Notes: generated from the sequence alone by a model not told the origin. DNA of 61,993 bases from an uncultured Candidatus Poseidoniales archaeon (GCA_902530535.1 CACAAP010000004.1:1-61993), one strand, 5' to 3'. Shown: positions 1 to 61,993, numbered from the stretch's first letter. Numbers and translations: made by a program.

Positions 1-17
1 AAGACGGGACTGCGTAC

Positions 18-749
18 ATGTTAGCGATTTCTAGTCTAACTGAAGCAAGGAGACATGCCGTACTGAACCACAACCCTTTCCTTGGCAGGATTACCCACAC
101 CGATCTAGGTGCTTTCGAAAACGGAGCCCCCCAGCAAGTGCTCAGTTTCCCAATGGAGCAGGGGGACTCATGGTCATTCACCCTATTCTCAATTGAGTGG
201 AGTGCTTTCGTTTCCGATATAGCAGGTAGTACTGCAGTAGTAATCGCCAACTCTGACGATGGTTCTAGGCTGGATTACGTTTTTGACAGCGAAATTGGAT
301 TCTTCCAGTCATTCACATGGAAGGATGCTTCGGGAACCTCGAACCTTAGGATGATGTTGTCGGACTCGGGTTCTGGGCACACTGGTGACGTCTACTTCGT
401 CAGAGGGGGGGACCTATTCAGCGAAACATGGGAAGACCCCGGCAATGATATTGAGTTTAGGGACACTTTCCTCGTCAACGACCATCCTAGTGATGGGGAT
501 TGGGATGAGATGATCTACTTCATGGACGCAGAATGTGGTTCTGGTTCATCCATTTCCTTTACGCTTAGGGACCATATGTCAATCTCAGTACTTGAGAGGA
601 TTTGGGGTCCGGGAGCTAGTGAGATGGGGACCCTGGGCACCATTCCCTATCCTTCTGGCGAATACACCCTAACTGCGACCTTCACGGGTGGATCGACGTT
701 CTTGAGAGTCAGAATTGCCGGTGGAATCACGCAGTCCTGGACACTCTAG
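18..749 (+). CDS. hypothetical protein, possibly the 3' part of a longer gene (frame stays open to the window edge)
   Basis: 243-aa ORF. No in-frame stop between nt 3 and the first ATG. No motif I recognise. Confidence 0.35.
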   Translation: MLAISSLTEARRHAVLNHNPFLGRITHTDLGAFENGAPQQVLSFPMEQGDSWSFTLFSIEWSAFVSDIAGSTAVVIANSDDGSRLDYVFDSEIGFFQSFTWKDASGTSNLRMMLSDSGSGHTGDVYFVRGGDLFSETWEDPGNDIEFRDTFLVNDHPSDGDWDEMIYFMDAECGSGSSISFTLRDHMSISVLERIWGPGASEMGTLGTIPYPSGEYTLTATFTGGSTFLRVRIAGGITQSWTL

Positions 750-991
750 AGGTATTCTAGAAGGTTGTCTGACCCCCCCACGAATATGGGAGCGTCTCCT
801 CGCATATCGAAAACCACAGGGACTGTCCTATGGCCGGTCTCCATCACGACTTCCTTTCGAAGGCCTTCGAAGTTATCCAGATTCACTTCGGAGTAAGTTA
901 GTCCCTTGGAATCTAGGGTTCTGAAAGCCCGAGTGCAGTATGGGCATATTGTCTGTGTGAATACCAGGAAGTCTTCGTCCGTAACTTCCAT
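746..991 (-). CDS. glutaredoxin
   Basis: CPYC active-site motif plus TVPVVF and GGSDNL motifs. I prefer the internal ATG at 991 (MEVTDEDFLVFTQTICPYC) because the 1036 start would overlap the upstream gene by 41 nt. Confidence 0.85.
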   Translation of the reverse strand: MEVTDEDFLVFTQTICPYCTRAFRTLDSKGLTYSEVNLDNFEGLRKEVVMETGHRTVPVVFDMRGDAPIFVGGSDNLLEYL

Positions 992-995
992 TATT

Positions 996-3900
996 TCATG
1001 CACTTGCGACAGGCTGCTCGCCCCCTTCTTCGGCATCCCACCATGGGGATTCCCCTAGGTCATCGAATTCATCGTCACCGTCCCATCTACCTTCGAGCAC
1101 GCGATCAGTCTCATTCTCATCTATGAAGAGTAGGAAGAAGGTGGTGACGAGGGTCAGAGCAGCGCCTATGTAGATTGCAGATGTGTAGTTGAAGACAGAA
1201 ATCATCCTCTCTGTCAGTGTGTATGCGAAAACGACCGAGGTATTCAGGATGGACATGTATGCTGTGAACTGGGTCCCTCCTACCTTGCTCCATGTTAGCC
1301 TCATACATAGAGAAATAATGCAAATCAGGGCGATTCCGGCAACGAAGTACTGGCCTATCAGGTATATTGTCATGACCAAGGTGTTCCCCCACATGGGCTC
1401 TAGGAAAGCAAAGGTGGCATTCGCCAGGGCCAGTACCAAGAAGGAGACCATAGCTACTCTGCGAATCCCAAACTTGTCTCCGAGGATCCCGCCGATTATC
1501 TGCCCCGAAACTGAGCCGAGCAAGGCGATACCACCGACTATCCCATTGTACTTCTGTTGGGACCAGCCTGCCTCATTGATGAAGATGTCAACGTAAATCG
1601 GGCTGGTGAAGTAATACAGCTCACCGAGGAGACCTGCAATAACCAGCAGGAAGGCGGACCTGACTGAGAAGGCCTTGGTCAGATAGAAGGATGTTCTTGC
1701 TACTGTTTTACTGACAGACTCTGGATCGAAACTGCCGTTTCCGGGTAGATAATTGGATAGTGCGCCAATTGGAGCAAGCATCAGCAATATCGGGTTTGGC
1801 AAAGCATCCTCGGATTGTGGTGAAATGAACCTTGATCTTCCCGTCGAAATCACCGATAGAAGAATCAGCGCGAGGCTTATCCTATTCGTTCCAGACCACG
1901 GCCTGAGGTCAAATCCGAGGATTTGTTTTGCCTCTAGGGCCGGGAATCCTATTCGGACGTTCTTACCGAAGCCCCAGTCTACCGTGAAGACATCCATCAC
2001 GAAGCCGAATAGCCAGATACACGCTCCCGAAACCGCGAGGAAGGAGGAGATTGATACTCGCTTGTTGGCAATACTGTAGCCGACTATTCTTGCTACTCGG
2101 AACTCTTCCTCTTCCTCCCATGGAGCCTCTTCTGAGTCATCCACCACCTCTGCAACCAATGCCCCGGAGTCTGTCCTTGAATCGAGCGAGTCTGTGACAT
2201 CCGTAGTTCTTGACCATGGGAACAGTTGGACGCCTGGCTTCTCGACCATGAGAAGTGGCACCATTATGATGAATGCGAGCATCACTAATTGCGCGGCTAT
2301 TACTCCAGAGATTCCTATCTTGGTGATTAACACCCCCAGGACCGCCCCTCCGAAGATGATTCCAACCCTCTTTGCGGCGAACATGAGCCCGTTCACCCTA
2401 GCTACCTCATCGGGCTCGAGGACCTCCACTGCGAGAGCGTCGGTTGCCACATCCTGCAGGGAAGAGAATATATTGTGGACGAATAGGATTCGCGCAACTA
2501 GGTCGATCTGCCCGTTCAAGTCCGGAACCAGAAGCAAGGAGCCAAGGGTCAGTGCCATTCCGGTTTGGGCGAATACGATCCATTGTCTTCGGGGGCCGTA
2601 CTTCTCGATGTAAATGGAGTCAACCAGGGGCCCCCATATCCACTTGAAGGTCCAGGGGAGAGAGACAGTTGCGAACAGAATCGCTATCTCGGGTACTGAA
2701 ACCCCATTTGCCACGAGATATGCTGCAAAGGTTACGCTTGCGAAACCCTGTGGCAACCCTTGGGCGAAGTAGAGTAGGCAAAGGGTTAGTACTCTCTTGA
2801 TTGGGTTCTCGGTTATCGCCCCTCCCTTGCCTAGCTCAGATACGTTTTTCGACATCCTCTCAGACCAAGACAAGGTTTCCTCTGGCTCTACAGACGAAGC
2901 CGAATCTTCATGATTTTCGTCGCTTTGAGAAGTCGCTGTTTGGAGCCATTCTTCCCTCCTACCGACGAACAAAACTAGGGCTATTGCTAGGAGGAAGGGT
3001 ACAAAGAAGGCGATTGGACCTAGGTTGGTCAATGTCGAGGAAGACGATGAGCCGGAAAATTGGGCATCGAGAAGAATCACCCTCCTAGCGTCAACTGGAG
3101 AAATACTGTCATCCGAAACTACCAGCCTTGCATAAATCGTCGAGTTTCCGGATTTTTCATGAGGGTCTAATTTTATGCTCCAAGATGACCAGTCCCCGTC
3201 CTTTGAGAGATCAGCGGCTCCCGACCAAAGGCCTCCGCCTACCTTGATCTCAACCAAGCCGGTGCCTGGGGCTGCTCCACTGGAGGTTCCGGTGACATAG
3301 CTCTCGTTCCCTATTTCTTGAAGTGTGGAGACTTCCATTGAGACGTTCAGGGATCTATCTATGCTCCCAGCCGCCTCGACGAAGGCAGTTGGGTCTGCCT
3401 GGCCGAAACCGAACTCGTTGTCAGGACGAGTTTCTAGTACGCTACAGTCGTTGAATCCTGGGTCGTTCAAGAGTTGGATGTCTCTCTCGATAGAGTGAGC
3501 TGAGATGATGTCCTTGAACTCTGTCGGAGTCAAATCGGGGTTCGCTTGAACCATCAGTGCAGCGATTCCGGCCATAAGTGGCGTGGCCATGCTAGTTCCT
3601 GACTTGCTCGTGTACCCATCCTGAGTCGCTGCATCGGGAGCCATGATGCTGGAACCTATCGTAGCGACATCCGGCTTTACTCGGAAGTCCGAGGTGTACC
3701 CTCGACTACTGTAAATCGCGAGGCCTAGGTCCTTGTCAAGACTGGCCACTGTGACTGGTAGCTCTGCGTCGCCTGGGCTGTCAATTGTGTTGCACCCAGC
3801 AAGGGTCGCTCCACCGAATTCGTTACCCGCCGAGAGAGTAGTTATGATTCCGGCCTCAACTACCATATCCATCTGACGGCTCCAAGCGGAGCTCCCGTCA

Positions 3901-4922
3901 TTGTCGATGTGAACCTCGAACTGCTGTTCTCCCAAGGAGGAGGTGACTATGTCGATACCGTACTTGTCCCTGTTGTCAATGGCCCACTGGGCACCTTGCA
4001 TCACATCCTCGATATCGCCATCGCAACAACCTAGGATGTTGATCAGGTAGGCTCCCGGAGCTGCACCGACATACCGCAAACCGGTTCCTGGATCTGTCTG
4101 CCCACCACCGGAACCAGCGGCAATTCCTGCGACGTGGGTACCATGGGTGCCCGAATCATATGACGTGGAAGGGTCTTGTTCTTCATCGGTGAAAACTGCA
4201 TCAAAGAAAGCAATAATCTTCGGATCGCAGTCCGAGGGGATTGGCTGTGGCTCTGGATCCAGAGGATCTGGCTCGGGAGGGTCATCGATACAGGTAAAGG
4301 GGTCATCGTCCATGTCGTTAAGCCCCTCATGGTCGCCGCGAACTCCGGTATCGAGAATTGCGATTACAGAGCCTGTTCCGTCTAGTCCGAAGTCATTCCA
4401 GACTGTGTCAACGGCCATGTTGGGAACGGCTTCGTGCATGTTTGTCTCAGCCAGTCCAAGATCCTCGATCATCACAACCCCACTGAGTGAACTGATCCCA
4501 TTTTCATCCAATATTGAGGACACGGGCGAGGTGGCCGAGACAGTATTGAGGTATCCGAACCTGAAAGTAACTTCGACCCCTAGTGACTCTAAGGCAGAGA
4601 TATCGGCATCTGTTGGGTGGTGGTCGTAGTCTACGAAGATCCTAGCATGTCCTTCCGGAGCACGCCTCCACCAATCCCTCTTGACTTCCTCCGGCTGCTC
4701 AATTAGCCATTCTAGTCTGTCGTCAATGGAGTTGGAATCCTTGTCTCTGCTCCAATGTGTCCACCATTTCCAATGTATGTCTGACTCCACTGATTGGGCC
4801 CACTTTCCTTCGGCATCAAAACCGCCTTTAGGAACTTCTTCTACCCAAATTGAGGAAGACGCCAGGGGAGCTATTAGGACCAATAGAGCCAGGGGAAAGA
4901 ACATCGAGCTGCGTCCGGCCAT
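996..4922 (-). CDS. secreted subtilisin-like serine protease (S8) fused to an AmpG/PAT-like MFS permease
   Basis: N-terminal signal peptide (MFFPLALLVLIAPLASS). S8 triad motifs AILDTGV, HGTHVAGIAAG and SGTSMATPLMAG. An internal anchor LGPIAFFVPFLLAIALVLFVGRRE, followed by about 650 aa of multi-TM sequence with GLPQGF...LPWTFKWIWGPLVDS (AmpG-like MFS signature). Confidence 0.8.
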   Translation of the reverse strand: MAGRSSMFFPLALLVLIAPLASSSIWVEEVPKGGFDAEGKWAQSVESDIHWKWWTHWSRDKDSNSIDDRLEWLIEQPEEVKRDWWRRAPEGHARIFVDYDHHPTDADISALESLGVEVTFRFGYLNTVSATSPVSSILDENGISSLSGVVMIEDLGLAETNMHEAVPNMAVDTVWNDFGLDGTGSVIAILDTGVRGDHEGLNDMDDDPFTCIDDPPEPDPLDPEPQPIPSDCDPKIIAFFDAVFTDEEQDPSTSYDSGTHGTHVAGIAAGSGGGQTDPGTGLRYVGAAPGAYLINILGCCDGDIEDVMQGAQWAIDNRDKYGIDIVTSSLGEQQFEVHIDNDGSSAWSRQMDMVVEAGIITTLSAGNEFGGATLAGCNTIDSPGDAELPVTVASLDKDLGLAIYSSRGYTSDFRVKPDVATIGSSIMAPDAATQDGYTSKSGTSMATPLMAGIAALMVQANPDLTPTEFKDIISAHSIERDIQLLNDPGFNDCSVLETRPDNEFGFGQADPTAFVEAAGSIDRSLNVSMEVSTLQEIGNESYVTGTSSGAAPGTGLVEIKVGGGLWSGAADLSKDGDWSSWSIKLDPHEKSGNSTIYARLVVSDDSISPVDARRVILLDAQFSGSSSSSTLTNLGPIAFFVPFLLAIALVLFVGRREEWLQTATSQSDENHEDSASSVEPEETLSWSERMSKNVSELGKGGAITENPIKRVLTLCLLYFAQGLPQGFASVTFAAYLVANGVSVPEIAILFATVSLPWTFKWIWGPLVDSIYIEKYGPRRQWIVFAQTGMALTLGSLLLVPDLNGQIDLVARILFVHNIFSSLQDVATDALAVEVLEPDEVARVNGLMFAAKRVGIIFGGAVLGVLITKIGISGVIAAQLVMLAFIIMVPLLMVEKPGVQLFPWSRTTDVTDSLDSRTDSGALVAEVVDDSEEAPWEEEEEFRVARIVGYSIANKRVSISSFLAVSGACIWLFGFVMDVFTVDWGFGKNVRIGFPALEAKQILGFDLRPWSGTNRISLALILLSVISTGRSRFISPQSEDALPNPILLMLAPIGALSNYLPGNGSFDPESVSKTVARTSFYLTKAFSVRSAFLLVIAGLLGELYYFTSPIYVDIFINEAGWSQQKYNGIVGGIALLGSVSGQIIGGILGDKFGIRRVAMVSFLVLALANATFAFLEPMWGNTLVMTIYLIGQYFVAGIALICIISLCMRLTWSKVGGTQFTAYMSILNTSVVFAYTLTERMISVFNYTSAIYIGAALTLVTTFFLLFIDENETDRVLEGRWDGDDEFDDLGESPWWDAEEGGEQPVASA

Positions 4923-4968
4923 AGGTGCCCGGACAAATGGTCATGTTTGAGATTTAGGACTATAATAC

Positions 4969-5868
4969 TCATCCAATAACCTGTACTCCTTGCTCTTCGA
5001 AGTCCCAATCCAGAATTTGCCAACCCTCATCCTCGATGTACTGAGTGGCATATTCCTTACCGGTAGGTGAGCAAAGCAAAGCTGAACACCCCCCTCCACC
5101 GGCTCCTAGCGCCTTCCAAGCCACGATCGATCCTGACTCAATCAGAGGCACGACTACACCGCGAAACGGGTCGTGTATAGTGGGGTCGATCATATCGACG
5201 CCCTCGCAGACCCCCCTCAAAGAGGAAACTACCAAATCTCTCCTATCCTGTTGCAAACCGTTTGCCATTTCTCTCGCAGAACTCCTTATCTTGTGCAAAC
5301 CTTGGATTACTCCCTCGTCCTCATTTGAGTAACTTGACCATACTGATTCCTGGATTTCCCCTGAATTCCTGCTATTTCCTGAGTAAGCAATTACCAGGTG
5401 CTTCTTCAGCCAATTCAATGAGGACTTCATCGGCTCGAAAGGCATTCTCTCTACCGAGTCTCCAATAAAAAGAAGGTGATTGAATCCGCCGAAGGTAGAG
5501 GCCCAATGATCTTGCCTTCCACAACGATTTTCTTTTGACTCTGAAAGGAACGCCTGCTCGGCTATTTCATCGGGGTTCTCTAATTGGCTGGGCAAATTTA
5601 GCGCCGCCAGTGCAACATTCATCGCTGAACTGGTGCCAAGGCCGGAACCACGAGGCACTGGAAAGTCGAATTCTAAATCAGAATCTTCCACTTCCTCACG
5701 TTTCCTTACCCTAACTCTACGATTGATCGCGAAGTTTACTACCTCACCTCCAAAATCTGTAGGATACGGGGGCACATCCGTCCACCCTCCAGCTAAATCC
5801 ACCCTTAATGGGGCCGACGATTCTGAGGGGCCGCTCACAAGACAATGCGAGAGGCTCGAAGACATCAC
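4969..5868 (-). CDS. GHMP-family kinase (fucokinase/HddA-like sugar kinase)
   Basis: LRVDLAGGWTDVPPYP N-terminal motif and PRGSGLGTSSAMNVA phosphate-binding GHMP motif. Confidence 0.7.
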   Translation of the reverse strand: MMSSSLSHCLVSGPSESSAPLRVDLAGGWTDVPPYPTDFGGEVVNFAINRRVRVRKREEVEDSDLEFDFPVPRGSGLGTSSAMNVALAALNLPSQLENPDEIAEQAFLSESKENRCGRQDHWASTFGGFNHLLFIGDSVERMPFEPMKSSLNWLKKHLVIAYSGNSRNSGEIQESVWSSYSNEDEGVIQGLHKIRSSAREMANGLQQDRRDLVVSSLRGVCEGVDMIDPTIHDPFRGVVVPLIESGSIVAWKALGAGGGGCSALLCSPTGKEYATQYIEDEGWQILDWDFEEQGVQVIG

Positions 5869-5897
5869 TTTTTCTAGACCGAAAATATCGGGTATCT

Positions 5898-6629
5898 ATG
5901 GCCTCTCCGCGTGACATGGACAATGAGGTGGGGGAGGCAATATCTGCCTTCAAATCTGGAAGACCTGTGATGATATACGATTCAGACTACCGAGAGATGG
6001 AAACTGATCTTCTTTGGCATGCAGCAGCAGCGACGCCGGAAGTGATTAGAAGGCTCAGAAGCGACTGTGGTGGCCTCCTATTCCTAGCCATAGGTAACGA
6101 AATTGGGGAAATGTTTGGCCTTCCTTGGTTACAAGATATTCACTCTCACAAGTCTTTGGTGGAAGAGAATCCTGTTCTAGGCCATCTAGTAACAAATGAC
6201 CTCCAGTATGACTCAAGATCTGCCTTCACCCTTTCTCTTAACCATAGGGAGACTTACACGGGAATAACGGATAGGGACAGATCCCTAACAACAAGAAGAT
6301 TTGGAGAATTATCTGGAGAACTGATTGAAAAAGGGGAAGATGGAGCTAGGGCGAAGGAAAGGCTTGGGAAGGAATTCAGAACTCCTGGCCATATCCCGGT
6401 ATGCAGAGAGTCTCCCGGTGGTCTAAAGACGCGTCAGGGCCATACAGAGCTTGCCGTTTCAATTGCGAGATTGGCTGGTTTGGCAGCTTGCACGATCGGT
6501 GCGGAGATGCTCGAACCGGATGGAGATGGCGCTTTGTCATTGGAAGGTGCTAGAACATACGCGAAAAGGCATGAGATTCCAATGATAACCGGCGAGCAGA
6601 TTTCTATAATTTTCAATGAAAAAGATTAG
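5898..6629 (+). CDS. ribB: 3,4-dihydroxy-2-butanone 4-phosphate synthase
   Basis: RPVMIYDSDYREMETDL, GGLLFLAIG and GHTELAVSIARLAGL motifs. The ATG at 5898 avoids overlap with the divergent GHMP kinase gene. Confidence 0.9.
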   Translation: MASPRDMDNEVGEAISAFKSGRPVMIYDSDYREMETDLLWHAAAATPEVIRRLRSDCGGLLFLAIGNEIGEMFGLPWLQDIHSHKSLVEENPVLGHLVTNDLQYDSRSAFTLSLNHRETYTGITDRDRSLTTRRFGELSGELIEKGEDGARAKERLGKEFRTPGHIPVCRESPGGLKTRQGHTELAVSIARLAGLAACTIGAEMLEPDGDGALSLEGARTYAKRHEIPMITGEQISIIFNEKD

Positions 6630-6654
6630 GCGAGGCATCAGAGGAGGATGGATG

Positions 6655-7113
6655 ATGACTAGGGTGATGGCGGTTGGGATATTCGATCTACTACATGCAG
6701 GCCATCTACACTATGTAGAGCAAGCGAAATCGCTTGGAGAGGAACTAGTTGTCGTAATCGCCAATGATGAAACGGTGAGAAAACAGAAACACGAGCCAGT
6801 GACAGGTCAGGACTTGAGGAGAAGGATGGTAGAAGGCCTGAAACCCGTAGATGAGGCAATAATTGGAAACCCCCCTGGAGTTCCTATTTTCGAGATTCTC
6901 AAGCAGATAGATCCGGATGTAATCGCACTAGGGTATGACCAGAAGCACTCTATAGATGCAATTAGGAAAGGATTGGATCGACATGGTTTCGAACACGTAG
7001 AAGTAACACGGGTAGAAGGCCTATCTGACGATTTAGATGGGACTAGGAAGATTATCGCAAGAATCCTTGATCTGTGGCCCGGAACAGAGGGTGGACCTTA
7101 CGAGGAAGATTAG
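6655..7113 (+). CDS. ribL: archaeal FAD synthetase (FMN adenylyltransferase), cytidylyltransferase-like fold
   Basis: MTRVMAVGIFDLLHAGHLHYVEQAKSLGEELVVVIANDETVRK matches the RibL/CTP-transferase-like HxGH N-terminus. About 150 aa. Embedded in the riboflavin operon. Confidence 0.75.
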   Translation: MTRVMAVGIFDLLHAGHLHYVEQAKSLGEELVVVIANDETVRKQKHEPVTGQDLRRRMVEGLKPVDEAIIGNPPGVPIFEILKQIDPDVIALGYDQKHSIDAIRKGLDRHGFEHVEVTRVEGLSDDLDGTRKIIARILDLWPGTEGGPYEED

Positions 7114-7114
7114 A

Positions 7115-7717
7115 ATGTTTACTGGAATTGTTGCAGGAACTGCTCCCATAGTGGAGATTGGTGGTGACGATTCAGTACGTACTTTTTCTGTGGACCTAAG
7201 CGGATTCGATACTGACCTGGAAAAAGGTGCAAGTGTATCTTTAGACGGAGTTTGTATGACAGTAGTGGGTTTAGAAAACGGGATTGTCTCATTTGACGCG
7301 ATTTCTGAGACATTGAGCAGAACTACACTTTCCAAAAGGCGGGTTGGAGACTTGCTAAATGTGGAAAGATCGCTACGTCTTGGAGATGAGTTGGGCGGTC
7401 ACATCCTCTCAGGACATATTATTGGTACGGCAGAGATTCTGAAAAGAGAAGAGGTAGGGGAAGGAGTAGATTTTCTGATCTCTATTCCAGAAGGGTGTAA
7501 CCAATTCGTTCTAGAGAAGGGTTACATCGCAGTTGATGGGATGTCTCTGACGGTAGGAAAATGCGATGAAGGTGGTTTCTTCCTGCACATAATCCCTGAG
7601 ACACTCAGGATAACTAGCATTGGGAATAAATCTGAGGGAGATTTGGTGAACATAGAGATAGACTCCAGGACGCAGGCAGTGGTAGAGGCAATGATGAAGA
7701 TGGGGGTGGAATCTTGA
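7115..7717 (+). CDS. ribE: riboflavin synthase, bacterial/eukaryotic trimeric type
   Basis: Canonical MFTGIV start and a two-fold internal repeat (lumazine-binding domains). The ATG lies 1 nt after the ribL stop. Confidence 0.85.
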   Translation: MFTGIVAGTAPIVEIGGDDSVRTFSVDLSGFDTDLEKGASVSLDGVCMTVVGLENGIVSFDAISETLSRTTLSKRRVGDLLNVERSLRLGDELGGHILSGHIIGTAEILKREEVGEGVDFLISIPEGCNQFVLEKGYIAVDGMSLTVGKCDEGGFFLHIIPETLRITSIGNKSEGDLVNIEIDSRTQAVVEAMMKMGVES

Positions 7718-8109
7718 ATCTAGGTATTGTCTGCGGCTCTTTCCACAGGGAACAAGTTGAGAGGATGCTGAAATTTGCTATTGATGAGGCTAGTTCGAAA
7801 AATTGGGAAGTTTCTGAAGTCGTATGGGTGCCTGGATCGATGGAAGCCCCCCTGGCAATAGATAGGATGCTTCAGAGTAACGAAGTACAAGGGGCAGTAG
7901 TGTTGGGAATTATCGAGAGAGGAGAGACCGACCATGGCCTAGTGATGGGGCAGTCGGTCACTAAGTCCGTGATTGAACTTCAAATCAAGCATAATAAGCC
8001 CATAGGATTGGGAATCATAGGTCCGGGAGCGGAGCCTGAGCATATCGAGCCCAGACTTGAGCCTCATGCCAGATCGGCAGTTGGCGCAGTAGCAGCAATG
8101 TCAGAGTGA
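7714..8109 (+). CDS. ribH: 6,7-dimethyl-8-ribityllumazine synthase
   Basis: MNLGIVCGSFH..., VWVPGSMEAPLA and VLGIIERGETDHG motifs, as in archaeal RibH. ATGA overlap with ribE. Confidence 0.85.
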   Translation: MNLGIVCGSFHREQVERMLKFAIDEASSKNWEVSEVVWVPGSMEAPLAIDRMLQSNEVQGAVVLGIIERGETDHGLVMGQSVTKSVIELQIKHNKPIGLGIIGPGAEPEHIEPRLEPHARSAVGAVAAMSE

Positions 8110-8118
8110 GTGAAGGTT

Positions 8119-8439
8119 TCACTGGCCAGGAAGGCTCATAGAAGGCAATTCAGTCGAAGTGGCTTCGTCCATATCCTCTACGGTGATAAGAGGTGTCAGC
8201 TTTCCATTGAAAACTCCAGATGCTCCAACGTGGAGAGAGAACTTCACTGCCATTGCCTGTGGGACATCGGCAATCATCATGAAATCCATCTCGCCGAAAG
8301 ACCAGTAGTAGGCTTCTAGTGACCCTCCCATCGCTTCAACAATCCTCATCGCTTCTTCCTTTCTTGCCTTGCCCCCATCTTTTAGTAGGCCAGCGGCACC
8401 TTCCTTAGTGTAGTTTCCAGAATACATGTATTTTGGCAT
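8119..8439 (-). CDS. GYD-domain protein
   Basis: About 100 aa. MPKYMYSGNYT start and a GEMDFMMI (GYD-like) motif. Confidence 0.75.
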   Translation of the reverse strand: MPKYMYSGNYTKEGAAGLLKDGGKARKEEAMRIVEAMGGSLEAYYWSFGEMDFMMIADVPQAMAVKFSLHVGASGVFNGKLTPLITVEDMDEATSTELPSMSLPGQ

Positions 8440-8478
8440 GAGTTGGCCGCTTGGTGGTTGTTATATTACGATTTCTTT

Positions 8479-8499
8479 CTCTATTTTATCAAAATAGAG
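8479..8499. promoter_or_regulatory. perfect 9-3-9 palindrome CTCTATTTT-ATC-AAAATAGAG in the divergent GYD/trxB promoter region
   Basis: Read directly. It lies in the 111-nt spacer between two divergent starts and contains TATA-like halves. Confidence 0.4.
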
Positions 8500-8550
8500 C
8501 GGGATTTCTGACTGTCAAGATTCAAGGGATGCCTTACACCTCGGTAACTT

Positions 8551-9480
8551 ATGGGAGAGGATGTCAGAAGTGTGATCATTGTTGGTTCTGGTCCTGCGGG
8601 ATACACTGCAGGCCTATACACGGCTAGAGCCCTGCTGGATCCATTGATGTTCGCAGGCTACATGTCCGGAGGTCAACTAATGCTAACATCAGATGTTGAG
8701 AACTTCCCCGGATACCCCAAGGGAATAGGCGGGCCCGAAATGATGATCGATATGAGGGAGCAAGCCGAAAGGTTCGGTTTGGAGGTTCATGACAAGAATG
8801 TCGAAAGAGTCGATCTTTCCGAACGACCCTTTCGGGTTTGGGTCGAAGGAGAGGAGTTCAGTGCTCATTCACTGATTATTTGCACTGGTGCAGAAGCAAT
8901 TTGGCTTGGAGCAGAAGGTGAGGAGGAGCAGAAAGGGCGTGGGATTTCCACATGTGCAACATGTGATGGTGCTTTTTTCCGAGACGAGGAGATCATTGTT
9001 GTTGGAGGAGGTGATTCAGCGATGGAAGAGGCTACTTTCCTGACTAGGTTTGCGAGTAAGGTTACTGTCATCCACCGGAGAGATGTGTTCAAGGCGTCAA
9101 AGGTCATGTACGAAAGAGCAGCGAAGCATCCTAAAATAGAAATCAAGACATTTAGGCAAGTGAAAAAATGGATTGCGGGCGAACAAGGCCTTACTGGAGC
9201 GGTACTGGAGGATCCACGAGATGGATCGGAGGAGGAGATTAGTTGCGCTGGTGCATTTATTGCGATAGGTCACAAACCAATTACTCAATTCCTAGGAGAA
9301 CAGATTGAGACTGACTCGGAGGGATACATAGTCCACAAGGAGAATACAATGACTGAGGTTCCAGGAGTTTTTGCTGCAGGGGATGTTGTCGACAAAAGGT
9401 ATCGTCAAGCGATTACAGCGGCTGGCATGGGGTGCCAAGCTGCGATTGATGCAGAAAAATGGTTGGAAGAGCAAGATTGA
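8551..9480 (+). CDS. trxB: thioredoxin-disulfide reductase
   Basis: GSGPAGYTAG FAD motif, CATCDG redox-active dithiol, GGGDSAMEEA NADPH motif and a GVFAAGDV C-terminal FAD motif. Confidence 0.9.
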   Translation: MGEDVRSVIIVGSGPAGYTAGLYTARALLDPLMFAGYMSGGQLMLTSDVENFPGYPKGIGGPEMMIDMREQAERFGLEVHDKNVERVDLSERPFRVWVEGEEFSAHSLIICTGAEAIWLGAEGEEEQKGRGISTCATCDGAFFRDEEIIVVGGGDSAMEEATFLTRFASKVTVIHRRDVFKASKVMYERAAKHPKIEIKTFRQVKKWIAGEQGLTGAVLEDPRDGSEEEISCAGAFIAIGHKPITQFLGEQIETDSEGYIVHKENTMTEVPGVFAAGDVVDKRYRQAITAAGMGCQAAIDAEKWLEEQD

Positions 9481-9515
9481 GGACCGAAGGTACCTTGATT
9501 GGACCCCCTTTCACG

Positions 9516-10625
9516 ATGACAATGTCAGGCCATCTTAGTCCGGAGCAGAGGGATAGATATGCACGACACCTGGTCCTTCCGGGGGTTGGTTCTGAGGGCC
9601 AGGAGAAATTGCTGAAATCATCAGTTCTTGTGGTAGGTGCAGGGGGTCTTGGTTCTCCGGCATTGATGTATTTAGCCGCTGCTGGAGTGGGCAGAATAGG
9701 GATTGTTGACAATGATAAAGTCAGTTCATCGAATTTGCAGAGACAGATAATTCACAGTACTTCTTCTATCGGAAGTGCAAAAGTTAAGTCCGCATCGGAA
9801 TGGATTTCTGAGTTAAATTCAGATATAGTGATAGAAGAAATTGAAGAGAAACTAACTAGTGAAAATTCGATTCAGATAATTTCCAAATTTGACGTAGTTA
9901 TTGATGGTACAGACAATTTCGAGTCGCGATATCTGATTGGTGACTCATGCGAGATTCTAGGTAAACCTTGGATTTTTGGTAGTATTCACAGATTTGAGGG
10001 ACAGGTGTCATCATTCAATTTCAAGGACGGTCCCAACTACAGGGATTTGTTTCCATCGCCTCCGCCGCCAGAATTAGCACCTAATTGCTCAGAGGCAGGA
10101 GTTCTTGGAATTCTTCCCGGAATTGTCGGAACCATCCAAGCTACTGAGGCGATCAAGATCATTCTTGGTATTGGAAACTGTCTGTCCGGAGAATTGCTAG
10201 TAATCGATGCCTTGACCATGGATTTCAGAAAACTTGAGTTTTCTTTGAACACCGAACGAGAAAAGGTAACATCTCTCTCAAAAAAACAAGAGAAGGGGTT
10301 TTCTGAGATAGGTGCTAAGGAATTCTCCGAAAGAAGAAATGAGGGGTGGGCCCCATTCCTACTTGATGTTAGAAGATCCCATGAAGAACAAATTTCGTCA
10401 ATTGGGGGTACTGATTCTAGAATAATGCATCTAGAAATACCTTCCAGATTGGAAGAGTTGCCCTCGCAAGGTGATATTGTGGTTTATTGCCGAAGTGGAC
10501 AGAGGTCTGATGCAGTAGCCAGGTTCATTGTGGATTCCGGATTGTGCAATGGTATGATCTACAATCTATTGGGGGGAATTAATTCCTGGTCAGATGAGGT
10601 AGATTCTACTATAGTTAAATATTAA
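9516..10625 (+). CDS. moeB: MoeB/ThiF/MoeZ-type E1-like adenylyltransferase with a C-terminal rhodanese domain
   Basis: RYARHLVLPGVGSEGQEKL, VVGAGGLGSP and NLQRQ motifs. C-terminal VVYCRSGQRSD rhodanese active-site loop. Start taken at MTMSGHLSPEQ. Confidence 0.85.
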   Translation: MTMSGHLSPEQRDRYARHLVLPGVGSEGQEKLLKSSVLVVGAGGLGSPALMYLAAAGVGRIGIVDNDKVSSSNLQRQIIHSTSSIGSAKVKSASEWISELNSDIVIEEIEEKLTSENSIQIISKFDVVIDGTDNFESRYLIGDSCEILGKPWIFGSIHRFEGQVSSFNFKDGPNYRDLFPSPPPPELAPNCSEAGVLGILPGIVGTIQATEAIKIILGIGNCLSGELLVIDALTMDFRKLEFSLNTEREKVTSLSKKQEKGFSEIGAKEFSERRNEGWAPFLLDVRRSHEEQISSIGGTDSRIMHLEIPSRLEELPSQGDIVVYCRSGQRSDAVARFIVDSGLCNGMIYNLLGGINSWSDEVDSTIVKY

Positions 10626-10798
10626 TGTGGTATATATTATCACAATATACCTTTTTATTGTGGTAATTAATCATAAATATAGTTTAATTTTATATTTATT
10701 CAATATATGTGGTAAATATATACTTAATATTCGTTTTAATTGTGGTAAAAAATCCATTTACAATTATTTAATACCACATAATATTACTAATTGTGGTA
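10626..10798. repeat. array of TGTGGTA(A/T) motifs in an AT-rich spacer
   Basis: Forward copies at 10626, 10659, 10708, 10741 and 10792. A reverse copy at 10772-10778. A GGTATAT-N9-ATATACC inverted repeat near 10629-10651. Confidence 0.6.
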
Positions 10799-10856
10799 AA
10801 ATATGAAAATCTAGGCCAATATTGTTGTACTAGGCTCATTCGTGATTCAAAACAAT

Positions 10857-13721
10857 ATGGCGAGAGTTGGAATTTGGAAGTGCCCTGAATGCCAACTTCA
10901 CCAAACCTGGAAGACTAGGTCAGATAAGTCAAACAAATTGGATCGTAAGTGTACGGGATGCGGGAAAAGGGTTCGAACGACCCTCGATAGGTCTGCCTCA
11001 GGGAAGGGCAGGGTGCGGAACGTCGAAATTTGGGAAAGGAATCCAAAGGATTGGATATCTCTAGAAGAAGAGGTTCGGAGAAGAAATGAGGGGCCTGTTG
11101 CAGATTCCATCGCAGCTGTTAATGAGAATGAAAATGAGGAATTGCAGTCTAATATTCCGAAAATTCGGGGCGTAGGATGGATTCCTCCAAATGCATTGAC
11201 TTTTCCATCAAAGCTGAAGTCAAAAAGAGCCAAGAAGAGTTTGCTAGAATTTGTAACAGAGAGACACGATGGCCATCTAAATTCTGTTTCAGAATGTTGG
11301 GATTCAATGAAATGTAAAGAGAAAATGACGGGTGAAGAGTTTCATGAATTCTCTCAGGAATTGATGAGAGTAATAGAGGAAAGATACCTAGAAAGGACGT
11401 TGGAGCCCGATCTATCTGAGCTTGCGAAATCAGAAATCATACCGATGAGGCAGGGTGAAGTCTTCCTAAAGAGAAGATTGGACAGGTTGCTGATTGATCT
11501 GACACTTTGCATGAGAAGGATTGCACATTATGCTTCAATTACTGTGGAAAATAGAATTGAATGGCAGAGAAGAATGATTCGGACAAGATTAGTGGATGAG
11601 GAGTTGAAGGAACTCTTTACGAATGGTTTGCCCACTCCAGATGGAGGTAGTTTTGGAGGAAAGGGTTTCAGATCAACCTGGCAGGAAGGAGTGGTGGCTT
11701 GCGCTACGGCTATGACGCGCGCAGTTGATTTGCCAAAAGAAAACCGTCAGAATGCAGACATTGTAGCCCCAATGATCAGAGATATGGGTCTAGCACTTGC
11801 AATGGGGCAGACTCCCATCGAGGTTTTTTCTGCCCAAATGGGCAAGGCAGAGTCCTACATGGACGGTGGAATTCAAGGAAGCGGCGGTAGAGACCTGCAT
11901 ATAGGGAACTGGGAGAAAGGGATCCTGCCTCCTACTGCACCATTGCCTATTGCAAGTGCAACAACCACGGGAGTGGCACTGGCTGCAAGTAGGCTAGGAG
12001 TTAGTAGATTCCACTTAGCCCCTGTAGGAGAGGGTTGTAGCAGTAGCGGAGAGTTCTGGGAGGCAATGAATTTCGCTGGAGTTCGTGGTTTGCCTATTTG
12101 CTTCATGATTCAGAATAATCAGATAGCACTTGATACACTCAATTCTGCTCAATCAGGAGCAGAGACATTCGGTGACAAGGGGCATGCAATGGGGATCCCC
12201 GCCTGGACTATCGATGGATCTGACCCAGCGCTATTCTATGCATCTACTGCAGTTGCTAAGGAGTTCGCCACGGATGGATGCGGAGCAACGCTGATCCACG
12301 TGGAAACAATGAGAGGTTGTGGGCACGCTCATCACCATGATGATTTGTATCTAGGAGCATCAAGCGGCAACCCCCCGGGTTATGTTGATCGGGAGTTACT
12401 GCGATACTGGTCCGAGAAAGATCCTCTCCCAAACCATAGGGAGTTATTGATTAAACTGGGAGTGGGCGAACAAAAACTCAACCGCATTCAGATGGAAGAA
12501 GAAGGTCTGGTGGAGTCAGCCAGGAGCCAATTGGAAAAAATGGAGTGGCCGGAGGGAAATTCGGTTGTCAAAGGAGTTACATCAATCTCGGACGCGACAA
12601 GCCACGAGAAGCAACTACGGAGGATTGACGGGGCAGGGGCTATTTCGAATACCAGTCTAGATTCTGGGGAGTTCTCAATAGAGTTTTCCGATGCTCCCAA
12701 TTCTTGGAGTTACAGTAGAGCAATTCAGAATGGCATGGCAGCACTTGCAGACCAATTCGGCGATAAGATGGTATTCATGGGCGAGGATATGGAAGTAGCA
12801 GGTGCATTCGGAATGAATCTAGGGCTCAAGGCTAAGGGTCATCAATCAAAACTTCTCGATATGCCATTATCTGAGGCCATAATTATCCACTCAGCGACAG
12901 GAGCAGCCCTGGGAGGGATGAGGCCACTGGCAGAGATACAGTTCGGAGGATTTGCAGCACTAGCAATGAACCCCCTAGTCAACAATGCGGCCCAATTGAG
13001 ATGGAGATGGGGCGCAGAGGTACCGATGACAGTGCGAATTCCCCTAGGAGCTAAGACCAGGAGTGGGCCATTTCACGCTAACATGATTGAATCTTGGCTA
13101 ACAAACGATCCAGGATTGATCATTGTGACTCCAAGTAATCCTCAGGATGCTTATGACCTGCTTATTGAGTCACACCATCTACCAGATCCTGTTGTCTATC
13201 TAGAGCATATTGGGTTGTACGGACTTAGAGGGGGCATAACTGGCTGGGGGAAATCAATCAATCAAATAGTGGATACAGAGGCTGTAATGAATGGGCTAGA
13301 AAATGGAGATAGTTCAATTGGCAAAGCGAGAGTAGTCAGAGGAGGCGAGGATCTCACAATTGTCACCTGGGGTGCCATGGTACACGTTGCAATTGAGGCA
13401 GCAGAGAATGTGTCGAAAAGGGGGGTTGAAGTCGAAGTTGTGGATCTGAGAACTCTCGTTCCCTTTGATTCTGGGACATGTATCAACTCGGTTCTCAAGA
13501 CTGGCAGACTAATCGTTCTACAAGAGTCGCAGTGGACTGGTGGTTTTGGTCATACAGTCTCGAGCAGGATTATCGAAGAGTCTTTCTGGAGGTTAGAAAC
13601 CCCTCCCGTAGTGATTGGAGCATTGGATACTCCTGTTCCTTTCTCACCAACACTTGAGGACCATACTATACCAAGTGTCGAAGTGGTTTCCAGGCATATC
13701 GAGAGAGCATGTACAAAATGA
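10857..13721 (+). CDS. 2-oxoacid dehydrogenase E1 component, fused alpha and beta subunits, with an N-terminal zinc-ribbon/helical extension
   Basis: CPECQ...CTGCGK zinc ribbon at the N-terminus. TPP-binding alpha region (GEGCSSSGEFWEAMNFAG...MIQNNQIAL). Beta/transketolase-like region (FMGEDMEVAGAFG...LSEAIIIHSATGAALGGMRP...). Confidence 0.8.
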   Translation: MARVGIWKCPECQLHQTWKTRSDKSNKLDRKCTGCGKRVRTTLDRSASGKGRVRNVEIWERNPKDWISLEEEVRRRNEGPVADSIAAVNENENEELQSNIPKIRGVGWIPPNALTFPSKLKSKRAKKSLLEFVTERHDGHLNSVSECWDSMKCKEKMTGEEFHEFSQELMRVIEERYLERTLEPDLSELAKSEIIPMRQGEVFLKRRLDRLLIDLTLCMRRIAHYASITVENRIEWQRRMIRTRLVDEELKELFTNGLPTPDGGSFGGKGFRSTWQEGVVACATAMTRAVDLPKENRQNADIVAPMIRDMGLALAMGQTPIEVFSAQMGKAESYMDGGIQGSGGRDLHIGNWEKGILPPTAPLPIASATTTGVALAASRLGVSRFHLAPVGEGCSSSGEFWEAMNFAGVRGLPICFMIQNNQIALDTLNSAQSGAETFGDKGHAMGIPAWTIDGSDPALFYASTAVAKEFATDGCGATLIHVETMRGCGHAHHHDDLYLGASSGNPPGYVDRELLRYWSEKDPLPNHRELLIKLGVGEQKLNRIQMEEEGLVESARSQLEKMEWPEGNSVVKGVTSISDATSHEKQLRRIDGAGAISNTSLDSGEFSIEFSDAPNSWSYSRAIQNGMAALADQFGDKMVFMGEDMEVAGAFGMNLGLKAKGHQSKLLDMPLSEAIIIHSATGAALGGMRPLAEIQFGGFAALAMNPLVNNAAQLRWRWGAEVPMTVRIPLGAKTRSGPFHANMIESWLTNDPGLIIVTPSNPQDAYDLLIESHHLPDPVVYLEHIGLYGLRGGITGWGKSINQIVDTEAVMNGLENGDSSIGKARVVRGGEDLTIVTWGAMVHVAIEAAENVSKRGVEVEVVDLRTLVPFDSGTCINSVLKTGRLIVLQESQWTGGFGHTVSSRIIEESFWRLETPPVVIGALDTPVPFSPTLEDHTIPSVEVVSRHIERACTK

Positions 13722-13776
13722 AATCCAACCAAATGTCTGGAAAAGAGTAAATTGTGAAATGTCTCAGGAGTAGAAT

Positions 13777-14736
13777 ATGGATGAGGCTGTAGTTGACGTT
13801 GCTTACGTCCTTATCGGGTTTGCTTTGCTAATGTTCGGGGGGGAGGCTCTGGTTCAAGGAGCTACAAGGATATCCCAGGGCCTAAACGTATCGCCTCTAG
13901 TAGTGGGATTCACAGTCGTAGCAATTGGAACATCACTACCCGAACTGGCTGTTGCGATTGAGGCTATTGATAGTGACGTACCAAATATTGCAATCGGAGG
14001 AGTCCTAGGTTCTAATGTCGCAAACGTGATGTTGGTCTTGGGAGCGGCAGCTGTCTTAGGGGCTAAATCTGATGGAGAAATAGGGGTAAACAGGGATGCG
14101 ATTGCAGTAGTAGTAGCCACTCTGTTCATGGCAATATTCGTTTATTTTGGAGAAGTTCCTCTTCTAGGGGGCGTCGTGATGTTGACATGTCTGATTGGTT
14201 ACTACTACTACACCTACTCAGTTGCAATATCGGGAGAAGATGAGTATGAGTTCGAAGACTCATGGCTACCAAACAAAATGTCCCTTGCTATCCCCTTCTG
14301 TGTTATGGGTGGTGGGATGATCTGGTTTGGTGCTGAATTACTTGTATTGGGATCAACTGGTATTGCTGAGACTTTCGGAGTCTCGGAGGCCGTTATTGGT
14401 CTGACGGTGGTAGCACTGGGGACTTCATTGCCCGAACTGGCTGTTACACTAGTAGCTGGGATTAGGGGGCAAGGAGGGGTTGCCGTAGGAAACGTACTAG
14501 GTTCCAATGTTATGAACATCATGGGGATAATTGGAATAGCGAGTATTGTTGGGAGTGGAATTCCTGTCGATGTAGAGTTTCAGAGAGACATCTTAGTGGT
14601 GATGGCAACCTCGGGATTCGTAGTATGGATGCTCATATCTGGAAAGGAGTTCACCAAAAATATTGGAACTATGATGATCATAACTTACCTATTCTACATG
14701 ACATATCTCGGTGGTTTCCTAGACGTATTATTTTAG
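13777..14736 (+). CDS. Ca2+/cation antiporter (CaCA family, YrbG-like)
   Basis: Two alpha-repeats, each with GTSLPELAV and GSNV(A/M)N motifs. About 10 TM segments. Confidence 0.85.
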   Translation: MDEAVVDVAYVLIGFALLMFGGEALVQGATRISQGLNVSPLVVGFTVVAIGTSLPELAVAIEAIDSDVPNIAIGGVLGSNVANVMLVLGAAAVLGAKSDGEIGVNRDAIAVVVATLFMAIFVYFGEVPLLGGVVMLTCLIGYYYYTYSVAISGEDEYEFEDSWLPNKMSLAIPFCVMGGGMIWFGAELLVLGSTGIAETFGVSEAVIGLTVVALGTSLPELAVTLVAGIRGQGGVAVGNVLGSNVMNIMGIIGIASIVGSGIPVDVEFQRDILVVMATSGFVVWMLISGKEFTKNIGTMMIITYLFYMTYLGGFLDVLF

Positions 14737-14770
14737 CAAGATAGGCTAGTCAGGTTTTGGGAGCGATAGT

Positions 14771-15340
14771 GTGGAATGCGTAATTCTTGCGGCTGGTTCA
14801 AGCAGTAGGCTTGGCATGGATAAGGCATTGGTTGATGTCGGTTCTCAGACACTCATCAGTTGGATTTCACGAAGATTATCGGATCGTGTGGCCAATATCA
14901 CCATAGTTGCAAATGAATCAAATTTTGCGGAAATTTCCAAAATGGTGAGTGATGTGAATGTAATCCTAAACCGAAATCCGCACAAAGGGAGAACAGGTTC
15001 TCTGAAAGTGGGGATTGACAGTATTGATTCCTCGGGAGTGGAGGATTACAGATTGCTTGTTGTTCCTGTCGATCGGCCAGGATTCTCAGATTCCACTCTG
15101 GGTCGTCTAATTTGTTCAGAAGAGACCTGCTGTCCTATGAAGGAAGGCAGGGGGGGACACCCCCTAGTGCTGACTTTCCAAGATGTCGACAAGGTAAGGA
15201 AAAGTTCAGCAAATTCACCATTGAGAGAAGTAATCGAGGCAAGTAGATTCGAGGTTCTAGACAGATTTCTAGATCTAAACATAGATACTCCAGAGGATAT
15301 AATTAATCTACAGGAGAAACTACAATTGGTTAATGAATAG
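14771..15340 (+). CDS. MobA/MocA-like molybdenum cofactor nucleotidyltransferase
   Basis: ILAAGSSSRLGMDKAL NTP-transferase motif. GTG start. Same-strand neighbour of the xdhC and coxSLM-like genes. Confidence 0.7.
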   Translation: MECVILAAGSSSRLGMDKALVDVGSQTLISWISRRLSDRVANITIVANESNFAEISKMVSDVNVILNRNPHKGRTGSLKVGIDSIDSSGVEDYRLLVVPVDRPGFSDSTLGRLICSEETCCPMKEGRGGHPLVLTFQDVDKVRKSSANSPLREVIEASRFEVLDRFLDLNIDTPEDIINLQEKLQLVNE

Positions 15341-15389
15341 AATAGAAATTATCCATTTCTAATTCTGGGTTATGAACTAATTGAATTTG

Positions 15390-16691
15390 ATGAGTCCTAT
15401 TTCAAAATCGAGAAAATGGAGTATCGGATTCCTTCATGCTAAGATGTCAAATGATTTATACAAACTTGGAGTGGAATGTGTAATGCCAACCTCTGCTGAA
15501 GTAATCGAAGTGGTAGTTGTGAGCATGCGAGATGCCTTTCTAGCCGTAACCGTATTTGTTGCTGCGATGGTTCTACTGTTCAGTTGGTTACAGTACATTA
15601 CCGCTGGAAGGTTTGTAGACGTGATTCGATCGAAAAGGCGATGGCAGCCTGTAATCGGTGCCATTATGGGCATCACTCCTGGTTGTGGCGGAGCCATTGT
15701 AATCATGCCAATGTACACTAGGGGTTTCGTCAGTTATGGAACCGTAATAGCCACTCTGATCGCAACCCTCGGGGATGCTGCGTTCGTCTTGATTGGTGCT
15801 GCTCTCACTGACTCCTCTTTCGTGGCTCCCGCAGTAGCGGTGCATGTCATCTCCTTCGTGACAGGAGTTACGTGGGGCTATCTCATAGATGGATTGAGCA
15901 TCACGCCACAGAGCCCTTTTGGCGGATTATTACTTAGATCCGAATCTACGAAGGACCAGGAAATAATCAAATTAGAGGATTTGGAAGATACGCAAACCGT
16001 CTTTGATGATCTTGGAAGGGAAGATGAAAGCGACCCGGGATATTTCCTTCTTCACCAAGGTTATACCTTGTGGTGGATAGTTACCTTAATTGGATTAGTA
16101 TTCGCAGTAATGTTACTTGTTTGGAGTTCTCAAGATCCTGATTTTGAGCTTTCAATAGAATATAATCCATTTACGTTACATGGTTTCATAACTTGGATAG
16201 GTTTGATAGGTACAACTTTGTCAATAATCCTGTATCTATCTCAGAAAACCTGGATTCGTGACGATACAGAAGCTTCTATTGGAGACAAACTCTATTCGAT
16301 GAGAGAGACATTGATACACTCTGCAAGTGAAACTGCATTTGTCACGTTCTGGGTCATGGCTGCTTACCTGATTTTCGAGTTTACCATGTTATTCTCGGGG
16401 ACCAACGAAGCAGACTTAGCCAAGTATGGTGATGGAATTTTTGCAGTTGTAGTCGCTTCTTTCATTGGATTAATACCCGGTTGTGGACCTCAAATTATTG
16501 CCATTACCGCCTATACAAAGGATCTGATCTCATTCCCGGCTTTGGCTGCGAATGCGATCAGCCAAGACGGAGATGCTCTTTTTCCACTTTTGGTTAGACA
16601 CAGGGTAGCTAGCCTTTGGGCCACGCTACATACAACTATTCCTGCCCTAATTTTGGGGGTCGCGCTTTTGATTCTGGACGTATCTTTCTAA
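15390..16691 (+). CDS. polytopic membrane protein, possibly ArsP_2-type (putative 10-TM metal transporter) family
   Basis: Two homologous halves, each with a (I/T)PGCG motif (ITPGCGGAIVIMPMY and LIPGCGPQIIAITAY). The family call is from memory only. Confidence 0.5.
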   Translation: MSPISKSRKWSIGFLHAKMSNDLYKLGVECVMPTSAEVIEVVVVSMRDAFLAVTVFVAAMVLLFSWLQYITAGRFVDVIRSKRRWQPVIGAIMGITPGCGGAIVIMPMYTRGFVSYGTVIATLIATLGDAAFVLIGAALTDSSFVAPAVAVHVISFVTGVTWGYLIDGLSITPQSPFGGLLLRSESTKDQEIIKLEDLEDTQTVFDDLGREDESDPGYFLLHQGYTLWWIVTLIGLVFAVMLLVWSSQDPDFELSIEYNPFTLHGFITWIGLIGTTLSIILYLSQKTWIRDDTEASIGDKLYSMRETLIHSASETAFVTFWVMAAYLIFEFTMLFSGTNEADLAKYGDGIFAVVVASFIGLIPGCGPQIIAITAYTKDLISFPALAANAISQDGDALFPLLVRHRVASLWATLHTTIPALILGVALLILDVSF

Positions 16692-16739
16692 TTCCGAGAG
16701 ATACTCAGACGTATCTCATCATCTACACAACTCCAAAGG

Positions 16740-17603
16740 TTGACACCCCGACGGACCTTTGTGACTGTCGCAGTCCTAAACTGGGCCATCAAGAGAATAG
16801 AGGCTGGAGAAAGAGTCGCCATTGCATCGGTGGTCCAGGCCAGCGGGAGCGTTCCTGGGAAACCAGGAGCAAGGCTAGCAATCAGCTCCTCGGGTGAAAA
16901 GTTCGGAACTATAGGTGGCGCAGGATTGGAGTTAACGGTGGAGAAGGAGCTTCAAGAAATTCTGTTCCGGGATTTGTCTGACCTAAGAAAAAAAGGAGGT
17001 AAAGTTGAGGTATTCCTGTTAAACAGGGATGGCAAAGGAAAAGAGGTATCTGCCCTCGACAGTCTATGCGGAGGTCGGGTGACAGTAGCTATGGAAGTGA
17101 TTACTCCCCGACCTCACATCTTGATTGCGGGCGGGGGACACGTTGGTCTTTCGATTGCAAGGGTGTGTGATTCTCTGGAATGGACGTATAGCGTATTCGA
17201 TATCAGAGAGGAATATTGTAACCAACAGCGTTATCCAAACACTGAGGGGAATTTCTGCTCATCTGTCGAGGATTTTCTCAAGATCGAAAGTAAGGATTCT
17301 TTGACTCGTTTTTCAGATATTCTACTGTTGAGTCATGATTGGTCTGTTGATGAAGAGATGCTGATAGGATTACTACAAGTCTGCAGAGAAGGAAGCAGAC
17401 CTCGGATTGGGGCTATCGGGTCGAAGAAGAAATGGTCTGCTTTCGAGAAGAAGGCTATTGAAAGTGGGGTGGAGAAGTGGCTGATAGACTCTGTCAGATG
17501 TCCTATTGGCCTCGACATAGGGGCAGATACTCCTGAAGAAATTGCAATTGCTGTTTGTGCAGAGATTCTATCTCTTGAAAGGAAGAAAGTGGCTACCAAT
17601 TAG
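16740..17603 (+). CDS. xdhC: XdhC/CoxI-family molybdoenzyme maturation protein
   Basis: ASVVQASGSVPGKPGARL, the ILIAGGGHVGLSIARV Rossmann motif and PIGLDIGADTPEEIAIAV. Confidence 0.8.
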   Translation: MTPRRTFVTVAVLNWAIKRIEAGERVAIASVVQASGSVPGKPGARLAISSSGEKFGTIGGAGLELTVEKELQEILFRDLSDLRKKGGKVEVFLLNRDGKGKEVSALDSLCGGRVTVAMEVITPRPHILIAGGGHVGLSIARVCDSLEWTYSVFDIREEYCNQQRYPNTEGNFCSSVEDFLKIESKDSLTRFSDILLLSHDWSVDEEMLIGLLQVCREGSRPRIGAIGSKKKWSAFEKKAIESGVEKWLIDSVRCPIGLDIGADTPEEIAIAVCAEILSLERKKVATN

Positions 17604-17658
17604 GGAAGCATATTGTAACTAGGGTGCCCTCTAAATATCAATAACAGAGTCCAAGATT

Positions 17659-18303
17659 ATGAGGAAGGTACTCCTTAGATGGAAGGTTTCCTCGCTTTCC
17701 GGAATAGATGAGATCGACAAACTGATGGAGATTTGTCACAGGATAGAGGTTCTTGGACACCTTTCTACCGATACGGGAGGGGTTACCCAACTGGTAGAAT
17801 TGGGGATTAACAAAGGAAGGCATCTATCTGAAGTCTCGGATTTGGAGAGTTTTGATGTTATTGAAACACATGAAGAGGACGAAAGCGGCGTTTTGGTTAG
17901 TATTCGTTGCACTCACCCTCTAGCACTTTCAGCGTTAGAGTTATCGAACATCTATGTGTACCCCCCATACGGAATCGATTCCAAGAGCGGTCTGGAGTTC
18001 AGAATCTTTGGCATTTCAAGCTCCATTCGAAGTTTCTTGGAGTTCGTCAGAGAAGTAATGCCACCAGACACAATTAGTGTACAGACAATAAAGAACGGAT
18101 CTTCTAAGGATCTCGATTTCCTAACAAAAAAGCAGAGAGAAGTGCTAGAACTGGCTGTGAACAGAGGGTACTACGAAGATGGAGCGGATATCACATTGAA
18201 GCAACTCGCAGATGAGTTAGGGATAGCTAGAAGCACCACAGGAGAGCATCTGAAGAGGGCCGAGTCTGAAGTTCTAAAAAGAGCCATCAATGATTTCCAA
18301 TAG
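17659..18303 (+). CDS. HTH_10 (bacterio-opsin activator-like) transcriptional regulator
   Basis: C-terminal LTKKQREVLELAVNRGYYEDGADITLKQLADELGIARSTTGEHLKRAESEVL. Confidence 0.7.
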   Translation: MRKVLLRWKVSSLSGIDEIDKLMEICHRIEVLGHLSTDTGGVTQLVELGINKGRHLSEVSDLESFDVIETHEEDESGVLVSIRCTHPLALSALELSNIYVYPPYGIDSKSGLEFRIFGISSSIRSFLEFVREVMPPDTISVQTIKNGSSKDLDFLTKKQREVLELAVNRGYYEDGADITLKQLADELGIARSTTGEHLKRAESEVLKRAINDFQ

Positions 18304-18331
18304 ACATCAAGGGGAACCGAATGCTCAAAGG

Positions 18332-18922
18332 ATGGGCTCGATTGGTCGTATTGTGGTGCAGTTCCGGCTACCTATGCTCCCTCCTTCCGATGGGGTTGAG
18401 TGGAACGCCAAGATAAATGACGAAGAAGTATCCATATTTATCGAGAGCAATGCGATTCTTCTTGACGTGCTTAGGGACCGTGTCGGGAGCCTGGGGACCA
18501 AGCGTGGATGCGATATGGGGACCTGTGGATGCTGTTCTGTACTAATTGATGGAGAACCGAGGTTGTCTTGTCTTACTCTGGCTGTAGATACTGAGCAAGC
18601 CGATATCACAACAGTAGAAGGATTAGCTGATGGGCACCATCTGCATCCGATACAGCAGACCTTCGCGGAGTGTGGAGGCAGTCAATGCGGATTCTGCACA
18701 CCCGGTTTCTTGGTGGTAATTTCGGCATTACTATCTGAAAATTCCAAACCTAAGGACCAAGAGATAAAGCAAGCAATAGAGGGCAACCTATGTCGTTGTA
18801 CTGGATTCCAGCAGATAGTTGACTCAGTCAAAGCCGCTTCTGACATCCTAGTCTCGGGGGAAGCAGTTTGCGACTCGACCCGATCAAAGAGTGACCCTCA
18901 TCCAGGATTCGGTGGAGATTAG
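18332..18922 (+). CDS. [2Fe-2S] small subunit of a xanthine dehydrogenase/aldehyde oxidase-family enzyme (CoxS-like)
   Basis: GCDMGTCGCCSV, the CGFCTPGF motif and NLCRCTGFQQI cluster motifs. The start is uncertain (18290, 18332 or 18374). Confidence 0.85.
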   Translation: MGSIGRIVVQFRLPMLPPSDGVEWNAKINDEEVSIFIESNAILLDVLRDRVGSLGTKRGCDMGTCGCCSVLIDGEPRLSCLTLAVDTEQADITTVEGLADGHHLHPIQQTFAECGGSQCGFCTPGFLVVISALLSENSKPKDQEIKQAIEGNLCRCTGFQQIVDSVKAASDILVSGEAVCDSTRSKSDPHPGFGGD

Positions 18923-18923
18923 T

Positions 18924-21713
18924 ATGTCTGAAAAAGAGGATGCTCCGAAGGAGATAGTGGGATATAGGCAACAACCCGGAAAACTACCCTTTTCCAGACC
19001 TGGGTCTGGAGGGAAAGGAAAATTCTCAGAGTCTACGGATAAAGAAATGATTCCTGAATCCCAGGGAGGGGAGCTTGCTCAGGAATGGGGGCCACATAGA
19101 CACGATGAACTCATTAGCGGCAGAGTGATTGGCAAATCTACTGCGCTTGTGGATAGTTCTTGGAAGGTAACGGGGCAAGCGCATTACGGAGACGATGTCA
19201 GACTCCCGGGAGAGATGATTGGACGGATTGTTCGTTCACCACATCACTATGCCAGAGTTCTATCTATTGATTGTACAAAGGCCCTAGAGTTGCCTGGTGT
19301 AGTCGCAGTTGCAACTGGCGATGATGCGAAGAATCGGTTCGGAGTTCTACCTGTGACAAAGGACGAGCACGCGATGGCTGTAGAGAAGGTTCGGCATGCA
19401 GGGGATCTTGTTGCATGCGTTGCAGCAATTGACGAGGCTACGGCTAGGGAGGCGGAAAGACTAATCGAAGTGGAGTATGAATTGATTGATCCGATTCATG
19501 ACATGAGGAAAGGGCTCGAAGACAGTGAAGAACCCATACATGACAGAGGGGACTACCACATAGGAGAGTCAAACGTCCAGAAGAGAGTTTTCCAAGAATT
19601 CGGAGACATAGAAGGAATGATAGAAAACTCTGTTGCTAGCCACAAAAAGAATTGGATTTTCGCCGGAGTTAACCACGCATTCACTGAGCCACACGCAGTA
19701 GTGGCACACTGGGACCCAACTGGAAGGCTCACGCTGTATACCCCGCAGCAGGTTCCGCACTACGTACACAGGGCGCTAGCTGATGTATTGGAGATTCCAA
19801 TGCATCAAATCAATGTGCATAGGACCTTTGTCGGGGGAGGTTTCGGTGGGAAGTCGGACCCATTCCCACACGAAATGTGCGCTGCGATTCTCGCAAGAAA
19901 GTCTGGAAAACCTGTTCGTATAACTTTCGATAGAGAGGAGGTTTACTGGGTAAACAGAGGTCGCCATCCTTCGCGAATTGAGATGAATCTACATGCTGAT
20001 GACGAAGGAAGAATATGTGGAATCGAGACTGATGCTCTGATAGATGGGGGGGCATTCGCCTCTTTCGGACACGTTACAACATACTACAACGGGGTTCTCC
20101 ATACTGCTCCCTACGAAATTGGTGCTTTCCACTACACAGGGGCTAGGGTTTGGACGAACAAACCTGCCAGTGGTGCTATGCGCGGTCATGGAGCGGTGAA
20201 TTCTAGGTGCGCAGTAGAAGTAGGCCTGGATGACTTAGCAGAGAAGTTGAGCGTGGACCCGATATCATTGCGTTTAGCGAATCTCCTCCCTCCACACTCG
20301 GCCACAATAACCGGATTCAGAGTAACAAGCATAGGAATGAGGGAGTGTCTAGAGAGGGTCAGAGAAGAAAGTGGCTGGGATAAAAAATTCCGTAAACTTC
20401 CTCTTGGAAAGGGAATCGGTATTGGATGTGGTTTCTTCATTTCAGGAAGTGGACTACCCATCCACTGGGATCCGAATAAGTTCCCCCATGCAACAGTTCA
20501 TCTGAAGATCGATATGGATGGCGGAGTCACCATCCACACAGGAGCCGCAGACATAGGGCAAGGTTCTGATACAGTCGTAGCCCAATCCGTGGCAGAGGTA
20601 CTAGGACTCCCCCTAGATATGATCAGGGTGAAATCGAGAGATTCCGATACTTCTCCGGTAGACTTGGGCTCTTACTCCTCCAGAGTGACCTTCATGAACG
20701 CCAACGCGGCTATTTCGGCAGCCATGCAAATCAGGGAGGAGTTGCTAGATGCTACTGTTGAAATCACAGGAGCGGAAAGAAGCGGTTTGGTTATTGGGGA
20801 TCGGAGAATCTTCCTAAAAAACGATCCAGCGGTTGGGGTCTCCTACCTCGAAGCTCTTCACAAATCACAAGAAGACAGGGGGGCCTTAGTTGCCTCTGGG
20901 GCATACAGGACCCCCCCTATGGGGAAGATGCACAAGGGAGCAGCGGCTGGACTAGCTCCAGCATACTCTTTCTCTGCTTATGTGACAGAAGTTTCTGTCG
21001 ATGTGGAAACTGGTCAAATTAAAGTAGACAAGGTATGGGCAGCTCACGACTGTGGAAAGGCTCTGAACCCATTGGCTGTAAAGGGGCAGATAATCGGATC
21101 TTGCCACATGGGCATGGGACAAGTTCTATCGGAAGAAATGAGATATGGGAGAAGTGGCAATCTGATGAATCCCGATCTCCTAGATTACAAGATCCCAAGC
21201 ATTCACGAAATGCCGGAAGTAATTCCCATAATAGTTGAGTCGAACGATCCAGAGGGCCCATTCGGAGCCAAAGAGGCTGGAGAGGGTCCCCTTCTTCCGA
21301 TTCTGCCTTCTGTTTGCAACGCCGTTTACGATGCAATAGGGATCAGGACCTCCGAGTTACCGATGTCTCCAGAGAAGGTACACAAAATGATCGAGAAGCG
21401 TTGCAGAGAGGAAGGGGTATCGGATCCGAATAATCTCTCTAGCCCATCCCTTCAACACTCACCTCTCCAAGAAGTTCTAGAAAACAGATCTAAGGAGCAT
21501 GGGACAAGGGACAAGGATAGGAGGCTGGATGAGGGCAGATCGGATTATCATAATGGTGCATTATTCGGCCTAGACCCCACAATCCCTCCGGACGAAGTTG
21601 ACCCTAGGTGGTCAGTTAGAGTTACTCCCGAGGAGGAATATCTGGAGTCTCCTAGACTCGCAGGTAGTGCTTGGAAGCATACAGAAAGAAGGCATTCGGA
21701 GGGTCAAAAATGA
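18924..21713 (+). CDS. molybdopterin-binding large subunit of a xanthine dehydrogenase/aldehyde oxidase-family enzyme (CoxL-like)
   Basis: Hammerhead and Mo-binding domain motifs (GQAHYGDD, GGGFGGK, GAMRGHG, GQGSDT, AKEAGEGP). The ATG lies 1 nt after the small-subunit stop. Confidence 0.85.
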   Translation: MSEKEDAPKEIVGYRQQPGKLPFSRPGSGGKGKFSESTDKEMIPESQGGELAQEWGPHRHDELISGRVIGKSTALVDSSWKVTGQAHYGDDVRLPGEMIGRIVRSPHHYARVLSIDCTKALELPGVVAVATGDDAKNRFGVLPVTKDEHAMAVEKVRHAGDLVACVAAIDEATAREAERLIEVEYELIDPIHDMRKGLEDSEEPIHDRGDYHIGESNVQKRVFQEFGDIEGMIENSVASHKKNWIFAGVNHAFTEPHAVVAHWDPTGRLTLYTPQQVPHYVHRALADVLEIPMHQINVHRTFVGGGFGGKSDPFPHEMCAAILARKSGKPVRITFDREEVYWVNRGRHPSRIEMNLHADDEGRICGIETDALIDGGAFASFGHVTTYYNGVLHTAPYEIGAFHYTGARVWTNKPASGAMRGHGAVNSRCAVEVGLDDLAEKLSVDPISLRLANLLPPHSATITGFRVTSIGMRECLERVREESGWDKKFRKLPLGKGIGIGCGFFISGSGLPIHWDPNKFPHATVHLKIDMDGGVTIHTGAADIGQGSDTVVAQSVAEVLGLPLDMIRVKSRDSDTSPVDLGSYSSRVTFMNANAAISAAMQIREELLDATVEITGAERSGLVIGDRRIFLKNDPAVGVSYLEALHKSQEDRGALVASGAYRTPPMGKMHKGAAAGLAPAYSFSAYVTEVSVDVETGQIKVDKVWAAHDCGKALNPLAVKGQIIGSCHMGMGQVLSEEMRYGRSGNLMNPDLLDYKIPSIHEMPEVIPIIVESNDPEGPFGAKEAGEGPLLPILPSVCNAVYDAIGIRTSELPMSPEKVHKMIEKRCREEGVSDPNNLSSPSLQHSPLQEVLENRSKEHGTRDKDRRLDEGRSDYHNGALFGLDPTIPPDEVDPRWSVRVTPEEEYLESPRLAGSAWKHTERRHSEGQK

Positions 21714-22693
21714 GGATGCCCCCCTTCCGTGTTCTTTCACCGAAGAGTTTGGATGAGGCACTAACAATGTCTAGAGAACTTTCAGAATCTGGAGAGGAGT
21801 TCGACTGGGTCGCTGGAGGAACCGACCTGCTTCCAAATTACAAGTGGCACATCAATGTGAAGGGGCACGTTATCTCGCTTTCTTCTATATCCGAGTTGCG
21901 AGAAATAGGCGAGGAAAGTATTGGAGCTATGGTCAGTATCAATGAGTTAGCCGAGCACGAGTCGACCCACCCTGTGTTAGCCAAGGCAGCAGACTCAATT
22001 GCGAGTGTGATGATCAGAAGGTCTGGGACAGTTGGAGGTAATATTTGCCTGGATACTAGGTGCTACTGGATCAATCAGTCGGAAACATGGAGGGAGTCGA
22101 TTGACTGGTGTCACAAATGTGATTGTGGCACTGGGGCCGATTGTAGAGTAATTCCGAACCAAAACACACTATGTGTTGCAACCTATCAAGCTGATTTGGC
22201 CCCTGTGCTGATGTGTCTAGGTGCCAAAATTCATCTAGCATCACCCAAAGGAAAGCGCTCAATGCCACTATGTGATTTCTTCAAGTTAGACGGAATGACC
22301 AGGAATGTACTCGAACCCGGAGAAATGGTCACCCACATCACTCTCCCTGAAGACTCAGCAGATTGGAGCGGAGACTATCAGAAGTTGAGGCAACGCGAGT
22401 CCTGGGACTTCCCTGAAGCGGGCGTTGCAGTTCTCTGGAAAGGAGATGAGGGAGATGGCCCATCAAGTCTGAGAGTAGCAACCACTGGCCTAGAGTCTAT
22501 TCCTAGCTTGCATTCAGAAGAAGCAGAGGACGCACTGGAGAATTGGAGCGGAGTGGAGACCGTCGAAATTCTATCAGAGTCCATAAGAAAGGCAGTAAAG
22601 CCTGTCCAGAATACCTGGTTCTCCCCATCTTATAGAAGGAAGATGGTGAAGGTCTTAACGAAAAGGGCGTGTAGGAAGTTACTGGTGAGTTGA
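21710..22693 (+). CDS. FAD-binding medium subunit (CoxM/HcrB-like) with a Cys-rich insertion
   Basis: VAGGTDLLPNYK FAD motif. ATGA overlap with the large subunit. Insertion CLDTRCYWINQSETWRESIDWCHKCDCGTGADCRVIPNQNTLC. Confidence 0.8.
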   Translation: MRMPPFRVLSPKSLDEALTMSRELSESGEEFDWVAGGTDLLPNYKWHINVKGHVISLSSISELREIGEESIGAMVSINELAEHESTHPVLAKAADSIASVMIRRSGTVGGNICLDTRCYWINQSETWRESIDWCHKCDCGTGADCRVIPNQNTLCVATYQADLAPVLMCLGAKIHLASPKGKRSMPLCDFFKLDGMTRNVLEPGEMVTHITLPEDSADWSGDYQKLRQRESWDFPEAGVAVLWKGDEGDGPSSLRVATTGLESIPSLHSEEAEDALENWSGVETVEILSESIRKAVKPVQNTWFSPSYRRKMVKVLTKRACRKLLVS

Positions 22694-23631
22694 TGGGTTC
22701 GAGAGTTCGCTCTTTGATTATTGGGGCCATTCTAGCTGCATCTTTTGTGGCGGTTCCCCCTGCATCGGGACAGGACTTAGAGTCCTGGGAGTTGGGGATA
22801 AAATATCCTGGAGAGGACCCCACCAATTCCTTCGTCTTGTCTGATGATGGTTCGACCAAAGTAGGGTTCTTCGTTGAAAATTCAGGACTGACAGAGATTA
22901 CGGTGCAGTTTGAGTACAATATCCCATTCGGAGGAAGTCATGACGGCCCTGAGGAAGAGTCCATTTCTTCTGGCTCGAACGAGACGTTTGATTTGAAGAT
23001 TAGCGGAATAGATGTACTATCCCAAGACGCGGAAAAGAAAGAGAAATTTTCAATCACTGCGACGATAACCTCTAGACAGGGTATTCCTGATCCTCTATCT
23101 TCTTCTCAGAACAGAGAGGGAGACTTGGAGATACCCGCGATATTTGATTTAGTCGTGGATATTTCTGAGCCATTCGGGCCGATGAACGCAGGCACTGACA
23201 CCATACTAACCGTGACCGTGAGAAACAATGGAAACGCACAGGATGGAGTGGCCGAAGTGGACGTAAGGGATGATTGCCCACTCTTGACGACCGATAGTGG
23301 ACTAGATGCCCTTCTAAGCGGCAATATAGAATCCGGAAGAGCCAAGGATGCGGATCTCAAGGTTACTGCATCAGAAAGCCACCCGAAGAGACACTGTGAC
23401 ATCACGGTATCTGTGAAGTCGAAGAGGAATGGAGAATCAGGAGCATCGGAAGACGAAGTCAGGGTTACAGTGGAACCTCCTCCAAGTGGAGGTTCGGGCT
23501 CTGGAGAGCAGGATAACGATGTCAGCGAAGCGGGGGACTCGATAGAGTCCAACCTCTCTGCACCGGGTTTGGGTGTGCTATCTGTTGGATTGCTTGCAGC
23601 ATTGGCCTATACCAACAGGATTGAAGATTAA
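22690..23631 (+). CDS. secreted, C-terminally anchored protein of unknown function (CARDB-like beta-rich repeats)
   Basis: Signal peptide. VTVRNNGNAQDG motif. Acidic Gly/Ser linker. C-terminal SAPGLGVLSVGLLAALAYTNR anchor. ATGA overlap with the FAD subunit gene. Confidence 0.55.
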   Translation: MMGSRVRSLIIGAILAASFVAVPPASGQDLESWELGIKYPGEDPTNSFVLSDDGSTKVGFFVENSGLTEITVQFEYNIPFGGSHDGPEEESISSGSNETFDLKISGIDVLSQDAEKKEKFSITATITSRQGIPDPLSSSQNREGDLEIPAIFDLVVDISEPFGPMNAGTDTILTVTVRNNGNAQDGVAEVDVRDDCPLLTTDSGLDALLSGNIESGRAKDADLKVTASESHPKRHCDITVSVKSKRNGESGASEDEVRVTVEPPPSGGSGSGEQDNDVSEAGDSIESNLSAPGLGVLSVGLLAALAYTNRIED

Positions 23632-23752
23632 ATCGTGCAATCTTCACTTCCAACACGATTAGCGAACTATGCTCAGCAACATATAACCGTGAATTAATTG
23701 TCGGACGGATGTTGCTTGGGCCTACGGCCCAACTAAAAGGGGATTAGAAACC

Positions 23753-25363
23753 ATGGCAATTGACATGGATAGTGAAGCGAGATTCAACAGGAACGTTTTG
23801 TATTCCCTGGTAATTACGTCAATATTACTCCTAGTTATGCCCATGTTCTTCGTAGTCGGAAAATCGTCAAATTACTCTGCTTACGATACAGATGGCTTGG
23901 GCCAGTTATCCGATATGAGAGATAGTTTCCAGGGAGAGTATGTTGAGAATAGGGACTCTGGTTACTACGTAGCGAATACTATGTCCACACCAATGCTCGT
24001 TAATGACTGGAAGGACCCTCATCGAACACTGCTGACCATCATTGCTCCTGAAAAACCGATCGATCAGACCGAGGCAGACGAAATTTTTAGATTCGTCACT
24101 GAGAAAGGTGGCAAGGTAATCGTCGCCGCTGACAATACTCAGGCACATAATCTGGCAATACTATTCGGAGTCAGATACATGGACGCACCTCTGCTGGATG
24201 ATAAGCAGCATTGGGTATATACGCAACAAGGCCAACAGGAAGTCGACTGGGGCAATGTTTGGAGCGCATCACCGGTCAATCAGGACATCGGAGATATGTC
24301 CCCTGGGGCACTGATGCAAGGTTGTACTGCATTCCAAATTCAGAATCCGGACGGCCTGAATGACTGCAGACTTCCTGTAATGTACAGGGGTCCGACAGGA
24401 ATGATGTTCGAACCCACGGACAAAGATATCGAAGACCCAAATCATAGGGACATAATGACACTGGGTACCGCTTCGCCTTCTGCATTCATTGACAGGGCCG
24501 GAGATGGCGACCCTACAAATCCGGCCAACCCTGCCACCGGTGATCTGAGGCTAATGATGAGGTTCGATTATCCTGGGATAAAGGTCCTGGACAAAGTGGC
24601 GGATGAGGGAAGAGGGGCCTTTTCAGCTGGTGTAGGCGAGTTGGAAGTCACCGGAAGTATTGTGTTCGTAGCAGATGACGAGGCTTTCTCGAATATGCTT
24701 TGGGAACTAGCAGTCGCAAAGGATCAAGGCCTCAGTCAAGACTGCTCCGCTATTGGCGATTACACACGAAATAATTGTTGGACGCAAGAGATCCTCAACA
24801 ACAACGAGTGGGATGGGAATGAGAGATACTTCAGACTACTTGTGTATGATATGATGGAGTTCGATAATGTAGATCTGAATGCTCCTATCCGAAGCGATCC
24901 TTCGAACTTCCAAGTCGTTTTCGACGAGAGCAGGCACGTAACTGGAGTCGTCTCAGAACCATTCGTTCAGACTATGGGGACTGTCGTCCTACTTACTTCG
25001 AATCAATTCCTAAAGTGGCTAGTGGTTCTGAACGTCGCCCTTCTCCTCCTCGTTGCTATGATGGTAGTACCTGAAAAGGAGAACTGGAGGCACGTCTTTG
25101 ATCTGACCAAATTCAATCAGCGTCCGGAGAAACTCGACCCTGCCACATATAGAGACAGGGTCAGGAAATCGCTGCTAACGAAGGTTAGGATACACCATGA
25201 CCTTACCAGAGATGAGATGGCGATGACTCCTCCGCCTGAAGTTCAGGCGATGATCGGGGATCCGCGTCTCGTGGAATTGGCTTATAGCCAAAGCCGGACG
25301 TACACGCCGCAAGAGTTGCGCAAGTTGATGCAAGCTATTCGCCGATGGGGAAAAAATAACTAA
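23753..25363 (+). CDS. membrane-anchored protein, possibly DUF4350-like partner of the MoxR/DUF58 module
   Basis: N-terminal and C-proximal TM segments with a large extracytoplasmic domain. Lies immediately upstream of MoxR. The family call is unverified. Confidence 0.45.
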   Translation: MAIDMDSEARFNRNVLYSLVITSILLLVMPMFFVVGKSSNYSAYDTDGLGQLSDMRDSFQGEYVENRDSGYYVANTMSTPMLVNDWKDPHRTLLTIIAPEKPIDQTEADEIFRFVTEKGGKVIVAADNTQAHNLAILFGVRYMDAPLLDDKQHWVYTQQGQQEVDWGNVWSASPVNQDIGDMSPGALMQGCTAFQIQNPDGLNDCRLPVMYRGPTGMMFEPTDKDIEDPNHRDIMTLGTASPSAFIDRAGDGDPTNPANPATGDLRLMMRFDYPGIKVLDKVADEGRGAFSAGVGELEVTGSIVFVADDEAFSNMLWELAVAKDQGLSQDCSAIGDYTRNNCWTQEILNNNEWDGNERYFRLLVYDMMEFDNVDLNAPIRSDPSNFQVVFDESRHVTGVVSEPFVQTMGTVVLLTSNQFLKWLVVLNVALLLLVAMMVVPEKENWRHVFDLTKFNQRPEKLDPATYRDRVRKSLLTKVRIHHDLTRDEMAMTPPPEVQAMIGDPRLVELAYSQSRTYTPQELRKLMQAIRRWGKNN

Positions 25364-25381
25364 TAAAATGGAGTGAAAAAA

Positions 25382-26446
25382 ATGAGTGAAACAGGACCAC
25401 CAAAAGGGATGCAAGCGCCGAATACTGGCACACAGGACGCCGCTTTAGCGAAGAAAGCGCAAGAGGCCCGTGGATCGAGTAAGGTCGACGAGGTTTTGGC
25501 TGCAACTGGTGCCATGGGACAGGCAATCAGTACTGAGGTACAGAAGGTAATCATAGGAAAGTCACACGTTATTGACAACGTAATGGTAGACATTCTTTCG
25601 AATGGAAACCTACTGTTCGAGGATTTTCCCGGATTGGCAAAGACGCTGATGACAAATACGTTCGCTGATGCTCTGGGGTGCGACTTCAAGAGAGTCCAAT
25701 TCACTCCGGATCTTCTTCCAGCGGACATAACTGGGACAAATATTTACGATGCTAAGAAGGGAGAGTTCACCTTCAAGCCTGGTCCCATTTTCTGTAATCT
25801 CCTCCTGTCCGACGAGATAAACAGAGCACCTCCGAAGACACAGGCTGCTCTTCTAGAGGCGATGCAGGAGAAGCAGGTCACTATTGGCGTAGTTACACAC
25901 AAGCTACCCTCTCCCTTCCTAACCATGGCAACCCAGAATCCAGTGGAGCAGGAGGGGACTTACCCGCTTCCAGAGGCACAGCTTGACCGTTTCATGATGA
26001 AGATGATGGTCGGATACCCGGACAGAGCAGATGAGAACGAAATCCTACAGAGGAGGATTAACAGAAAGACTGACGAGGTCGAGGTGAACAGTATCACCGA
26101 CCCAAGTATTGTGGTAAAGATGCAGAATTCATGCGAGGAAGTCTACGTTGACAGGTCAGTCAGAGAGTATATGGTGGATATCGTAGCTAGGACGAGGGAA
26201 GACCCGAGAGTTCTCGTGGGTTCTTCCCCGAGAGGTTCTCAAGCCCTCCTGAAGACCAGTAGGGCGGTTGCGGCCATGCGAGGAAGGGACTTCGTGACAC
26301 CAGACGACGTGAAGTCGATTGCAGAGCTGGCAGTGGCTCACAGGATTATTCTGAAGCCAGAGCACCAGATTAAGGGACTCGAGACCGGCGAGGTCATTCG
26401 AGATATTCTACATGGAAAGAATGCCGCGAATGTACCCACGGTCTGA
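25382..26446 (+). CDS. MoxR-family AAA+ ATPase
   Basis: LFEDFPGLAKT Walker A-like region, the CNLLLSDEINRAPPKTQAALLEAM Walker B/sensor region and ATQNPVEQEGTYPLPEAQLDRF. Confidence 0.9.
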   Translation: MSETGPPKGMQAPNTGTQDAALAKKAQEARGSSKVDEVLAATGAMGQAISTEVQKVIIGKSHVIDNVMVDILSNGNLLFEDFPGLAKTLMTNTFADALGCDFKRVQFTPDLLPADITGTNIYDAKKGEFTFKPGPIFCNLLLSDEINRAPPKTQAALLEAMQEKQVTIGVVTHKLPSPFLTMATQNPVEQEGTYPLPEAQLDRFMMKMMVGYPDRADENEILQRRINRKTDEVEVNSITDPSIVVKMQNSCEEVYVDRSVREYMVDIVARTREDPRVLVGSSPRGSQALLKTSRAVAAMRGRDFVTPDDVKSIAELAVAHRIILKPEHQIKGLETGEVIRDILHGKNAANVPTV

Positions 26447-26462
26447 ATTTTGAGGTGTAAAG

Positions 26463-27782
26463 GTGGCCTGGAGCCGAAAGTCTGCGATGTTCGCATCTCT
26501 TTCGGTTGCGATGTACCTGCTAGGACTAGTGCTTAGAAACCAACAACTAGTAACGGTAGCAGTAGTTCTTCTTTCATTCCTAACTTGGGCGGCTCTTAGG
26601 ACGGCGCACGGGGATGTCGCCTCCTCGGGTAGGAGGCTCGAGGAAGCAGTGCTGGACGAGGGTATCCAACTACAGAGTATTGTAGCTATGAGGAAGACCT
26701 CGACATCCAGAGTTTTCGAGGATGGCGAGATAGACGTCACCCTCAGGATTCAGAATAGATCTGCAATTGCAAAGGTCTTGGAAGTCAGGGATAGGGTGCC
26801 CGAGGTCATGAGAATCAAGAAAGGTGCGAATTACGTGCTAATGGAAATAGGTCCAAAAAGAGAAACTGAGATTTCCTACACAATAGAGACCCCCCTGAGA
26901 GGTTTCTACACCATAGGTCCCGTTTGCATCAGGGTTCAAGATGAGTTGGGACTCTTTCACAACGAGAAAGAGGTGCAGCTGTACGACGATTTCCTTGTTT
27001 TCCCGAAGATGGAGGACATAAAAGATGCAATGATCAAGAGTAGGGTTCCTAAGATTTTCACTGGAGCAGTGAATATCAGAAATCCCGGTGAGGGTTCGAA
27101 CTTCTACAATCTTAGAGAGTACTTGCCGGGCGACCCAATAAGGAAAGTAAACTGGAAAGCGACTGCCAGACAGGATGGCAAGATGATGGTTAACGAATTT
27201 GAGAGGGACGCTGTGAGTGATGTCATTATCCTAGTTGACAGTAGGGCAGTGAGTGAAACCGGACCAGTGAGTAGAAACTCTCTGGTTTACAGCACTAGAG
27301 CGGCAGCGAGTCTAACCCAGCACTTCCTATCCAGGCGTGACTCCGTAGGGCTCGTGGTTTATGGGGACGAGATTGTTTCCGTAGACAGAGATACAGGGAA
27401 GAAGCAGTTGTATGTTATACTGACAAAACTTGCGGGGGCTATGGCGAAAGGGAACACGCCCCTGAAGATTGTTACTACCCGAATCATGCCCCACATCCAC
27501 AGAGGCAGTCCCATCATCATCCTGTCACCGTTGGAGGACGATCCGACAATAGTCGATGCTGTCAGAGACCTTAGGGCTAGGAACTTCGAGGTCACAGTGC
27601 TTTCACCGAGCAGTTTGGAGTTCGAATTCGATGCGAGGAGAATAGACAGAACGGGCTACGAGGTACTGAAAACTGAGAGAGACATTCTGATGACCGAGCT
27701 TAGAGGACTAGGGGCGTATGTAATGGACTGGGAGCCGGATATGCTACTATTCACAGCCCTAGCCGGGGCAAGGGGATTCTGA
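26463..27782 (+). CDS. DUF58-family (vWA-like) protein
   Basis: NFYNLREYLPGDPIRKVNWKATAR hallmark motif, two N-terminal TM segments and a GTG start. Confidence 0.85.
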   Translation: MAWSRKSAMFASLSVAMYLLGLVLRNQQLVTVAVVLLSFLTWAALRTAHGDVASSGRRLEEAVLDEGIQLQSIVAMRKTSTSRVFEDGEIDVTLRIQNRSAIAKVLEVRDRVPEVMRIKKGANYVLMEIGPKRETEISYTIETPLRGFYTIGPVCIRVQDELGLFHNEKEVQLYDDFLVFPKMEDIKDAMIKSRVPKIFTGAVNIRNPGEGSNFYNLREYLPGDPIRKVNWKATARQDGKMMVNEFERDAVSDVIILVDSRAVSETGPVSRNSLVYSTRAAASLTQHFLSRRDSVGLVVYGDEIVSVDRDTGKKQLYVILTKLAGAMAKGNTPLKIVTTRIMPHIHRGSPIIILSPLEDDPTIVDAVRDLRARNFEVTVLSPSSLEFEFDARRIDRTGYEVLKTERDILMTELRGLGAYVMDWEPDMLLFTALAGARGF

Positions 27783-27791
27783 GGTGTAATT

Positions 27792-28718
27792 ATGGAAGAA
27801 GGCAAGGGCTCAGTAGACACATCTCATCTGTATGAGGGGAAGGTGGTACGCTCATCGGCTCCTAGTAGGAAAAGAGCCGCTGGAACACTGAAGGCAGACA
27901 GCGGGATACCCGATGATGCAGTTCCAGATGTCGCCATCCCAAGTTGGATAGATGCGATTTTCGGAGGACCAATTCTGGCCAATAGAGAGTTCGTGTCACC
28001 TAACAAAATGGTTCTGAACCTTCAGATGGGGGCAATAGGCTCGCTCTTGGTACTCGGATTCCTTACTTTCATGCTCACGCCAGTATCCGGAACTGCATGG
28101 TTCGCGATATCAAACACCATCGGCCTTGGCTTTCTGGGGCTATGGCTCCATCTACTGATGATTCTTATTGGACTGATATCTGGTTTCTGGGGGGTTTGGC
28201 AGAGGGACCAAAGGGCGATATTGCTGTCTTACGTCATGCTAATTCTGGTCACTATCAGGTTCGCTGGAAGTAAGGTTGAGTTTGGATTGAGCTTTTTGCC
28301 AGAGAACGAAATAATGCAGAAGTTGCTGCTGATATTGTACGCAGTCTTCCTAGTCGTATACATCGAGGTCTCTAGCGCAGTTATCCGTTTCTCTATGCTC
28401 GATACCTCGATAAGAACCGGAGAGGTCTACGTGATGAACGTCAAGAGCATAACGGACAGGTACAACAGGGCACTTGGCTACACCCCTGCCGTTGCAGCAT
28501 TGGTAGCAACACTGACTCTGTTCATCAATTTCTTCGTGCCCCTATTCGTGGGAATTTTCGACTCAGTTGCTGCAAATCGTCTCGAGGAGAGTGTGGAGTT
28601 GACTAGCGTCTACGGAGTTGCATTGGGAACTATCCTAGTATTCATCGTGATAGCGGGAATGTTCGCAATAAACCTCCCTCTCAGGATTCAGCAGTATCTA
28701 GAAAGTCAATCCGGCTAG
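27792..28718 (+). CDS. polytopic membrane protein of unknown function
   Basis: Multiple hydrophobic segments. Last gene of the MoxR/DUF58 same-strand run. Confidence 0.5.
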   Translation: MEEGKGSVDTSHLYEGKVVRSSAPSRKRAAGTLKADSGIPDDAVPDVAIPSWIDAIFGGPILANREFVSPNKMVLNLQMGAIGSLLVLGFLTFMLTPVSGTAWFAISNTIGLGFLGLWLHLLMILIGLISGFWGVWQRDQRAILLSYVMLILVTIRFAGSKVEFGLSFLPENEIMQKLLLILYAVFLVVYIEVSSAVIRFSMLDTSIRTGEVYVMNVKSITDRYNRALGYTPAVAALVATLTLFINFFVPLFVGIFDSVAANRLEESVELTSVYGVALGTILVFIVIAGMFAINLPLRIQQYLESQSG

Positions 28719-29812
28719 AGGAATCCGCCGGCAATTCCCAGGTCTGCGACGACCAGCATTGCCACCGCCTCGACAACAGGTGCTGCTCTCGGGCCAATCA
28801 CTGGATCGTGCCTTCCGCCGACCTTCAGTGACTGTTTCTTATTACTAGGGAGATGCAGTGTGAATTGCTCTCTCGGTAGACTGCTTGGTGGTTTGAAGTG
28901 CACCAACACCCGTAACGGGGCCCCAGTCGATCTGCCTCCTAGGGCTCCGTCCGCATCTCCAGTCTTGGCTCCTTCCAACTCGGGCATATCATCACCTGGT
29001 GCCCACATGTCATTATTCTCTGACCCCCTCATCCTTGATGCCTCGGTGCCATTAGAGAACTCTATTGCCCTAGCTCCAGGAATTGCCATGAGTGCTCTCG
29101 CAAGAGACGGCTCCAGTCCGTCGAACCATGGTTCTCCGACACCAATGGGAAGCCCGAGAATCAATAACTCTACCACCGAGCCAATTGAGTCCTTCTCCCT
29201 TCGGATTTTTCTTATCGATTCCCCCATTCTTACTGCTGCGTCGGGATCTCTGCAGTTTAGCCTGGACATCTCCGTTCCCTCTTCGAGGGCCTTCGAAGTA
29301 TCGAGATGAATCAATGGCCTAGCGGAGATGTCCCCCACTCTGCTTAGATGGGCGTGACAGGACCACCCTGCTTCGTCCAGCATCTTCCTGACCTGACTTC
29401 CAGCTGCCACTAATCCAAGAGTTAACCTAGCAGACTGTGACCCTCCTCCTCGGGGATCGTTGGATCCACTGGATCTGATTTCCTCAACCATGTCAGCATG
29501 GCCTGGGCGTGGATGGTCGGGAAGGAAACTATAGTCAGATGACCGCGCATCTGAGTTTCTAGCAATTATTACCAACGGCCAACCTGTTGCCTTTCCCTCA
29601 TGAACTCCTGACAGAATCTCGCATTCGTCAGTCTCCAATCTGGCTGACATTCCTCTTCTTCCGGGTTTTCTGAGAGATAAGTCGTTCACAAGAGCATCCA
29701 AGTCAATTTCTGTCCCTGGAGGAATTCCCTCGAATAGCGCACCTACACACTTGCCGTGGCTTTCCCCAAATAGCGTGACTTTCAGATGCTCACCAAGTTC
29801 CATCCCCATCAT
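28715..29812 (-). CDS. aroC: chorismate synthase
   Basis: LKVTLFGESHGKCVGALFEGIPPG, the LSLRKPGRR motif and GGRHDPVIGPRA motifs. Confidence 0.9.
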   Translation of the reverse strand: MMGMELGEHLKVTLFGESHGKCVGALFEGIPPGTEIDLDALVNDLSLRKPGRRGMSARLETDECEILSGVHEGKATGWPLVIIARNSDARSSDYSFLPDHPRPGHADMVEEIRSSGSNDPRGGGSQSARLTLGLVAAGSQVRKMLDEAGWSCHAHLSRVGDISARPLIHLDTSKALEEGTEMSRLNCRDPDAAVRMGESIRKIRREKDSIGSVVELLILGLPIGVGEPWFDGLEPSLARALMAIPGARAIEFSNGTEASRMRGSENNDMWAPGDDMPELEGAKTGDADGALGGRSTGAPLRVLVHFKPPSSLPREQFTLHLPSNKKQSLKVGGRHDPVIGPRAAPVVEAVAMLVVADLGIAGGFL

Positions 29813-30663
29813 TGCACCTCCGAAATCTCATCTTTCACATAAATACCTGTTGAAATAACCTCCAATCCAGATTCGGAAAATAGCTTGGAAAGAGATGTCG
29901 AATCTTCCTGGAAGCATACGATTGCAATTGATGGTCCGGACCCACTAATGCCGGCTGCAATGGCTCCGGATGCGATGCTCAAATTGCAAATTCTCAGGGC
30001 CTCTTGATCAACGGTTGCTGCTGCAACGGCCATTCCATTTGATGACAATGCATCTAGAATTGATCCTCTCATTATGGAAGCCAGTGACCTCTCGAATATC
30101 TGCTCATACTTCGAAAAGGCCTCAGATGAAATCTCCACTGATCTTTTCCCCCTTAGTAGTAGAAGTATCGAAAGGCTAGGATCAATGTCCCCTTGGAGGA
30201 TAATTGACTCAGATGCAGATAGGGCGGGGTCAACTAGCTTCCAGCCCGGTTCCAATGACGCCCAATTATCGTCCATGCTACCAGTCTTAGCACAGTTCGA
30301 GATAAGTTGTGAGTTGGCGGCGATATCCGCAATCTCAGAGTTAGAAAGGCCAGCCCAGGCATATGAGTTGAGGGCCCTGAGAGCTGCACAAGACAATGCT
30401 GAGCTCGACTTGAGCCCCTGGCCAATAGGGATTGAGCTGTCCACCTTCCATCCGAATTGGTCGGGGATTGGGAGGCCCCTATCCCTCCAGCATTTCTCTA
30501 CTGCAGCGAGAAGACCGTTTCTGTCATCTTCAATTCTAACCGAATCTTCTACTATCTGAACCTTGGTGGTTAGTTGGATGCCAATAGAGCATCCCCTACC
30601 CAATCCCAGAGCGTGGAGGATGGATATCGCGCCGTTCGATTCGCCCTCCCCTAGCACCTTCAC
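29809..30663 (-). CDS. aroK: archaeal GHMP-type shikimate kinase
   Basis: GAISILHALGLGRGCSIGI and PIGQGLKSSSALSCAA GHMP motifs. 4-nt overlaps with both neighbouring aro genes. Confidence 0.8.
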   Translation of the reverse strand: MKVLGEGESNGAISILHALGLGRGCSIGIQLTTKVQIVEDSVRIEDDRNGLLAAVEKCWRDRGLPIPDQFGWKVDSSIPIGQGLKSSSALSCAALRALNSYAWAGLSNSEIADIAANSQLISNCAKTGSMDDNWASLEPGWKLVDPALSASESIILQGDIDPSLSILLLLRGKRSVEISSEAFSKYEQIFERSLASIMRGSILDALSSNGMAVAAATVDQEALRICNLSIASGAIAAGISGSGPSIAIVCFQEDSTSLSKLFSESGLEVISTGIYVKDEISEVQ

Positions 30664-31595
30664 TTCTCCACCATCTCCCCATCAAATGCGATTCCAATGT
30701 GCCTAACTCTATCGTCTGTGAATGCCGTTATCTTATCTCCAGCCTTTGCATCTGTAACTGAAACGACTGTCCCCGTTGGGGAAACAAATCTAACTGTCTC
30801 TGCTTGCTGAACGACTGTCTGGCCGTCTTCTCCAGAAATCTCGAATCTGACAACGAGAAGGGGCCTCAATTCGATCTTCAGCCTACCTATGACGGCAGCT
30901 TCGATAGATTCAGAAGAAGACAGGATTGCTATTTCATCTCCAGTTTCTAATTCGCTCATGTACTTCGTCCTTCCATCTGCCATTAGGATGTAAGAGTGGA
31001 TCGCTCCAGCATTAATCCTGAATGGTCTATTGGGAACATATTCTGAGGAAATAGTTTCACCATGTACTAGACATAATTTTCCAGAAATAGAGCCAGTAGC
31101 TGCCCCTTGACCTTCGTTTATCCTTCTTGTCAGATCTATGCATACTCTCTCTCCAACTCCTGCACTTTCTATAGATAGGATTCTTGCCTCTGTGGGGTTT
31201 ATTTCTCTATTCTCGGGAGGTTCTTCCTTCGTCCATCTGTCTCCCAAAAACTCGACTGCTTCATTCACCATTCCTCCCGGAACCAGAATAGCATCGACAC
31301 CCCCGCCAAGTGCAAATGCTGCTCCGGAAATCTCTATTCCTCTATCTATTGCTGCGGCGATTCTTGTCTGAGTCCCTCTGGAACAGGCGACTAGATTCTC
31401 GAGGGGTATCATCGTCCAATCCGAGCATCTTACCAATATCCACGGTACAAGTCCGATGAGAGAAATTGCCTCATCCTGATCAGAGGGGACGTCGATTGAA
31501 ACTTCTGCCACATCATGGGAAGAGCCAGTCCACAAGCGAGAGACGAAATTTTGATTCGGGTCCAAGTTCTCTTCATTTTCTACCCATATCTGCAT
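30660..31595 (-). CDS. aroB': 3-dehydroquinate synthase II (archaeal type)
   Basis: GAIHSYILMADGRTKYMSELETGDEIAIL and IGRLKIELRPLLVV resemble conserved DHQS-II blocks. Lies directly downstream of ADH synthase. Confidence 0.75.
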   Translation of the reverse strand: MQIWVENEENLDPNQNFVSRLWTGSSHDVAEVSIDVPSDQDEAISLIGLVPWILVRCSDWTMIPLENLVACSRGTQTRIAAAIDRGIEISGAAFALGGGVDAILVPGGMVNEAVEFLGDRWTKEEPPENREINPTEARILSIESAGVGERVCIDLTRRINEGQGAATGSISGKLCLVHGETISSEYVPNRPFRINAGAIHSYILMADGRTKYMSELETGDEIAILSSSESIEAAVIGRLKIELRPLLVVRFEISGEDGQTVVQQAETVRFVSPTGTVVSVTDAKAGDKITAFTDDRVRHIGIAFDGEMVEK

Positions 31596-31599
31596 CCTC

Positions 31600-32394
31600 T
31601 CACCTCAGATGCCTAGAAGCCTCTGCTGCATTGGCCCCATCATGTACAACGGCCCTCAATGCTCTGATTCGGGAAGCCGGATCCTGAGAGGAGAATACAT
31701 TTCTGCCCATACAAACCCCGGATCCTCCTGCATTGATTGACTTCTCAACTAATTCCAGAATTTTCTCGAAGTCATCATTCTTGGGACCTCCAGAAACCAG
31801 TACCGGAATCGGAACCGAGGAGGTCACTATACTGAATGATTCCTCGCATCCAGTCCAAGGAACCTTGACGACGTTGCATCCCAACTCCCAAGCAAGTCTA
31901 GCCGCATGAGCGACTCCTGAAGTTGAGTCTGAATCATCCAAGTTCAGATTGCTCCCCCTGGGATAGAACATCCCCAATACCGGGATTCCTTTCTCAAGAG
32001 AATCCGTGGTTATCCTAGCCATCCTCTGGATCATCTCCGGCTCGGCCGGATCTCCGAGATTGACTTGTGCCGACATTGCAATTGCCCCCCTATCCAGACC
32101 CTCGGAAGGAGTAGCAACCAGGACCTTGTCTTGAGAACGGTCGCCCCCATGGATGGTGGACAAGGATGCGTGACAGACGAAGCGCCCCCATGACGTCCTG
32201 GCGAAGTGGTGGGAGATAGGTCCCTTCTGCATTACTATAGCATCTGCACCTCCTTCAATGACTGAATCAACAGCTTTGTGGGAGTCTAACAAACCCTGTT
32301 CGGGAAAGGAAGATGCACTATGGTCCATTGGGACCCAAACTCCTCTTCCATCCGGCAGAATCGTTTCCAAGCGGCTTGCAAGGACGTCTGTCAT
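31600..32394 (-). CDS. aroA': 2-amino-3,7-dideoxy-D-threo-hept-6-ulosonate (ADH) synthase, class I aldolase family
   Basis: VPMDHS, AIVMQKG and NVVKVPWTG (Schiff-base Lys region) motifs. Operon context with DHQS-II. Confidence 0.75.
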   Translation of the reverse strand: MTDVLASRLETILPDGRGVWVPMDHSASSFPEQGLLDSHKAVDSVIEGGADAIVMQKGPISHHFARTSWGRFVCHASLSTIHGGDRSQDKVLVATPSEGLDRGAIAMSAQVNLGDPAEPEMIQRMARITTDSLEKGIPVLGMFYPRGSNLNLDDSDSTSGVAHAARLAWELGCNVVKVPWTGCEESFSIVTSSVPIPVLVSGGPKNDDFEKILELVEKSINAGGSGVCMGRNVFSSQDPASRIRALRAVVHDGANAAEASRHLR

Positions 32395-32466
32395 GATTAT
32401 CGCCTATGTCCCCCTCTCTTGAAGGGTACCATTTGCCTCTTTCCTAGACAATAAACCGAATTGTAG

Positions 32467-33255
32467 TCACATCTCCAAGTCCACTATTACAGGGGCATGG
32501 TCGGAAACGACAAGCCCGCCCTCCCTCATTATCTGTGCAGATTTCATCAGGGGCCTCGCAGCCTTGTTTGCTAGGATGTAGTCAATCCTCCAACCCCTGT
32601 CCCTCTCCCTTGCTCGGCGGAAATTGGACCACCACGAATAGGGGCCCTTGACCTCTCCCACGTGAATACGTAGGAGGTCCGACCAACCAGATGCAAGCAT
32701 TCTATCGAACCATTCCCTCTCATGCTCCAAGAAACCCGAGGTGCGCTTATTTCCGGCTGGATCCCAAATATCATCCTCCGTGTGCGCGATATTCAGATCG
32801 CCGCAGAGAAGAGCGGGTTCATCGGAGTCCAGGAATTGCTGACTCCAGATTAACATGTCTTCGAGCCACTGATCCTTGTAGTCCTGGCGCTCTTGTCTTG
32901 CTGATCCATTTGGAAGATACATGTTGACGCAACTCAGATTGCCATGTTTTGTCACCAGTACCCTGCCTTCGGGGTCTCTAGTCTCATCAAGATCCGTATC
33001 TATTCCCCTGCCAATCTCAACCATCCCGACTCTTGAGCATGACATTACGCCAGAGTAACCCTTTTTCTGGGCTGGATGCCAAATCACCTCGTATCCCTCC
33101 GGCTCGGACCATTCTTTGGGCATCTGCTCGGGTAGAGCCCTAACTTCTTGGAATAGCATTACGTCGGCATCGATCCTCTCGATGAAATCATCAAGTCCCT
33201 TTCTATGGGCTGCTCGGATACCATTCAGATTCCAAGTTACGACTCGCATGTCCAT
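32467..33255 (-). CDS. xth: exodeoxyribonuclease III (AP endonuclease)
   Basis: MRVVTWNLNGIRAA, the LFQEVRA motif, GDLNIAHTEDD and SDHAPV motifs. Confidence 0.9.
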   Translation of the reverse strand: MDMRVVTWNLNGIRAAHRKGLDDFIERIDADVMLFQEVRALPEQMPKEWSEPEGYEVIWHPAQKKGYSGVMSCSRVGMVEIGRGIDTDLDETRDPEGRVLVTKHGNLSCVNMYLPNGSARQERQDYKDQWLEDMLIWSQQFLDSDEPALLCGDLNIAHTEDDIWDPAGNKRTSGFLEHEREWFDRMLASGWSDLLRIHVGEVKGPYSWWSNFRRARERDRGWRIDYILANKAARPLMKSAQIMREGGLVVSDHAPVIVDLEM

Positions 33256-33258
33256 GCG

Positions 33259-35721
33259 CTACTGCGATAGGTCTTTGACCTTCTCGACTAGATCCATCTT
33301 TCTGATCCTCCTCATACCATATGGGGTCAGAATGACAGAGATGAACACAACAATCCCGATTAGTTGCATTGCTACTGCCGGATCTGCTGATACTGTCATG
33401 TAAAATGACCACTGTACGAAAGACGAGACCATTGCTTGAGTTCCTACCAAAGTGAACACGAACGCCAAAACCCCTCCAATCAGGCCTATTGCCAAGTGCT
33501 CGCCGAACATCATCCAACCAAGTCTGTTCATTGGGGCCCCCAGAACCCTTAGCGTTGCAATTTCCCTATCTCTTTCTGAGAGGTTGATTATCAGGGTATT
33601 GAATAGCACGACTATTGCAATCAGGATTCCGAGAAACAGAATGGAGCCCAAGAAGCTCTGCTGCTGCTCTAGAATTGACTCGTATGAAGAGATAAGGTCC
33701 TCCTTCTCTATTACTACAAGTGAGACGTTGCCCAGGTCACTATCTGCAACCGCTCCCTCTGGAAGGGCTATCAGAACGGCTGTTGCTTCCACCCCTACTA
33801 TATTTGCCAGGTCTGATCTGTGGAAGTAGACAGTTCTGCTCATTTCCCCCTTAGTAATTCCAACAATCTCAACGGGCGCGGGGGTTGACCCGAACATGAG
33901 AGTCTGGATTTCTCCGATCTCCCATCCTAGGAAATGATTCAGACCTTCGTCAATTAGAATCTGATTAGTCTGAAGACCTGCTTCGGGAACCTTGCCTTCC
34001 TTTAGATCTAGTCGGATTAGTGCGTTGCTTTCCGTGGATAAGACTTCCATTCCATTAGCCAAAATGACTCGTGAGTCATTGACTGGATTTGCTGGGAAGG
34101 TAATGATTCTCTCGTGATAGCCACCCTTGTCATCCACCCAATTGATTACTTCATCCTCACCTCCCAACAACACATTGGCCTGGAGGTCCCAGTTCTGATC
34201 ATCTTCGACTGATCCCACGGTCATTTCTTCCATTGATGACATCATTAGAGTCGTGCTTCCGAACAGCAACATGGAGAGGCCTACTGCTAGGAACGTGAAG
34301 GTCAATCTTGCTGGTTTCCTGATACTCGATCTGATGGTCAAACCCGCAGTTGCGGGAAGTCTGGAAGTGATCTTCTGTATTTTCCTGGAAGAAATTCTGA
34401 TCTCATGCTCACCCCTCATTACCTCTAGGGGCTGGAGCCTGGATGCTTGTATGGCTGGCAGTATTCCTGAGAAAAGTACAACGGCTGTAGTAACCACTAC
34501 GATCTGCATTACAATTTGTCCGAGTTCCGTTGGTTGGAGAATGGGTATACCCATGAAGTCCTCATAGAACGTCAACATGGCAGGAGCACCCAAATACACG
34601 CCCAGAATCGCTCCGAGCAAAGATCCAGTGATTCCGATTCCTAGTGGCATGATGACATAGGATGGCATTATTGCCCATCTTGGGACGCCGAGTGTTCTCA
34701 AAATCGCAATCTCACGGGACTGGGATTGGACTAGCCTCTGAAGACTCAGGAATAGGGTGATTCCAGCAATGGCAGCTATCATTCCTGTAATCGGGATGTA
34801 AAACAGCATAGCTCCTTCGGCGTCAGCACGTAATATTTCCACTGAGAAAACTTGTGAGCGGTCGTAAATTAGAGAAGGTGAGTCTATTGAGTTTGAAACG
34901 ATCTCATCCATTGCTTGAGTGATAAAGGTGAGTTCTGGACCATCGTCCTCGTCGGTAGATGGGAGATTGTAATCTGGAGTGCCAAAGATGTCTATCAGGA
35001 GAAGATTCGAAGAGCCGCTGCTCATGTTAGCCAATCTCTCCAGTCCCTGTGATGATAGATACCCTGTAGCAAAGGTACCTGGCTCAGCGGGGAATAGATC
35101 TCCATCTTTTGCGTAGTAAAGATGGTTGGAGTGGAGACCGATCCCCACGACTGTAAAGTTCATTCTACCGTTTCCGGCACCTATGGTCACGGAATCACCC
35201 AAAGATATCTCCATCCCGGTTGCAACGTGGGCGTCGATGACTATCTCGGATTCCTCTGTGGCCATCCTCCCAGAACAGCAATCGTGGCTAGGCATCCATA
35301 CTCGATCAACGAATCCCTCGTTGATTCCGTGCCAGACGGCTGGGACGAGTTTCTCTTTCTGTTCCCCCGCCTCTGTTGTTTCGTAGAACATTGTCCCATC
35401 TAGCCTTAATCTAGGCTCGCATTCGTTGAGCACCAAATCGGATTCTGGCCAATTACTGGCGATATCCTCGCAAAGATAGGCTGAGGTTTCTCCATCCCAA
35501 GTGCCACTTGGGTTCTCTACCCACAGATCTGGAAGATTAACTGCGTTCTCCGAGTCCTCGTAGATTTCGTCATACATTCCAGAAACGGTATGAGCGTAAG
35601 CTGCGAATGATACTCCTGCAAACACTGCTACGACTACCATGGCTACCACGGCAGCGAGTCTGATCTTTGACCTCATCATGCTCCTTGCCAGACGCTTGTT
35701 CAGTAGGATGAGCATCCTCAC
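33259..35721 (-). CDS. ABC transporter permease, FtsX/MacB-like with two FtsX domains
   Basis: 820 aa. Two 4-TM FtsX modules (REIAILRTLG and REIATLRVLG motifs), each preceded by a large extracytoplasmic domain. Confidence 0.8.
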   Translation of the reverse strand: MRMLILLNKRLARSMMRSKIRLAAVVAMVVVAVFAGVSFAAYAHTVSGMYDEIYEDSENAVNLPDLWVENPSGTWDGETSAYLCEDIASNWPESDLVLNECEPRLRLDGTMFYETTEAGEQKEKLVPAVWHGINEGFVDRVWMPSHDCCSGRMATEESEIVIDAHVATGMEISLGDSVTIGAGNGRMNFTVVGIGLHSNHLYYAKDGDLFPAEPGTFATGYLSSQGLERLANMSSGSSNLLLIDIFGTPDYNLPSTDEDDGPELTFITQAMDEIVSNSIDSPSLIYDRSQVFSVEILRADAEGAMLFYIPITGMIAAIAGITLFLSLQRLVQSQSREIAILRTLGVPRWAIMPSYVIMPLGIGITGSLLGAILGVYLGAPAMLTFYEDFMGIPILQPTELGQIVMQIVVVTTAVVLFSGILPAIQASRLQPLEVMRGEHEIRISSRKIQKITSRLPATAGLTIRSSIRKPARLTFTFLAVGLSMLLFGSTTLMMSSMEEMTVGSVEDDQNWDLQANVLLGGEDEVINWVDDKGGYHERIITFPANPVNDSRVILANGMEVLSTESNALIRLDLKEGKVPEAGLQTNQILIDEGLNHFLGWEIGEIQTLMFGSTPAPVEIVGITKGEMSRTVYFHRSDLANIVGVEATAVLIALPEGAVADSDLGNVSLVVIEKEDLISSYESILEQQQSFLGSILFLGILIAIVVLFNTLIINLSERDREIATLRVLGAPMNRLGWMMFGEHLAIGLIGGVLAFVFTLVGTQAMVSSFVQWSFYMTVSADPAVAMQLIGIVVFISVILTPYGMRRIRKMDLVEKVKDLSQ

Positions 35722-35723
35722 AC

Positions 35724-36401
35724 CTATCCTACAATATCATCGGAGATGATTTTGCCACTATCTATCCTAATGACTCTTGTAGCATATTGCACCAGAGACT
35801 CGTCATGAGTGACGAATACACATGTGATTCCCTCTGAGTCGCACGCCTTGACTAGGACTTCCATGACAACAGATGATGTCCATGAGTCTAGATTCCCCGT
35901 CAACTCGTCTCCAAGAAGAAGCCTTGGCCTCTTTGCTAGGCTTCTAGCAATGGCTACTCTCTGCTGCTGGCCCCCACTGATCTCTGCTGGAAAGCGGTCG
36001 ACCTCGGCTTCTAGTCCTACAAGTGCTAGTAGATTACGAGCCCTATCTTCGTCCCTACTTCCTGCCAACTCCTGAATTAGCAGTAGGTTCTCCAAAACAG
36101 TAAGGTCCTGTAGTAGATTGAAGAATTGGAAAACGTATCCAATGTTCTCTCTTCTGAATGTAGTCATGGCCTCTGATTCGTTCTTTGGGACCTTGTTGCC
36201 CGAGAATTGGTATTCTCCGGATGTCGGGCTGTCCAATGCAGATAAGCAGTTGAGAAGCGTTGTCTTTCCAGAACCAGATGGTCCCAGAAGTATGATTCTT
36301 TCACCTTCATTTATCTCCAGATCTACCCCATCCAGAGCTCTTACTGTCTCTGAAGCCATTTGGTAGTGCCTCTCCAACCCACTTATTCTCACGAGTGCCA
36401 T
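35724..36401 (-). CDS. ABC transporter ATP-binding protein (MacB/LolD-like)
   Basis: GPSGSGKTT Walker A, ISGGQQQRVAIARSL signature and LLLGDELTGNLD Walker B. Confidence 0.9.
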   Translation of the reverse strand: MALVRISGLERHYQMASETVRALDGVDLEINEGERIILLGPSGSGKTTLLNCLSALDSPTSGEYQFSGNKVPKNESEAMTTFRRENIGYVFQFFNLLQDLTVLENLLLIQELAGSRDEDRARNLLALVGLEAEVDRFPAEISGGQQQRVAIARSLAKRPRLLLGDELTGNLDSWTSSVVMEVLVKACDSEGITCVFVTHDESLVQYATRVIRIDSGKIISDDIVG

Positions 36402-36449
36402 GTTTTTCCCAGTCTTACGAGTCGGTAGGTATTCAAAATGACTTCTGGA

Positions 36450-38600
36450 CTATGTATCCGAAGCGCCAGCGAAAAAGGCCATTGAGTCCTTGAATAGTTC
36501 CTCCCTTCTGAACCTCTTGTTGTCCCTGATCTTGAGCCATGTGAAACCAACTGCTAGCAAGAGGATGAAAGGGATGAATGCCTCTGCGTGGTACTTGTGC
36601 ATTACCTCGATTATCCCTCTCGCCGTATATGCCCATGTGATTGAGGCTGCTGTACCGCCGATGAAGCATGCAGCAAGAACCCTCTGGAATCTCATCCTGG
36701 CAACCAAGCCCAGCATGGCTCCCACTAATACGCCGCTAGCCATGAATGGGATCCACACGAAAACGATTAGCCCCCAGAACCCGTACTTGTCGATCCTCTT
36801 CCTGTTCTTATGGGCAACATACTCCACGGACGAAAGGATGTCCCCCATGAATGGATTCTGGAGAAGGGCTCCCGGGATTCCGCCTCTCTTTGCCACCATT
36901 GCCTCTCCTTCGTGTTCTTCTGTTCCCTGCTCGACTCTGCCTGCGACCGCTCTATCTCCTAGGGTTGATTTTTCGTTCCTTGCGCTCACAACAAGTGTTC
37001 GACCTTGCATTAGGGACTCTAGGTCATTTCCTAGATGATTCCTTAGATCTCCTTGAAGATTCTGATAGGTTGGCTTGAACAGGAAGTATGCGAACCTAGT
37101 CACGGGCCTGTAAATCACTCTGACGAATACTGCATCCTCATCGGCCAAAATTGCCGAACCGTAGTCAGCAACGTCGTGCTTCCGGAACCATCTGGACATG
37201 CTCTCTCTGAATGCCTCCTCGAGTTTACCGAACTGTCCCATCGAGGAAAAGAAGGAGCTGTAATCTTCAGATAGCCTGAGTTCCCCTAATTCACTGAAAT
37301 CAGTCACTTCTTCTGATTCGATTTCGGAGTCTGTACATACCGTCTTTATCTGGAGGGGCCTCATTTCTCCGAATATTCGAAACTCATTCAGGATGTCCTT
37401 GATGATCGTTCCTTTTACATCGATGGGACTGGCAATGGTCTTCCTAGAGGTATTGTAGGGCAGGAAAACATCTACCGAAATAGCACGATCCTGAACCTTT
37501 ATTGATGATAGATTTGGCTTGATGTGAAGTCTCTTCGATGCTTTTTCTATTGTTCGGACAATTAGTCTGTTCATTTGCTCACTTGTTAGGAGATCGTCTG
37601 TTTCCCTGTGATACAATCTGTGCATCAGAGGGTACTGGACGCATAGGAAGAATATCGACATCCCAAGAGATATCGTTGCCATGTACCAAGGAGGGACCTC
37701 GGCGTTGCCACCAGTTAGCATTGCTGTCTCTCTGCCACCGACCCACTCGGCCCCCATGAGGATCCACCCCCAAACCCCCATATCCTGAATCGTCATGCAA
37801 GCTCTAGTTTCTTCGTCTGACTTCTCCATCTCCCTGTGAGTTTCCCCGGACCCGAACAGGGAGGATGAGGAAGTGGTATGCAATTCTATTTCCAATTCCT
37901 TGAACGAAATTAGACTACCGGGACTTGCGACTGCCGCCAATATTTCTTCTTCGGACCATTCTCTTGAATCACTATCTGAAGACAAAATCCCGATTCTAAC
38001 AATGTAATGGCCGTCCTCCAAATCATCGCTATTCAATTCTATCGATAAGTCGCCCGTTCCCGATTCCCCCATCGTCAATGTTGGATCTCCTACGCCTCCA
38101 TCTGACTCAACAGAAGACTCGTTCCAGACTGCAAAAAGAATTCCAAATGTCGAAGAGGGTTCCAAGTTGTGACTCTCGATCTCTAGATCATTTCCCTGGA
38201 CCCAGGACTTGATCCAAACCTCACCTCTTCTGTCCACGCAGTCATTTGGGTCCAAAGGAGTCCCGGATAGAGTATCATCGATACTGATCGAGTCACCCAG
38301 AACCAATCCAGATGAGGCCAGGGTTATCATTCCGAAGAAAACCAAACCAGTCATCACGCCGAAGACCAGAGTGTAGTCGTCGAATGTCTTAGGAACGATT
38401 GTATTGACCAAGAAGCTCTTTCCTGGATTCTCCCTTCTATCCCTTATCCTATCCAAATCTTGATCCAACTTGTCATCCGATTCGGCATCATGAGTAACTA
38501 CCTCGTCCATGGTTTCATCCACTTCAGAAGTTGTCGATGAAAGGTCATCTTCAACCATTGGAAGCAGACGAGTGAGGCTAGCGTATGTGATGTTTTTCAC
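36450..38600 (-). CDS. large membrane protein with a C-terminal small-multidrug-export-like domain
   Basis: The C-terminal YGFWGLIVFVWIPFMASGVLVGAMLGLVARM region resembles the Sm_multidrug_ex family. The N-terminal 500 aa are unrecognised. Confidence 0.5.
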   Translation of the reverse strand: MKNITYASLTRLLPMVEDDLSSTTSEVDETMDEVVTHDAESDDKLDQDLDRIRDRRENPGKSFLVNTIVPKTFDDYTLVFGVMTGLVFFGMITLASSGLVLGDSISIDDTLSGTPLDPNDCVDRRGEVWIKSWVQGNDLEIESHNLEPSSTFGILFAVWNESSVESDGGVGDPTLTMGESGTGDLSIELNSDDLEDGHYIVRIGILSSDSDSREWSEEEILAAVASPGSLISFKELEIELHTTSSSSLFGSGETHREMEKSDEETRACMTIQDMGVWGWILMGAEWVGGRETAMLTGGNAEVPPWYMATISLGMSIFFLCVQYPLMHRLYHRETDDLLTSEQMNRLIVRTIEKASKRLHIKPNLSSIKVQDRAISVDVFLPYNTSRKTIASPIDVKGTIIKDILNEFRIFGEMRPLQIKTVCTDSEIESEEVTDFSELGELRLSEDYSSFFSSMGQFGKLEEAFRESMSRWFRKHDVADYGSAILADEDAVFVRVIYRPVTRFAYFLFKPTYQNLQGDLRNHLGNDLESLMQGRTLVVSARNEKSTLGDRAVAGRVEQGTEEHEGEAMVAKRGGIPGALLQNPFMGDILSSVEYVAHKNRKRIDKYGFWGLIVFVWIPFMASGVLVGAMLGLVARMRFQRVLAACFIGGTAASITWAYTARGIIEVMHKYHAEAFIPFILLLAVGFTWLKIRDNKRFRREELFKDSMAFFAGASDT

Positions 38601-38693
38601 GGAAAATTGTGCCTCGGATTATCCGATAATGGAATCTGATTCTGTAAGAGAGGTTGTTCGATTTAGAAATCGTAATTTTAGGCAATTTTAATG

Positions 38694-38714
38694 TCCTCCT
38701 ACTACGTAGGAGGA
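38694..38714 (+). promoter_or_regulatory. hairpin sequestering the Shine-Dalgarno sequence of the giant surface-protein gene
   Basis: TCCTCCTAC-TAC-GTAGGAGGA, a 9-bp stem with a 3-nt loop. The 3' arm contains GGAGG and ends 2 nt before the ATG at 38717. Confidence 0.4.
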
Positions 38715-38716
38715 GT

Positions 38717-41700
38717 ATGCCCAGTGACAACGCGGCCGGGTCGCGCCTGTCCCTTCTACTCGTATCTGTCATGATTCTCCCAAGCTTGTTGGCCATAGTT
38801 TCAACTAACGAGGTATCAGAAGAAATGGAGATAGAGCAATCTTCTAAGGGTTCAATGGAAATTCCAAGCTATATTCCAAATGCTAATGATTCTGATTCAG
38901 ATAGCGACGTATATGGGTGGATTTCGGACAAAGGAAATATTGGGGCTGCACATCTTTTTCATAGAACAGCTACCTACGTCCCTATTCAGGATTGGGAGCA
39001 AAGGACTGGAGAAGGCGTAATTTCAGGATGGCACGTTCTGGGACGCACATATCCGATCCCCTCTGACTGGAAGGCTGAACTGGAAGATATTGGTCTGGAA
39101 TGTAGGACTTTCTTCTCTCCGCAGGGACTTCACTGCAATGTACCAAAGTTGTCTACGGGGGATCTTATGGAAGCAGGAGTGATTGGAGCGTTCAGACTAT
39201 CAGAATCAGACAAGATAGCCCCGGATGCTAAATTAATCCTCCAAGGATTTTCGAATGAAGACGCATTGAAAATTGGAGATAAGTACATCATGCTTCTACT
39301 TCTTTCTGGGACGGAGCACTCGGCAGAACTCATGGAGAGTGGTGTTGAAATTTTAGATATCCGAAGTGGAAGATTCGCTGACGTAGTTGTCGATACAAAG
39401 GAAATCGAAATGCTATCGAAGCAGAACTTCGTAGAATGGATAGAACCGACATACGCTGCTGAGTTAGATAACGAAATGGCATCTGAAATAATCGGAGGGG
39501 ATTGGGTTGCTGATACATCTAACATGATGAGTTTTGGTGGAGCTCTAACAGGGGCGGGCGTGATTGTGGGGGTAATGGATTCTGGACTAGATTCAGCAGT
39601 TGAGTGCACAGGTCATTCTAATTGTGACAGTGTTAACTCTGGCGTCCATGCCGATATTGCAGGTAGGATTGAGGCCGTAAAGAACTACGAAAGCTGTGAC
39701 AGTGTGTGCTCATTCACCGTTTTACAAACCGGAACATACGCAACTAGCACAATAACGGACTCGGATACCCCCTCGGACTACAACGGACATGGAACCCATG
39801 TAGTAGGGTCCATATTGGGAGACGGCACTAATTCCCCTACTGGAGAAGACCATACGGGAATGGCGCCAGAGGCCCGTCTTTTCATGCAATCTGTAGGATA
39901 TGGTTGCAAAGACTCTGACAGTAACAATGACGGAGTAGACGATAAGACGAGTTGCGATGCCTATCTTGACTCCATCACCGCCAATTACGATAGTTTCCTA
40001 TCGGAAGCCTATGATGGAGGAGCCAGGGTCCACTCAAACTCATGGGGAACCGGTCCGCACAAGCAGACTGGTGGTTGTACTGGTTCTGAATGTTGGTCAT
40101 ATTACAGCGCAAACACCCTGGAACTAGATGAAGCTGCCAACGACTATGCCGATATGACCATTCTTTTCGCTATGGGGAACGATGCTAGGGACTGCACATA
40201 CCTATCTCTCTTTCCTGGTTATGGAAACTTTTGCTCGAACGGCCAGGATGGGGAGATAAACTTAGGCGCCCACAATAGGCAGAGTTCTGCAAAGAATATC
40301 ATCTCAGTTGGAGCATCTGAGTCGGAGAGAAATACGCTAGATATGCATAGTTGGACGAATAAGGCTATTTGCAATAATTGTAATTGGTTAGGCGTCCCAA
40401 TTAGAAGTGATCAGTCGGCTGATGATATCGAGGGGATGGCGTTCTTCTCCAATAGAGGTCCCACTAGTGATGGTCGAACGAAACCAGATATAGTTGCACC
40501 AGGAACTATGATTCACTCAACTAAGACCTCTCTGAAGACAACTTCTAGCTATGATACCTGGGATGGGAACTACCATATCAAGTGGGGAACCTCTATGGCG
40601 ACGCCAATCACTGCAGGTTCGGCTGCCTTGCTCATTGAATATCTCAACAACTTCGGCTATGACTGCAATTTGGCAATCAGCTCCTCTAGAGACAATTGTC
40701 CAGATTCCGCTTTAGTTAAGGGCATACTTAGTGCATCGGCTCATGATCTGACGGGACAGTACACAACTGGCGGAACTGGTGGAAATGGGGCAGCTGAGAA
40801 GGCTCCTAACAGCCATGAGGGTTGGGGCAGGGTCGATATGGAGAGGACATTGGGAAGTGGCTTCACGGATGGAATTTACATTTCGACATTCGATAGTCAC
40901 TCATTCAAACTGACAGTCCCAGATACAGGACTGAGCAGCGTAAGAGTCGTACTTTCATGGAACGATCCGGCTAATTCTGCCTCGGCATTACAGCAACTCA
41001 GGAACGATTTAGACATCCAGCTCAAAAGTCCATCTGGAGAATTGATCGATTATCTCAATGACGATATCAATAATCTGGTAGGGATTACAGTGGATAATCC
41101 AGAGGCAGGAGACTGGGAGGTCATCGTTACAGGTTCTCAAGTGATCGATGGATCTCAGAAGTACTTCTTAGCATCCAGTGATGGGGTAATCACAGATATG
41201 AGACAACCTGTATCTAGCGATTACAATGTAGCGGGTTTCCAAGCAGGTTCTATTTTCACTGAGACAAAAATGACGGTTGGGGACGATCACATCTGCTCCA
41301 TATTGGAAGACTCGACCCTGAAGTGCTGGGGCGACAACACATTCGGTCAGCTAGGTGACGGCACGACCATCGACAGGATGTTGTTGACAGATGTAAGCCT
41401 CGATTCATCCAGGACTGCCCTCTCTATTAGCTCTGGTAAAGACCACACTTGCGCGATTCTTGACAATGGCGAATTGCAATGCTGGGGGAGGAACAATCAC
41501 GGACAGCTAGGTGATGAAACAAATACTCACTCCGGTGTTCCTGTCGAGGTTGATCTATCTGAATTCCCTGTACAACTATCTTCAGGAGACTGGCATAGTT
41601 GCGCGATATTGGACGATGCCAGTCTGGAGTGCTGGGGTAGGAATAATCACGGGCAACTAGGAGACGGGACCAACCTTGACAGCAGCAGCCCCGTTCCAGT

Positions 41701-44700
41701 GGATCTCCCTGGGGAGAAATTTTTGGCCGTCTCGGCTGGTGCTGACCACACTTGCGCGATAACCAAAACCTGGGCGTTGATGTGCTGGGGTTCGAATGGG
41801 AATGGGCAACTAGGGATCGGCTCCATTGTTTCCACCAATAGCCCTTCCACAGTAACCGTGGGTGGGAGCGCAGTGGCAGTATCTGCCGGTGGTTCGCATA
41901 CCTGTGTAATCATGGATGGTTCAGTAGGAAGTGGTGGCTTAAAGTGCTGGGGACTGAATGACAACGGACAGCTTGGGGACGGATTGACGAACCAGCAGAA
42001 TGATGCCTCAACGGTAAGCACAATAATTTCAGACGCAGTATCTATTGACTTGGGGAGGCATCACACCTGCGCTATTGACTCCAGCCAATCATTGCACTGC
42101 TGGGGAGGAGGTTCGTCTGGACAAATTGGAGATGGGAGTACTTCAGAACAGGTCGTTTCTCCCACGGAGATATCTCTCGGACAGAACCTAGGGGCATTTT
42201 CAGTTGCCTCTGGGGGTTCTTACACTTGCGTTGTCGGAAGCAACGACCTTCTGAGATGCTGGGGGGGTAATGGTTTCACTTCCACTCTCGACCTGGGCAC
42301 ATCCCCCTCAGAGTTCACAGCGGTTTCAAGATGGAGTTATATTGGTACATCCGAAAGGGACTGGAACGGGAATGGCGAGTTGAACATCTTCGAAGTCGGA
42401 ATAGCCTCTGATTCTGATGGGGATGGCTTTCCCTTCGGGATATCTGATAGTGACGATAACAATCCGACAGTCGCTGCAAACTGTCCCTCGGGAGAGTATG
42501 GCAGATTCACTTGCAGAGAGGCGACTCAGGGGTATTACGTAAGTGGAACTGGAAACACAATAATGACTCCGGCAAGTCCTGGACACTACGTAGACTATAA
42601 CGGCGCATCATCACAAACCCAGTGCCCTGTAGGGAAATTCCAAGAGTTGTCAGGCCAGACTTCCTGCGACGATGCCCTGCCAGGATACTACGTAGCAGAG
42701 CTTGGTGCTTCTTCTGGCACTCCCTGTCCGGCGGGGAAATACAACAACCAATATGGAATGACTTCAGATTTGGCTTGTGAATGGGCGGAAGCAGGTCATA
42801 GCGTACCAGTACTAACTGAGGTATCCTCTGGAGCGGCTCACACTTGCGCTATTCTTGATGATAGTTCAGTTAGCTGCTGGGGGCTGAATGACAACGGACA
42901 GCTGGGGGACGGGACCAGAGTGTCGAGCCTGGAACCGCAAAAGGCCTCAATGCCGCTAGGAAGAGAAGCAGTTGAGATTTCTGCAGGGTCATACCATACC
43001 TGCACCCTGCTTGACGACGGATCAATTCGTTGCTGGGGTTCCAACTCATTCGGTCAGCTAGGTGACGGCACGACCATCGAAAGAACCACCCCGATTACTG
43101 TTAATCTCGGCTCTGGAGTATCTGCAATCGGAGTATCCTCCGGAGAGTCGCATACATGTGCAGTACTCACTGACAACACTGTGAAGTGCTGGGGGCTGAA
43201 TGCTAACGGCCAGATAGGTGATGGGACAACAACCGACCGACATAGCCCTGTACATTCCTCAATTGGGGGGACGGGGGCACTGAAGGTCTCAGCGGGTTCC
43301 TACCACACATGTGCGATAACCGTAGACCGAAATGTGATGTGCTGGGGGGAGAATTGGAACGGACAACTCGGAGACTCCAGCAATGTCGATAGGAACTCGC
43401 CGGTCGAAGTGTCAATCCCGAGCAACAGCAGTGCAGTATCGATTGACTCGGGTGCTTTCCATTCCTGCCTAGGGATGAATGATGGTTCGATGTTCTGTTG
43501 GGGTTATAACGCCCAAGGACAACTGGGCAATGGAGGAACTTCGGACTCCAATAGCCCGCTTCCTTCAGCGTTGAGTTCGAACCAACTTCTGATAGAAATA
43601 GAGGTTGGCCTCTTCCACAGCTGCGGACTTTTCGATTCAGGTGAAGTCGCATGCTGGGGGGATAACAGCTACGGGCAACTCGGTGACGGGACCCAGACTG
43701 CACATTCAACCCCGGAGATTATCATCCTGAGCACCAATGCAACGTCAATCTCAGTTGGCCATAGGCACACCTGTCTGATTTTGGATGATGCCAGCCTGAA
43801 ATGCTGGGGAGCGAATGAATTCGGACAGGTTGGGGATGGTGGGACCACTGATTCCAGCACCCCCCAGCATATCGATCTAGGGCACGGTTCCAAAGAGCAG
43901 GTCCCTTGCGAGAGGGGGACATACCAGCCACTACCTGAGAAGACTACTTGCATTCTAGCATCAAGGGGTTTCATGGTGCCCGATTCGGGCCAGACGGAGC
44001 AGATTGGATGCTCAGCGGGATACTACTCAAGTCTGAAGGGGCAACGTGCTTGCGTTCCAGCTGCCAGGGGATTCTACGTTTCAGAGAGTCAGGCTACATC
44101 GCAGACTCAGTGCCCGGCAGGGCAATCTACGATTAGTGAGGCATCCACATTCTTCGATGACTGCTTCGCAGACTTCGATGGTGATGGGGTTCCCGATCAG
44201 ATAGATGAAGACGACGACAACGATGGAGTCCCGGACCAGGATGACTACGACCCGCTTGATCCGGAAGTCTCCTTCGACTCGGATGGAGATAGGATCCCGG
44301 ACAGTATCGACACCGATGACGACAACGACGGAGTGAACGACACCGAAGATCCGTTCCCAAATGACCAGAACGAGTGGGAGGACTTCGATGGAGACGGAGT
44401 TGGAGATAACTCGGACGATGACGATGACGGCGATGGGAGGCCTGACTCCTTCGACGTTTTCCCGAACGATCCCAACGAGTGGGCTGACGCGGACGGTGAC
44501 GGGTGGGGGAACAACGTAGACCCTGACGACGACAACGACGGCAGGTGCGACGACACCACTTACCACATCACAGATCAATATGGCGCATTGGTGAGCAATA
44601 GTGGGCCTGACCTAAATGGCGATGGTGCTCCTGATTGCCTTACTTCGGCGAAAGGCGACGAGTTCCCCCTGGATGCAAATGAGACCGATGATACTGATGG

Positions 44701-45364
44701 AGATAGCATAGGAAACAACCAGGACACTGATTGCGACGGAGATGGTTGGCTCAATCCAGTACCATGCAACAGCCAAGGGAGCGGAGAAAATGGAACCGAT
44801 GCCTTCCCTCTAGAAGCCGATAAATGGTCCGACTCAGATGGGGACGGATTTGCTGACCAAGGGAGCAACGTGGACGCCTTCCCCGATGATCCAATTGAGT
44901 GGTTGGATACCGATGGCGACAGCGTTGGGAACAATGCCGATGAGTGCCCATACGAGTTTGGCATCAGCTCGCAAGACGAGGACTTCTGGCAGATTCTTGC
45001 TTTGCCCGGAAATGACCTCGGTTGTCCGATTCAGACCCTAATCGGAGAGGAGATAATCGACGACGGAGTAGAGGAAAACGAGGATATCTCATTCGAAGGA
45101 GGGGGCGACTCACTGGACTTTGATGGCGACGGGATTTCCGATGTCGAAGACGATGACGATGACGGTGATGGAATTCCAGATTTGGAGGATGGGGTCCTAG
45201 GTGATGAGAAGTGGTCCAGAGACCCATTCAGGCCCTTCAGTGGTGAGACTTGGGCAATTCTAGCGGTTTCGGTATCTTTCATTGGAGTGATCGCCTACCG
45301 TACTGCTGATTGGAAGAAGAGGGGGGTGGCCAACATCCGCTCAAGAAGGATAAGAATTCAGTGA
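38717..45364 (+). CDS. giant secreted multidomain surface protein: S8 subtilase, two 7-blade RCC1-like propellers, Cys/Tyr-rich modules and thrombospondin-type-3-like Ca-binding repeats, with a C-terminal anchor
   Basis: Signal peptide after MPSDNAAGSR. S8 motifs VGVMDSGLD, NGHGTHVVGS and GTSMATP. 14 copies of CWG-N--GQLGDG. CP-G-Y/GYYV modules. DxDxDGxxDxxD repeats. A TM segment plus a basic tail. Confidence 0.85.
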   Translation: MPSDNAAGSRLSLLLVSVMILPSLLAIVSTNEVSEEMEIEQSSKGSMEIPSYIPNANDSDSDSDVYGWISDKGNIGAAHLFHRTATYVPIQDWEQRTGEGVISGWHVLGRTYPIPSDWKAELEDIGLECRTFFSPQGLHCNVPKLSTGDLMEAGVIGAFRLSESDKIAPDAKLILQGFSNEDALKIGDKYIMLLLLSGTEHSAELMESGVEILDIRSGRFADVVVDTKEIEMLSKQNFVEWIEPTYAAELDNEMASEIIGGDWVADTSNMMSFGGALTGAGVIVGVMDSGLDSAVECTGHSNCDSVNSGVHADIAGRIEAVKNYESCDSVCSFTVLQTGTYATSTITDSDTPSDYNGHGTHVVGSILGDGTNSPTGEDHTGMAPEARLFMQSVGYGCKDSDSNNDGVDDKTSCDAYLDSITANYDSFLSEAYDGGARVHSNSWGTGPHKQTGGCTGSECWSYYSANTLELDEAANDYADMTILFAMGNDARDCTYLSLFPGYGNFCSNGQDGEINLGAHNRQSSAKNIISVGASESERNTLDMHSWTNKAICNNCNWLGVPIRSDQSADDIEGMAFFSNRGPTSDGRTKPDIVAPGTMIHSTKTSLKTTSSYDTWDGNYHIKWGTSMATPITAGSAALLIEYLNNFGYDCNLAISSSRDNCPDSALVKGILSASAHDLTGQYTTGGTGGNGAAEKAPNSHEGWGRVDMERTLGSGFTDGIYISTFDSHSFKLTVPDTGLSSVRVVLSWNDPANSASALQQLRNDLDIQLKSPSGELIDYLNDDINNLVGITVDNPEAGDWEVIVTGSQVIDGSQKYFLASSDGVITDMRQPVSSDYNVAGFQAGSIFTETKMTVGDDHICSILEDSTLKCWGDNTFGQLGDGTTIDRMLLTDVSLDSSRTALSISSGKDHTCAILDNGELQCWGRNNHGQLGDETNTHSGVPVEVDLSEFPVQLSSGDWHSCAILDDASLECWGRNNHGQLGDGTNLDSSSPVPVDLPGEKFLAVSAGADHTCAITKTWALMCWGSNGNGQLGIGSIVSTNSPSTVTVGGSAVAVSAGGSHTCVIMDGSVGSGGLKCWGLNDNGQLGDGLTNQQNDASTVSTIISDAVSIDLGRHHTCAIDSSQSLHCWGGGSSGQIGDGSTSEQVVSPTEISLGQNLGAFSVASGGSYTCVVGSNDLLRCWGGNGFTSTLDLGTSPSEFTAVSRWSYIGTSERDWNGNGELNIFEVGIASDSDGDGFPFGISDSDDNNPTVAANCPSGEYGRFTCREATQGYYVSGTGNTIMTPASPGHYVDYNGASSQTQCPVGKFQELSGQTSCDDALPGYYVAELGASSGTPCPAGKYNNQYGMTSDLACEWAEAGHSVPVLTEVSSGAAHTCAILDDSSVSCWGLNDNGQLGDGTRVSSLEPQKASMPLGREAVEISAGSYHTCTLLDDGSIRCWGSNSFGQLGDGTTIERTTPITVNLGSGVSAIGVSSGESHTCAVLTDNTVKCWGLNANGQIGDGTTTDRHSPVHSSIGGTGALKVSAGSYHTCAITVDRNVMCWGENWNGQLGDSSNVDRNSPVEVSIPSNSSAVSIDSGAFHSCLGMNDGSMFCWGYNAQGQLGNGGTSDSNSPLPSALSSNQLLIEIEVGLFHSCGLFDSGEVACWGDNSYGQLGDGTQTAHSTPEIIILSTNATSISVGHRHTCLILDDASLKCWGANEFGQVGDGGTTDSSTPQHIDLGHGSKEQVPCERGTYQPLPEKTTCILASRGFMVPDSGQTEQIGCSAGYYSSLKGQRACVPAARGFYVSESQATSQTQCPAGQSTISEASTFFDDCFADFDGDGVPDQIDEDDDNDGVPDQDDYDPLDPEVSFDSDGDRIPDSIDTDDDNDGVNDTEDPFPNDQNEWEDFDGDGVGDNSDDDDDGDGRPDSFDVFPNDPNEWADADGDGWGNNVDPDDDNDGRCDDTTYHITDQYGALVSNSGPDLNGDGAPDCLTSAKGDEFPLDANETDDTDGDSIGNNQDTDCDGDGWLNPVPCNSQGSGENGTDAFPLEADKWSDSDGDGFADQGSNVDAFPDDPIEWLDTDGDSVGNNADECPYEFGISSQDEDFWQILALPGNDLGCPIQTLIGEEIIDDGVEENEDISFEGGGDSLDFDGDGISDVEDDDDDGDGIPDLEDGVLGDEKWSRDPFRPFSGETWAILAVSVSFIGVIAYRTADWKKRGVANIRSRRIRIQ

Positions 45365-45449
45365 TGGTGCAGGGAGCAGGATTCGAACCTGCGAAGCACT
45401 ACGCACAGCGACCTGAACGCTGCCCCTTTGACCACTCGGGTACCCCTGC
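45365..45449 (-). tRNA. tRNA-Leu (anticodon CAG), class II with a long variable arm and encoded CCA
   Basis: Hand-folded cloverleaf. Acceptor GCAGGGG/UCCCUGC. Anticodon stem CAGCG/CGCUG with loop UUCAGGU. T arm GCAGG-UUCGAAU-CCUGC. 3' ACCA. Confidence 0.85.
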
Positions 45450-45501
45450 TTAGCGTTCGCCCTGCTAGAAGTAACTTCAATGCAGCGAATGAGTCTTTTT
45501 T

Positions 45502-45586
45502 TGGTGCAGGGGGCAGGATTCGAACCTGCGAAGCACTACGCACTGGGACCTAAACCCAGCCCCTTTGACCGCTCGGGTACCCCTGC
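45502..45586 (-). tRNA. tRNA-Leu (anticodon UAG), class II with encoded CCA
   Basis: Same scaffold as the neighbouring tRNA. Anticodon stem CUGGG/CCCAG with loop UUUAGGU. Confidence 0.85.
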
Positions 45587-45688
45587 TCCGACTCGTGCGA
45601 ATAATTACCCACCAAGAAGGCAGCGCATGAACGCCTCTGCCCCCCATAGGGTCATAACAGGGTCTATGCGCCCCCCAAACTGGCAAAA

Positions 45689-46702
45689 ATGGCACGAATA
45701 GGGGTTCTCGGACTAGGAAACTGGGGGACCGCCCTAGCCCTAGTATGGTGCAAGGACGGACACAACGTGCTAGGCTGGACCGTGGAGCAAGAAGTATACG
45801 AGTCGGTCATGAGCTCGCAGGAGAACGAGAAGTACCTGCCTGGATACAAGATTCCAGGGATGGACTGTACCATGGAGATCACCGATGTTACCGAGTCTTG
45901 TGAGATTCTGGTACTGGCACTCCCCAGCTCCGTGATTCTGGAAGTAGTAGAATTGCTCATCCCAAGCCTCAGACCATCCCATCTCCTTGTCGACCTAGCC
46001 AAGGGTCTTGCACCATCCTCCGAAGGAGGCTCGGGAATGATTTCTGATGCAATAGAGAGGAGGCTGTCTGACGCTGGCATGTCGAATCAGGTCGTTGTCA
46101 TGACGGGGCCAACCATCGCGCCAGAAGTAGCCAGGGGAGTGATAACCAACGCCCTAGTAGCTTGCCATGACACGGTAGTGGCGGAGAGAGTGGCGGAGAG
46201 ACTTTCTACCGATTCTCTGATTCTGACCCCTGCCGGCGATCCTGTAGGAGCGGAACTATGGGGCGCCTACAAGAACTGCGTAGCCCTAGCATGCGGACTC
46301 GTTGACGGCCTCAAAGAAACGATCGGGGGAGACAATCTGAAGGCTGCAATGGTACTTTCGGGCTACAGCGAAGGACTGCGGCTTCTGGGTGAGATGGGGG
46401 CAGACCCGAACACGGCCTTCGGACCTGCAGGAATTGGCGATCTGTACGTCACGGCAACGAGTCCTAGGAGCAGGAACAGAACCCTGGGGGAGATGCTAGG
46501 TTCTGGGAAGAGCCTCGAGGAATCTCTGCAGCAGATGCATATGGTCGCCGAAGGGGTTAGGGCTACCAGGATGTTCCTGAACAGGTCGAAAAGATTGGGT
46601 TATTCAACTCCATTTCTATTCACACTAGGGATGCTTCTAGACGGCGATATCGCAGTAGAGGATGCAGTCAGGAAGATGGCTGGTGCGTATGAGGTCGAAT
46701 GA
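45689..46702 (+). CDS. gpsA: NAD(P)H-dependent sn-glycerol-3-phosphate dehydrogenase
   Basis: MARIGVLGLGNWGTALA Rossmann start. NEKYLPG, the LAKG motif, NVVAL-like KNCVALACG and MVAEGV motifs. Confidence 0.9.
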   Translation: MARIGVLGLGNWGTALALVWCKDGHNVLGWTVEQEVYESVMSSQENEKYLPGYKIPGMDCTMEITDVTESCEILVLALPSSVILEVVELLIPSLRPSHLLVDLAKGLAPSSEGGSGMISDAIERRLSDAGMSNQVVVMTGPTIAPEVARGVITNALVACHDTVVAERVAERLSTDSLILTPAGDPVGAELWGAYKNCVALACGLVDGLKETIGGDNLKAAMVLSGYSEGLRLLGEMGADPNTAFGPAGIGDLYVTATSPRSRNRTLGEMLGSGKSLEESLQQMHMVAEGVRATRMFLNRSKRLGYSTPFLFTLGMLLDGDIAVEDAVRKMAGAYEVE

Positions 46703-46850
46703 TCCGTAACAAAGCTCGTAGCATCACAGGATATGCTGCAACAGTAACCGACTGTCTGACAGTGTTTCTTGGAAAGTGGTGCTTCGAAAATATTTGTATT
46801 TGACGTTGTCTTAAACATCAAATTATATCTTCAGGATATACCAGAAAATA

Positions 46851-47258
46851 ATGAGCAACGTTCATGATGTCAGCCTTAGTGAGAATAAGATAGCCAGAAT
46901 TATTTGGTTTTCAACAGGTATAATTGTGATGTCGGTTGGATTTATTGGAGTCGTAGTCCCAGGATTGCCGACAACCCCTTTGATGATTCTAGCAGCAGCA
47001 TGCTTTGCTAAATCTAGTCAGCGATTCTATGATTGGATAATTAACAACAAGATGTTTGGAAAGCATGTCATAAATTACAGGGAGGGAAAAGGAATTCCAA
47101 AAAAAGTAAAACCAATAATATTGATTACAATGTGGATTTTTGTTATTTTTGCTATATTTGTAGGAATACCGGATGAAATGCTAATACCTAAAATTTCGAC
47201 GTTTGCTTTGGCTCTAGTTGGAACTATATTCATAACCAGTTTACCTAGTATAATTTGA
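46851..47258 (+). CDS. DUF454 (YbaN-like) inner-membrane protein
   Basis: GVVVPGLPTTPLMILAAACFAKSSQRFYDWI hallmark region. 135 aa with 3-4 TM segments. Confidence 0.8.
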   Translation: MSNVHDVSLSENKIARIIWFSTGIIVMSVGFIGVVVPGLPTTPLMILAAACFAKSSQRFYDWIINNKMFGKHVINYREGKGIPKKVKPIILITMWIFVIFAIFVGIPDEMLIPKISTFALALVGTIFITSLPSII

Positions 47259-48321
47259 TTCGAAAGCTCTGTTTGACGAGATCTGATAGACCCTTAATCC
47301 AACTTGACCTGTCATTAAGACACTCAACCACACTGAAGCGTTGACCTCCATGTTTTAGGTAGTGTTCACGGGCCTCGATATTTAGTTCCTCCAGAGTCTC
47401 TAAGCCGTCGACAAGAAATGCAGGAGAGACAACAACAACATTGGATTCTCTTTTTGCTAGATCTTCAACAACGGAAAGGGTGGATGGTTCGAGCCACTTA
47501 GCAGGACCGAATCTGCTCTGGTAAGATATGGACCAAGAGTCATCAAGAAGTCCTAACTCTTTTACTACTGCCTTTACAGTCATATTACAATGATGAGCAT
47601 AGCACATCGAGTTTGCATCTTTGGAAATCATACAGCATCCGTCTATTTTTTGGCAATGAATTCCTGATTTATCTGACCTCTTTACTTGGGATATTGGAAG
47701 CCCATGAAATGAAAATAGTAGGTGACTGTCGTCTTGAAGATGGGGCCTAATTGATTCAACAAGCGGGCCTATGAAGGCTGGATCATCTTCAAAATGTCCT
47801 AACTCAAAAATATCAGGTCTCCATCTTAGTTTGTCAAGTTGTCGAAAGGCCTCTTTCATAGAAGACTCAGTTGTAGCTTGGGCATGATGTGGGAATAATG
47901 GGGCCAGCACCAGTTCATCAACCCCCTTTGACTTGAGGATTTTTAGGCCCTTTGCAATGCTAGGATTACCATATCTCATCCCCACTTGACACTCAATATT
48001 GACCAATTCTGATTGTAATTTTTCAGCCATTCTATTAGTATAAATCCGTAGAGGGGAGTCGCCTTCCTTCCATATGCTGGCATATCTAGGCGCAATTTTC
48101 TTCGGCCTAACGTTTAGGATGATTCCCTTAACAAGTATGTATCTAAGTATAGCAGGGATATCAATAACATCTGGATCCATCAAGAACTCTGCCAGATATT
48201 TTCTAACCGATGGTACGGTTGCTTCATCTGGAGTGCCGATATTCATTAGTAGCACTCCCCTTTTTGTCACAATTTGACGAGTTAGATTGGTTATTAATTG
48301 GTATGTATCGGAATCTCTCAC
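47245..48321 (-). CDS. hemH: ferrochelatase
   Basis: GVLLMNIGTPD, YLAEFLMDPDVIDIP, SFHGLP and SPAFLVDGLETLEE motifs. Confidence 0.85.
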   Translation of the reverse strand: MRDSDTYQLITNLTRQIVTKRGVLLMNIGTPDEATVPSVRKYLAEFLMDPDVIDIPAILRYILVKGIILNVRPKKIAPRYASIWKEGDSPLRIYTNRMAEKLQSELVNIECQVGMRYGNPSIAKGLKILKSKGVDELVLAPLFPHHAQATTESSMKEAFRQLDKLRWRPDIFELGHFEDDPAFIGPLVESIRPHLQDDSHLLFSFHGLPISQVKRSDKSGIHCQKIDGCCMISKDANSMCYAHHCNMTVKAVVKELGLLDDSWSISYQSRFGPAKWLEPSTLSVVEDLAKRESNVVVVSPAFLVDGLETLEELNIEAREHYLKHGGQRFSVVECLNDRSSWIKGLSDLVKQSFRIKLY

Positions 48322-48398
48322 AATATTTGAAAACTAACATCGGACTGAATTCTTCCCCATTTATTTCGTTATCGGAGATTATGCTCAGAGGGTAGCGT

Positions 48399-48538
48399 GT
48401 GAGCGGTATAGCAGTCAGTCGGTATCTGTGATGCTCATTGTGGTCAGAGGGTTTGCCCTAGCAACCCATTGAGATTAGGTTATGATCAGAGGGGTGGTTA
48501 CTTGATCCCTGTGATTCCTATACTGGTCAGAGGGATCT
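48399..48538. repeat. left inverted-repeat arm
   Basis: Matches the reverse complement of 50011-50150 (101 of the first 120 positions by hand count). Carries TCAGAGGG cores at 48384, 48443, 48485 and 48526. Confidence 0.8.
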
Positions 48539-48545
48539 CTCTAAA

Positions 48546-49106
48546 TCAGATTCGACCCATGGAATCCTTCGGAAAACCCGTTCCCCTCCAAATTGAGTAG
48601 TTTACCATAGTATACCATTTAATCGAATACTCACCCGGAAAAGGTCTCCAGACCTCTCCTGATGGTGAACGACTACCTAGGTCGTCTTTACCCTCCATTC
48701 CCACGTTTACCTCTCCCATAATGCCGCATCCGCACTTTGAGCACATTGTTACTAGAACTAACAACGGATAGTTCCATCCCCAAACCGCATAATCGTAACC
48801 CGACTTGGTTATTTCCATTACCCTAATTGGTGCCCATTCTCCCAAGGTGGTTGGCACCCAATCGCCTTTTTCGCCCTCTTCTTTCTCCCACAATGCCAGT
48901 TGTATCTCGTCTTTTTTATATGGTTTGCAAGGATAGGAATCGTCACGATAATCGCAAGGATACCAGTCCTCTGGAAGTTCTCCCATTGGATACCAAGGGT
49001 TGATGACGTGGGGATCTGCCACTCCCTGGGCAGACCATCTGCCACCCTCTAGCCACACTCGTCCTTGTTCTTTGAAGCCGAGCTCTTCATGTAGGCGAAA
49101 TCCCAT
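48546..49106 (-). CDS. orphan Trp/Cys-rich protein with RNA polymerase subunit B (Rpb2) C-terminal-like motif order
   Basis: 186-aa ORF. GFRLHEELG, GVADPHVINPWYP, GEW...(31 aa)...CSKCG and C-terminal motifs are collinear with conserved RpoB/Rpb2 blocks. An AT-rich TATA-like sequence lies about 26-33 nt upstream. Confidence 0.5.
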   Translation of the reverse strand: MGFRLHEELGFKEQGRVWLEGGRWSAQGVADPHVINPWYPMGELPEDWYPCDYRDDSYPCKPYKKDEIQLALWEKEEGEKGDWVPTTLGEWAPIRVMEITKSGYDYAVWGWNYPLLVLVTMCSKCGCGIMGEVNVGMEGKDDLGSRSPSGEVWRPFPGEYSIKWYTMVNYSIWRGTGFPKDSMGRI

Positions 49107-49239
49107 AAAATAACTCTCAAATGAAATGATATTTAATTGAATTGTACTATTTCACCAAATCTGAGTCCTATACGAGTCAGAGGCTTGGCGTAGGCGTTGG
49201 TTGTACAGAGAAAAATGGTGAAGACTTCTCAAAGGGCCC

Positions 49240-49297
49240 CCCTATGAGTCGTGGGCGCTTCAAAGGGTACCCTCTGACCACTATACGACTCATAGGG
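49240..49297. promoter_or_regulatory. 13-bp perfect inverted repeat (CCCTATGAGTCGT / ACGACTCATAGGG) enclosing a 10-bp palindrome AGGGTACCCT
   Basis: Read directly. Lies in the 246-nt spacer between the two divergent cassette ORFs. Confidence 0.5.
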
Positions 49298-49352
49298 TTA
49301 TCAGAGGATTCAAATTGATCTAGTAAATCCACATTTGAAAGGAGACCAGAAT

Positions 49353-49982
49353 ATGGAACTATCTGACTTCGGACTAGACGAAAAGACGATGGAAGAGATA
49401 CTAACTATCAGCGTTCTTGAAATTAAAGGGAGAGGACAGTTTGAGCCGCTCAATGAAGATGGGACTCCTAAGCAGGGCTCATTATTGGATCCACGATTGG
49501 AGGAATCCTTCGGGCACATAGTCCTCGCACGTCCAGTAAAGCCCATTGATATGGTCCGATTGCAACTACCTGTCAAGCAAATAACAACCCTCCCAGTCCC
49601 CCCAATTTCAATCAGGAGGAATGCAGAAGGTGGAATGAAGCGCCATCATAAGTATGATGACGTAACTTGGGCCCTGATGAGCATCTCCTCGATGAATGCG
49701 AGACTGGGGGTGATGCAGGAAATACTCGCTAAGGATTTATCTGACGGTAGTGCTAGGGAAATTGCGGATATGATGGAAGAACTATTGGAATATTATATCT
49801 CAACTTATTTGGACAACCAATTAGGCGAATACTATCATTCAAAACGGGGTATAGTGAGGAAGTTTGCTCCCGGAGTGTACCAATACTGCTTTCCAGAAGA
49901 CTCATCTAGAAAATGGAATGGAATTTACAAATCTAGTAGAGTCAAGGAGCTCGAAGAACGCTTCAAGAATATGAACACTTGA
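49353..49982 (+). CDS. orphan protein resembling a miniaturised RNA polymerase subunit A'/Rpb1 N-terminus (clamp core plus clamp coiled-coil, no zinc sites, no active site)
   Basis: 209 aa from the ATG at 49353, with GGAG 9 nt upstream. Blocks DFGL..EEI..ISVLEI, GSLLDPRL, FGHIVLARPV, LPVPPISIR, YDDVTWAL..I..MNARL and LLEYYISTYLDNQLG occur in the same order as Rpb1/RpoA' conserved blocks. Confidence 0.55.
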   Translation: MELSDFGLDEKTMEEILTISVLEIKGRGQFEPLNEDGTPKQGSLLDPRLEESFGHIVLARPVKPIDMVRLQLPVKQITTLPVPPISIRRNAEGGMKRHHKYDDVTWALMSISSMNARLGVMQEILAKDLSDGSAREIADMMEELLEYYISTYLDNQLGEYYHSKRGIVRKFAPGVYQYCFPEDSSRKWNGIYKSSRVKELEERFKNMNT

Positions 49983-50010
49983 TGATCAACTCGTCATTTG
50001 GAGCCCCTAT

Positions 50011-50150
50011 CAGAACCCTCGGACCCCAGTAGCATTCAGAGGGACTAGGCAAGCACCCCTCTGAGCATAACCTACCCTCAATGGGTTGCTAGGGAGAACC
50101 CTCTGAACTCAATGCGAATCACAGATACCGTCTGACTGCGATACCGCTCA
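50011..50150. repeat. right inverted-repeat arm
   Basis: Reverse complement aligns with 48399-48538. Carries a conserved TCAGAGGG-N13-CCCTCTGA hairpin at 50036-50064. Confidence 0.8.
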
Positions 50151-50178
50151 TACGCTAGCGTGTGAGCGGTATCGCAGT
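50135..50178. repeat. 44-bp near-perfect palindrome (one mismatch) centred on CGCTAGCG
   Basis: ACTGCGATACCGCTCATACGCT|AGCGTGTGAGCGGTATCGCAGT. Only one half (48392-48413) is present at the left end of the unit. Confidence 0.75.
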
Positions 50179-50189
50179 AGTTATGGGCA

Positions 50190-50570
50190 CTAAATAAACA
50201 AAAAGGAGATGTTTAAAATCAGTATTACCAAGGTAGAAGTGACGCTTATTCTGTGAAGAATAGAGAACTTTTTTTGGTTACCCTCATCAGTTGCTCTATT
50301 TGTTGCAGGGATTATTAGGTAACAGATAACTGACAGAACGATGGTTGTTAGCCCGATGGAGTAATGCAGAAGATTCGCCTCGTCCTCAAGGGACAATGAT
50401 ACAGTTGAAAGCAAGCCAATCACAATCAATGCAAGAAAAAATTTAGGCCACAGATCTCTAATTGCTCTACCGAAATCGTCAATCTTCAGGTTTCTGAACA
50501 GGCTCGGCGCAACTATAGCAGTTTGCATCAGAATAAGTCCAACAGCCATGCCAGGAAAGTAATAGTGCAA
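50190..50570 (-). CDS. small 4-TM membrane protein (possibly DUF4149-like)
   Basis: 126-aa hydrophobic ORF. Low GC (20 G+C in nt 50221-50280 by hand count). Confidence 0.45.
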   Translation of the reverse strand: MHYYFPGMAVGLILMQTAIVAPSLFRNLKIDDFGRAIRDLWPKFFLALIVIGLLSTVSLSLEDEANLLHYSIGLTTIVLSVICYLIIPATNRATDEGNQKKFSILHRISVTSTLVILILNISFLFI

Positions 50571-50669
50571 AAGTGGCAGTCCCCCTTTTTTCGTAAAATA
50601 CCACCTGATTTATCATATATTGTATCGACTTTCCGTGAGGTTGATTGGGAATAACCGAATGTCGTTGAC

Positions 50670-52496
50670 ATGAGAAGTACAGGGCGTGCCCCCTTGCTAT
50701 CCTTGCTAGTGACATTTCTCATGCTTTTGTCCTCCTTGACAGGCTGTATTTCCGGAAATAAAGACCAAAATAGCCAAGGTAATTCTGAATCTAGTTACCC
50801 CTCAATATGGGACCGTCACAATCTCAATTGGGAAATGAATCATACGTTCTCTTATGTCTTGGAAAGAGGACCATATGCCCATTTAGAGGTTCGTGAAGCC
50901 TATATTGAGGTCGATACTAGCGAAATTTGGGAGATAGGTCCGGAGACCTCTGAGGTCCACTTATCGTATTGGCTTCCTAGCAACACATTGGAAGGGGATA
51001 CTGTACCCGTAATTGCCGTCATAAGTCCATATTTTTCCTACGGCCAACCTGGTAGCGAGTCCTCGGCTACAAACGTTGTGAGTTCTGGTCGTGGAGAGTT
51101 CATATTCGAGAACTTCGTTCCTCACGGATATGCCTTTGCACAAGTCAGCGTCTTCGGAACTGAGATGTCCTCTGGGTGTTTCGACTATCGGGGGGCGGGA
51201 GAAGGGCTTGGGATTCACGAAGCTGTCGAGTGGTTAGGGTCTCAGGAATGGAGCAATGGCAATGTTGGGTTGTACGGAAAGTCGTACGAAGGAGCGACAC
51301 AATGGGAAGCGGCCGCAATGGGAAGTGAGTACCTGAAGACTATTGTCCCTGTCTCAGGGACGACTGCTCTTCACCCGTTACTGTACAAAAACGGTAGCGC
51401 TGAAGCTAGGAGCCAAATTATGCACATGAACTATTTTTCAAGCACAGTCGATTACAATGAGGATGATCTGGACAATGTCTGTCCCGATATCTTGGAGGGT
51501 CTTTTTGCGGGTCCAGTGACCTACGTCGGAGGTGAGATGGACCCTTACATGCAGAACTACTACGAGGAAAGGAGCCACATAGACAAGGCCTTCCAAAACT
51601 GGAATGGTTCGATATACTGGGTCCAAGGGATGCAAGACTGGAACGTCGATCCTCATCAAGTGTTTAGTGGGCCTCCTGGAACGAACTGGTACACTGACTA
51701 TCTCGAAGCCGGTTTTGATGTGAGAGGAATGCTTGGTCAGTGGGGTCACGATTATCCCGACCAGTGGCAGAAGCACGAGAACTTGGAAGAAGGCTTCGGG
51801 GCCGAGGCATTCGTAAATATGACAAGGTGGGACTGGGCACAGGACCTTTTCGAGTGGTTCGAGTACTACCTCAAAGGTATTGGTGATGAGCCAGATTTAA
51901 TTGCGCAGATACAAAGAAATGATGGACAATGGAGAGTCGAAGAGGTTTGGCCACCTAGGGACGCAGAAGTCTACAAAATTCCTTTGGGGTCATGCAGCAG
52001 CAGTGGGGTGTTTGTCGGAGGAGCGCCTATTGTTGGTGGAGCAGTCCCTGGTATCGGTGGCGACCAGTCAATCATAGTTGAGTGTCCAGACATAAATCTC
52101 GACTTCGACATGCACATCTCTGGACTGGCAACAGTGCACCTTTCAGCGGTTCCTACATTTGACGGAGGGCAGGTATTCATTCTGATGGAAGATATGATGA
52201 CCGGGGCTCGGATCGGCCACGCTACCATGGATGTTAGGTACCATGAGGGTGGTTCAGAGCCTCAAACGGTGACTCCTGGACAAGAGGTTACAATGATGAT
52301 GGAGTTCCAGGCAATAGACGCACTGGTACCAGCCGGTCACGGAGTTAGGCTAGTCATGACCGATACTGGAATGGACTACCTAGCTCCGGCATGTGGTAAC
52401 GCTTGTGTCTTGCACGTTCTTCCCAGCCTGTCAGAAATGGGGTTACCTCTAATCCAGAGAAATGACACAACGGTCCTTACCGTACCTTTTGCCTAG
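50670..52496 (+). CDS. CocE/NonD-family (S15, X-Pro dipeptidyl-peptidase-like) hydrolase, probable lipoprotein
   Basis: Lipobox-like LSSLTGC. GLYGKSYEGATQW nucleophile elbow. C-terminal beta-sandwich-length tail. Confidence 0.75.
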   Translation: MRSTGRAPLLSLLVTFLMLLSSLTGCISGNKDQNSQGNSESSYPSIWDRHNLNWEMNHTFSYVLERGPYAHLEVREAYIEVDTSEIWEIGPETSEVHLSYWLPSNTLEGDTVPVIAVISPYFSYGQPGSESSATNVVSSGRGEFIFENFVPHGYAFAQVSVFGTEMSSGCFDYRGAGEGLGIHEAVEWLGSQEWSNGNVGLYGKSYEGATQWEAAAMGSEYLKTIVPVSGTTALHPLLYKNGSAEARSQIMHMNYFSSTVDYNEDDLDNVCPDILEGLFAGPVTYVGGEMDPYMQNYYEERSHIDKAFQNWNGSIYWVQGMQDWNVDPHQVFSGPPGTNWYTDYLEAGFDVRGMLGQWGHDYPDQWQKHENLEEGFGAEAFVNMTRWDWAQDLFEWFEYYLKGIGDEPDLIAQIQRNDGQWRVEEVWPPRDAEVYKIPLGSCSSSGVFVGGAPIVGGAVPGIGGDQSIIVECPDINLDFDMHISGLATVHLSAVPTFDGGQVFILMEDMMTGARIGHATMDVRYHEGGSEPQTVTPGQEVTMMMEFQAIDALVPAGHGVRLVMTDTGMDYLAPACGNACVLHVLPSLSEMGLPLIQRNDTTVLTVPFA

Positions 52497-52513
52497 TCTT
52501 TCGTGCTTGGTCT

Positions 52514-53347
52514 CTAATTCGCTTTCTTTCGGGCCTCTTTGACGAGTTTTACAATCTCTTTTCTGGCTTCTTCTGACGTAGTCGCTTGTTTGACGAAGGC
52601 CAGTCTTATTGGTCGGGGGCCATCTTCAGTAATCGCAGACATCTCAAATCCGTACCTGTCGATTCCAGTCATTACTGCGTCAGAAGTGTCTGTCGCTTTA
52701 CTAAAACTGGTACAGCAGACAACCATGGCATCTCTGTGATCTTCGTTCATGTGCTCGATTATCCCTGTAGCGGATTCCGAAAGAGGGTCTGGCTCAGCAC
52801 TCTTCCAATCCTGTCCCTCTATCCATGACATCCTTCCGAAACCGCCTATATATCGGGCGGATTGAACCCGTAGCTTGTAGAAATAGAAGTCCTTGAAATC
52901 TGCGTAAAAAGTGGCATCTGGATGAGCCTCTATGAACACGTTCCTCGCCGAATCTCTTTCGGTTTCCGCCATCTTCTCGCATTTTCCAATCAGCGTCGTC
53001 CTTCCAAGTGCCAGAGGATTTCCCTCCCCTGCTTCTGCTATCAGCAATGATGACTCCGGTGAGCCCTGCAGATTCTTAGTGTGCTCAGCCAGTGCGCTGA
53101 TCAAGAAAATCGGCTCGTCCTCGTGAAGGGCGAATGTCACAAAGGACCCGTATGGATAACCAGCGGGATCGGTCGAAAGTGTACAAAGTGTCCCAGTTCC
53201 TATTCTGCTCACCATTGTCCTAGCGTGTTCGGAGTGACTGGGAGTTGGTATATTCGAGTCATAGAGTAGTTCTTGTCTGCTGGTATCCGATCCCTTTGGT
53301 GGAAGGTGCCGGGGTATGTCATCCTGGTTTTCTTTTTGTTCTGTCAT
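52514..53347 (-). CDS. HugZ-like haem utilisation/haem oxygenase-like protein (pyridoxamine 5'-phosphate oxidase-like split barrel plus DUF2470)
   Basis: GTLCTLSTDPAGYPYGSFVTFAL...PIFLISALAEHTKNL split-barrel block. C-terminal IIEHMNEDHRDAM DUF2470-like block. Confidence 0.7.
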   Translation of the reverse strand: MTEQKENQDDIPRHLPPKGSDTSRQELLYDSNIPTPSHSEHARTMVSRIGTGTLCTLSTDPAGYPYGSFVTFALHEDEPIFLISALAEHTKNLQGSPESSLLIAEAGEGNPLALGRTTLIGKCEKMAETERDSARNVFIEAHPDATFYADFKDFYFYKLRVQSARYIGGFGRMSWIEGQDWKSAEPDPLSESATGIIEHMNEDHRDAMVVCCTSFSKATDTSDAVMTGIDRYGFEMSAITEDGPRPIRLAFVKQATTSEEARKEIVKLVKEARKKAN

Positions 53348-53481
53348 TATATCACTCCTCGATCCATCCCTGAGACGGTTATCCGAGGCTTTGGTTAATT
53401 ATTCTATTACCCCTGGTTGAAGATGGTTTGCACATAGCTTCATTTCGGTTCATTATCGATTTTTCTTTCTCGTTCATTTTC

Positions 53482-54321
53482 TCAGTCTCCTTGTTTTATT
53501 CGTTCTCCGATTACTATATTCATGGGAGAGTTTGATGAGGATAGTGCGATCTCAGATTCGACTCCGAATACAGTGGCAATGTTACTTTGTGTGATAACCT
53601 CCGAAGGAGTTCCATCCGCAAATATTCTACCCTCATGTAGGAGGATCACCCTGTCTGAGAATCTCGCCGCTGTGTTGATGTCATGTATCGCGAAAATAGC
53701 TGATTTCGGACTACCACTGTTTCTTATGATGTCGGTAACTGATTCCATAATCAGCAATTGATGCTGTAGGTCTAAGTCACTTGTGGGCTCGTCTAGGAGA
53801 TAGACTCGAGGATTTTGAACCACTGCCTTTGCTATAACGACCCTCTGCCTTTCGCCTCCAGAAAGCCTGTCGAACCTTCTGAACGCGAGGTCTTCAAGTC
53901 CGAATTTCCTCAGCGTTTCGCTGACGGCTTGTAGGTCTTCGGATGAGGTCCTCCAAGATATGTGAGGCCTCCTGCCCAGCAGGAGGACGTCGAAAACGTC
54001 CATAGAGAAGTTTGTCCTAACGGACTGGGGCACGTAAGACACTGATTTCGATAATTCGATAAGGCTCTGTCTAGATATGTCCTTTGAACAGATCTCAATC
54101 TTTCCATTTTGGGGGCTCTGGACTCGGTTCAGGCATTTTATCAATGTCGTCTTTCCAGCACCGTTCTTTCCTAGGATTGCAACAATTTGACCACTGAAGA
54201 TTGTGAAACTAATGCCGTCCAAGACCGTTTTATCACCCCAACAAAACTTCAGCTCTTTCACCCTTACAAGCTCGTGGTCAGGCCTCTCGGAGAGAGCCTT
54301 TTCCGAATTTGAGTTATTCAC
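53482..54321 (-). CDS. iron-complex/haem/cobalamin-type ABC transporter ATP-binding protein (FepC/HmuV-like)
   Basis: GKNGAGKTTL Walker A, LSGGERQRVVIAKAV signature and YLLDEPTSDLD Walker B. Confidence 0.9.
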   Translation of the reverse strand: MNNSNSEKALSERPDHELVRVKELKFCWGDKTVLDGISFTIFSGQIVAILGKNGAGKTTLIKCLNRVQSPQNGKIEICSKDISRQSLIELSKSVSYVPQSVRTNFSMDVFDVLLLGRRPHISWRTSSEDLQAVSETLRKFGLEDLAFRRFDRLSGGERQRVVIAKAVVQNPRVYLLDEPTSDLDLQHQLLIMESVTDIIRNSGSPKSAIFAIHDINTAARFSDRVILLHEGRIFADGTPSEVITQSNIATVFGVESEIALSSSNSPMNIVIGERIKQGD

Positions 54322-55355
54322 ATTACCCCTCCCCTATGTCTCATCAGAAGATACATGAAAACTGGTCCGCCGATAATTGAGAGCATGATACCGACAGGGA
54401 TTACGACAGGGGCAAAAAGAGTCCTCCCAACTGTATCAGCAAACAGCATCAAAAGTGAACCTGATACAGCAGAGCATGGTATCAGCTTCCTGTAGTCGTT
54501 TCCTATGATTAGCCTGCTCATATGGGGAGCAGCCAGGCCTACGAATCCGATAAGACCGGTAAATGAGATTACGACGGATGTGAGTAGTGCAGAGAGAATC
54601 AGAATGTTTCGTCTGGTGCTCTGGGGGTCGACACCGGTTGAAATTGCGAAATCGTCCCCACCTAGCGACATAGCGTTCAGGTCCCACGCGAAGATGAGTC
54701 CCATCGGGATTAGACATAGGACTATGGCACCAATCCAGATGGTATCCTCGAGAGTTGGTCTGGAAAGGCTTCCGAATGACCAGTGTGTCAGTTGTGAGAG
54801 CTGTGCATCAGTTGCGAAGTATGTTAGTGTGGAAACTATTGCTCCAGAAATGAAGGTTATAGCTATTCCAACCAGTATGTAGGACTCGGCCGAGACGGAA
54901 CGCATGCTACCCAGCTGGATGATGATCGCGACGACTAGAAGAGAGAAAGCGAAGGCGTTTGCGACTATGGCGGCTTTCGGGAAAACAGAGAAGCCCAGGA
55001 TTATCGCGAATGCTGCGCCTAGCGCGGCTCCTGATGCGACGCCTAGAGTTAGTGGAGAGACCAAAGGATTGCCGAGGCACCCCTGCATTAGTGCTCCTGC
55101 AGTTGCCAGTGCTGTACCGGCAATTATGGCCATTAGCACCCTGGGCAACCTCAGCCTCCATATTATGTCAGACTGGAGCTCAGAAGGCGTTTGAATACCG
55201 AACATAATCTTCATTGATGTTTTCATATCTAGTGTTTCTGAAGATCCAGTTCCCATGGAGAAGACGGCGAAAAAGAGCGTCACCAAACAAAGAGATCCGA
55301 CCATCACTAATTGACGGGTTGTCTTTTCCTGATGTTCTTTGGTGATCTCATCCAT
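54318..55355 (-). CDS. FecCD-family ABC permease (HmuU/BtuC-like)
   Basis: WRLRLPRVLMAIIAGTALATAGALMQ and GLIGFVGLAAPHMSRL motifs. Start taken at MDEITKEH to avoid overlap with the binding-protein gene. Confidence 0.9.
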   Translation of the reverse strand: MDEITKEHQEKTTRQLVMVGSLCLVTLFFAVFSMGTGSSETLDMKTSMKIMFGIQTPSELQSDIIWRLRLPRVLMAIIAGTALATAGALMQGCLGNPLVSPLTLGVASGAALGAAFAIILGFSVFPKAAIVANAFAFSLLVVAIIIQLGSMRSVSAESYILVGIAITFISGAIVSTLTYFATDAQLSQLTHWSFGSLSRPTLEDTIWIGAIVLCLIPMGLIFAWDLNAMSLGGDDFAISTGVDPQSTRRNILILSALLTSVVISFTGLIGFVGLAAPHMSRLIIGNDYRKLIPCSAVSGSLLMLFADTVGRTLFAPVVIPVGIMLSIIGGPVFMYLLMRHRGGVM

Positions 55356-55365
55356 TTGCTTCCCT

Positions 55366-56457
55366 CTATGGGGAGCAAACGAATTTTCCGATTCGCTCAA
55401 CCCCGTGATATTTGGAGAAGTAATCATCCAGATATGACTCCGCGTTTACATCTGAAAACAGTTCAGGGTGCATTATTTTCGCAAGCGTTGGTAGCCCGTG
55501 AATCATCATTGGGCCTGCGAACTCTCCAGACATTATGGCCATCCTATTGTCAAGGACCGCTTCAACATTGTCGAAGCCGGTTCTTTCGATGATGTAGTCG
55601 AAGTGCGTTTGACATCTGCTTTCGTTATCATATGAGTTAAATCCAATGTCGAATACTATGCCGTCGAACATTAAAACGTCGGGATTGGCGTTCAAAATAG
55701 CCTCCATGTCGACGTGAGTGGTGTGTCCTGGCAAATCGGCGAACACATTTTCCCCGCCTGCCATAGAGACTAAATCGGTCCATTGCGATGTCCCAGTTAA
55801 CACAACTGGATCGCGTACCAGCGATGCATGGTGCTCGATCACTACAGAGGGCCTATCTGAGCTTTCCAACAATGACACACGATCGGAGACGATTCCCTCG
55901 ATAGCATCAAACTCATTGAATAAATCTGCTGCCTCGCTTTGCTTACCGAATATCTCTGCTAGAACTCCTATCTCCCTCCTTAGTGTGTCATACTTGTAAA
56001 AGTCAAGTGCCAGAACACTTACCCCGACTGGTTCTAATTTCTCTCGGATTGCGTTTGTATCCACCATACCGTTTGTCGCAAAGACGATGTAAATCTCCGG
56101 CCTTGTGTCCAAAAGTGATTCAAAGTCTATTTCCGAATGGGCAGACTGTTGGACCTTGTCCTTCTTGGAGAGTTCGGGCCACAACTGCTCGTCACTGAAG
56201 TCTCCTGAAACCCCAACGATAACTGAGTTGTCAATGTCGAGCATCCTCATTACGCTTGCGGCGTAGGTATTGGTTAGAACCACCCTCTCTGGGGCACTAG
56301 AAAATTTATGCGTCCTGTCATTCGAATCTACCACGACAAGGTTGCCACTCTTCGATGACTCTTCGATCCTTTCAGAGACCTGCCATGCGGCCGTCACAGT
56401 GACGAGAATAACTGCGACTTGGAATAGAGCTAAGTTTTTCCTTCCAATCACTAACAT
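55366..56457 (-). CDS. periplasmic-binding-protein type 2 substrate-binding protein (iron-siderophore/haem/cobalamin class)
   Basis: N-terminal anchor. PERVVLTNTYAASVMRML and RPEIYIVFA motifs. Operon position upstream of the FecCD permease. Confidence 0.75.
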   Translation of the reverse strand: MLVIGRKNLALFQVAVILVTVTAAWQVSERIEESSKSGNLVVVDSNDRTHKFSSAPERVVLTNTYAASVMRMLDIDNSVIVGVSGDFSDEQLWPELSKKDKVQQSAHSEIDFESLLDTRPEIYIVFATNGMVDTNAIREKLEPVGVSVLALDFYKYDTLRREIGVLAEIFGKQSEAADLFNEFDAIEGIVSDRVSLLESSDRPSVVIEHHASLVRDPVVLTGTSQWTDLVSMAGGENVFADLPGHTTHVDMEAILNANPDVLMFDGIVFDIGFNSYDNESRCQTHFDYIIERTGFDNVEAVLDNRMAIMSGEFAGPMMIHGLPTLAKIMHPELFSDVNAESYLDDYFSKYHGVERIGKFVCSP

Positions 56458-58766
56458 GCCCTCCTTCTGGCGAACATAGGGGCTGAGAAGAAAATCATCA
56501 GCGTCGCAATCGAGGACTGGAATGGTAGGTTGTCGGGCCCCTCTGTTTCCTCGGGCGTCGTGATGAAAATTGAGTCCGAGTACTCAGAGGCGACTCCATC
56601 ACTGAGTGTTGCCATAACGCGTATACGGTTAATTCCCGGTTCCAAGAATTCTACAGTGATGCTGTTCTCGGTACCCTCGTACGCAATTGAGGAAGTTCCA
56701 TCACCGTACAAGACGAGAACCGTATATTGGGCCTCTCCCTCAACCGTGGACCAGGAAACTTCTGACGAGGTGCCTTCGACAGAGTGAGAACCCGTCAAGA
56801 AGATCGGTGGCTCGAGCACGAAAGAGACTCTGACGCCTATCATTTCCCCATCTATCGTTGTTCCAGTATTCATGATTGCCCTGAGCCCATATGTATACTC
56901 TCCATCTGCTTTATCGTTAATACTGAAGTTTGTATCTTGGCCGGCGTAAATCAGTTTCCCGTTTTCCGTTAGCTCATATGAATCGGCGCCCTGAAAGTTG
57001 GCCCACTCGATTGCGAAATCGTCATCGGTGAATTTTGAGCCATCCTCTGTGATGAATTGTGGCGTTACTGGGACTTCGAATGAAGTCAGCTCCCAAGATA
57101 CGACATCGGAGTGGGAGCCGGGAATTCTATCAATAACCTTGACCCAGTTCCTCACTGTCTCGTTATACCACATCTCCCATGATACGACCCCATCGTTATC
57201 ATCGGTGATTCTCAGGTATGTTGTTTTGAAAATCCCCGCTATGGTTTCGATTTCGTAATTCTGCGTTATTTGCACTTTGTTGGTCGTATTGTCGTAGCCG
57301 TTAGGATGACCAGGAACACCGATAATATTGGTTCTATTGAAATGTAGATTTATTTCCTCTTCCCCACGGTATTCAAGGGGATTAACGCTATTCCCAGAAG
57401 AATCGGTAAATTCCCATCCCAGGAATCCCTCTTGATAATACGAGGAGACAGACGGAGAGTCAACCCAGTAAGTGTGTGTTGTCATTAGGTTGTTTTTATC
57501 CACCCAGCGGAAAGCCTTCTCGCCTTCTTCGTAGTCCTTGTCAGAGATTCTCAGTAAATAGGTCTCAACCAGATTACCATGTGCATCATGAATTGATTCG
57601 GATCCTATGGTGGTGTAGGTTTTGTTCTGCTGGTAATATGGTGTGTGTAAAATTGTGTAATTCCAGCTCATTCCTGTTGACCATAGATCCGAATCGGATT
57701 GTATTGGAAGAATCACCACTCTAAGTTCTTGGGAGTTACTCTTTGATCCGTTAGAATTCGATGCCTCCACAGAGAAATAGTAGTTTCCAGGTTCTTGAGG
57801 ATCAAAAACATAGGATTCTTGCTCACCCCTGTATACCAAATCGCCGTCCAAATATAGTGAATAATAATCAGTATAATTGCCTCCTGACCAGTGAATGTCG
57901 ACTTTCTCTAATGATGAGGTGATAATTTGTGTCGAGAAATTAGCGAATTCCGGCATGTTCTTCTCAGCAGTTGCGGTTAGATTGGTCCAGCCATGATTAC
58001 CAGTTATCTCCACCGGGATAGACTGCATAAGTTCGTTACCCCAAAACGTTGCTGTGACATTTTGAGTTGTGCCGACCTTGAGATTTTGGAGCAGGTAAAA
58101 TCCATCTGAGTTAGTCAGAGAAGATCTATCTCCCGCACTCACTGTAACTCCGGGCACTGGATTTCCATCTAAATCAGATAAGAAGCCATAGATACTGTTG
58201 TGCCCATGACTGAGTTGGAAATGGTTTGGGCTAGGATTTGAAGATGAGCCTGCTTCCATCCTGAAGTGAATATATTGGGTGGAGCCATTATGGTCGTCAT
58301 ATGTTGCCAGCAGAGTGAAATATCCGCCTATATCGTAAGGACCGAACTCACCGATGTTGGAATATTCTTGGAGAGTTTCAGAAGTTTGTATCAATTCTAC
58401 TGAGACCGAGTCGTGATCCTCGTTTTCTTCTTGCTCGAATGTAATCCAGTTTTTATCAATGTGCCAATCAATCTCTAAGTCGGATTGAATTGAAATTTTC
58501 CGGTACACCACCGTATGACCGTCGTTCATGAAGTAAGCTCTTACAGTATGTTCCCCTGGAGGAATACCATCGAATGAGTATAATCCATCTGTTGACCAAA
58601 TTGAATTCATTGACCCGACCTTTATCGAGGTAGCTCCAGCTAAGTCGCCCTCAGAATTGTATACATTCCCGGATATACCAAACAGATCCTGTTCAGAATC
58701 CTGTGCCAATGACGCCCCTGATAACAAAGGCAGTAAAATCAGTAGTACAACTGTAAGTTCTCTCAT
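56451..58766 (-). CDS. large secreted surface protein with CarboxypepD_reg-like and fibronectin-III-like domains
   Basis: Signal peptide after MRELTVVLLILLPLLSGASLAQ. ISGNVYNSEGDLAG...DGLYSFDGIPPGEHTV and IYGFLSDLDGNPVPGVTVSAG...DGFYLLQNL modules. A C-terminal hydrophobic anchor ending in RRRAC. Confidence 0.6.
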   Translation of the reverse strand: MRELTVVLLILLPLLSGASLAQDSEQDLFGISGNVYNSEGDLAGATSIKVGSMNSIWSTDGLYSFDGIPPGEHTVRAYFMNDGHTVVYRKISIQSDLEIDWHIDKNWITFEQEENEDHDSVSVELIQTSETLQEYSNIGEFGPYDIGGYFTLLATYDDHNGSTQYIHFRMEAGSSSNPSPNHFQLSHGHNSIYGFLSDLDGNPVPGVTVSAGDRSSLTNSDGFYLLQNLKVGTTQNVTATFWGNELMQSIPVEITGNHGWTNLTATAEKNMPEFANFSTQIITSSLEKVDIHWSGGNYTDYYSLYLDGDLVYRGEQESYVFDPQEPGNYYFSVEASNSNGSKSNSQELRVVILPIQSDSDLWSTGMSWNYTILHTPYYQQNKTYTTIGSESIHDAHGNLVETYLLRISDKDYEEGEKAFRWVDKNNLMTTHTYWVDSPSVSSYYQEGFLGWEFTDSSGNSVNPLEYRGEEEINLHFNRTNIIGVPGHPNGYDNTTNKVQITQNYEIETIAGIFKTTYLRITDDNDGVVSWEMWYNETVRNWVKVIDRIPGSHSDVVSWELTSFEVPVTPQFITEDGSKFTDDDFAIEWANFQGADSYELTENGKLIYAGQDTNFSINDKADGEYTYGLRAIMNTGTTIDGEMIGVRVSFVLEPPIFLTGSHSVEGTSSEVSWSTVEGEAQYTVLVLYGDGTSSIAYEGTENSITVEFLEPGINRIRVMATLSDGVASEYSDSIFITTPEETEGPDNLPFQSSIATLMIFFSAPMFARRRAC

Positions 58767-58857
58767 TTCCTTGTAACCCCCAAACAAAATTTAGTATTAA
58801 ATCAACTGACTTTTTGACACGATTTTGTTGGGAAGACGTGTCCATGACTGGCAAGGA

Positions 58858-59313
58858 TTACGATATTTCTTTCATCAGTCCCAGGGTGGCCTCCAACCAC
58901 TCCTCGGCGTAGTCATCATAATCTGTGTCACAATCTATTCTCTCATTGACTCTTTTTCCTCCCTTCTCCTCCAGAATTGTGTCCCACTCTTTGCCAGATT
59001 CGCAGAAGAATTCGAAGGCAGTATCTCCAAGGGCGAGGACAGCGAAATTGACGCCGTCCATGCTTCCATCTTCTGTCTCTGTGACATTATCGTAGAGATC
59101 CTGGGCGTTAACTGGCTGTTCCCCTTCCCCCCAAGTACTGCAAACTACAATCAGTCTTTTGGATGTTGAAATGTCATCTGGTTCTATGTCTTCCATGTCC
59201 ATTACGGTTGCTTCTAAATCGAAGCCTTTCGCCATGTTAGCGGCATCTTCAGCCAATTCCTCAGCATTGCCGGTTTCCGTACCAAAAATCAGTAGTAGGC
59301 TATTGTCGCTCAT
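58858..59313 (-). CDS. flavodoxin
   Basis: LLIFGTETGNAEELAEDAA FMN phosphate loop and VVCSTWGEGEQP motif. 151 aa and acidic. Confidence 0.8.
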   Translation of the reverse strand: MSDNSLLLIFGTETGNAEELAEDAANMAKGFDLEATVMDMEDIEPDDISTSKRLIVVCSTWGEGEQPVNAQDLYDNVTETEDGSMDGVNFAVLALGDTAFEFFCESGKEWDTILEEKGGKRVNERIDCDTDYDDYAEEWLEATLGLMKEIS

Positions 59314-59386
59314 TTGTTCATGCTCCTTATTGATGATGTTAAATCATTGTTTGTTTGGAGCAGAGTGTTGTTGACGGGGGGACCGG

Positions 59387-59415
59387 TACGGTACCGAAAA
59401 TGATGCTGGGGGTGA
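59387..59415 (-). terminator. candidate terminator: GC hairpin followed by a T4 run on the minus strand
   Basis: Minus-strand GGGGG-CGCATCA-CCCCC, with TTTT 8 nt downstream. Lies 24 nt after the stop of the lipoprotein gene. Confidence 0.3.
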
Positions 59416-59438
59416 TGCGCCCCCCGCCAACGTTACTC

Positions 59439-60704
59439 TTACTGTAGAGTTCCTATGTCATCTGCGGTTATTCCGAATGCATCCCAAACAGGTTGCAGGT
59501 ACATTCGAACATGCGCCTCGTAGTCTGCATCTGTGTCGCCGTCATTCTTCAGGTCGAAGATTTCGACGATCTTGGATGAGCCGTAGTCAGCGTAGTATCC
59601 GGGCATGCCACTTCCAGGGAATACTGAGGCGAATCCTTCGCAGATTGTCTCATTTACGCCTTCTGGAGCGTACACTATGTGTACTGCGGTGTTGTAGCAA
59701 ACATCAGAGCCTTGGTATTGTGTCCACATAAACGCATCACAAGTGCTGGCCTCGCTAGCACCGATGTATGCCATACCATGGGTCTTGTTGTTGTAGCAAG
59801 AGTCTGTGTGGTCAGCTACATATGCCTCGATTACCCTGAAGAATGCGTGTCCCTCAGCCTGGTGCTTATCATAGTCGCCGTTTGCCTCATCCAGATCTAC
59901 GGTCATCTTCGAGGCGTACCTCACAGATGCCTGCGAGTAGACGATTACGACGTTCTTCAGAACCTCATCGCGAGCATCCACCACTCCCTGCATATCCTCA
60001 GCCACCAGTGCTGCTAGACCAGCGTTCATCGCTGCCAGGGTAGCATCGTTGGTTGCATCTCCAGTTCCGAAGTTGCCGCCCCTCTTCGCAGCTGTTGCGA
60101 ATGGGCCACATCCGTCGTAGTCGTGGCCTGAATCATCTGGGCCATGGTAGAATGCCCATCCCTCGTCCCAAGCGTGCTGAGCATCATCTGGGCCCCAATT
60201 GCCTGCCTCTGCCTTGATGATTGCTGCGTTGAGCTCGTGGATGGCGTACGCGGTCATGACGCCGTTCTGGATACCCTTCTCCACTGCTTGATCTCTAACA
60301 GTGTCGGATTCACCGGCAAATACACCGGTTCCGCTTATTGCAGCGCTAACGAAATCGTTCCATGAACCGTCCGCTCCGTAATAGTCGTCGTAGGCATGAT
60401 TCTTTCCGGAAGCATCGGCAAAGCCCTGCAGCGTCCTGAATGATCCATCGGACTTCTCAGCGTATTTTCCGTTCTCGTAAATATCCGAGACCTCATCCCA
60501 ATCATGTGCTCCAGATAGGTCTTTGATGTCGCAAACGTCTCCCATCAACATTCGATGGTTATCAACGTTTGAGGCGTAGTCGTAGCCTCCATCCTCGTCA
60601 TCTAGGTCAACATCAACGTCGTTTCCCGCGCAACCCGCTAGGGCTGAGGCAATCATCAGTGTAGTCATCATTAAACTGGTTAGTCTACCATTCATTTTGG
60701 TCAA
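59439..60704 (-). CDS. acidic secreted lipoprotein of unknown function, candidate metal/iron-binding protein
   Basis: Lipobox ALAGCAG. Very acidic N-terminal linker. HAWDEGWAFYHGP block. Cys pairs in the C-terminal part. Heads the same-strand iron-themed array. Confidence 0.6.
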   Translation of the reverse strand: MTKMNGRLTSLMMTTLMIASALAGCAGNDVDVDLDDEDGGYDYASNVDNHRMLMGDVCDIKDLSGAHDWDEVSDIYENGKYAEKSDGSFRTLQGFADASGKNHAYDDYYGADGSWNDFVSAAISGTGVFAGESDTVRDQAVEKGIQNGVMTAYAIHELNAAIIKAEAGNWGPDDAQHAWDEGWAFYHGPDDSGHDYDGCGPFATAAKRGGNFGTGDATNDATLAAMNAGLAALVAEDMQGVVDARDEVLKNVVIVYSQASVRYASKMTVDLDEANGDYDKHQAEGHAFFRVIEAYVADHTDSCYNNKTHGMAYIGASEASTCDAFMWTQYQGSDVCYNTAVHIVYAPEGVNETICEGFASVFPGSGMPGYYADYGSSKIVEIFDLKNDGDTDADYEAHVRMYLQPVWDAFGITADDIGTLQ

Positions 60705-60740
60705 CTCTTACATGACCGCAATAGGTATGTCTTATAATTT

Positions 60741-60754
60741 TTAGGCAACCCTAA
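60741..60754. promoter_or_regulatory. TTAGG-CAAC-CCTAA palindrome abutting TATA-like elements upstream of the lipoprotein gene
   Basis: Read directly. The half-sites equal the outer half-sites of the DtxR/IdeR iron-box consensus, but the spacing differs. Confidence 0.25.
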
Positions 60755-60920
60755 ACCTCTATAATTGGAGGAAGGTTTCCCTGAGTCCAATATACTGACA
60801 AATTGAATTTACTTGAGAAAATAATATGAGACACTAAGCAGCGGCGATTTCCTGGCATTTTTACAATAGATGCATATATTTTGGGACAGTTTTGAATTAT
60901 CTAACCCCTTGGAGGAACCA

Positions 60921-61142
60921 ATGGCGCTTATCGACTTGACTGATTTTGAGGCGAGGCTTCTGAAATGGATTTCCGCATCAGACTTCGTCGAAGTTGCTTG
61001 GTCGACTAAGAGAGCAGCGGAAGCGTTCAACGTTAAGGAGAAGGAAGTCTACGAGGCATTAGCGTCCCTTACTGTCAAAGCCAAGGACTACATCCAGATT
61101 TTTTACGATGGCGGATCGATTAGAATTGTCGCGGATTACTAG
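60921..61142 (+). CDS. small hypothetical protein (73 aa), possibly winged-helix-like
   Basis: ATG preceded by GGAGGA. Overlaps the 3' end of the convergent phnE ORF by 23 nt, which lowers confidence. Confidence 0.35.
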   Translation: MALIDLTDFEARLLKWISASDFVEVAWSTKRAAEAFNVKEKEVYEALASLTVKAKDYIQIFYDGGSIRIVADY

Positions 61143-61989
61143 ACCTTGGAGGATCTGTAGTTTCCTTGGGAGGCAAGATCACGCCCGACCAAGAAGGCTT
61201 TGTCTTCTCAGAGTCATCAACGAAGAAGGAGCGCAGGTAAATGGAAACCATATCGATAATTAGGACCACCAAGAAAATAATCACCAGGTAAGCTGCAACT
61301 CTCTCATATTCTAGGAATTTAAGATAGAGATTGATGTAATATCCAATTCCTCCTGCTCCCACTATACCAATCACAGTACCCGATCTAACATTGTATTCGA
61401 ACATAAAAATCATCTGAGCGATCAGATGGTTGGCTGTTTCGGGAATCACGACCCATAACGAAATCTCTGCTTTGGTAAGGCCCATCGCGTTGGCAGCCTC
61501 CAGAGGAGCGCTGTTCATACCCTCAATTGATTCATACTGCATCTTACCCAGATACCCCACTGTATAGATTGACATCGCCAAAACTCCCGCTGTAGGGCCT
61601 AATCCGACGATGATAACGAAGACAATGGCCCAAATTAAACTGGGCAGGCTTCGACAGGCCGAAACAACGGCCCTAGAAGGATAAGTAATGTAATTGGGGA
61701 AAAGATTTCGAGAGCTAAGCAGGCCCAAAGGGAGAGAGAGTAACATTCCAAAGAATGTTGCAAGTATCGCGATTTTTATTGTTTCAATCATCCCAATCCA
61801 CGCTGTTGAGCATGTGAATTGAATGAAATTGTTAACCTCACAGGGAGGATAGGACTGGGGCTCTACTACCTTCCATCCATTCCAATCCCAAACTAGACCT
61901 GAAGTAAGTTGAACAATCGCCCAGAAACCGATGATTACTACTGTAACCGAAATTAGTAGCTCTTTGAATTCACGATCCATGCCAGCCAT
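61120..61989 (-). CDS. phnE: phosphonate-type ABC transporter permease
   Basis: EAA-loop region LEAANAMGLTKAEISLWVVIPE and YNVRSGTVIGIVGAGGIGYYI, typical of PhnE. Confidence 0.8.
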   Translation of the reverse strand: MAGMDREFKELLISVTVVIIGFWAIVQLTSGLVWDWNGWKVVEPQSYPPCEVNNFIQFTCSTAWIGMIETIKIAILATFFGMLLSLPLGLLSSRNLFPNYITYPSRAVVSACRSLPSLIWAIVFVIIVGLGPTAGVLAMSIYTVGYLGKMQYESIEGMNSAPLEAANAMGLTKAEISLWVVIPETANHLIAQMIFMFEYNVRSGTVIGIVGAGGIGYYINLYLKFLEYERVAAYLVIIFLVVLIIDMVSIYLRSFFVDDSEKTKPSWSGVILPPKETTDPPRSSNPRQF

Positions 61990-61993
61990 GATC

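What the first reader, a model, noticed from the sequence alone, without database searches (positions are those of the whole stretch)
48381..50178. Mirror-symmetric two-gene cassette bracketed by ~140-nt inverted arms built from TCAGAGGG cores
A 1.8-kb unit with mirror symmetry lies between the hemH start (48321) and the stop of the small membrane gene (50190).
- Arms: the left arm (48399-48538) aligns with the reverse complement of the right arm (50150-50011). By hand count, 101 of the first 120 positions match.
- Arm content: each arm holds several TCAGAGGG/CCCTCTGA cores and one conserved hairpin, at 48485-48513 on the left and 50036-50064 on the right.
- Cargo: the arms start 8 nt and 29 nt after the stops of two divergent ORFs (48546-49106 minus, 49353-49982 plus).
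- Consequence: both mRNAs would end in the same-sense structured ~140-nt sequence.
- Spacer: the 246-nt spacer between the ORFs carries three more core copies, at 49177, 49270 (reverse) and 49301.
- What is missing: I see no transposase, integrase or target-site duplication, so this is not a standard IS or MITE.
- Context: it sits in a low-GC patch.
It could be a new kind of mobile or invertible cassette, or a gene pair with a shared 3' RNA element.
Basis: seen in the sequence. Interest (0 to 1): 0.85.

Follow-up and report, generated by a model that had tools for sequence, protein, structure and literature searches.

The report
Repeat-bounded accessory gene cassettes in marine archaea
The mirror-image unit is real: it is two back-to-back accessory-gene cassettes bounded by a previously undescribed repeat family of Marine Group II archaea, and homology between related loci stops at these repeats, as if they were the joints where cassettes are swapped, flipped and moved.

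Summary
The arms 48383-48538 and 50012-50167 are 156 nt and 81% complementary (BLASTN E = 3e-27).

- **Not unique.** The arm is an oriented ~144-nt element with a variable head and a near-invariant tail. It occurs in 142 loci from Poseidoniales/Thalassarchaeaceae genomes and marine metagenomes.
- **Building block.** Arms are built from, and usually followed by, 28-bp palindromic units with consensus CCCTCTGA-N12-TCAGAGGG.
- **Cargo.** Genes next to arms are very diverse: 576 protein clusters, and 115 Pfam families among 120 proteins. None of them recurs as a transposase or integrase.
- **Same scaffold, different genes.** The layout arm / gene / double unit / gene / arm recurs with unrelated genes in L147 and L001.
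- **Same gene, different contexts.** ORF2 sits in five contexts. ORF1 and other cargo genes also recur in different contexts.
- **Breakpoints.** Homology between such loci stops at unit half-sites.
- **RNA reading.** RNA folding and covariation give no support for a shared 3' RNA element.

My best reading is that these are exchangeable, invertible cassettes recombined at the units by an enzyme encoded elsewhere. They work like integron cassettes or Acinetobacter dif modules but share no sequence with them. That enzyme has not been identified.

Side finding: ORF2 is a stand-alone mimic of the RNA polymerase A' clamp coiled-coil.

The parts
48385..48392 (-). Half unit (CCCTCTGA on the minus strand) just outside the left arm's tail. 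It is the start of the unit that usually follows a tail.
   Evidence: Sequence. In a hand count of the listing of 169 arms, about 110 are followed by a CCCT-type unit; the script's own strict count was 71.
48393..48538 (-). Left arm, minus orientation. The tail (TAGCGTGTGAGCGGTATAGCAGTCAG...) faces hemH at 48393. The head unit (CCCTCTGACCAGTATAGGAATCACAGGG on the minus strand) faces the ORF1 stop.
   Evidence: the repeat finder I1. nhmmer matches profile positions 2-144 at 48535-48393, E = 1.3e-42. Alignment with 13 other arms.
48546..49106 (-). ORF1, 186 aa, cargo gene of unknown function. It has no Pfam, PHROG or PADLOC hit.
   Evidence: Only one homologue cluster (P0023, 80% identity) among 5.8 billion proteins. 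That homologue lies in a different context without ORF2 or arms.
49107..49159 (-). ORF1's own upstream region, with a TTAAATA (TATA-like) box. It travels with ORF1.
   Evidence: Homology with L006 runs through this stretch and stops at 49164. The promoter role is inferred.
49160..49184 (.). Degenerate unit (TCTGA-GTCCTATACGAG-TCAGAGGC). It marks the 5' boundary of the ORF1 cassette.
   Evidence: (D2). Homology between the window and L006 begins at the TCAGA half-site.
49240..49308 (.). Central double unit: CCCTATGA-N12-TCAAAGGG (49240-49267), TA, CCCTCTGA-N12-TCATAGGG (49270-49297), TTA, then a half unit TCAGAGGA (49301-49308).
   Evidence: The same unit-TA-unit-TTN-half-unit module sits between the divergent genes of L001 (2677-2734) and L147 (672-743).
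49290..49352 (+). 5' end of the ORF2 cassette. It starts at the right half-site of the second central unit and includes ORF2's upstream region and a GGAG ribosome-binding site.
   Evidence: Homology with L178 (94%) and with L174 (74% nt) both begin at 49289/49290, while the left half-site and centre differ in all three.
49353..49982 (+). ORF2, 209 aa. A stand-alone homologue of the N-terminus, clamp core and clamp coiled-coil of RNA polymerase subunit A' (Rpo1N), lacking the zinc-binding and clamp-head segments.
   Evidence: Pfam RNA_pol_Rpb1_1 E = 4.7e-9, below the curated cut-off. Family profile against PDB: Rpo1N 2pmz_A E = 1.5e-15, residues 15-49 to 18-49 and 77-167 to 209-291. dN/dS 0.33 against L001. 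About 10 stand-alone clusters worldwide.
50015..50157 (+). Right arm, plus orientation. The head unit (CCCTCGGA-CCCCAGTAGCAT-TCAGAGGG) lies 32 nt after the ORF2 stop. The tail ends ...GATACCGCTCATACGCTA.
   Evidence: nhmmer matches profile positions 2-144, E = 6.1e-46. The ORF2-linker-arm arrangement is conserved in L173.
50135..50178 (.). 44-nt near-perfect palindrome, formed by the right arm's tail and a truncated inverted tail (50156-50178). It lies 11 nt from the DUF4149 stop codon.
   Evidence: the repeat finder I5, 22-nt arms 95% complementary. nhmmer matches profile positions 122-144 on the minus strand.
47245..48321 (-). Flanking host gene hemH (ferrochelatase). It is not part of the cassettes. 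The true start is probably about 16 codons downstream of 48321.
   Evidence: Pfam E = 3.7e-96. Homologues are 336-349 aa and cover 92-95% of the ORF.
50190..50570 (-). Flanking DUF4149 membrane-protein gene. A 70%-identical copy lies next to an ORF2 homologue in L174 in the other relative orientation.

Best explanation
The 1.8-kb mirror unit is two independent accessory-gene cassettes placed head to head at a variable site of an iron/haem gene island in a Marine Group II (Thalassarchaeaceae-type) archaeon.

**Layout of a cassette.** Each cassette runs: right half of a 28-bp palindromic unit, own upstream region, gene, oriented ~144-bp arm made of 4-5 degenerate units, left half of the next unit.

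**What the repeats do.** Units and arms are a lineage-specific dispersed repeat family that marks the ends of accessory genes. I propose that the units are recombination sites. A recombinase encoded elsewhere in the genome would exchange DNA within the centre of the unit. The unit consensus is a 28-bp palindrome, which can also be read as 11-6-11, the geometry of tyrosine-recombinase core sites such as dif.
- Recombination between directly repeated sites would excise or insert a cassette.
- Recombination between inverted sites would flip it.
- The conserved arm may be an accessory sequence next to the core site.

**What is shown.** The repeat family is dispersed. The scaffold is conserved with changing cargo. 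The same cargo occurs in different contexts. The unit is present or absent at the hemH locus among relatives. Homology breakpoints lie at unit half-sites.

**What is inferred.** The breakpoints come from site-specific rather than other recombination. The arm has an accessory role. A tyrosine recombinase is the agent.
For: 1. **Dispersed family.** An exact tail pattern hits 27 genome contigs. Of these, 19 carry true arms: 17 labelled Poseidoniales, Thalassarchaeaceae, MGII, uncultured euryarchaeote or Methanobacteriota archaeon, and 2 labelled as bacterial MAGs. The other 8 have no arm, which is what chance predicts. A profile search finds 206 arms in 142 loci, 105 of them full length.
2. **Cargo diversity.** 780 ORFs fall into 576 clusters, the largest with 8 members. 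120 arm-adjacent proteins hit 115 Pfam families, none in more than 2 proteins. They include HsdR, a C5 methylase, SIR2, kinases and an HNH nuclease.
3. **Same scaffold, other genes.** L147 has arm(-) / 131-aa gene / double unit / gene / arm(+). L001 has arm(-) / 413-aa gene / double unit / ORF2 / arm(+), next to HisRS. Among neighbouring arm pairs, 21 have tails outward, 5 tails inward and 38 are direct (21 against 5 gives binomial p of about 0.001).
4. **Same gene, other contexts.**
   - ORF2 occurs with ORF1 (window), with a 413-aa gene (L001), after a 203-aa gene (L173), after an arm tail (L178/L179), and after DUF4149 plus a unit (L174).
   - L076 and L147 share a cargo gene at 100% identity over 584 nt, with different flanks.
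   - L149 and L152 differ by a 645-aa gene plus a tail fragment.
   - L097 differs from L010 and L056 by an arm plus a 464-aa gene.
5. **Breakpoints at units.**
   - The ORF2 cassette starts at the right half-site (window 49290) in three contexts, each with a different left half and centre.
   - The ORF1 cassette runs from TCAGA| to |CCCTCTGA.
   - L076/L147 homology ends after CCCTCTGA|.
   - L090/L153 homology ends at TA|CCCTCTGA and at CCCT|. L010 carries a hybrid unit.
6. **Locus polymorphism.** L157/L158 share 88% DNA identity with the window over DUF454-hemH but lack the unit. Homology stops 57 nt from the arm tail. More distant relatives carry Fea1 and flavodoxin at this position.
7. 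**Placement.** 53 arm heads lie within about 60 nt after a same-sense stop codon, against 24 that lie beside a gene start.
8. **Geometry.** The unit consensus is a perfect 28-bp palindrome. This is the size and layout of bacterial and archaeal dif sites (PMC2958812) and of pdif sites, whose modules shuffle, invert and excise (PMC13141974).
Against: - **No enzyme found.** The Pfam census, motif regexes and a XerD bait search over about 180 loci found no recombinase. All of these are weak negatives, and whole genomes could not be scanned.
- **Trivial breakpoints.** Where two copies of a repeat lie in different contexts, homology must end at the repeat edge. Some junctions are therefore trivially at units.
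- **Assembly artefacts.** Metagenome assemblers can mis-join at repeats, which matters for the 100%-identity pairs. The 74-94%-identity comparisons from different samples are not open to this objection.
- **Mixed orientation.** Arms occur in both relative orientations, and about a quarter of heads abut gene starts. The grammar is looser than in integrons.
- **Low copy number here.** There is one cluster in 62 kb.
- **No direct products.** No circular cassette or direct excision product was found. L044 has arms at both ends but is not terminally redundant.
- **Short breakpoint homologies.** The junction TAG in L149/L152 and the CAAT flanking a 129-nt indel could equally reflect illegitimate recombination.
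Confidence: 0.55

Rival explanations
1. REP/BIME-like extragenic palindromes. On this view the 28-nt units and the 144-nt composite are selfish or structural intergenic repeats, spread by a single-copy HUH (RAYT-like) transposase or by gene conversion. They would pile up in the dispensable intergenic DNA of accessory regions. Cassette shuffling would be a by-product of homologous or illegitimate recombination between copies. Any function would be in mRNA 3'-end protection, termination or nucleoid-protein binding.
For: - The units are 28-nt palindromes, extragenic, often in tandem clusters, and arranged in a conserved composite as BIMEs are (REP features from PMC3733652).
- Heads prefer the 3' ends of same-sense genes (53 against 24).
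- A tail-to-tail doublet forms a 44-nt hairpin like a REPIN.
- No enzyme gene is linked to the repeats, as expected for repeats mobilised in trans.
- Arms differ more between L076 and L147 than the identical cargo gene does, which suggests conversion among arms.
Against: - There is no selection for pairing. Interior complementarity is 2.46 against a null of 2.28, and position 5/5' is complementary in 58 cases against 56.5 expected.
- There is no terminal GTAG or CGTC tag.
- Copy number is far below typical REP families, with only one cluster in 62 kb.
- No HUH motif occurs in any locus.
- The view does not by itself explain why cassette boundaries fall at the same sub-site of the unit in several independent contexts.
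Confidence: 0.22
2. Non-autonomous transposon. On this view the inverted arms are long terminal repeats with several transposase-binding sites, as in Tn7, Mu or IR-DR Tc1 elements. The unit would be a passenger-carrying element moved by a transposase encoded elsewhere.
For: - The inverted ~150-nt ends are built from repeated ~28-nt sites, with tails outward far more often than inward (21 against 5).
- The outermost tail is the best-conserved part.
- The family is dispersed and contigs often break at arms.
- TA often flanks units.
Against: - No target-site duplication is seen at the window, L147 or L001.
- 38 neighbouring pairs are direct, and many arms are solitary.
- ORF1 and ORF2 move separately, and cassette boundaries lie inside the 'element' at the central units.
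- No autonomous copy with a transposase lies between arms in 142 loci.
- A single arm has no terminal inverted repeat beyond the 8-nt half-sites.
Confidence: 0.1
3. Shared structured 3' RNA element. On this view both mRNAs end in the same ~140-nt RNA, which acts in stability, termination or regulation.
For: In the window and in most other loci the arm is in the same sense as the upstream gene and begins 0-40 nt after its stop codon. Local hairpins are possible.
Against: - Folding z-scores are -0.7 to -1.75.
- There are 0 compensatory pairs in 14 arms, and the consensus energy is -11 kcal/mol.
- Rfam gives no family above noise.
- 24 of 106 heads abut a gene start on the opposite strand.
- The same units also lie upstream of genes, between divergent starts.
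- There are no oligo-T tracts of the kind used by archaeal terminators.
Confidence: 0.06
4. Divergent integron. On this view the arms are attC-type sites, forming a cluster of attC sites without an integrase.
For: One gene is followed by one ~60-150-nt imperfectly palindromic site. There are arrays of gene-site-gene-site (L032, L155, L120, L100). Cargo is very diverse and promoter-bearing. No integrase is nearby, as in most archaeal attC clusters (PMC9668308).
Against: - There are no R''/R' core sites (RYYYAAC ... GTTRRRY) at the arm ends.
- The arm does not fold as one long hairpin.
- The primary sequence is highly conserved, unlike attC sites.
- Arms occur in both orientations within one locus.
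- Poseidoniales and Thermoplasmatota are not mentioned in the main text of the archaeal integron survey.
Confidence: 0.04

Closest known systems
Acinetobacter dif modules (pdif sites recombined by XerC/XerD)
   Same: - Small modules of one to a few accessory genes are bounded by 28-bp recombination-type sites and carry no recombinase of their own.
- Modules are found in different orders, orientations and contexts.
- Inversion and excision occur with the crossover at the site (PMC13141974).
- Here the unit consensus is a 28-bp palindrome. Cassettes recur in different contexts and orientations. Breakpoints lie at unit half-sites.
   Different: - The system here is chromosomal in an archaeon rather than on Rep_3 plasmids.
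- The half-sites are nearly identical, so there is no C/D asymmetry and no strict alternation of module types.
- Each cassette also carries a conserved ~144-bp arm, which dif modules lack.
- There is no sequence similarity, and no evidence that XerA or any Xer enzyme acts on the units.
Integron gene cassettes, attC sites and attC clusters lacking an integrase (including the archaeal integrons of Ghaly et al. 2022, PMC9668308)
   Same: The grammar is 'gene plus one imperfectly palindromic site'. There are short arrays, very diverse and mostly uncharacterised cargo, and often no integrase nearby.
   Different: - There are no R'/R'' core motifs.
- The arm does not fold as a single hairpin.
- Conservation is in the primary sequence rather than in structure.
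- Orientations are mixed, including head-to-head pairs.
- Cassettes carry their own upstream regions.
- Poseidoniales is not mentioned in the main text of the archaeal survey.
REP/BIME elements and REPIN-RAYT systems of bacteria
   Same: Both are short extragenic palindromes arranged in conserved mosaics, preferentially after the 3' ends of genes, with inverted doublets and no linked transposase.
   Different: - There is no GTAG or CGTC tag.
- There is no pairing covariation.
- Copy number is low.
- The link is to variable cargo rather than to core genes.
- No RAYT was found, and the host is an archaeon.
cer/psi-type Xer sites (a core site plus ~160-180 bp of accessory sequence)
   Same: A ~28-bp core lies beside a conserved accessory arm of about 150 bp on one side. 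This statement of cer/psi anatomy is from my own knowledge.
   Different: This is a resemblance of layout only. No accessory proteins, topology filter or Xer dependence is known here.
RNA polymerase subunit A'/Rpo1N clamp (for ORF2), including the engineered clamp construct crystallised with Spt4/5 (PDB 3qqc)
   Same: ORF2 aligns to Rpo1N residues 18-49 and 209-291, which cover the clamp core and clamp coiled-coil, including the LPVPP and Y..TYLDN motifs.
   Different: ORF2 is a 209-aa stand-alone protein. It lacks the zinc-binding segments, the clamp head and every catalytic part of the polymerase. It scores below Pfam's curated cut-off (36.5 against 39.7 bits). It is cassette-borne and rare.

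Membership tests
Integron attC site | Core sites R'' (RYYYAAC) and R' (GTTRRRY) at the two ends of the site | tested here: not met
   Arm ends are CCCTCTGACC... and ...CTCACACGCTA in 14 aligned arms. No such motifs occur at the boundaries.
Integron attC site | A single strand folds into one long imperfect hairpin that pairs the two ends | tested here: not met
   Minimum-energy folds are multi-branched, the ends do not pair, and z-scores are -0.7 to -1.75. The consensus fold has only short local helices.
Integron attC site | Co-oriented arrays next to an intI gene and attI site (or clusters without intI) | tested here: inconclusive
   Direct arrays exist (L032, L155, L120), but 26 of 64 neighbouring pairs are inverted. 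No integrase was found in 180 loci.
Xer/dif-type module (pdif-like) | 28-bp site made of two ~11-bp inverted binding arms around a 6-bp spacer | tested here: inconclusive
   The unit is 28 bp and its consensus is fully palindromic (CCCTCTGA-CYCGTA|TACGRG-TCAGAGGG), so it can be read as 11-6-11. Only the outer 8 nt of each arm are strongly conserved. Geometry taken from PMC2958812 and PMC13141974.
Xer/dif-type module (pdif-like) | Crossover within the site, giving hybrid sites at module borders | tested here: met
   The ORF2 cassette starts at the right half-site in three contexts that differ in left half and centre. L010 has a hybrid unit, and other junctions lie at half-sites.
Xer/dif-type module (pdif-like) | The site resembles the host chromosomal dif site and is recombined by the host Xer enzyme | not testable with these tools
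   The dif site and XerA of this lineage are not available here. No recombinase lies in the window region examined.
REP/BIME - RAYT | 20-40-bp extragenic palindromes in composite mosaics | tested here: met
   28-nt units form tandem clusters and a conserved 144-nt mosaic.
REP/BIME - RAYT | Conserved GTAG or CGTC tetranucleotide at one end, and a stem kept by pairing | tested here: not met
   Units are flanked by TA or GGG, not by GTAG or CGTC. There is no covariation at the variable stem position (58 observed, 56.5 expected).
REP/BIME - RAYT | High copy number (usually over 100 per genome) and an associated RAYT gene | tested here: inconclusive
   There is one cluster in 62 kb and 1-2 contigs hit per genome by an exact pattern. 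No HUH motif occurs in the loci. Whole genomes could not be scanned.
MITE or composite DDE transposon | Terminal inverted repeats with flanking target-site duplications | tested here: not met
   No duplication is seen outside the tails in the window, L001 or L147. A single arm has no inverted termini beyond the 8-nt half-sites.
MITE or composite DDE transposon | A related autonomous element encoding the transposase | tested here: not met
   No transposase lies between or beside arms in 142 loci. This is limited to the DNA fetched.
Known structured RNA family (Rfam) | A match to a curated covariance model, or covariation-supported structure | tested here: not met
   The best Rfam hits have E of 0.06 or worse and are far below gathering scores. 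There are 0 compensatory pairs.
RNA polymerase largest subunit (for ORF2) | Rpb1 domain 1 above the curated threshold, plus the catalytic domains | tested here: not met
   ORF2 scores 36.5 bits against a cut-off of 39.7, and only profile positions 208-284 match. Homology to the clamp core and coiled-coil is nonetheless significant with a family profile (E = 1.5e-15). ORF2 works like, or derives from, a clamp fragment. It is not a polymerase subunit.

The most novel reading that the evidence does not exclude
Poseidoniales may carry a previously unrecognised cassette-exchange system. In it, 28-bp palindromic core sites, each paired with a conserved ~144-bp accessory arm, would let a chromosomally encoded recombinase (possibly XerA or a paralogue) excise, insert and invert promoter-bearing accessory-gene cassettes at several chromosomal hotspots. 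That would be an archaeal functional counterpart of integrons and dif modules, built from unrelated sequence. One of its cassettes encodes a free-standing copy of the RNA polymerase clamp coiled-coil with a fast-evolving tip. This protein could act as a decoy for Spt4/5 or TFE, or for a factor that targets the clamp.
Probability: 0.35. Interest if true: 0.85.

Novelty: new variant of a known kind. Interest (0 to 1): 0.72.

Why it matters
Marine Group II archaea are among the most abundant archaea in the surface ocean and remain uncultured. How their flexible genome is assembled is largely unknown.

A defined repeat grammar that marks cassette borders would give three things:
- a sequence tag to find and catalogue the accessory gene pool of this lineage directly in metagenomes;
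- a testable recombination substrate, the 28-bp unit, for identifying the enzyme;
- a possible third independent solution, after integrons and dif modules, to the problem of shuffling single genes.

The repeats also break assemblies, since many arms lie at contig ends. Knowing them should therefore improve binning and scaffolding of these genomes.

ORF2, if it binds Spt4/5, TFE or a clamp-targeting factor, would be a natural tool for probing archaeal transcription.

Tried and rejected
- **Rfam** scan of 48300-50250 at E up to 1: only noise.
- **RNA folding** of six arms: z-scores not significant (one search failed on a length limit).
- **RNAalifold** on 14 arms: no covariation.
- **Hairpin selection in the 28-nt units:** interior pairing and position 5/5' covariation are both at null level.
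- **attC reading:** rejected on end motifs and fold.
- **Target-site duplications** around the tails: none.
- **tRNA genes as integration targets:** only 5 tRNA genes in 120 loci, of which only L077's lies near an arm (about 50 nt from the tail), plus two tRNA-Leu genes 2.8 kb from the unit in the window.
- **Linked recombinase:**
  - the Pfam census of 120 neighbours shows only the top 25 families, so single hits could be hidden;
  - regexes for tyrosine-recombinase and HUH motifs found nothing;
- **Viral origin:**
  - no arm in 50,697 phage records;
  - only one IMG/VR contig carries an arm;
  - ORF2 relatives in viral contigs align only to the clamp segment (residues 77-171) at 29-32% identity, which I take to be polymerase large subunits; one is a GVMAG contig.
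- **Charybdis elements of Poseidoniales** (bioRxiv 10.1101/2025.08.03.668216): read and found unrelated to the arms.
- **AlphaFold2 model of ORF2:** mean pLDDT 44, too poor for a fold search. Only the helical hairpin at 103-157 is moderately confident.
- **Circular cassettes:** no contig with arms at both ends is terminally redundant.
- **PADLOC and PHROGs** on ORF1, ORF2 and several cargo genes: nothing except the HNH nuclease of L001.

Full report

Yes. The repeat finder reports inverted arms at 48383-48538 and 50012-50167: 156 nt, 81% complementary, 1473 nt apart. BLASTN of the left region against the whole window finds the right arm at E = 2.9e-27 and no other copy in 62 kb. The 8-mer TCAGAGGG occurs 13 times against 4.0 +/- 1.8 expected, and 8 of those lie in 48385-50106.

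The two divergent ORFs are there (48546-49106 minus, 49353-49982 plus). The arms begin 7 and 29 nt after their stop codons. The flanking genes are ferrochelatase and a DUF4149 membrane protein. The low-GC patch (0.34-0.47) is wider than the unit, about 46.6-51 kb.

The right arm's tail is followed by a 23-nt inverted copy of itself, which gives a 44-nt near-perfect palindrome at 50135-50178 (I5).

**2. Anatomy of the repeat**

I aligned the two window arms with copies from elsewhere. This defines an oriented element of about 144 nt.
- The head is CCCTCTGA-CCCCAGTAGCAT-TCAGAGGG.
- The middle is semi-conserved: ...CACCCCTCTGAGCATA...CAATGGGTTGCTAGGG...
- The tail is almost invariant: ...TCACAGATACCGNCTGACTGCGATACCGCTCACACGCTA.

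The arm is itself made of 4-5 degenerate copies of a 28-nt unit, CCCTCTGA-N12-TCAGAGGG (families D1 and D2). By my hand count of the listing of 169 arms, the tail is directly followed by a further CCCT-type unit in about 110 (the script's strict count was 71), usually after a TA. I found 153 distinct units. Their consensus is a perfect 28-bp palindrome, CCCTCTGA-CYCGTA|TACGRG-TCAGAGGG.

In the window both tails point outward, toward hemH and DUF4149, and both heads face the cargo. The spacer holds two full units joined by TA (49240-49267 and 49270-49297), a half unit (49301-49308) and a degenerate unit (49160-49184).

**3. The arms are a dispersed, lineage-specific family**

An 18-base tail pattern hit 27 contigs among 185,579 species-representative genomes.
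- By profile search, 19 carry real arms. Of these, 17 are labelled Poseidoniales, Thalassarchaeaceae, MGII, uncultured euryarchaeote or 'Methanobacteriota archaeon'.
- The other 2 (L020, L028) are labelled as bacterial MAGs and are probably mis-binned.
- The remaining 8 have no arm, which is about what chance predicts.

Altogether a profile search finds 206 non-overlapping arms in 142 loci, 105 of them full length.

Many arms lie at contig ends, as expected for a repeat that breaks assemblies. Virus collections hold essentially none: no hit in 50,697 phage records, and one IMG/VR contig (L036), which encodes a terminase fragment and ends in an arm tail.

**4. What lies next to the arms**

The 780 ORFs of these loci fall into 576 clusters, the largest with 8 members. 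The 120 representative arm-adjacent proteins hit 115 different Pfam families, none in more than two proteins. They include:
- a type I restriction R subunit;
- a C5 DNA methylase;
- SIR2;
- Ser/Thr kinases (PD-T4-6-like in PADLOC);
- an HNH nuclease;
- a CAAX/Rce1 protease;
- pentapeptide and TSP3 proteins;
- many proteins with no match at all;
- ordinary host genes such as HisRS.

No transposase or integrase recurs. Crude motif searches and a XerD-bait search found none in any locus. Both are weak negatives.

**5. Placement rules**

Of 106 arms with an intact head:
- 53 have a same-sense gene ending within about 60 nt before the head;
- 24 have a gene start on the opposite strand next to the head;
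- 29 have neither, or lie at an edge.

Of 64 neighbouring arm pairs, 38 are direct, 21 have tails outward as in the window, and 5 have tails inward. So the window's mirror layout is a recurrent architecture, and heads tend to face cargo. These counts include some redundant contigs.

**6. Same scaffold, different genes**

L147 reads: arm(-), 131-aa gene(-), unit-TA-unit-TTC-half unit, a different gene(+), arm(+), then a further unit. This is the window's layout with unrelated cargo.

L001 comes from an assembly (GCA_902584235.1) and lies next to HisRS rather than hemH. It reads: HNH gene, arm(+), small ORF, arm(-), 413-aa gene(-), double unit, ORF2 homologue(+), arm(+).

Arrays of the form gene-arm-gene-arm occur in L032 (methylase, then kinase), L155, L120 and L121. 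L100 has two arms in tandem.

**7. Same genes, different contexts**

ORF2 homologues occur in five settings:
- with ORF1, in the window and in L159;
- with a 413-aa gene, in L001;
- directly after a 203-aa gene, with the same linker and arm as in the window, in L173;
- directly after an arm tail and without a downstream arm, in L178/L179 (94% identical);
- after a DUF4149 gene (70% identical to the window's) plus one unit, in L174.

In L174 ORF2 has the opposite orientation relative to DUF4149. That is what an inversion of the cassette would produce.

ORF1's only homologue (80% identity) lies in contigs without ORF2 or arms.

Among metagenome contigs:
- L076 and L147 share a cargo gene at 100% identity over 584 nt but differ on both sides;
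- L149 and L152 are 100% identical except for a 645-aa gene plus a tail fragment, and a 129-nt piece of arm head;
- L090 and L153 are 99.8% identical up to the unit after the arm and then diverge;
- L097 has an arm plus a 464-aa gene where L010 and L056 (98-99% identical flank) do not.

**8. Where homology stops**

- The ORF2 cassette begins at window 49289/49290, the first base of the right half-site of the second central unit. This holds against both L178 and L174. The left half-site and centre differ in all three: CCCTCTGA CCACTATACGAC in the window, ACCTTTGA TTCTAATTCTAG in L174, and arm tail ...GCTACCC in L178.
- The ORF1 cassette, compared with L006, runs from the TCAGA half-site at 49164, through its TTAAATA-containing upstream region and the gene, to ...AGAGAGA(T/G)CCC|, the first bases of the arm head.
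- L076/L147 homology runs from ...AGAGGG|TACCCTTTGA to ...ACGCTACCCTCTGA|.
- L090/L153 homology runs from TA|CCCTCTGA to GCTACCCT|.
- L097, L010 and L056 share TAGCGTGTG| and then continue as a full arm, a hybrid unit, or bare half-sites.

A cassette is therefore bounded by a right half-site at its 5' end and a left half-site at its 3' end. Joining the two ends would rebuild one unit.

Caveats:
- Where two repeat copies sit in different places, homology must end at the repeat edge.
- The 100%-identity pairs could include assembler mis-joins.
- The 74-94%-identity comparisons from independent samples are not open to that objection.

**9. The hemH locus in relatives**

- L159 (hemH 99% identical) has the same arm-hemH junction as the window.
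- L157/L158 (hemH protein 91% identical; DNA 88% over window 46778-48336) have no unit. Upstream of hemH lie a 108-aa gene and a SOUL haem-binding gene. Homology stops 57 nt before the arm tail. [quoted passage not shown]
- In L160-L163 (hemH 75% identical) the whole block between gpsA and the transporter genes is inverted relative to the window. Fea1 and flavodoxin occupy the place of the unit and DUF4149.

The neighbourhood is an iron/haem island: hemH, DUF454, a HugZ-like CREG/DUF2470 protein, a FecCD-type ABC transporter and Fea1. The unit is thus not fixed at this site.

**10. Is it an RNA element?**

I find no support for this.
- Arm folds are no more stable than shuffled controls (z from -0.7 to -1.75).
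- The consensus fold of 14 arms has -11 kcal/mol and no compensatory pair.
- Rfam gives only noise.
- Within units, interior complementarity (2.46 of 6) is at the null level (2.28 +/- 0.10).
- The variable stem position 5/5' is complementary in 58 units against 56.5 expected.

Conservation is of sequence, not of pairing. That fits recognition by a protein, or recent copying.

**11. Mechanism**

The evidence fits recombination at the units.
- Direct sites would give excision and insertion.
- Inverted sites would give inversion.
- Each event would leave hybrid units at the borders.

The 28-bp palindromic consensus has the size of dif-type tyrosine-recombinase sites, 11-6-11 in bacteria and archaea (PMC2958812). 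The closest working analogue is the dif-module system of Acinetobacter plasmids. There, gene modules without a recombinase are bounded by 28-bp pdif sites and are shuffled, inverted and excised by host XerCD (PMC13141974).

The conserved arm beside a core unit recalls the accessory sequences of cer and psi sites. That comparison rests on my own knowledge and is one of layout only.

The enzyme is unknown, the tyrosine-recombinase idea is inference, and whole genomes could not be scanned. I put 0.55 on 'exchangeable, invertible cassettes recombined at the units', and less on any named enzyme.

The main rival (0.22) treats the repeats as REP/BIME-like extragenic palindromes, with shuffling as a by-product. 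The others are a non-autonomous transposon (0.10), a 3' RNA element (0.06) and a divergent integron (0.04).

**12. The cargo of the window**

ORF1 (186 aa) has no detectable family.

ORF2 (209 aa) is homologous to the N-terminus, clamp core and clamp coiled-coil of archaeal RNA polymerase subunit A'/Rpo1N.
- A profile of 17 family members hits Rpo1N structures at E = 1.5e-15. ORF2 residues 15-49 align to Rpo1N 18-49, and 77-167 to 209-291.
- The hits include the engineered clamp construct 3qqc, which from my own knowledge was crystallised with Spt4/5.
- The segment corresponding to Rpo1N residues ~50-208, which from my own knowledge of the A' structure holds the zinc-binding sites and the clamp head, is missing.
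- The family is tiny: about 10 stand-alone clusters at 50% identity among 1.84 billion proteins.
- It is under purifying selection. dN/dS is 0.33 against L001, and 0.56 in the coiled-coil region against 0.11-0.20 elsewhere.
- The AlphaFold2 model is poor (pLDDT 44) apart from a helical hairpin at 103-157.

A decoy for factors that dock on the clamp coiled-coil (Spt4/5, TFE) is a reasonable guess. It is untested.

**13. Comparison with what is known, and novelty**

I found no description of these repeats.
- The main text of the archaeal integron survey does not mention Poseidoniales or Thermoplasmatota.
- Searches for repeats, miniature inverted-repeat elements or genomic islands in Marine Group II returned nothing relevant.
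- I found no paper among the search results, read only by title and abstract, that describes a REP-RAYT system in archaea.

The system fails the defining tests for attC sites, for REP-RAYT elements and for transposons that make target duplications. It shares layout and behaviour, but no sequence and no proven enzyme, with dif modules. I therefore rate it a new variant of a known kind, namely cassettes delimited by recombination sites. It would deserve a higher rating if a dedicated recombinase is found.

Noticed in passing
window 49353-49982 (+): ORF2 is a stand-alone homologue of the RNA polymerase A'/Rpo1N N-terminus, clamp core and clamp coiled-coil, without the zinc and clamp-head segments. 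The family is rare (about 10 clusters at 50% identity). It is under purifying selection, with a faster-evolving coiled-coil region. It may be a decoy for Spt4/5 or TFE.
   Followed up: partly
window 50135-50178: A 44-nt near-perfect palindrome, made of the right arm's tail plus a truncated inverted tail, lies 11 nt downstream of the DUF4149 stop codon. It could be a recombination footprint or a hairpin shared by the two convergent transcripts. L016 has a similar tail-to-tail junction (2864-2942).
   Followed up: partly
window 46.8-60.7 kb; L160-L163: The neighbourhood is an iron/haem island: hemH, DUF454, a HugZ-like CREG/DUF2470 protein, a FecCD ABC transporter with its binding protein, and Fea1. 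Relative to L160-L163, the block from DUF454 to the S15 peptidase is inverted between gpsA and the transporter genes. No units were seen at the inversion ends.
   Followed up: partly
L174 98-1222; window 49353-50570: DUF4149 (70% identical) lies next to an ORF2 homologue in L174 too, but in the other relative orientation, with a single unit between them. This suggests an old association and an inversion of the ORF2 cassette.
   Followed up: partly
L036 (= L128), IMGVR_UViG_3300027906_001724, 4158-4226: This is the only viral-collection contig with an arm. It encodes a terminase large-subunit C-terminal domain and ends in an arm tail. It may be a provirus-host junction or a virus that carries the repeat.
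   Followed up: partly
L027 4170-4215, L116, L054, L109, L145 (just after arm tails): A second recurrent motif, (A)ATCCTCGTG(A/G)GT..., follows several tails. In L027 and L116 it forms a 9-bp-stem hairpin whose loop resembles a tRNA T-loop. ARAGORN calls no tRNA there.
   Followed up: no
L090 1-45 and 2145-2190: The contig begins with the reverse complement of the sequence that follows its arm, so the layout is rc(X)-segment-X. This is either an inversion polymorphism collapsed by the assembler or an assembly artefact.
   Followed up: no
L020 (Planctomycetaceae MAG PBOU01000193.1) and L028 (Vicinamibacteraceae MAG CAZWKO010000117.1): Contigs binned into bacterial MAGs carry full arms (E = 1e-42 and 5e-24). 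L020 shares 74% DNA identity with Poseidoniales contigs. They are probably mis-binned archaeal contigs.
   Followed up: partly
L003-L008 (e.g. L003 1436-1480 / 2436-2480): The lineage that carries the ORF1 homologue has a different but related palindromic repeat set (CCCTTATGTATGCGGGCGTCATA..., CCCATTATGATAGGCCGCTGTCATTGAG). Variant unit families may therefore exist in other Marine Group II clades.
   Followed up: no
L001 2-559 and 3536-3607: An HNH endonuclease gene is followed by its own arm. A 23-codon ORF lies in a ~160-nt insert between ORF2 and its arm that the window lacks.
   Followed up: no
window 38654-45586: A 2236-aa secreted-type protein with a subtilase domain and many RCC1 repeats is followed by two tRNA-Leu genes (45365-45449 and 45502-45586). 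A homologous giant protein precedes gpsA in L163.
   Followed up: no
window 48273-48321: The hemH ORF as listed (GTG at 48321, 358 aa) is probably about 16 codons too long. Nearly all homologues are 336-349 aa and align to 92-95% of it.
   Followed up: no
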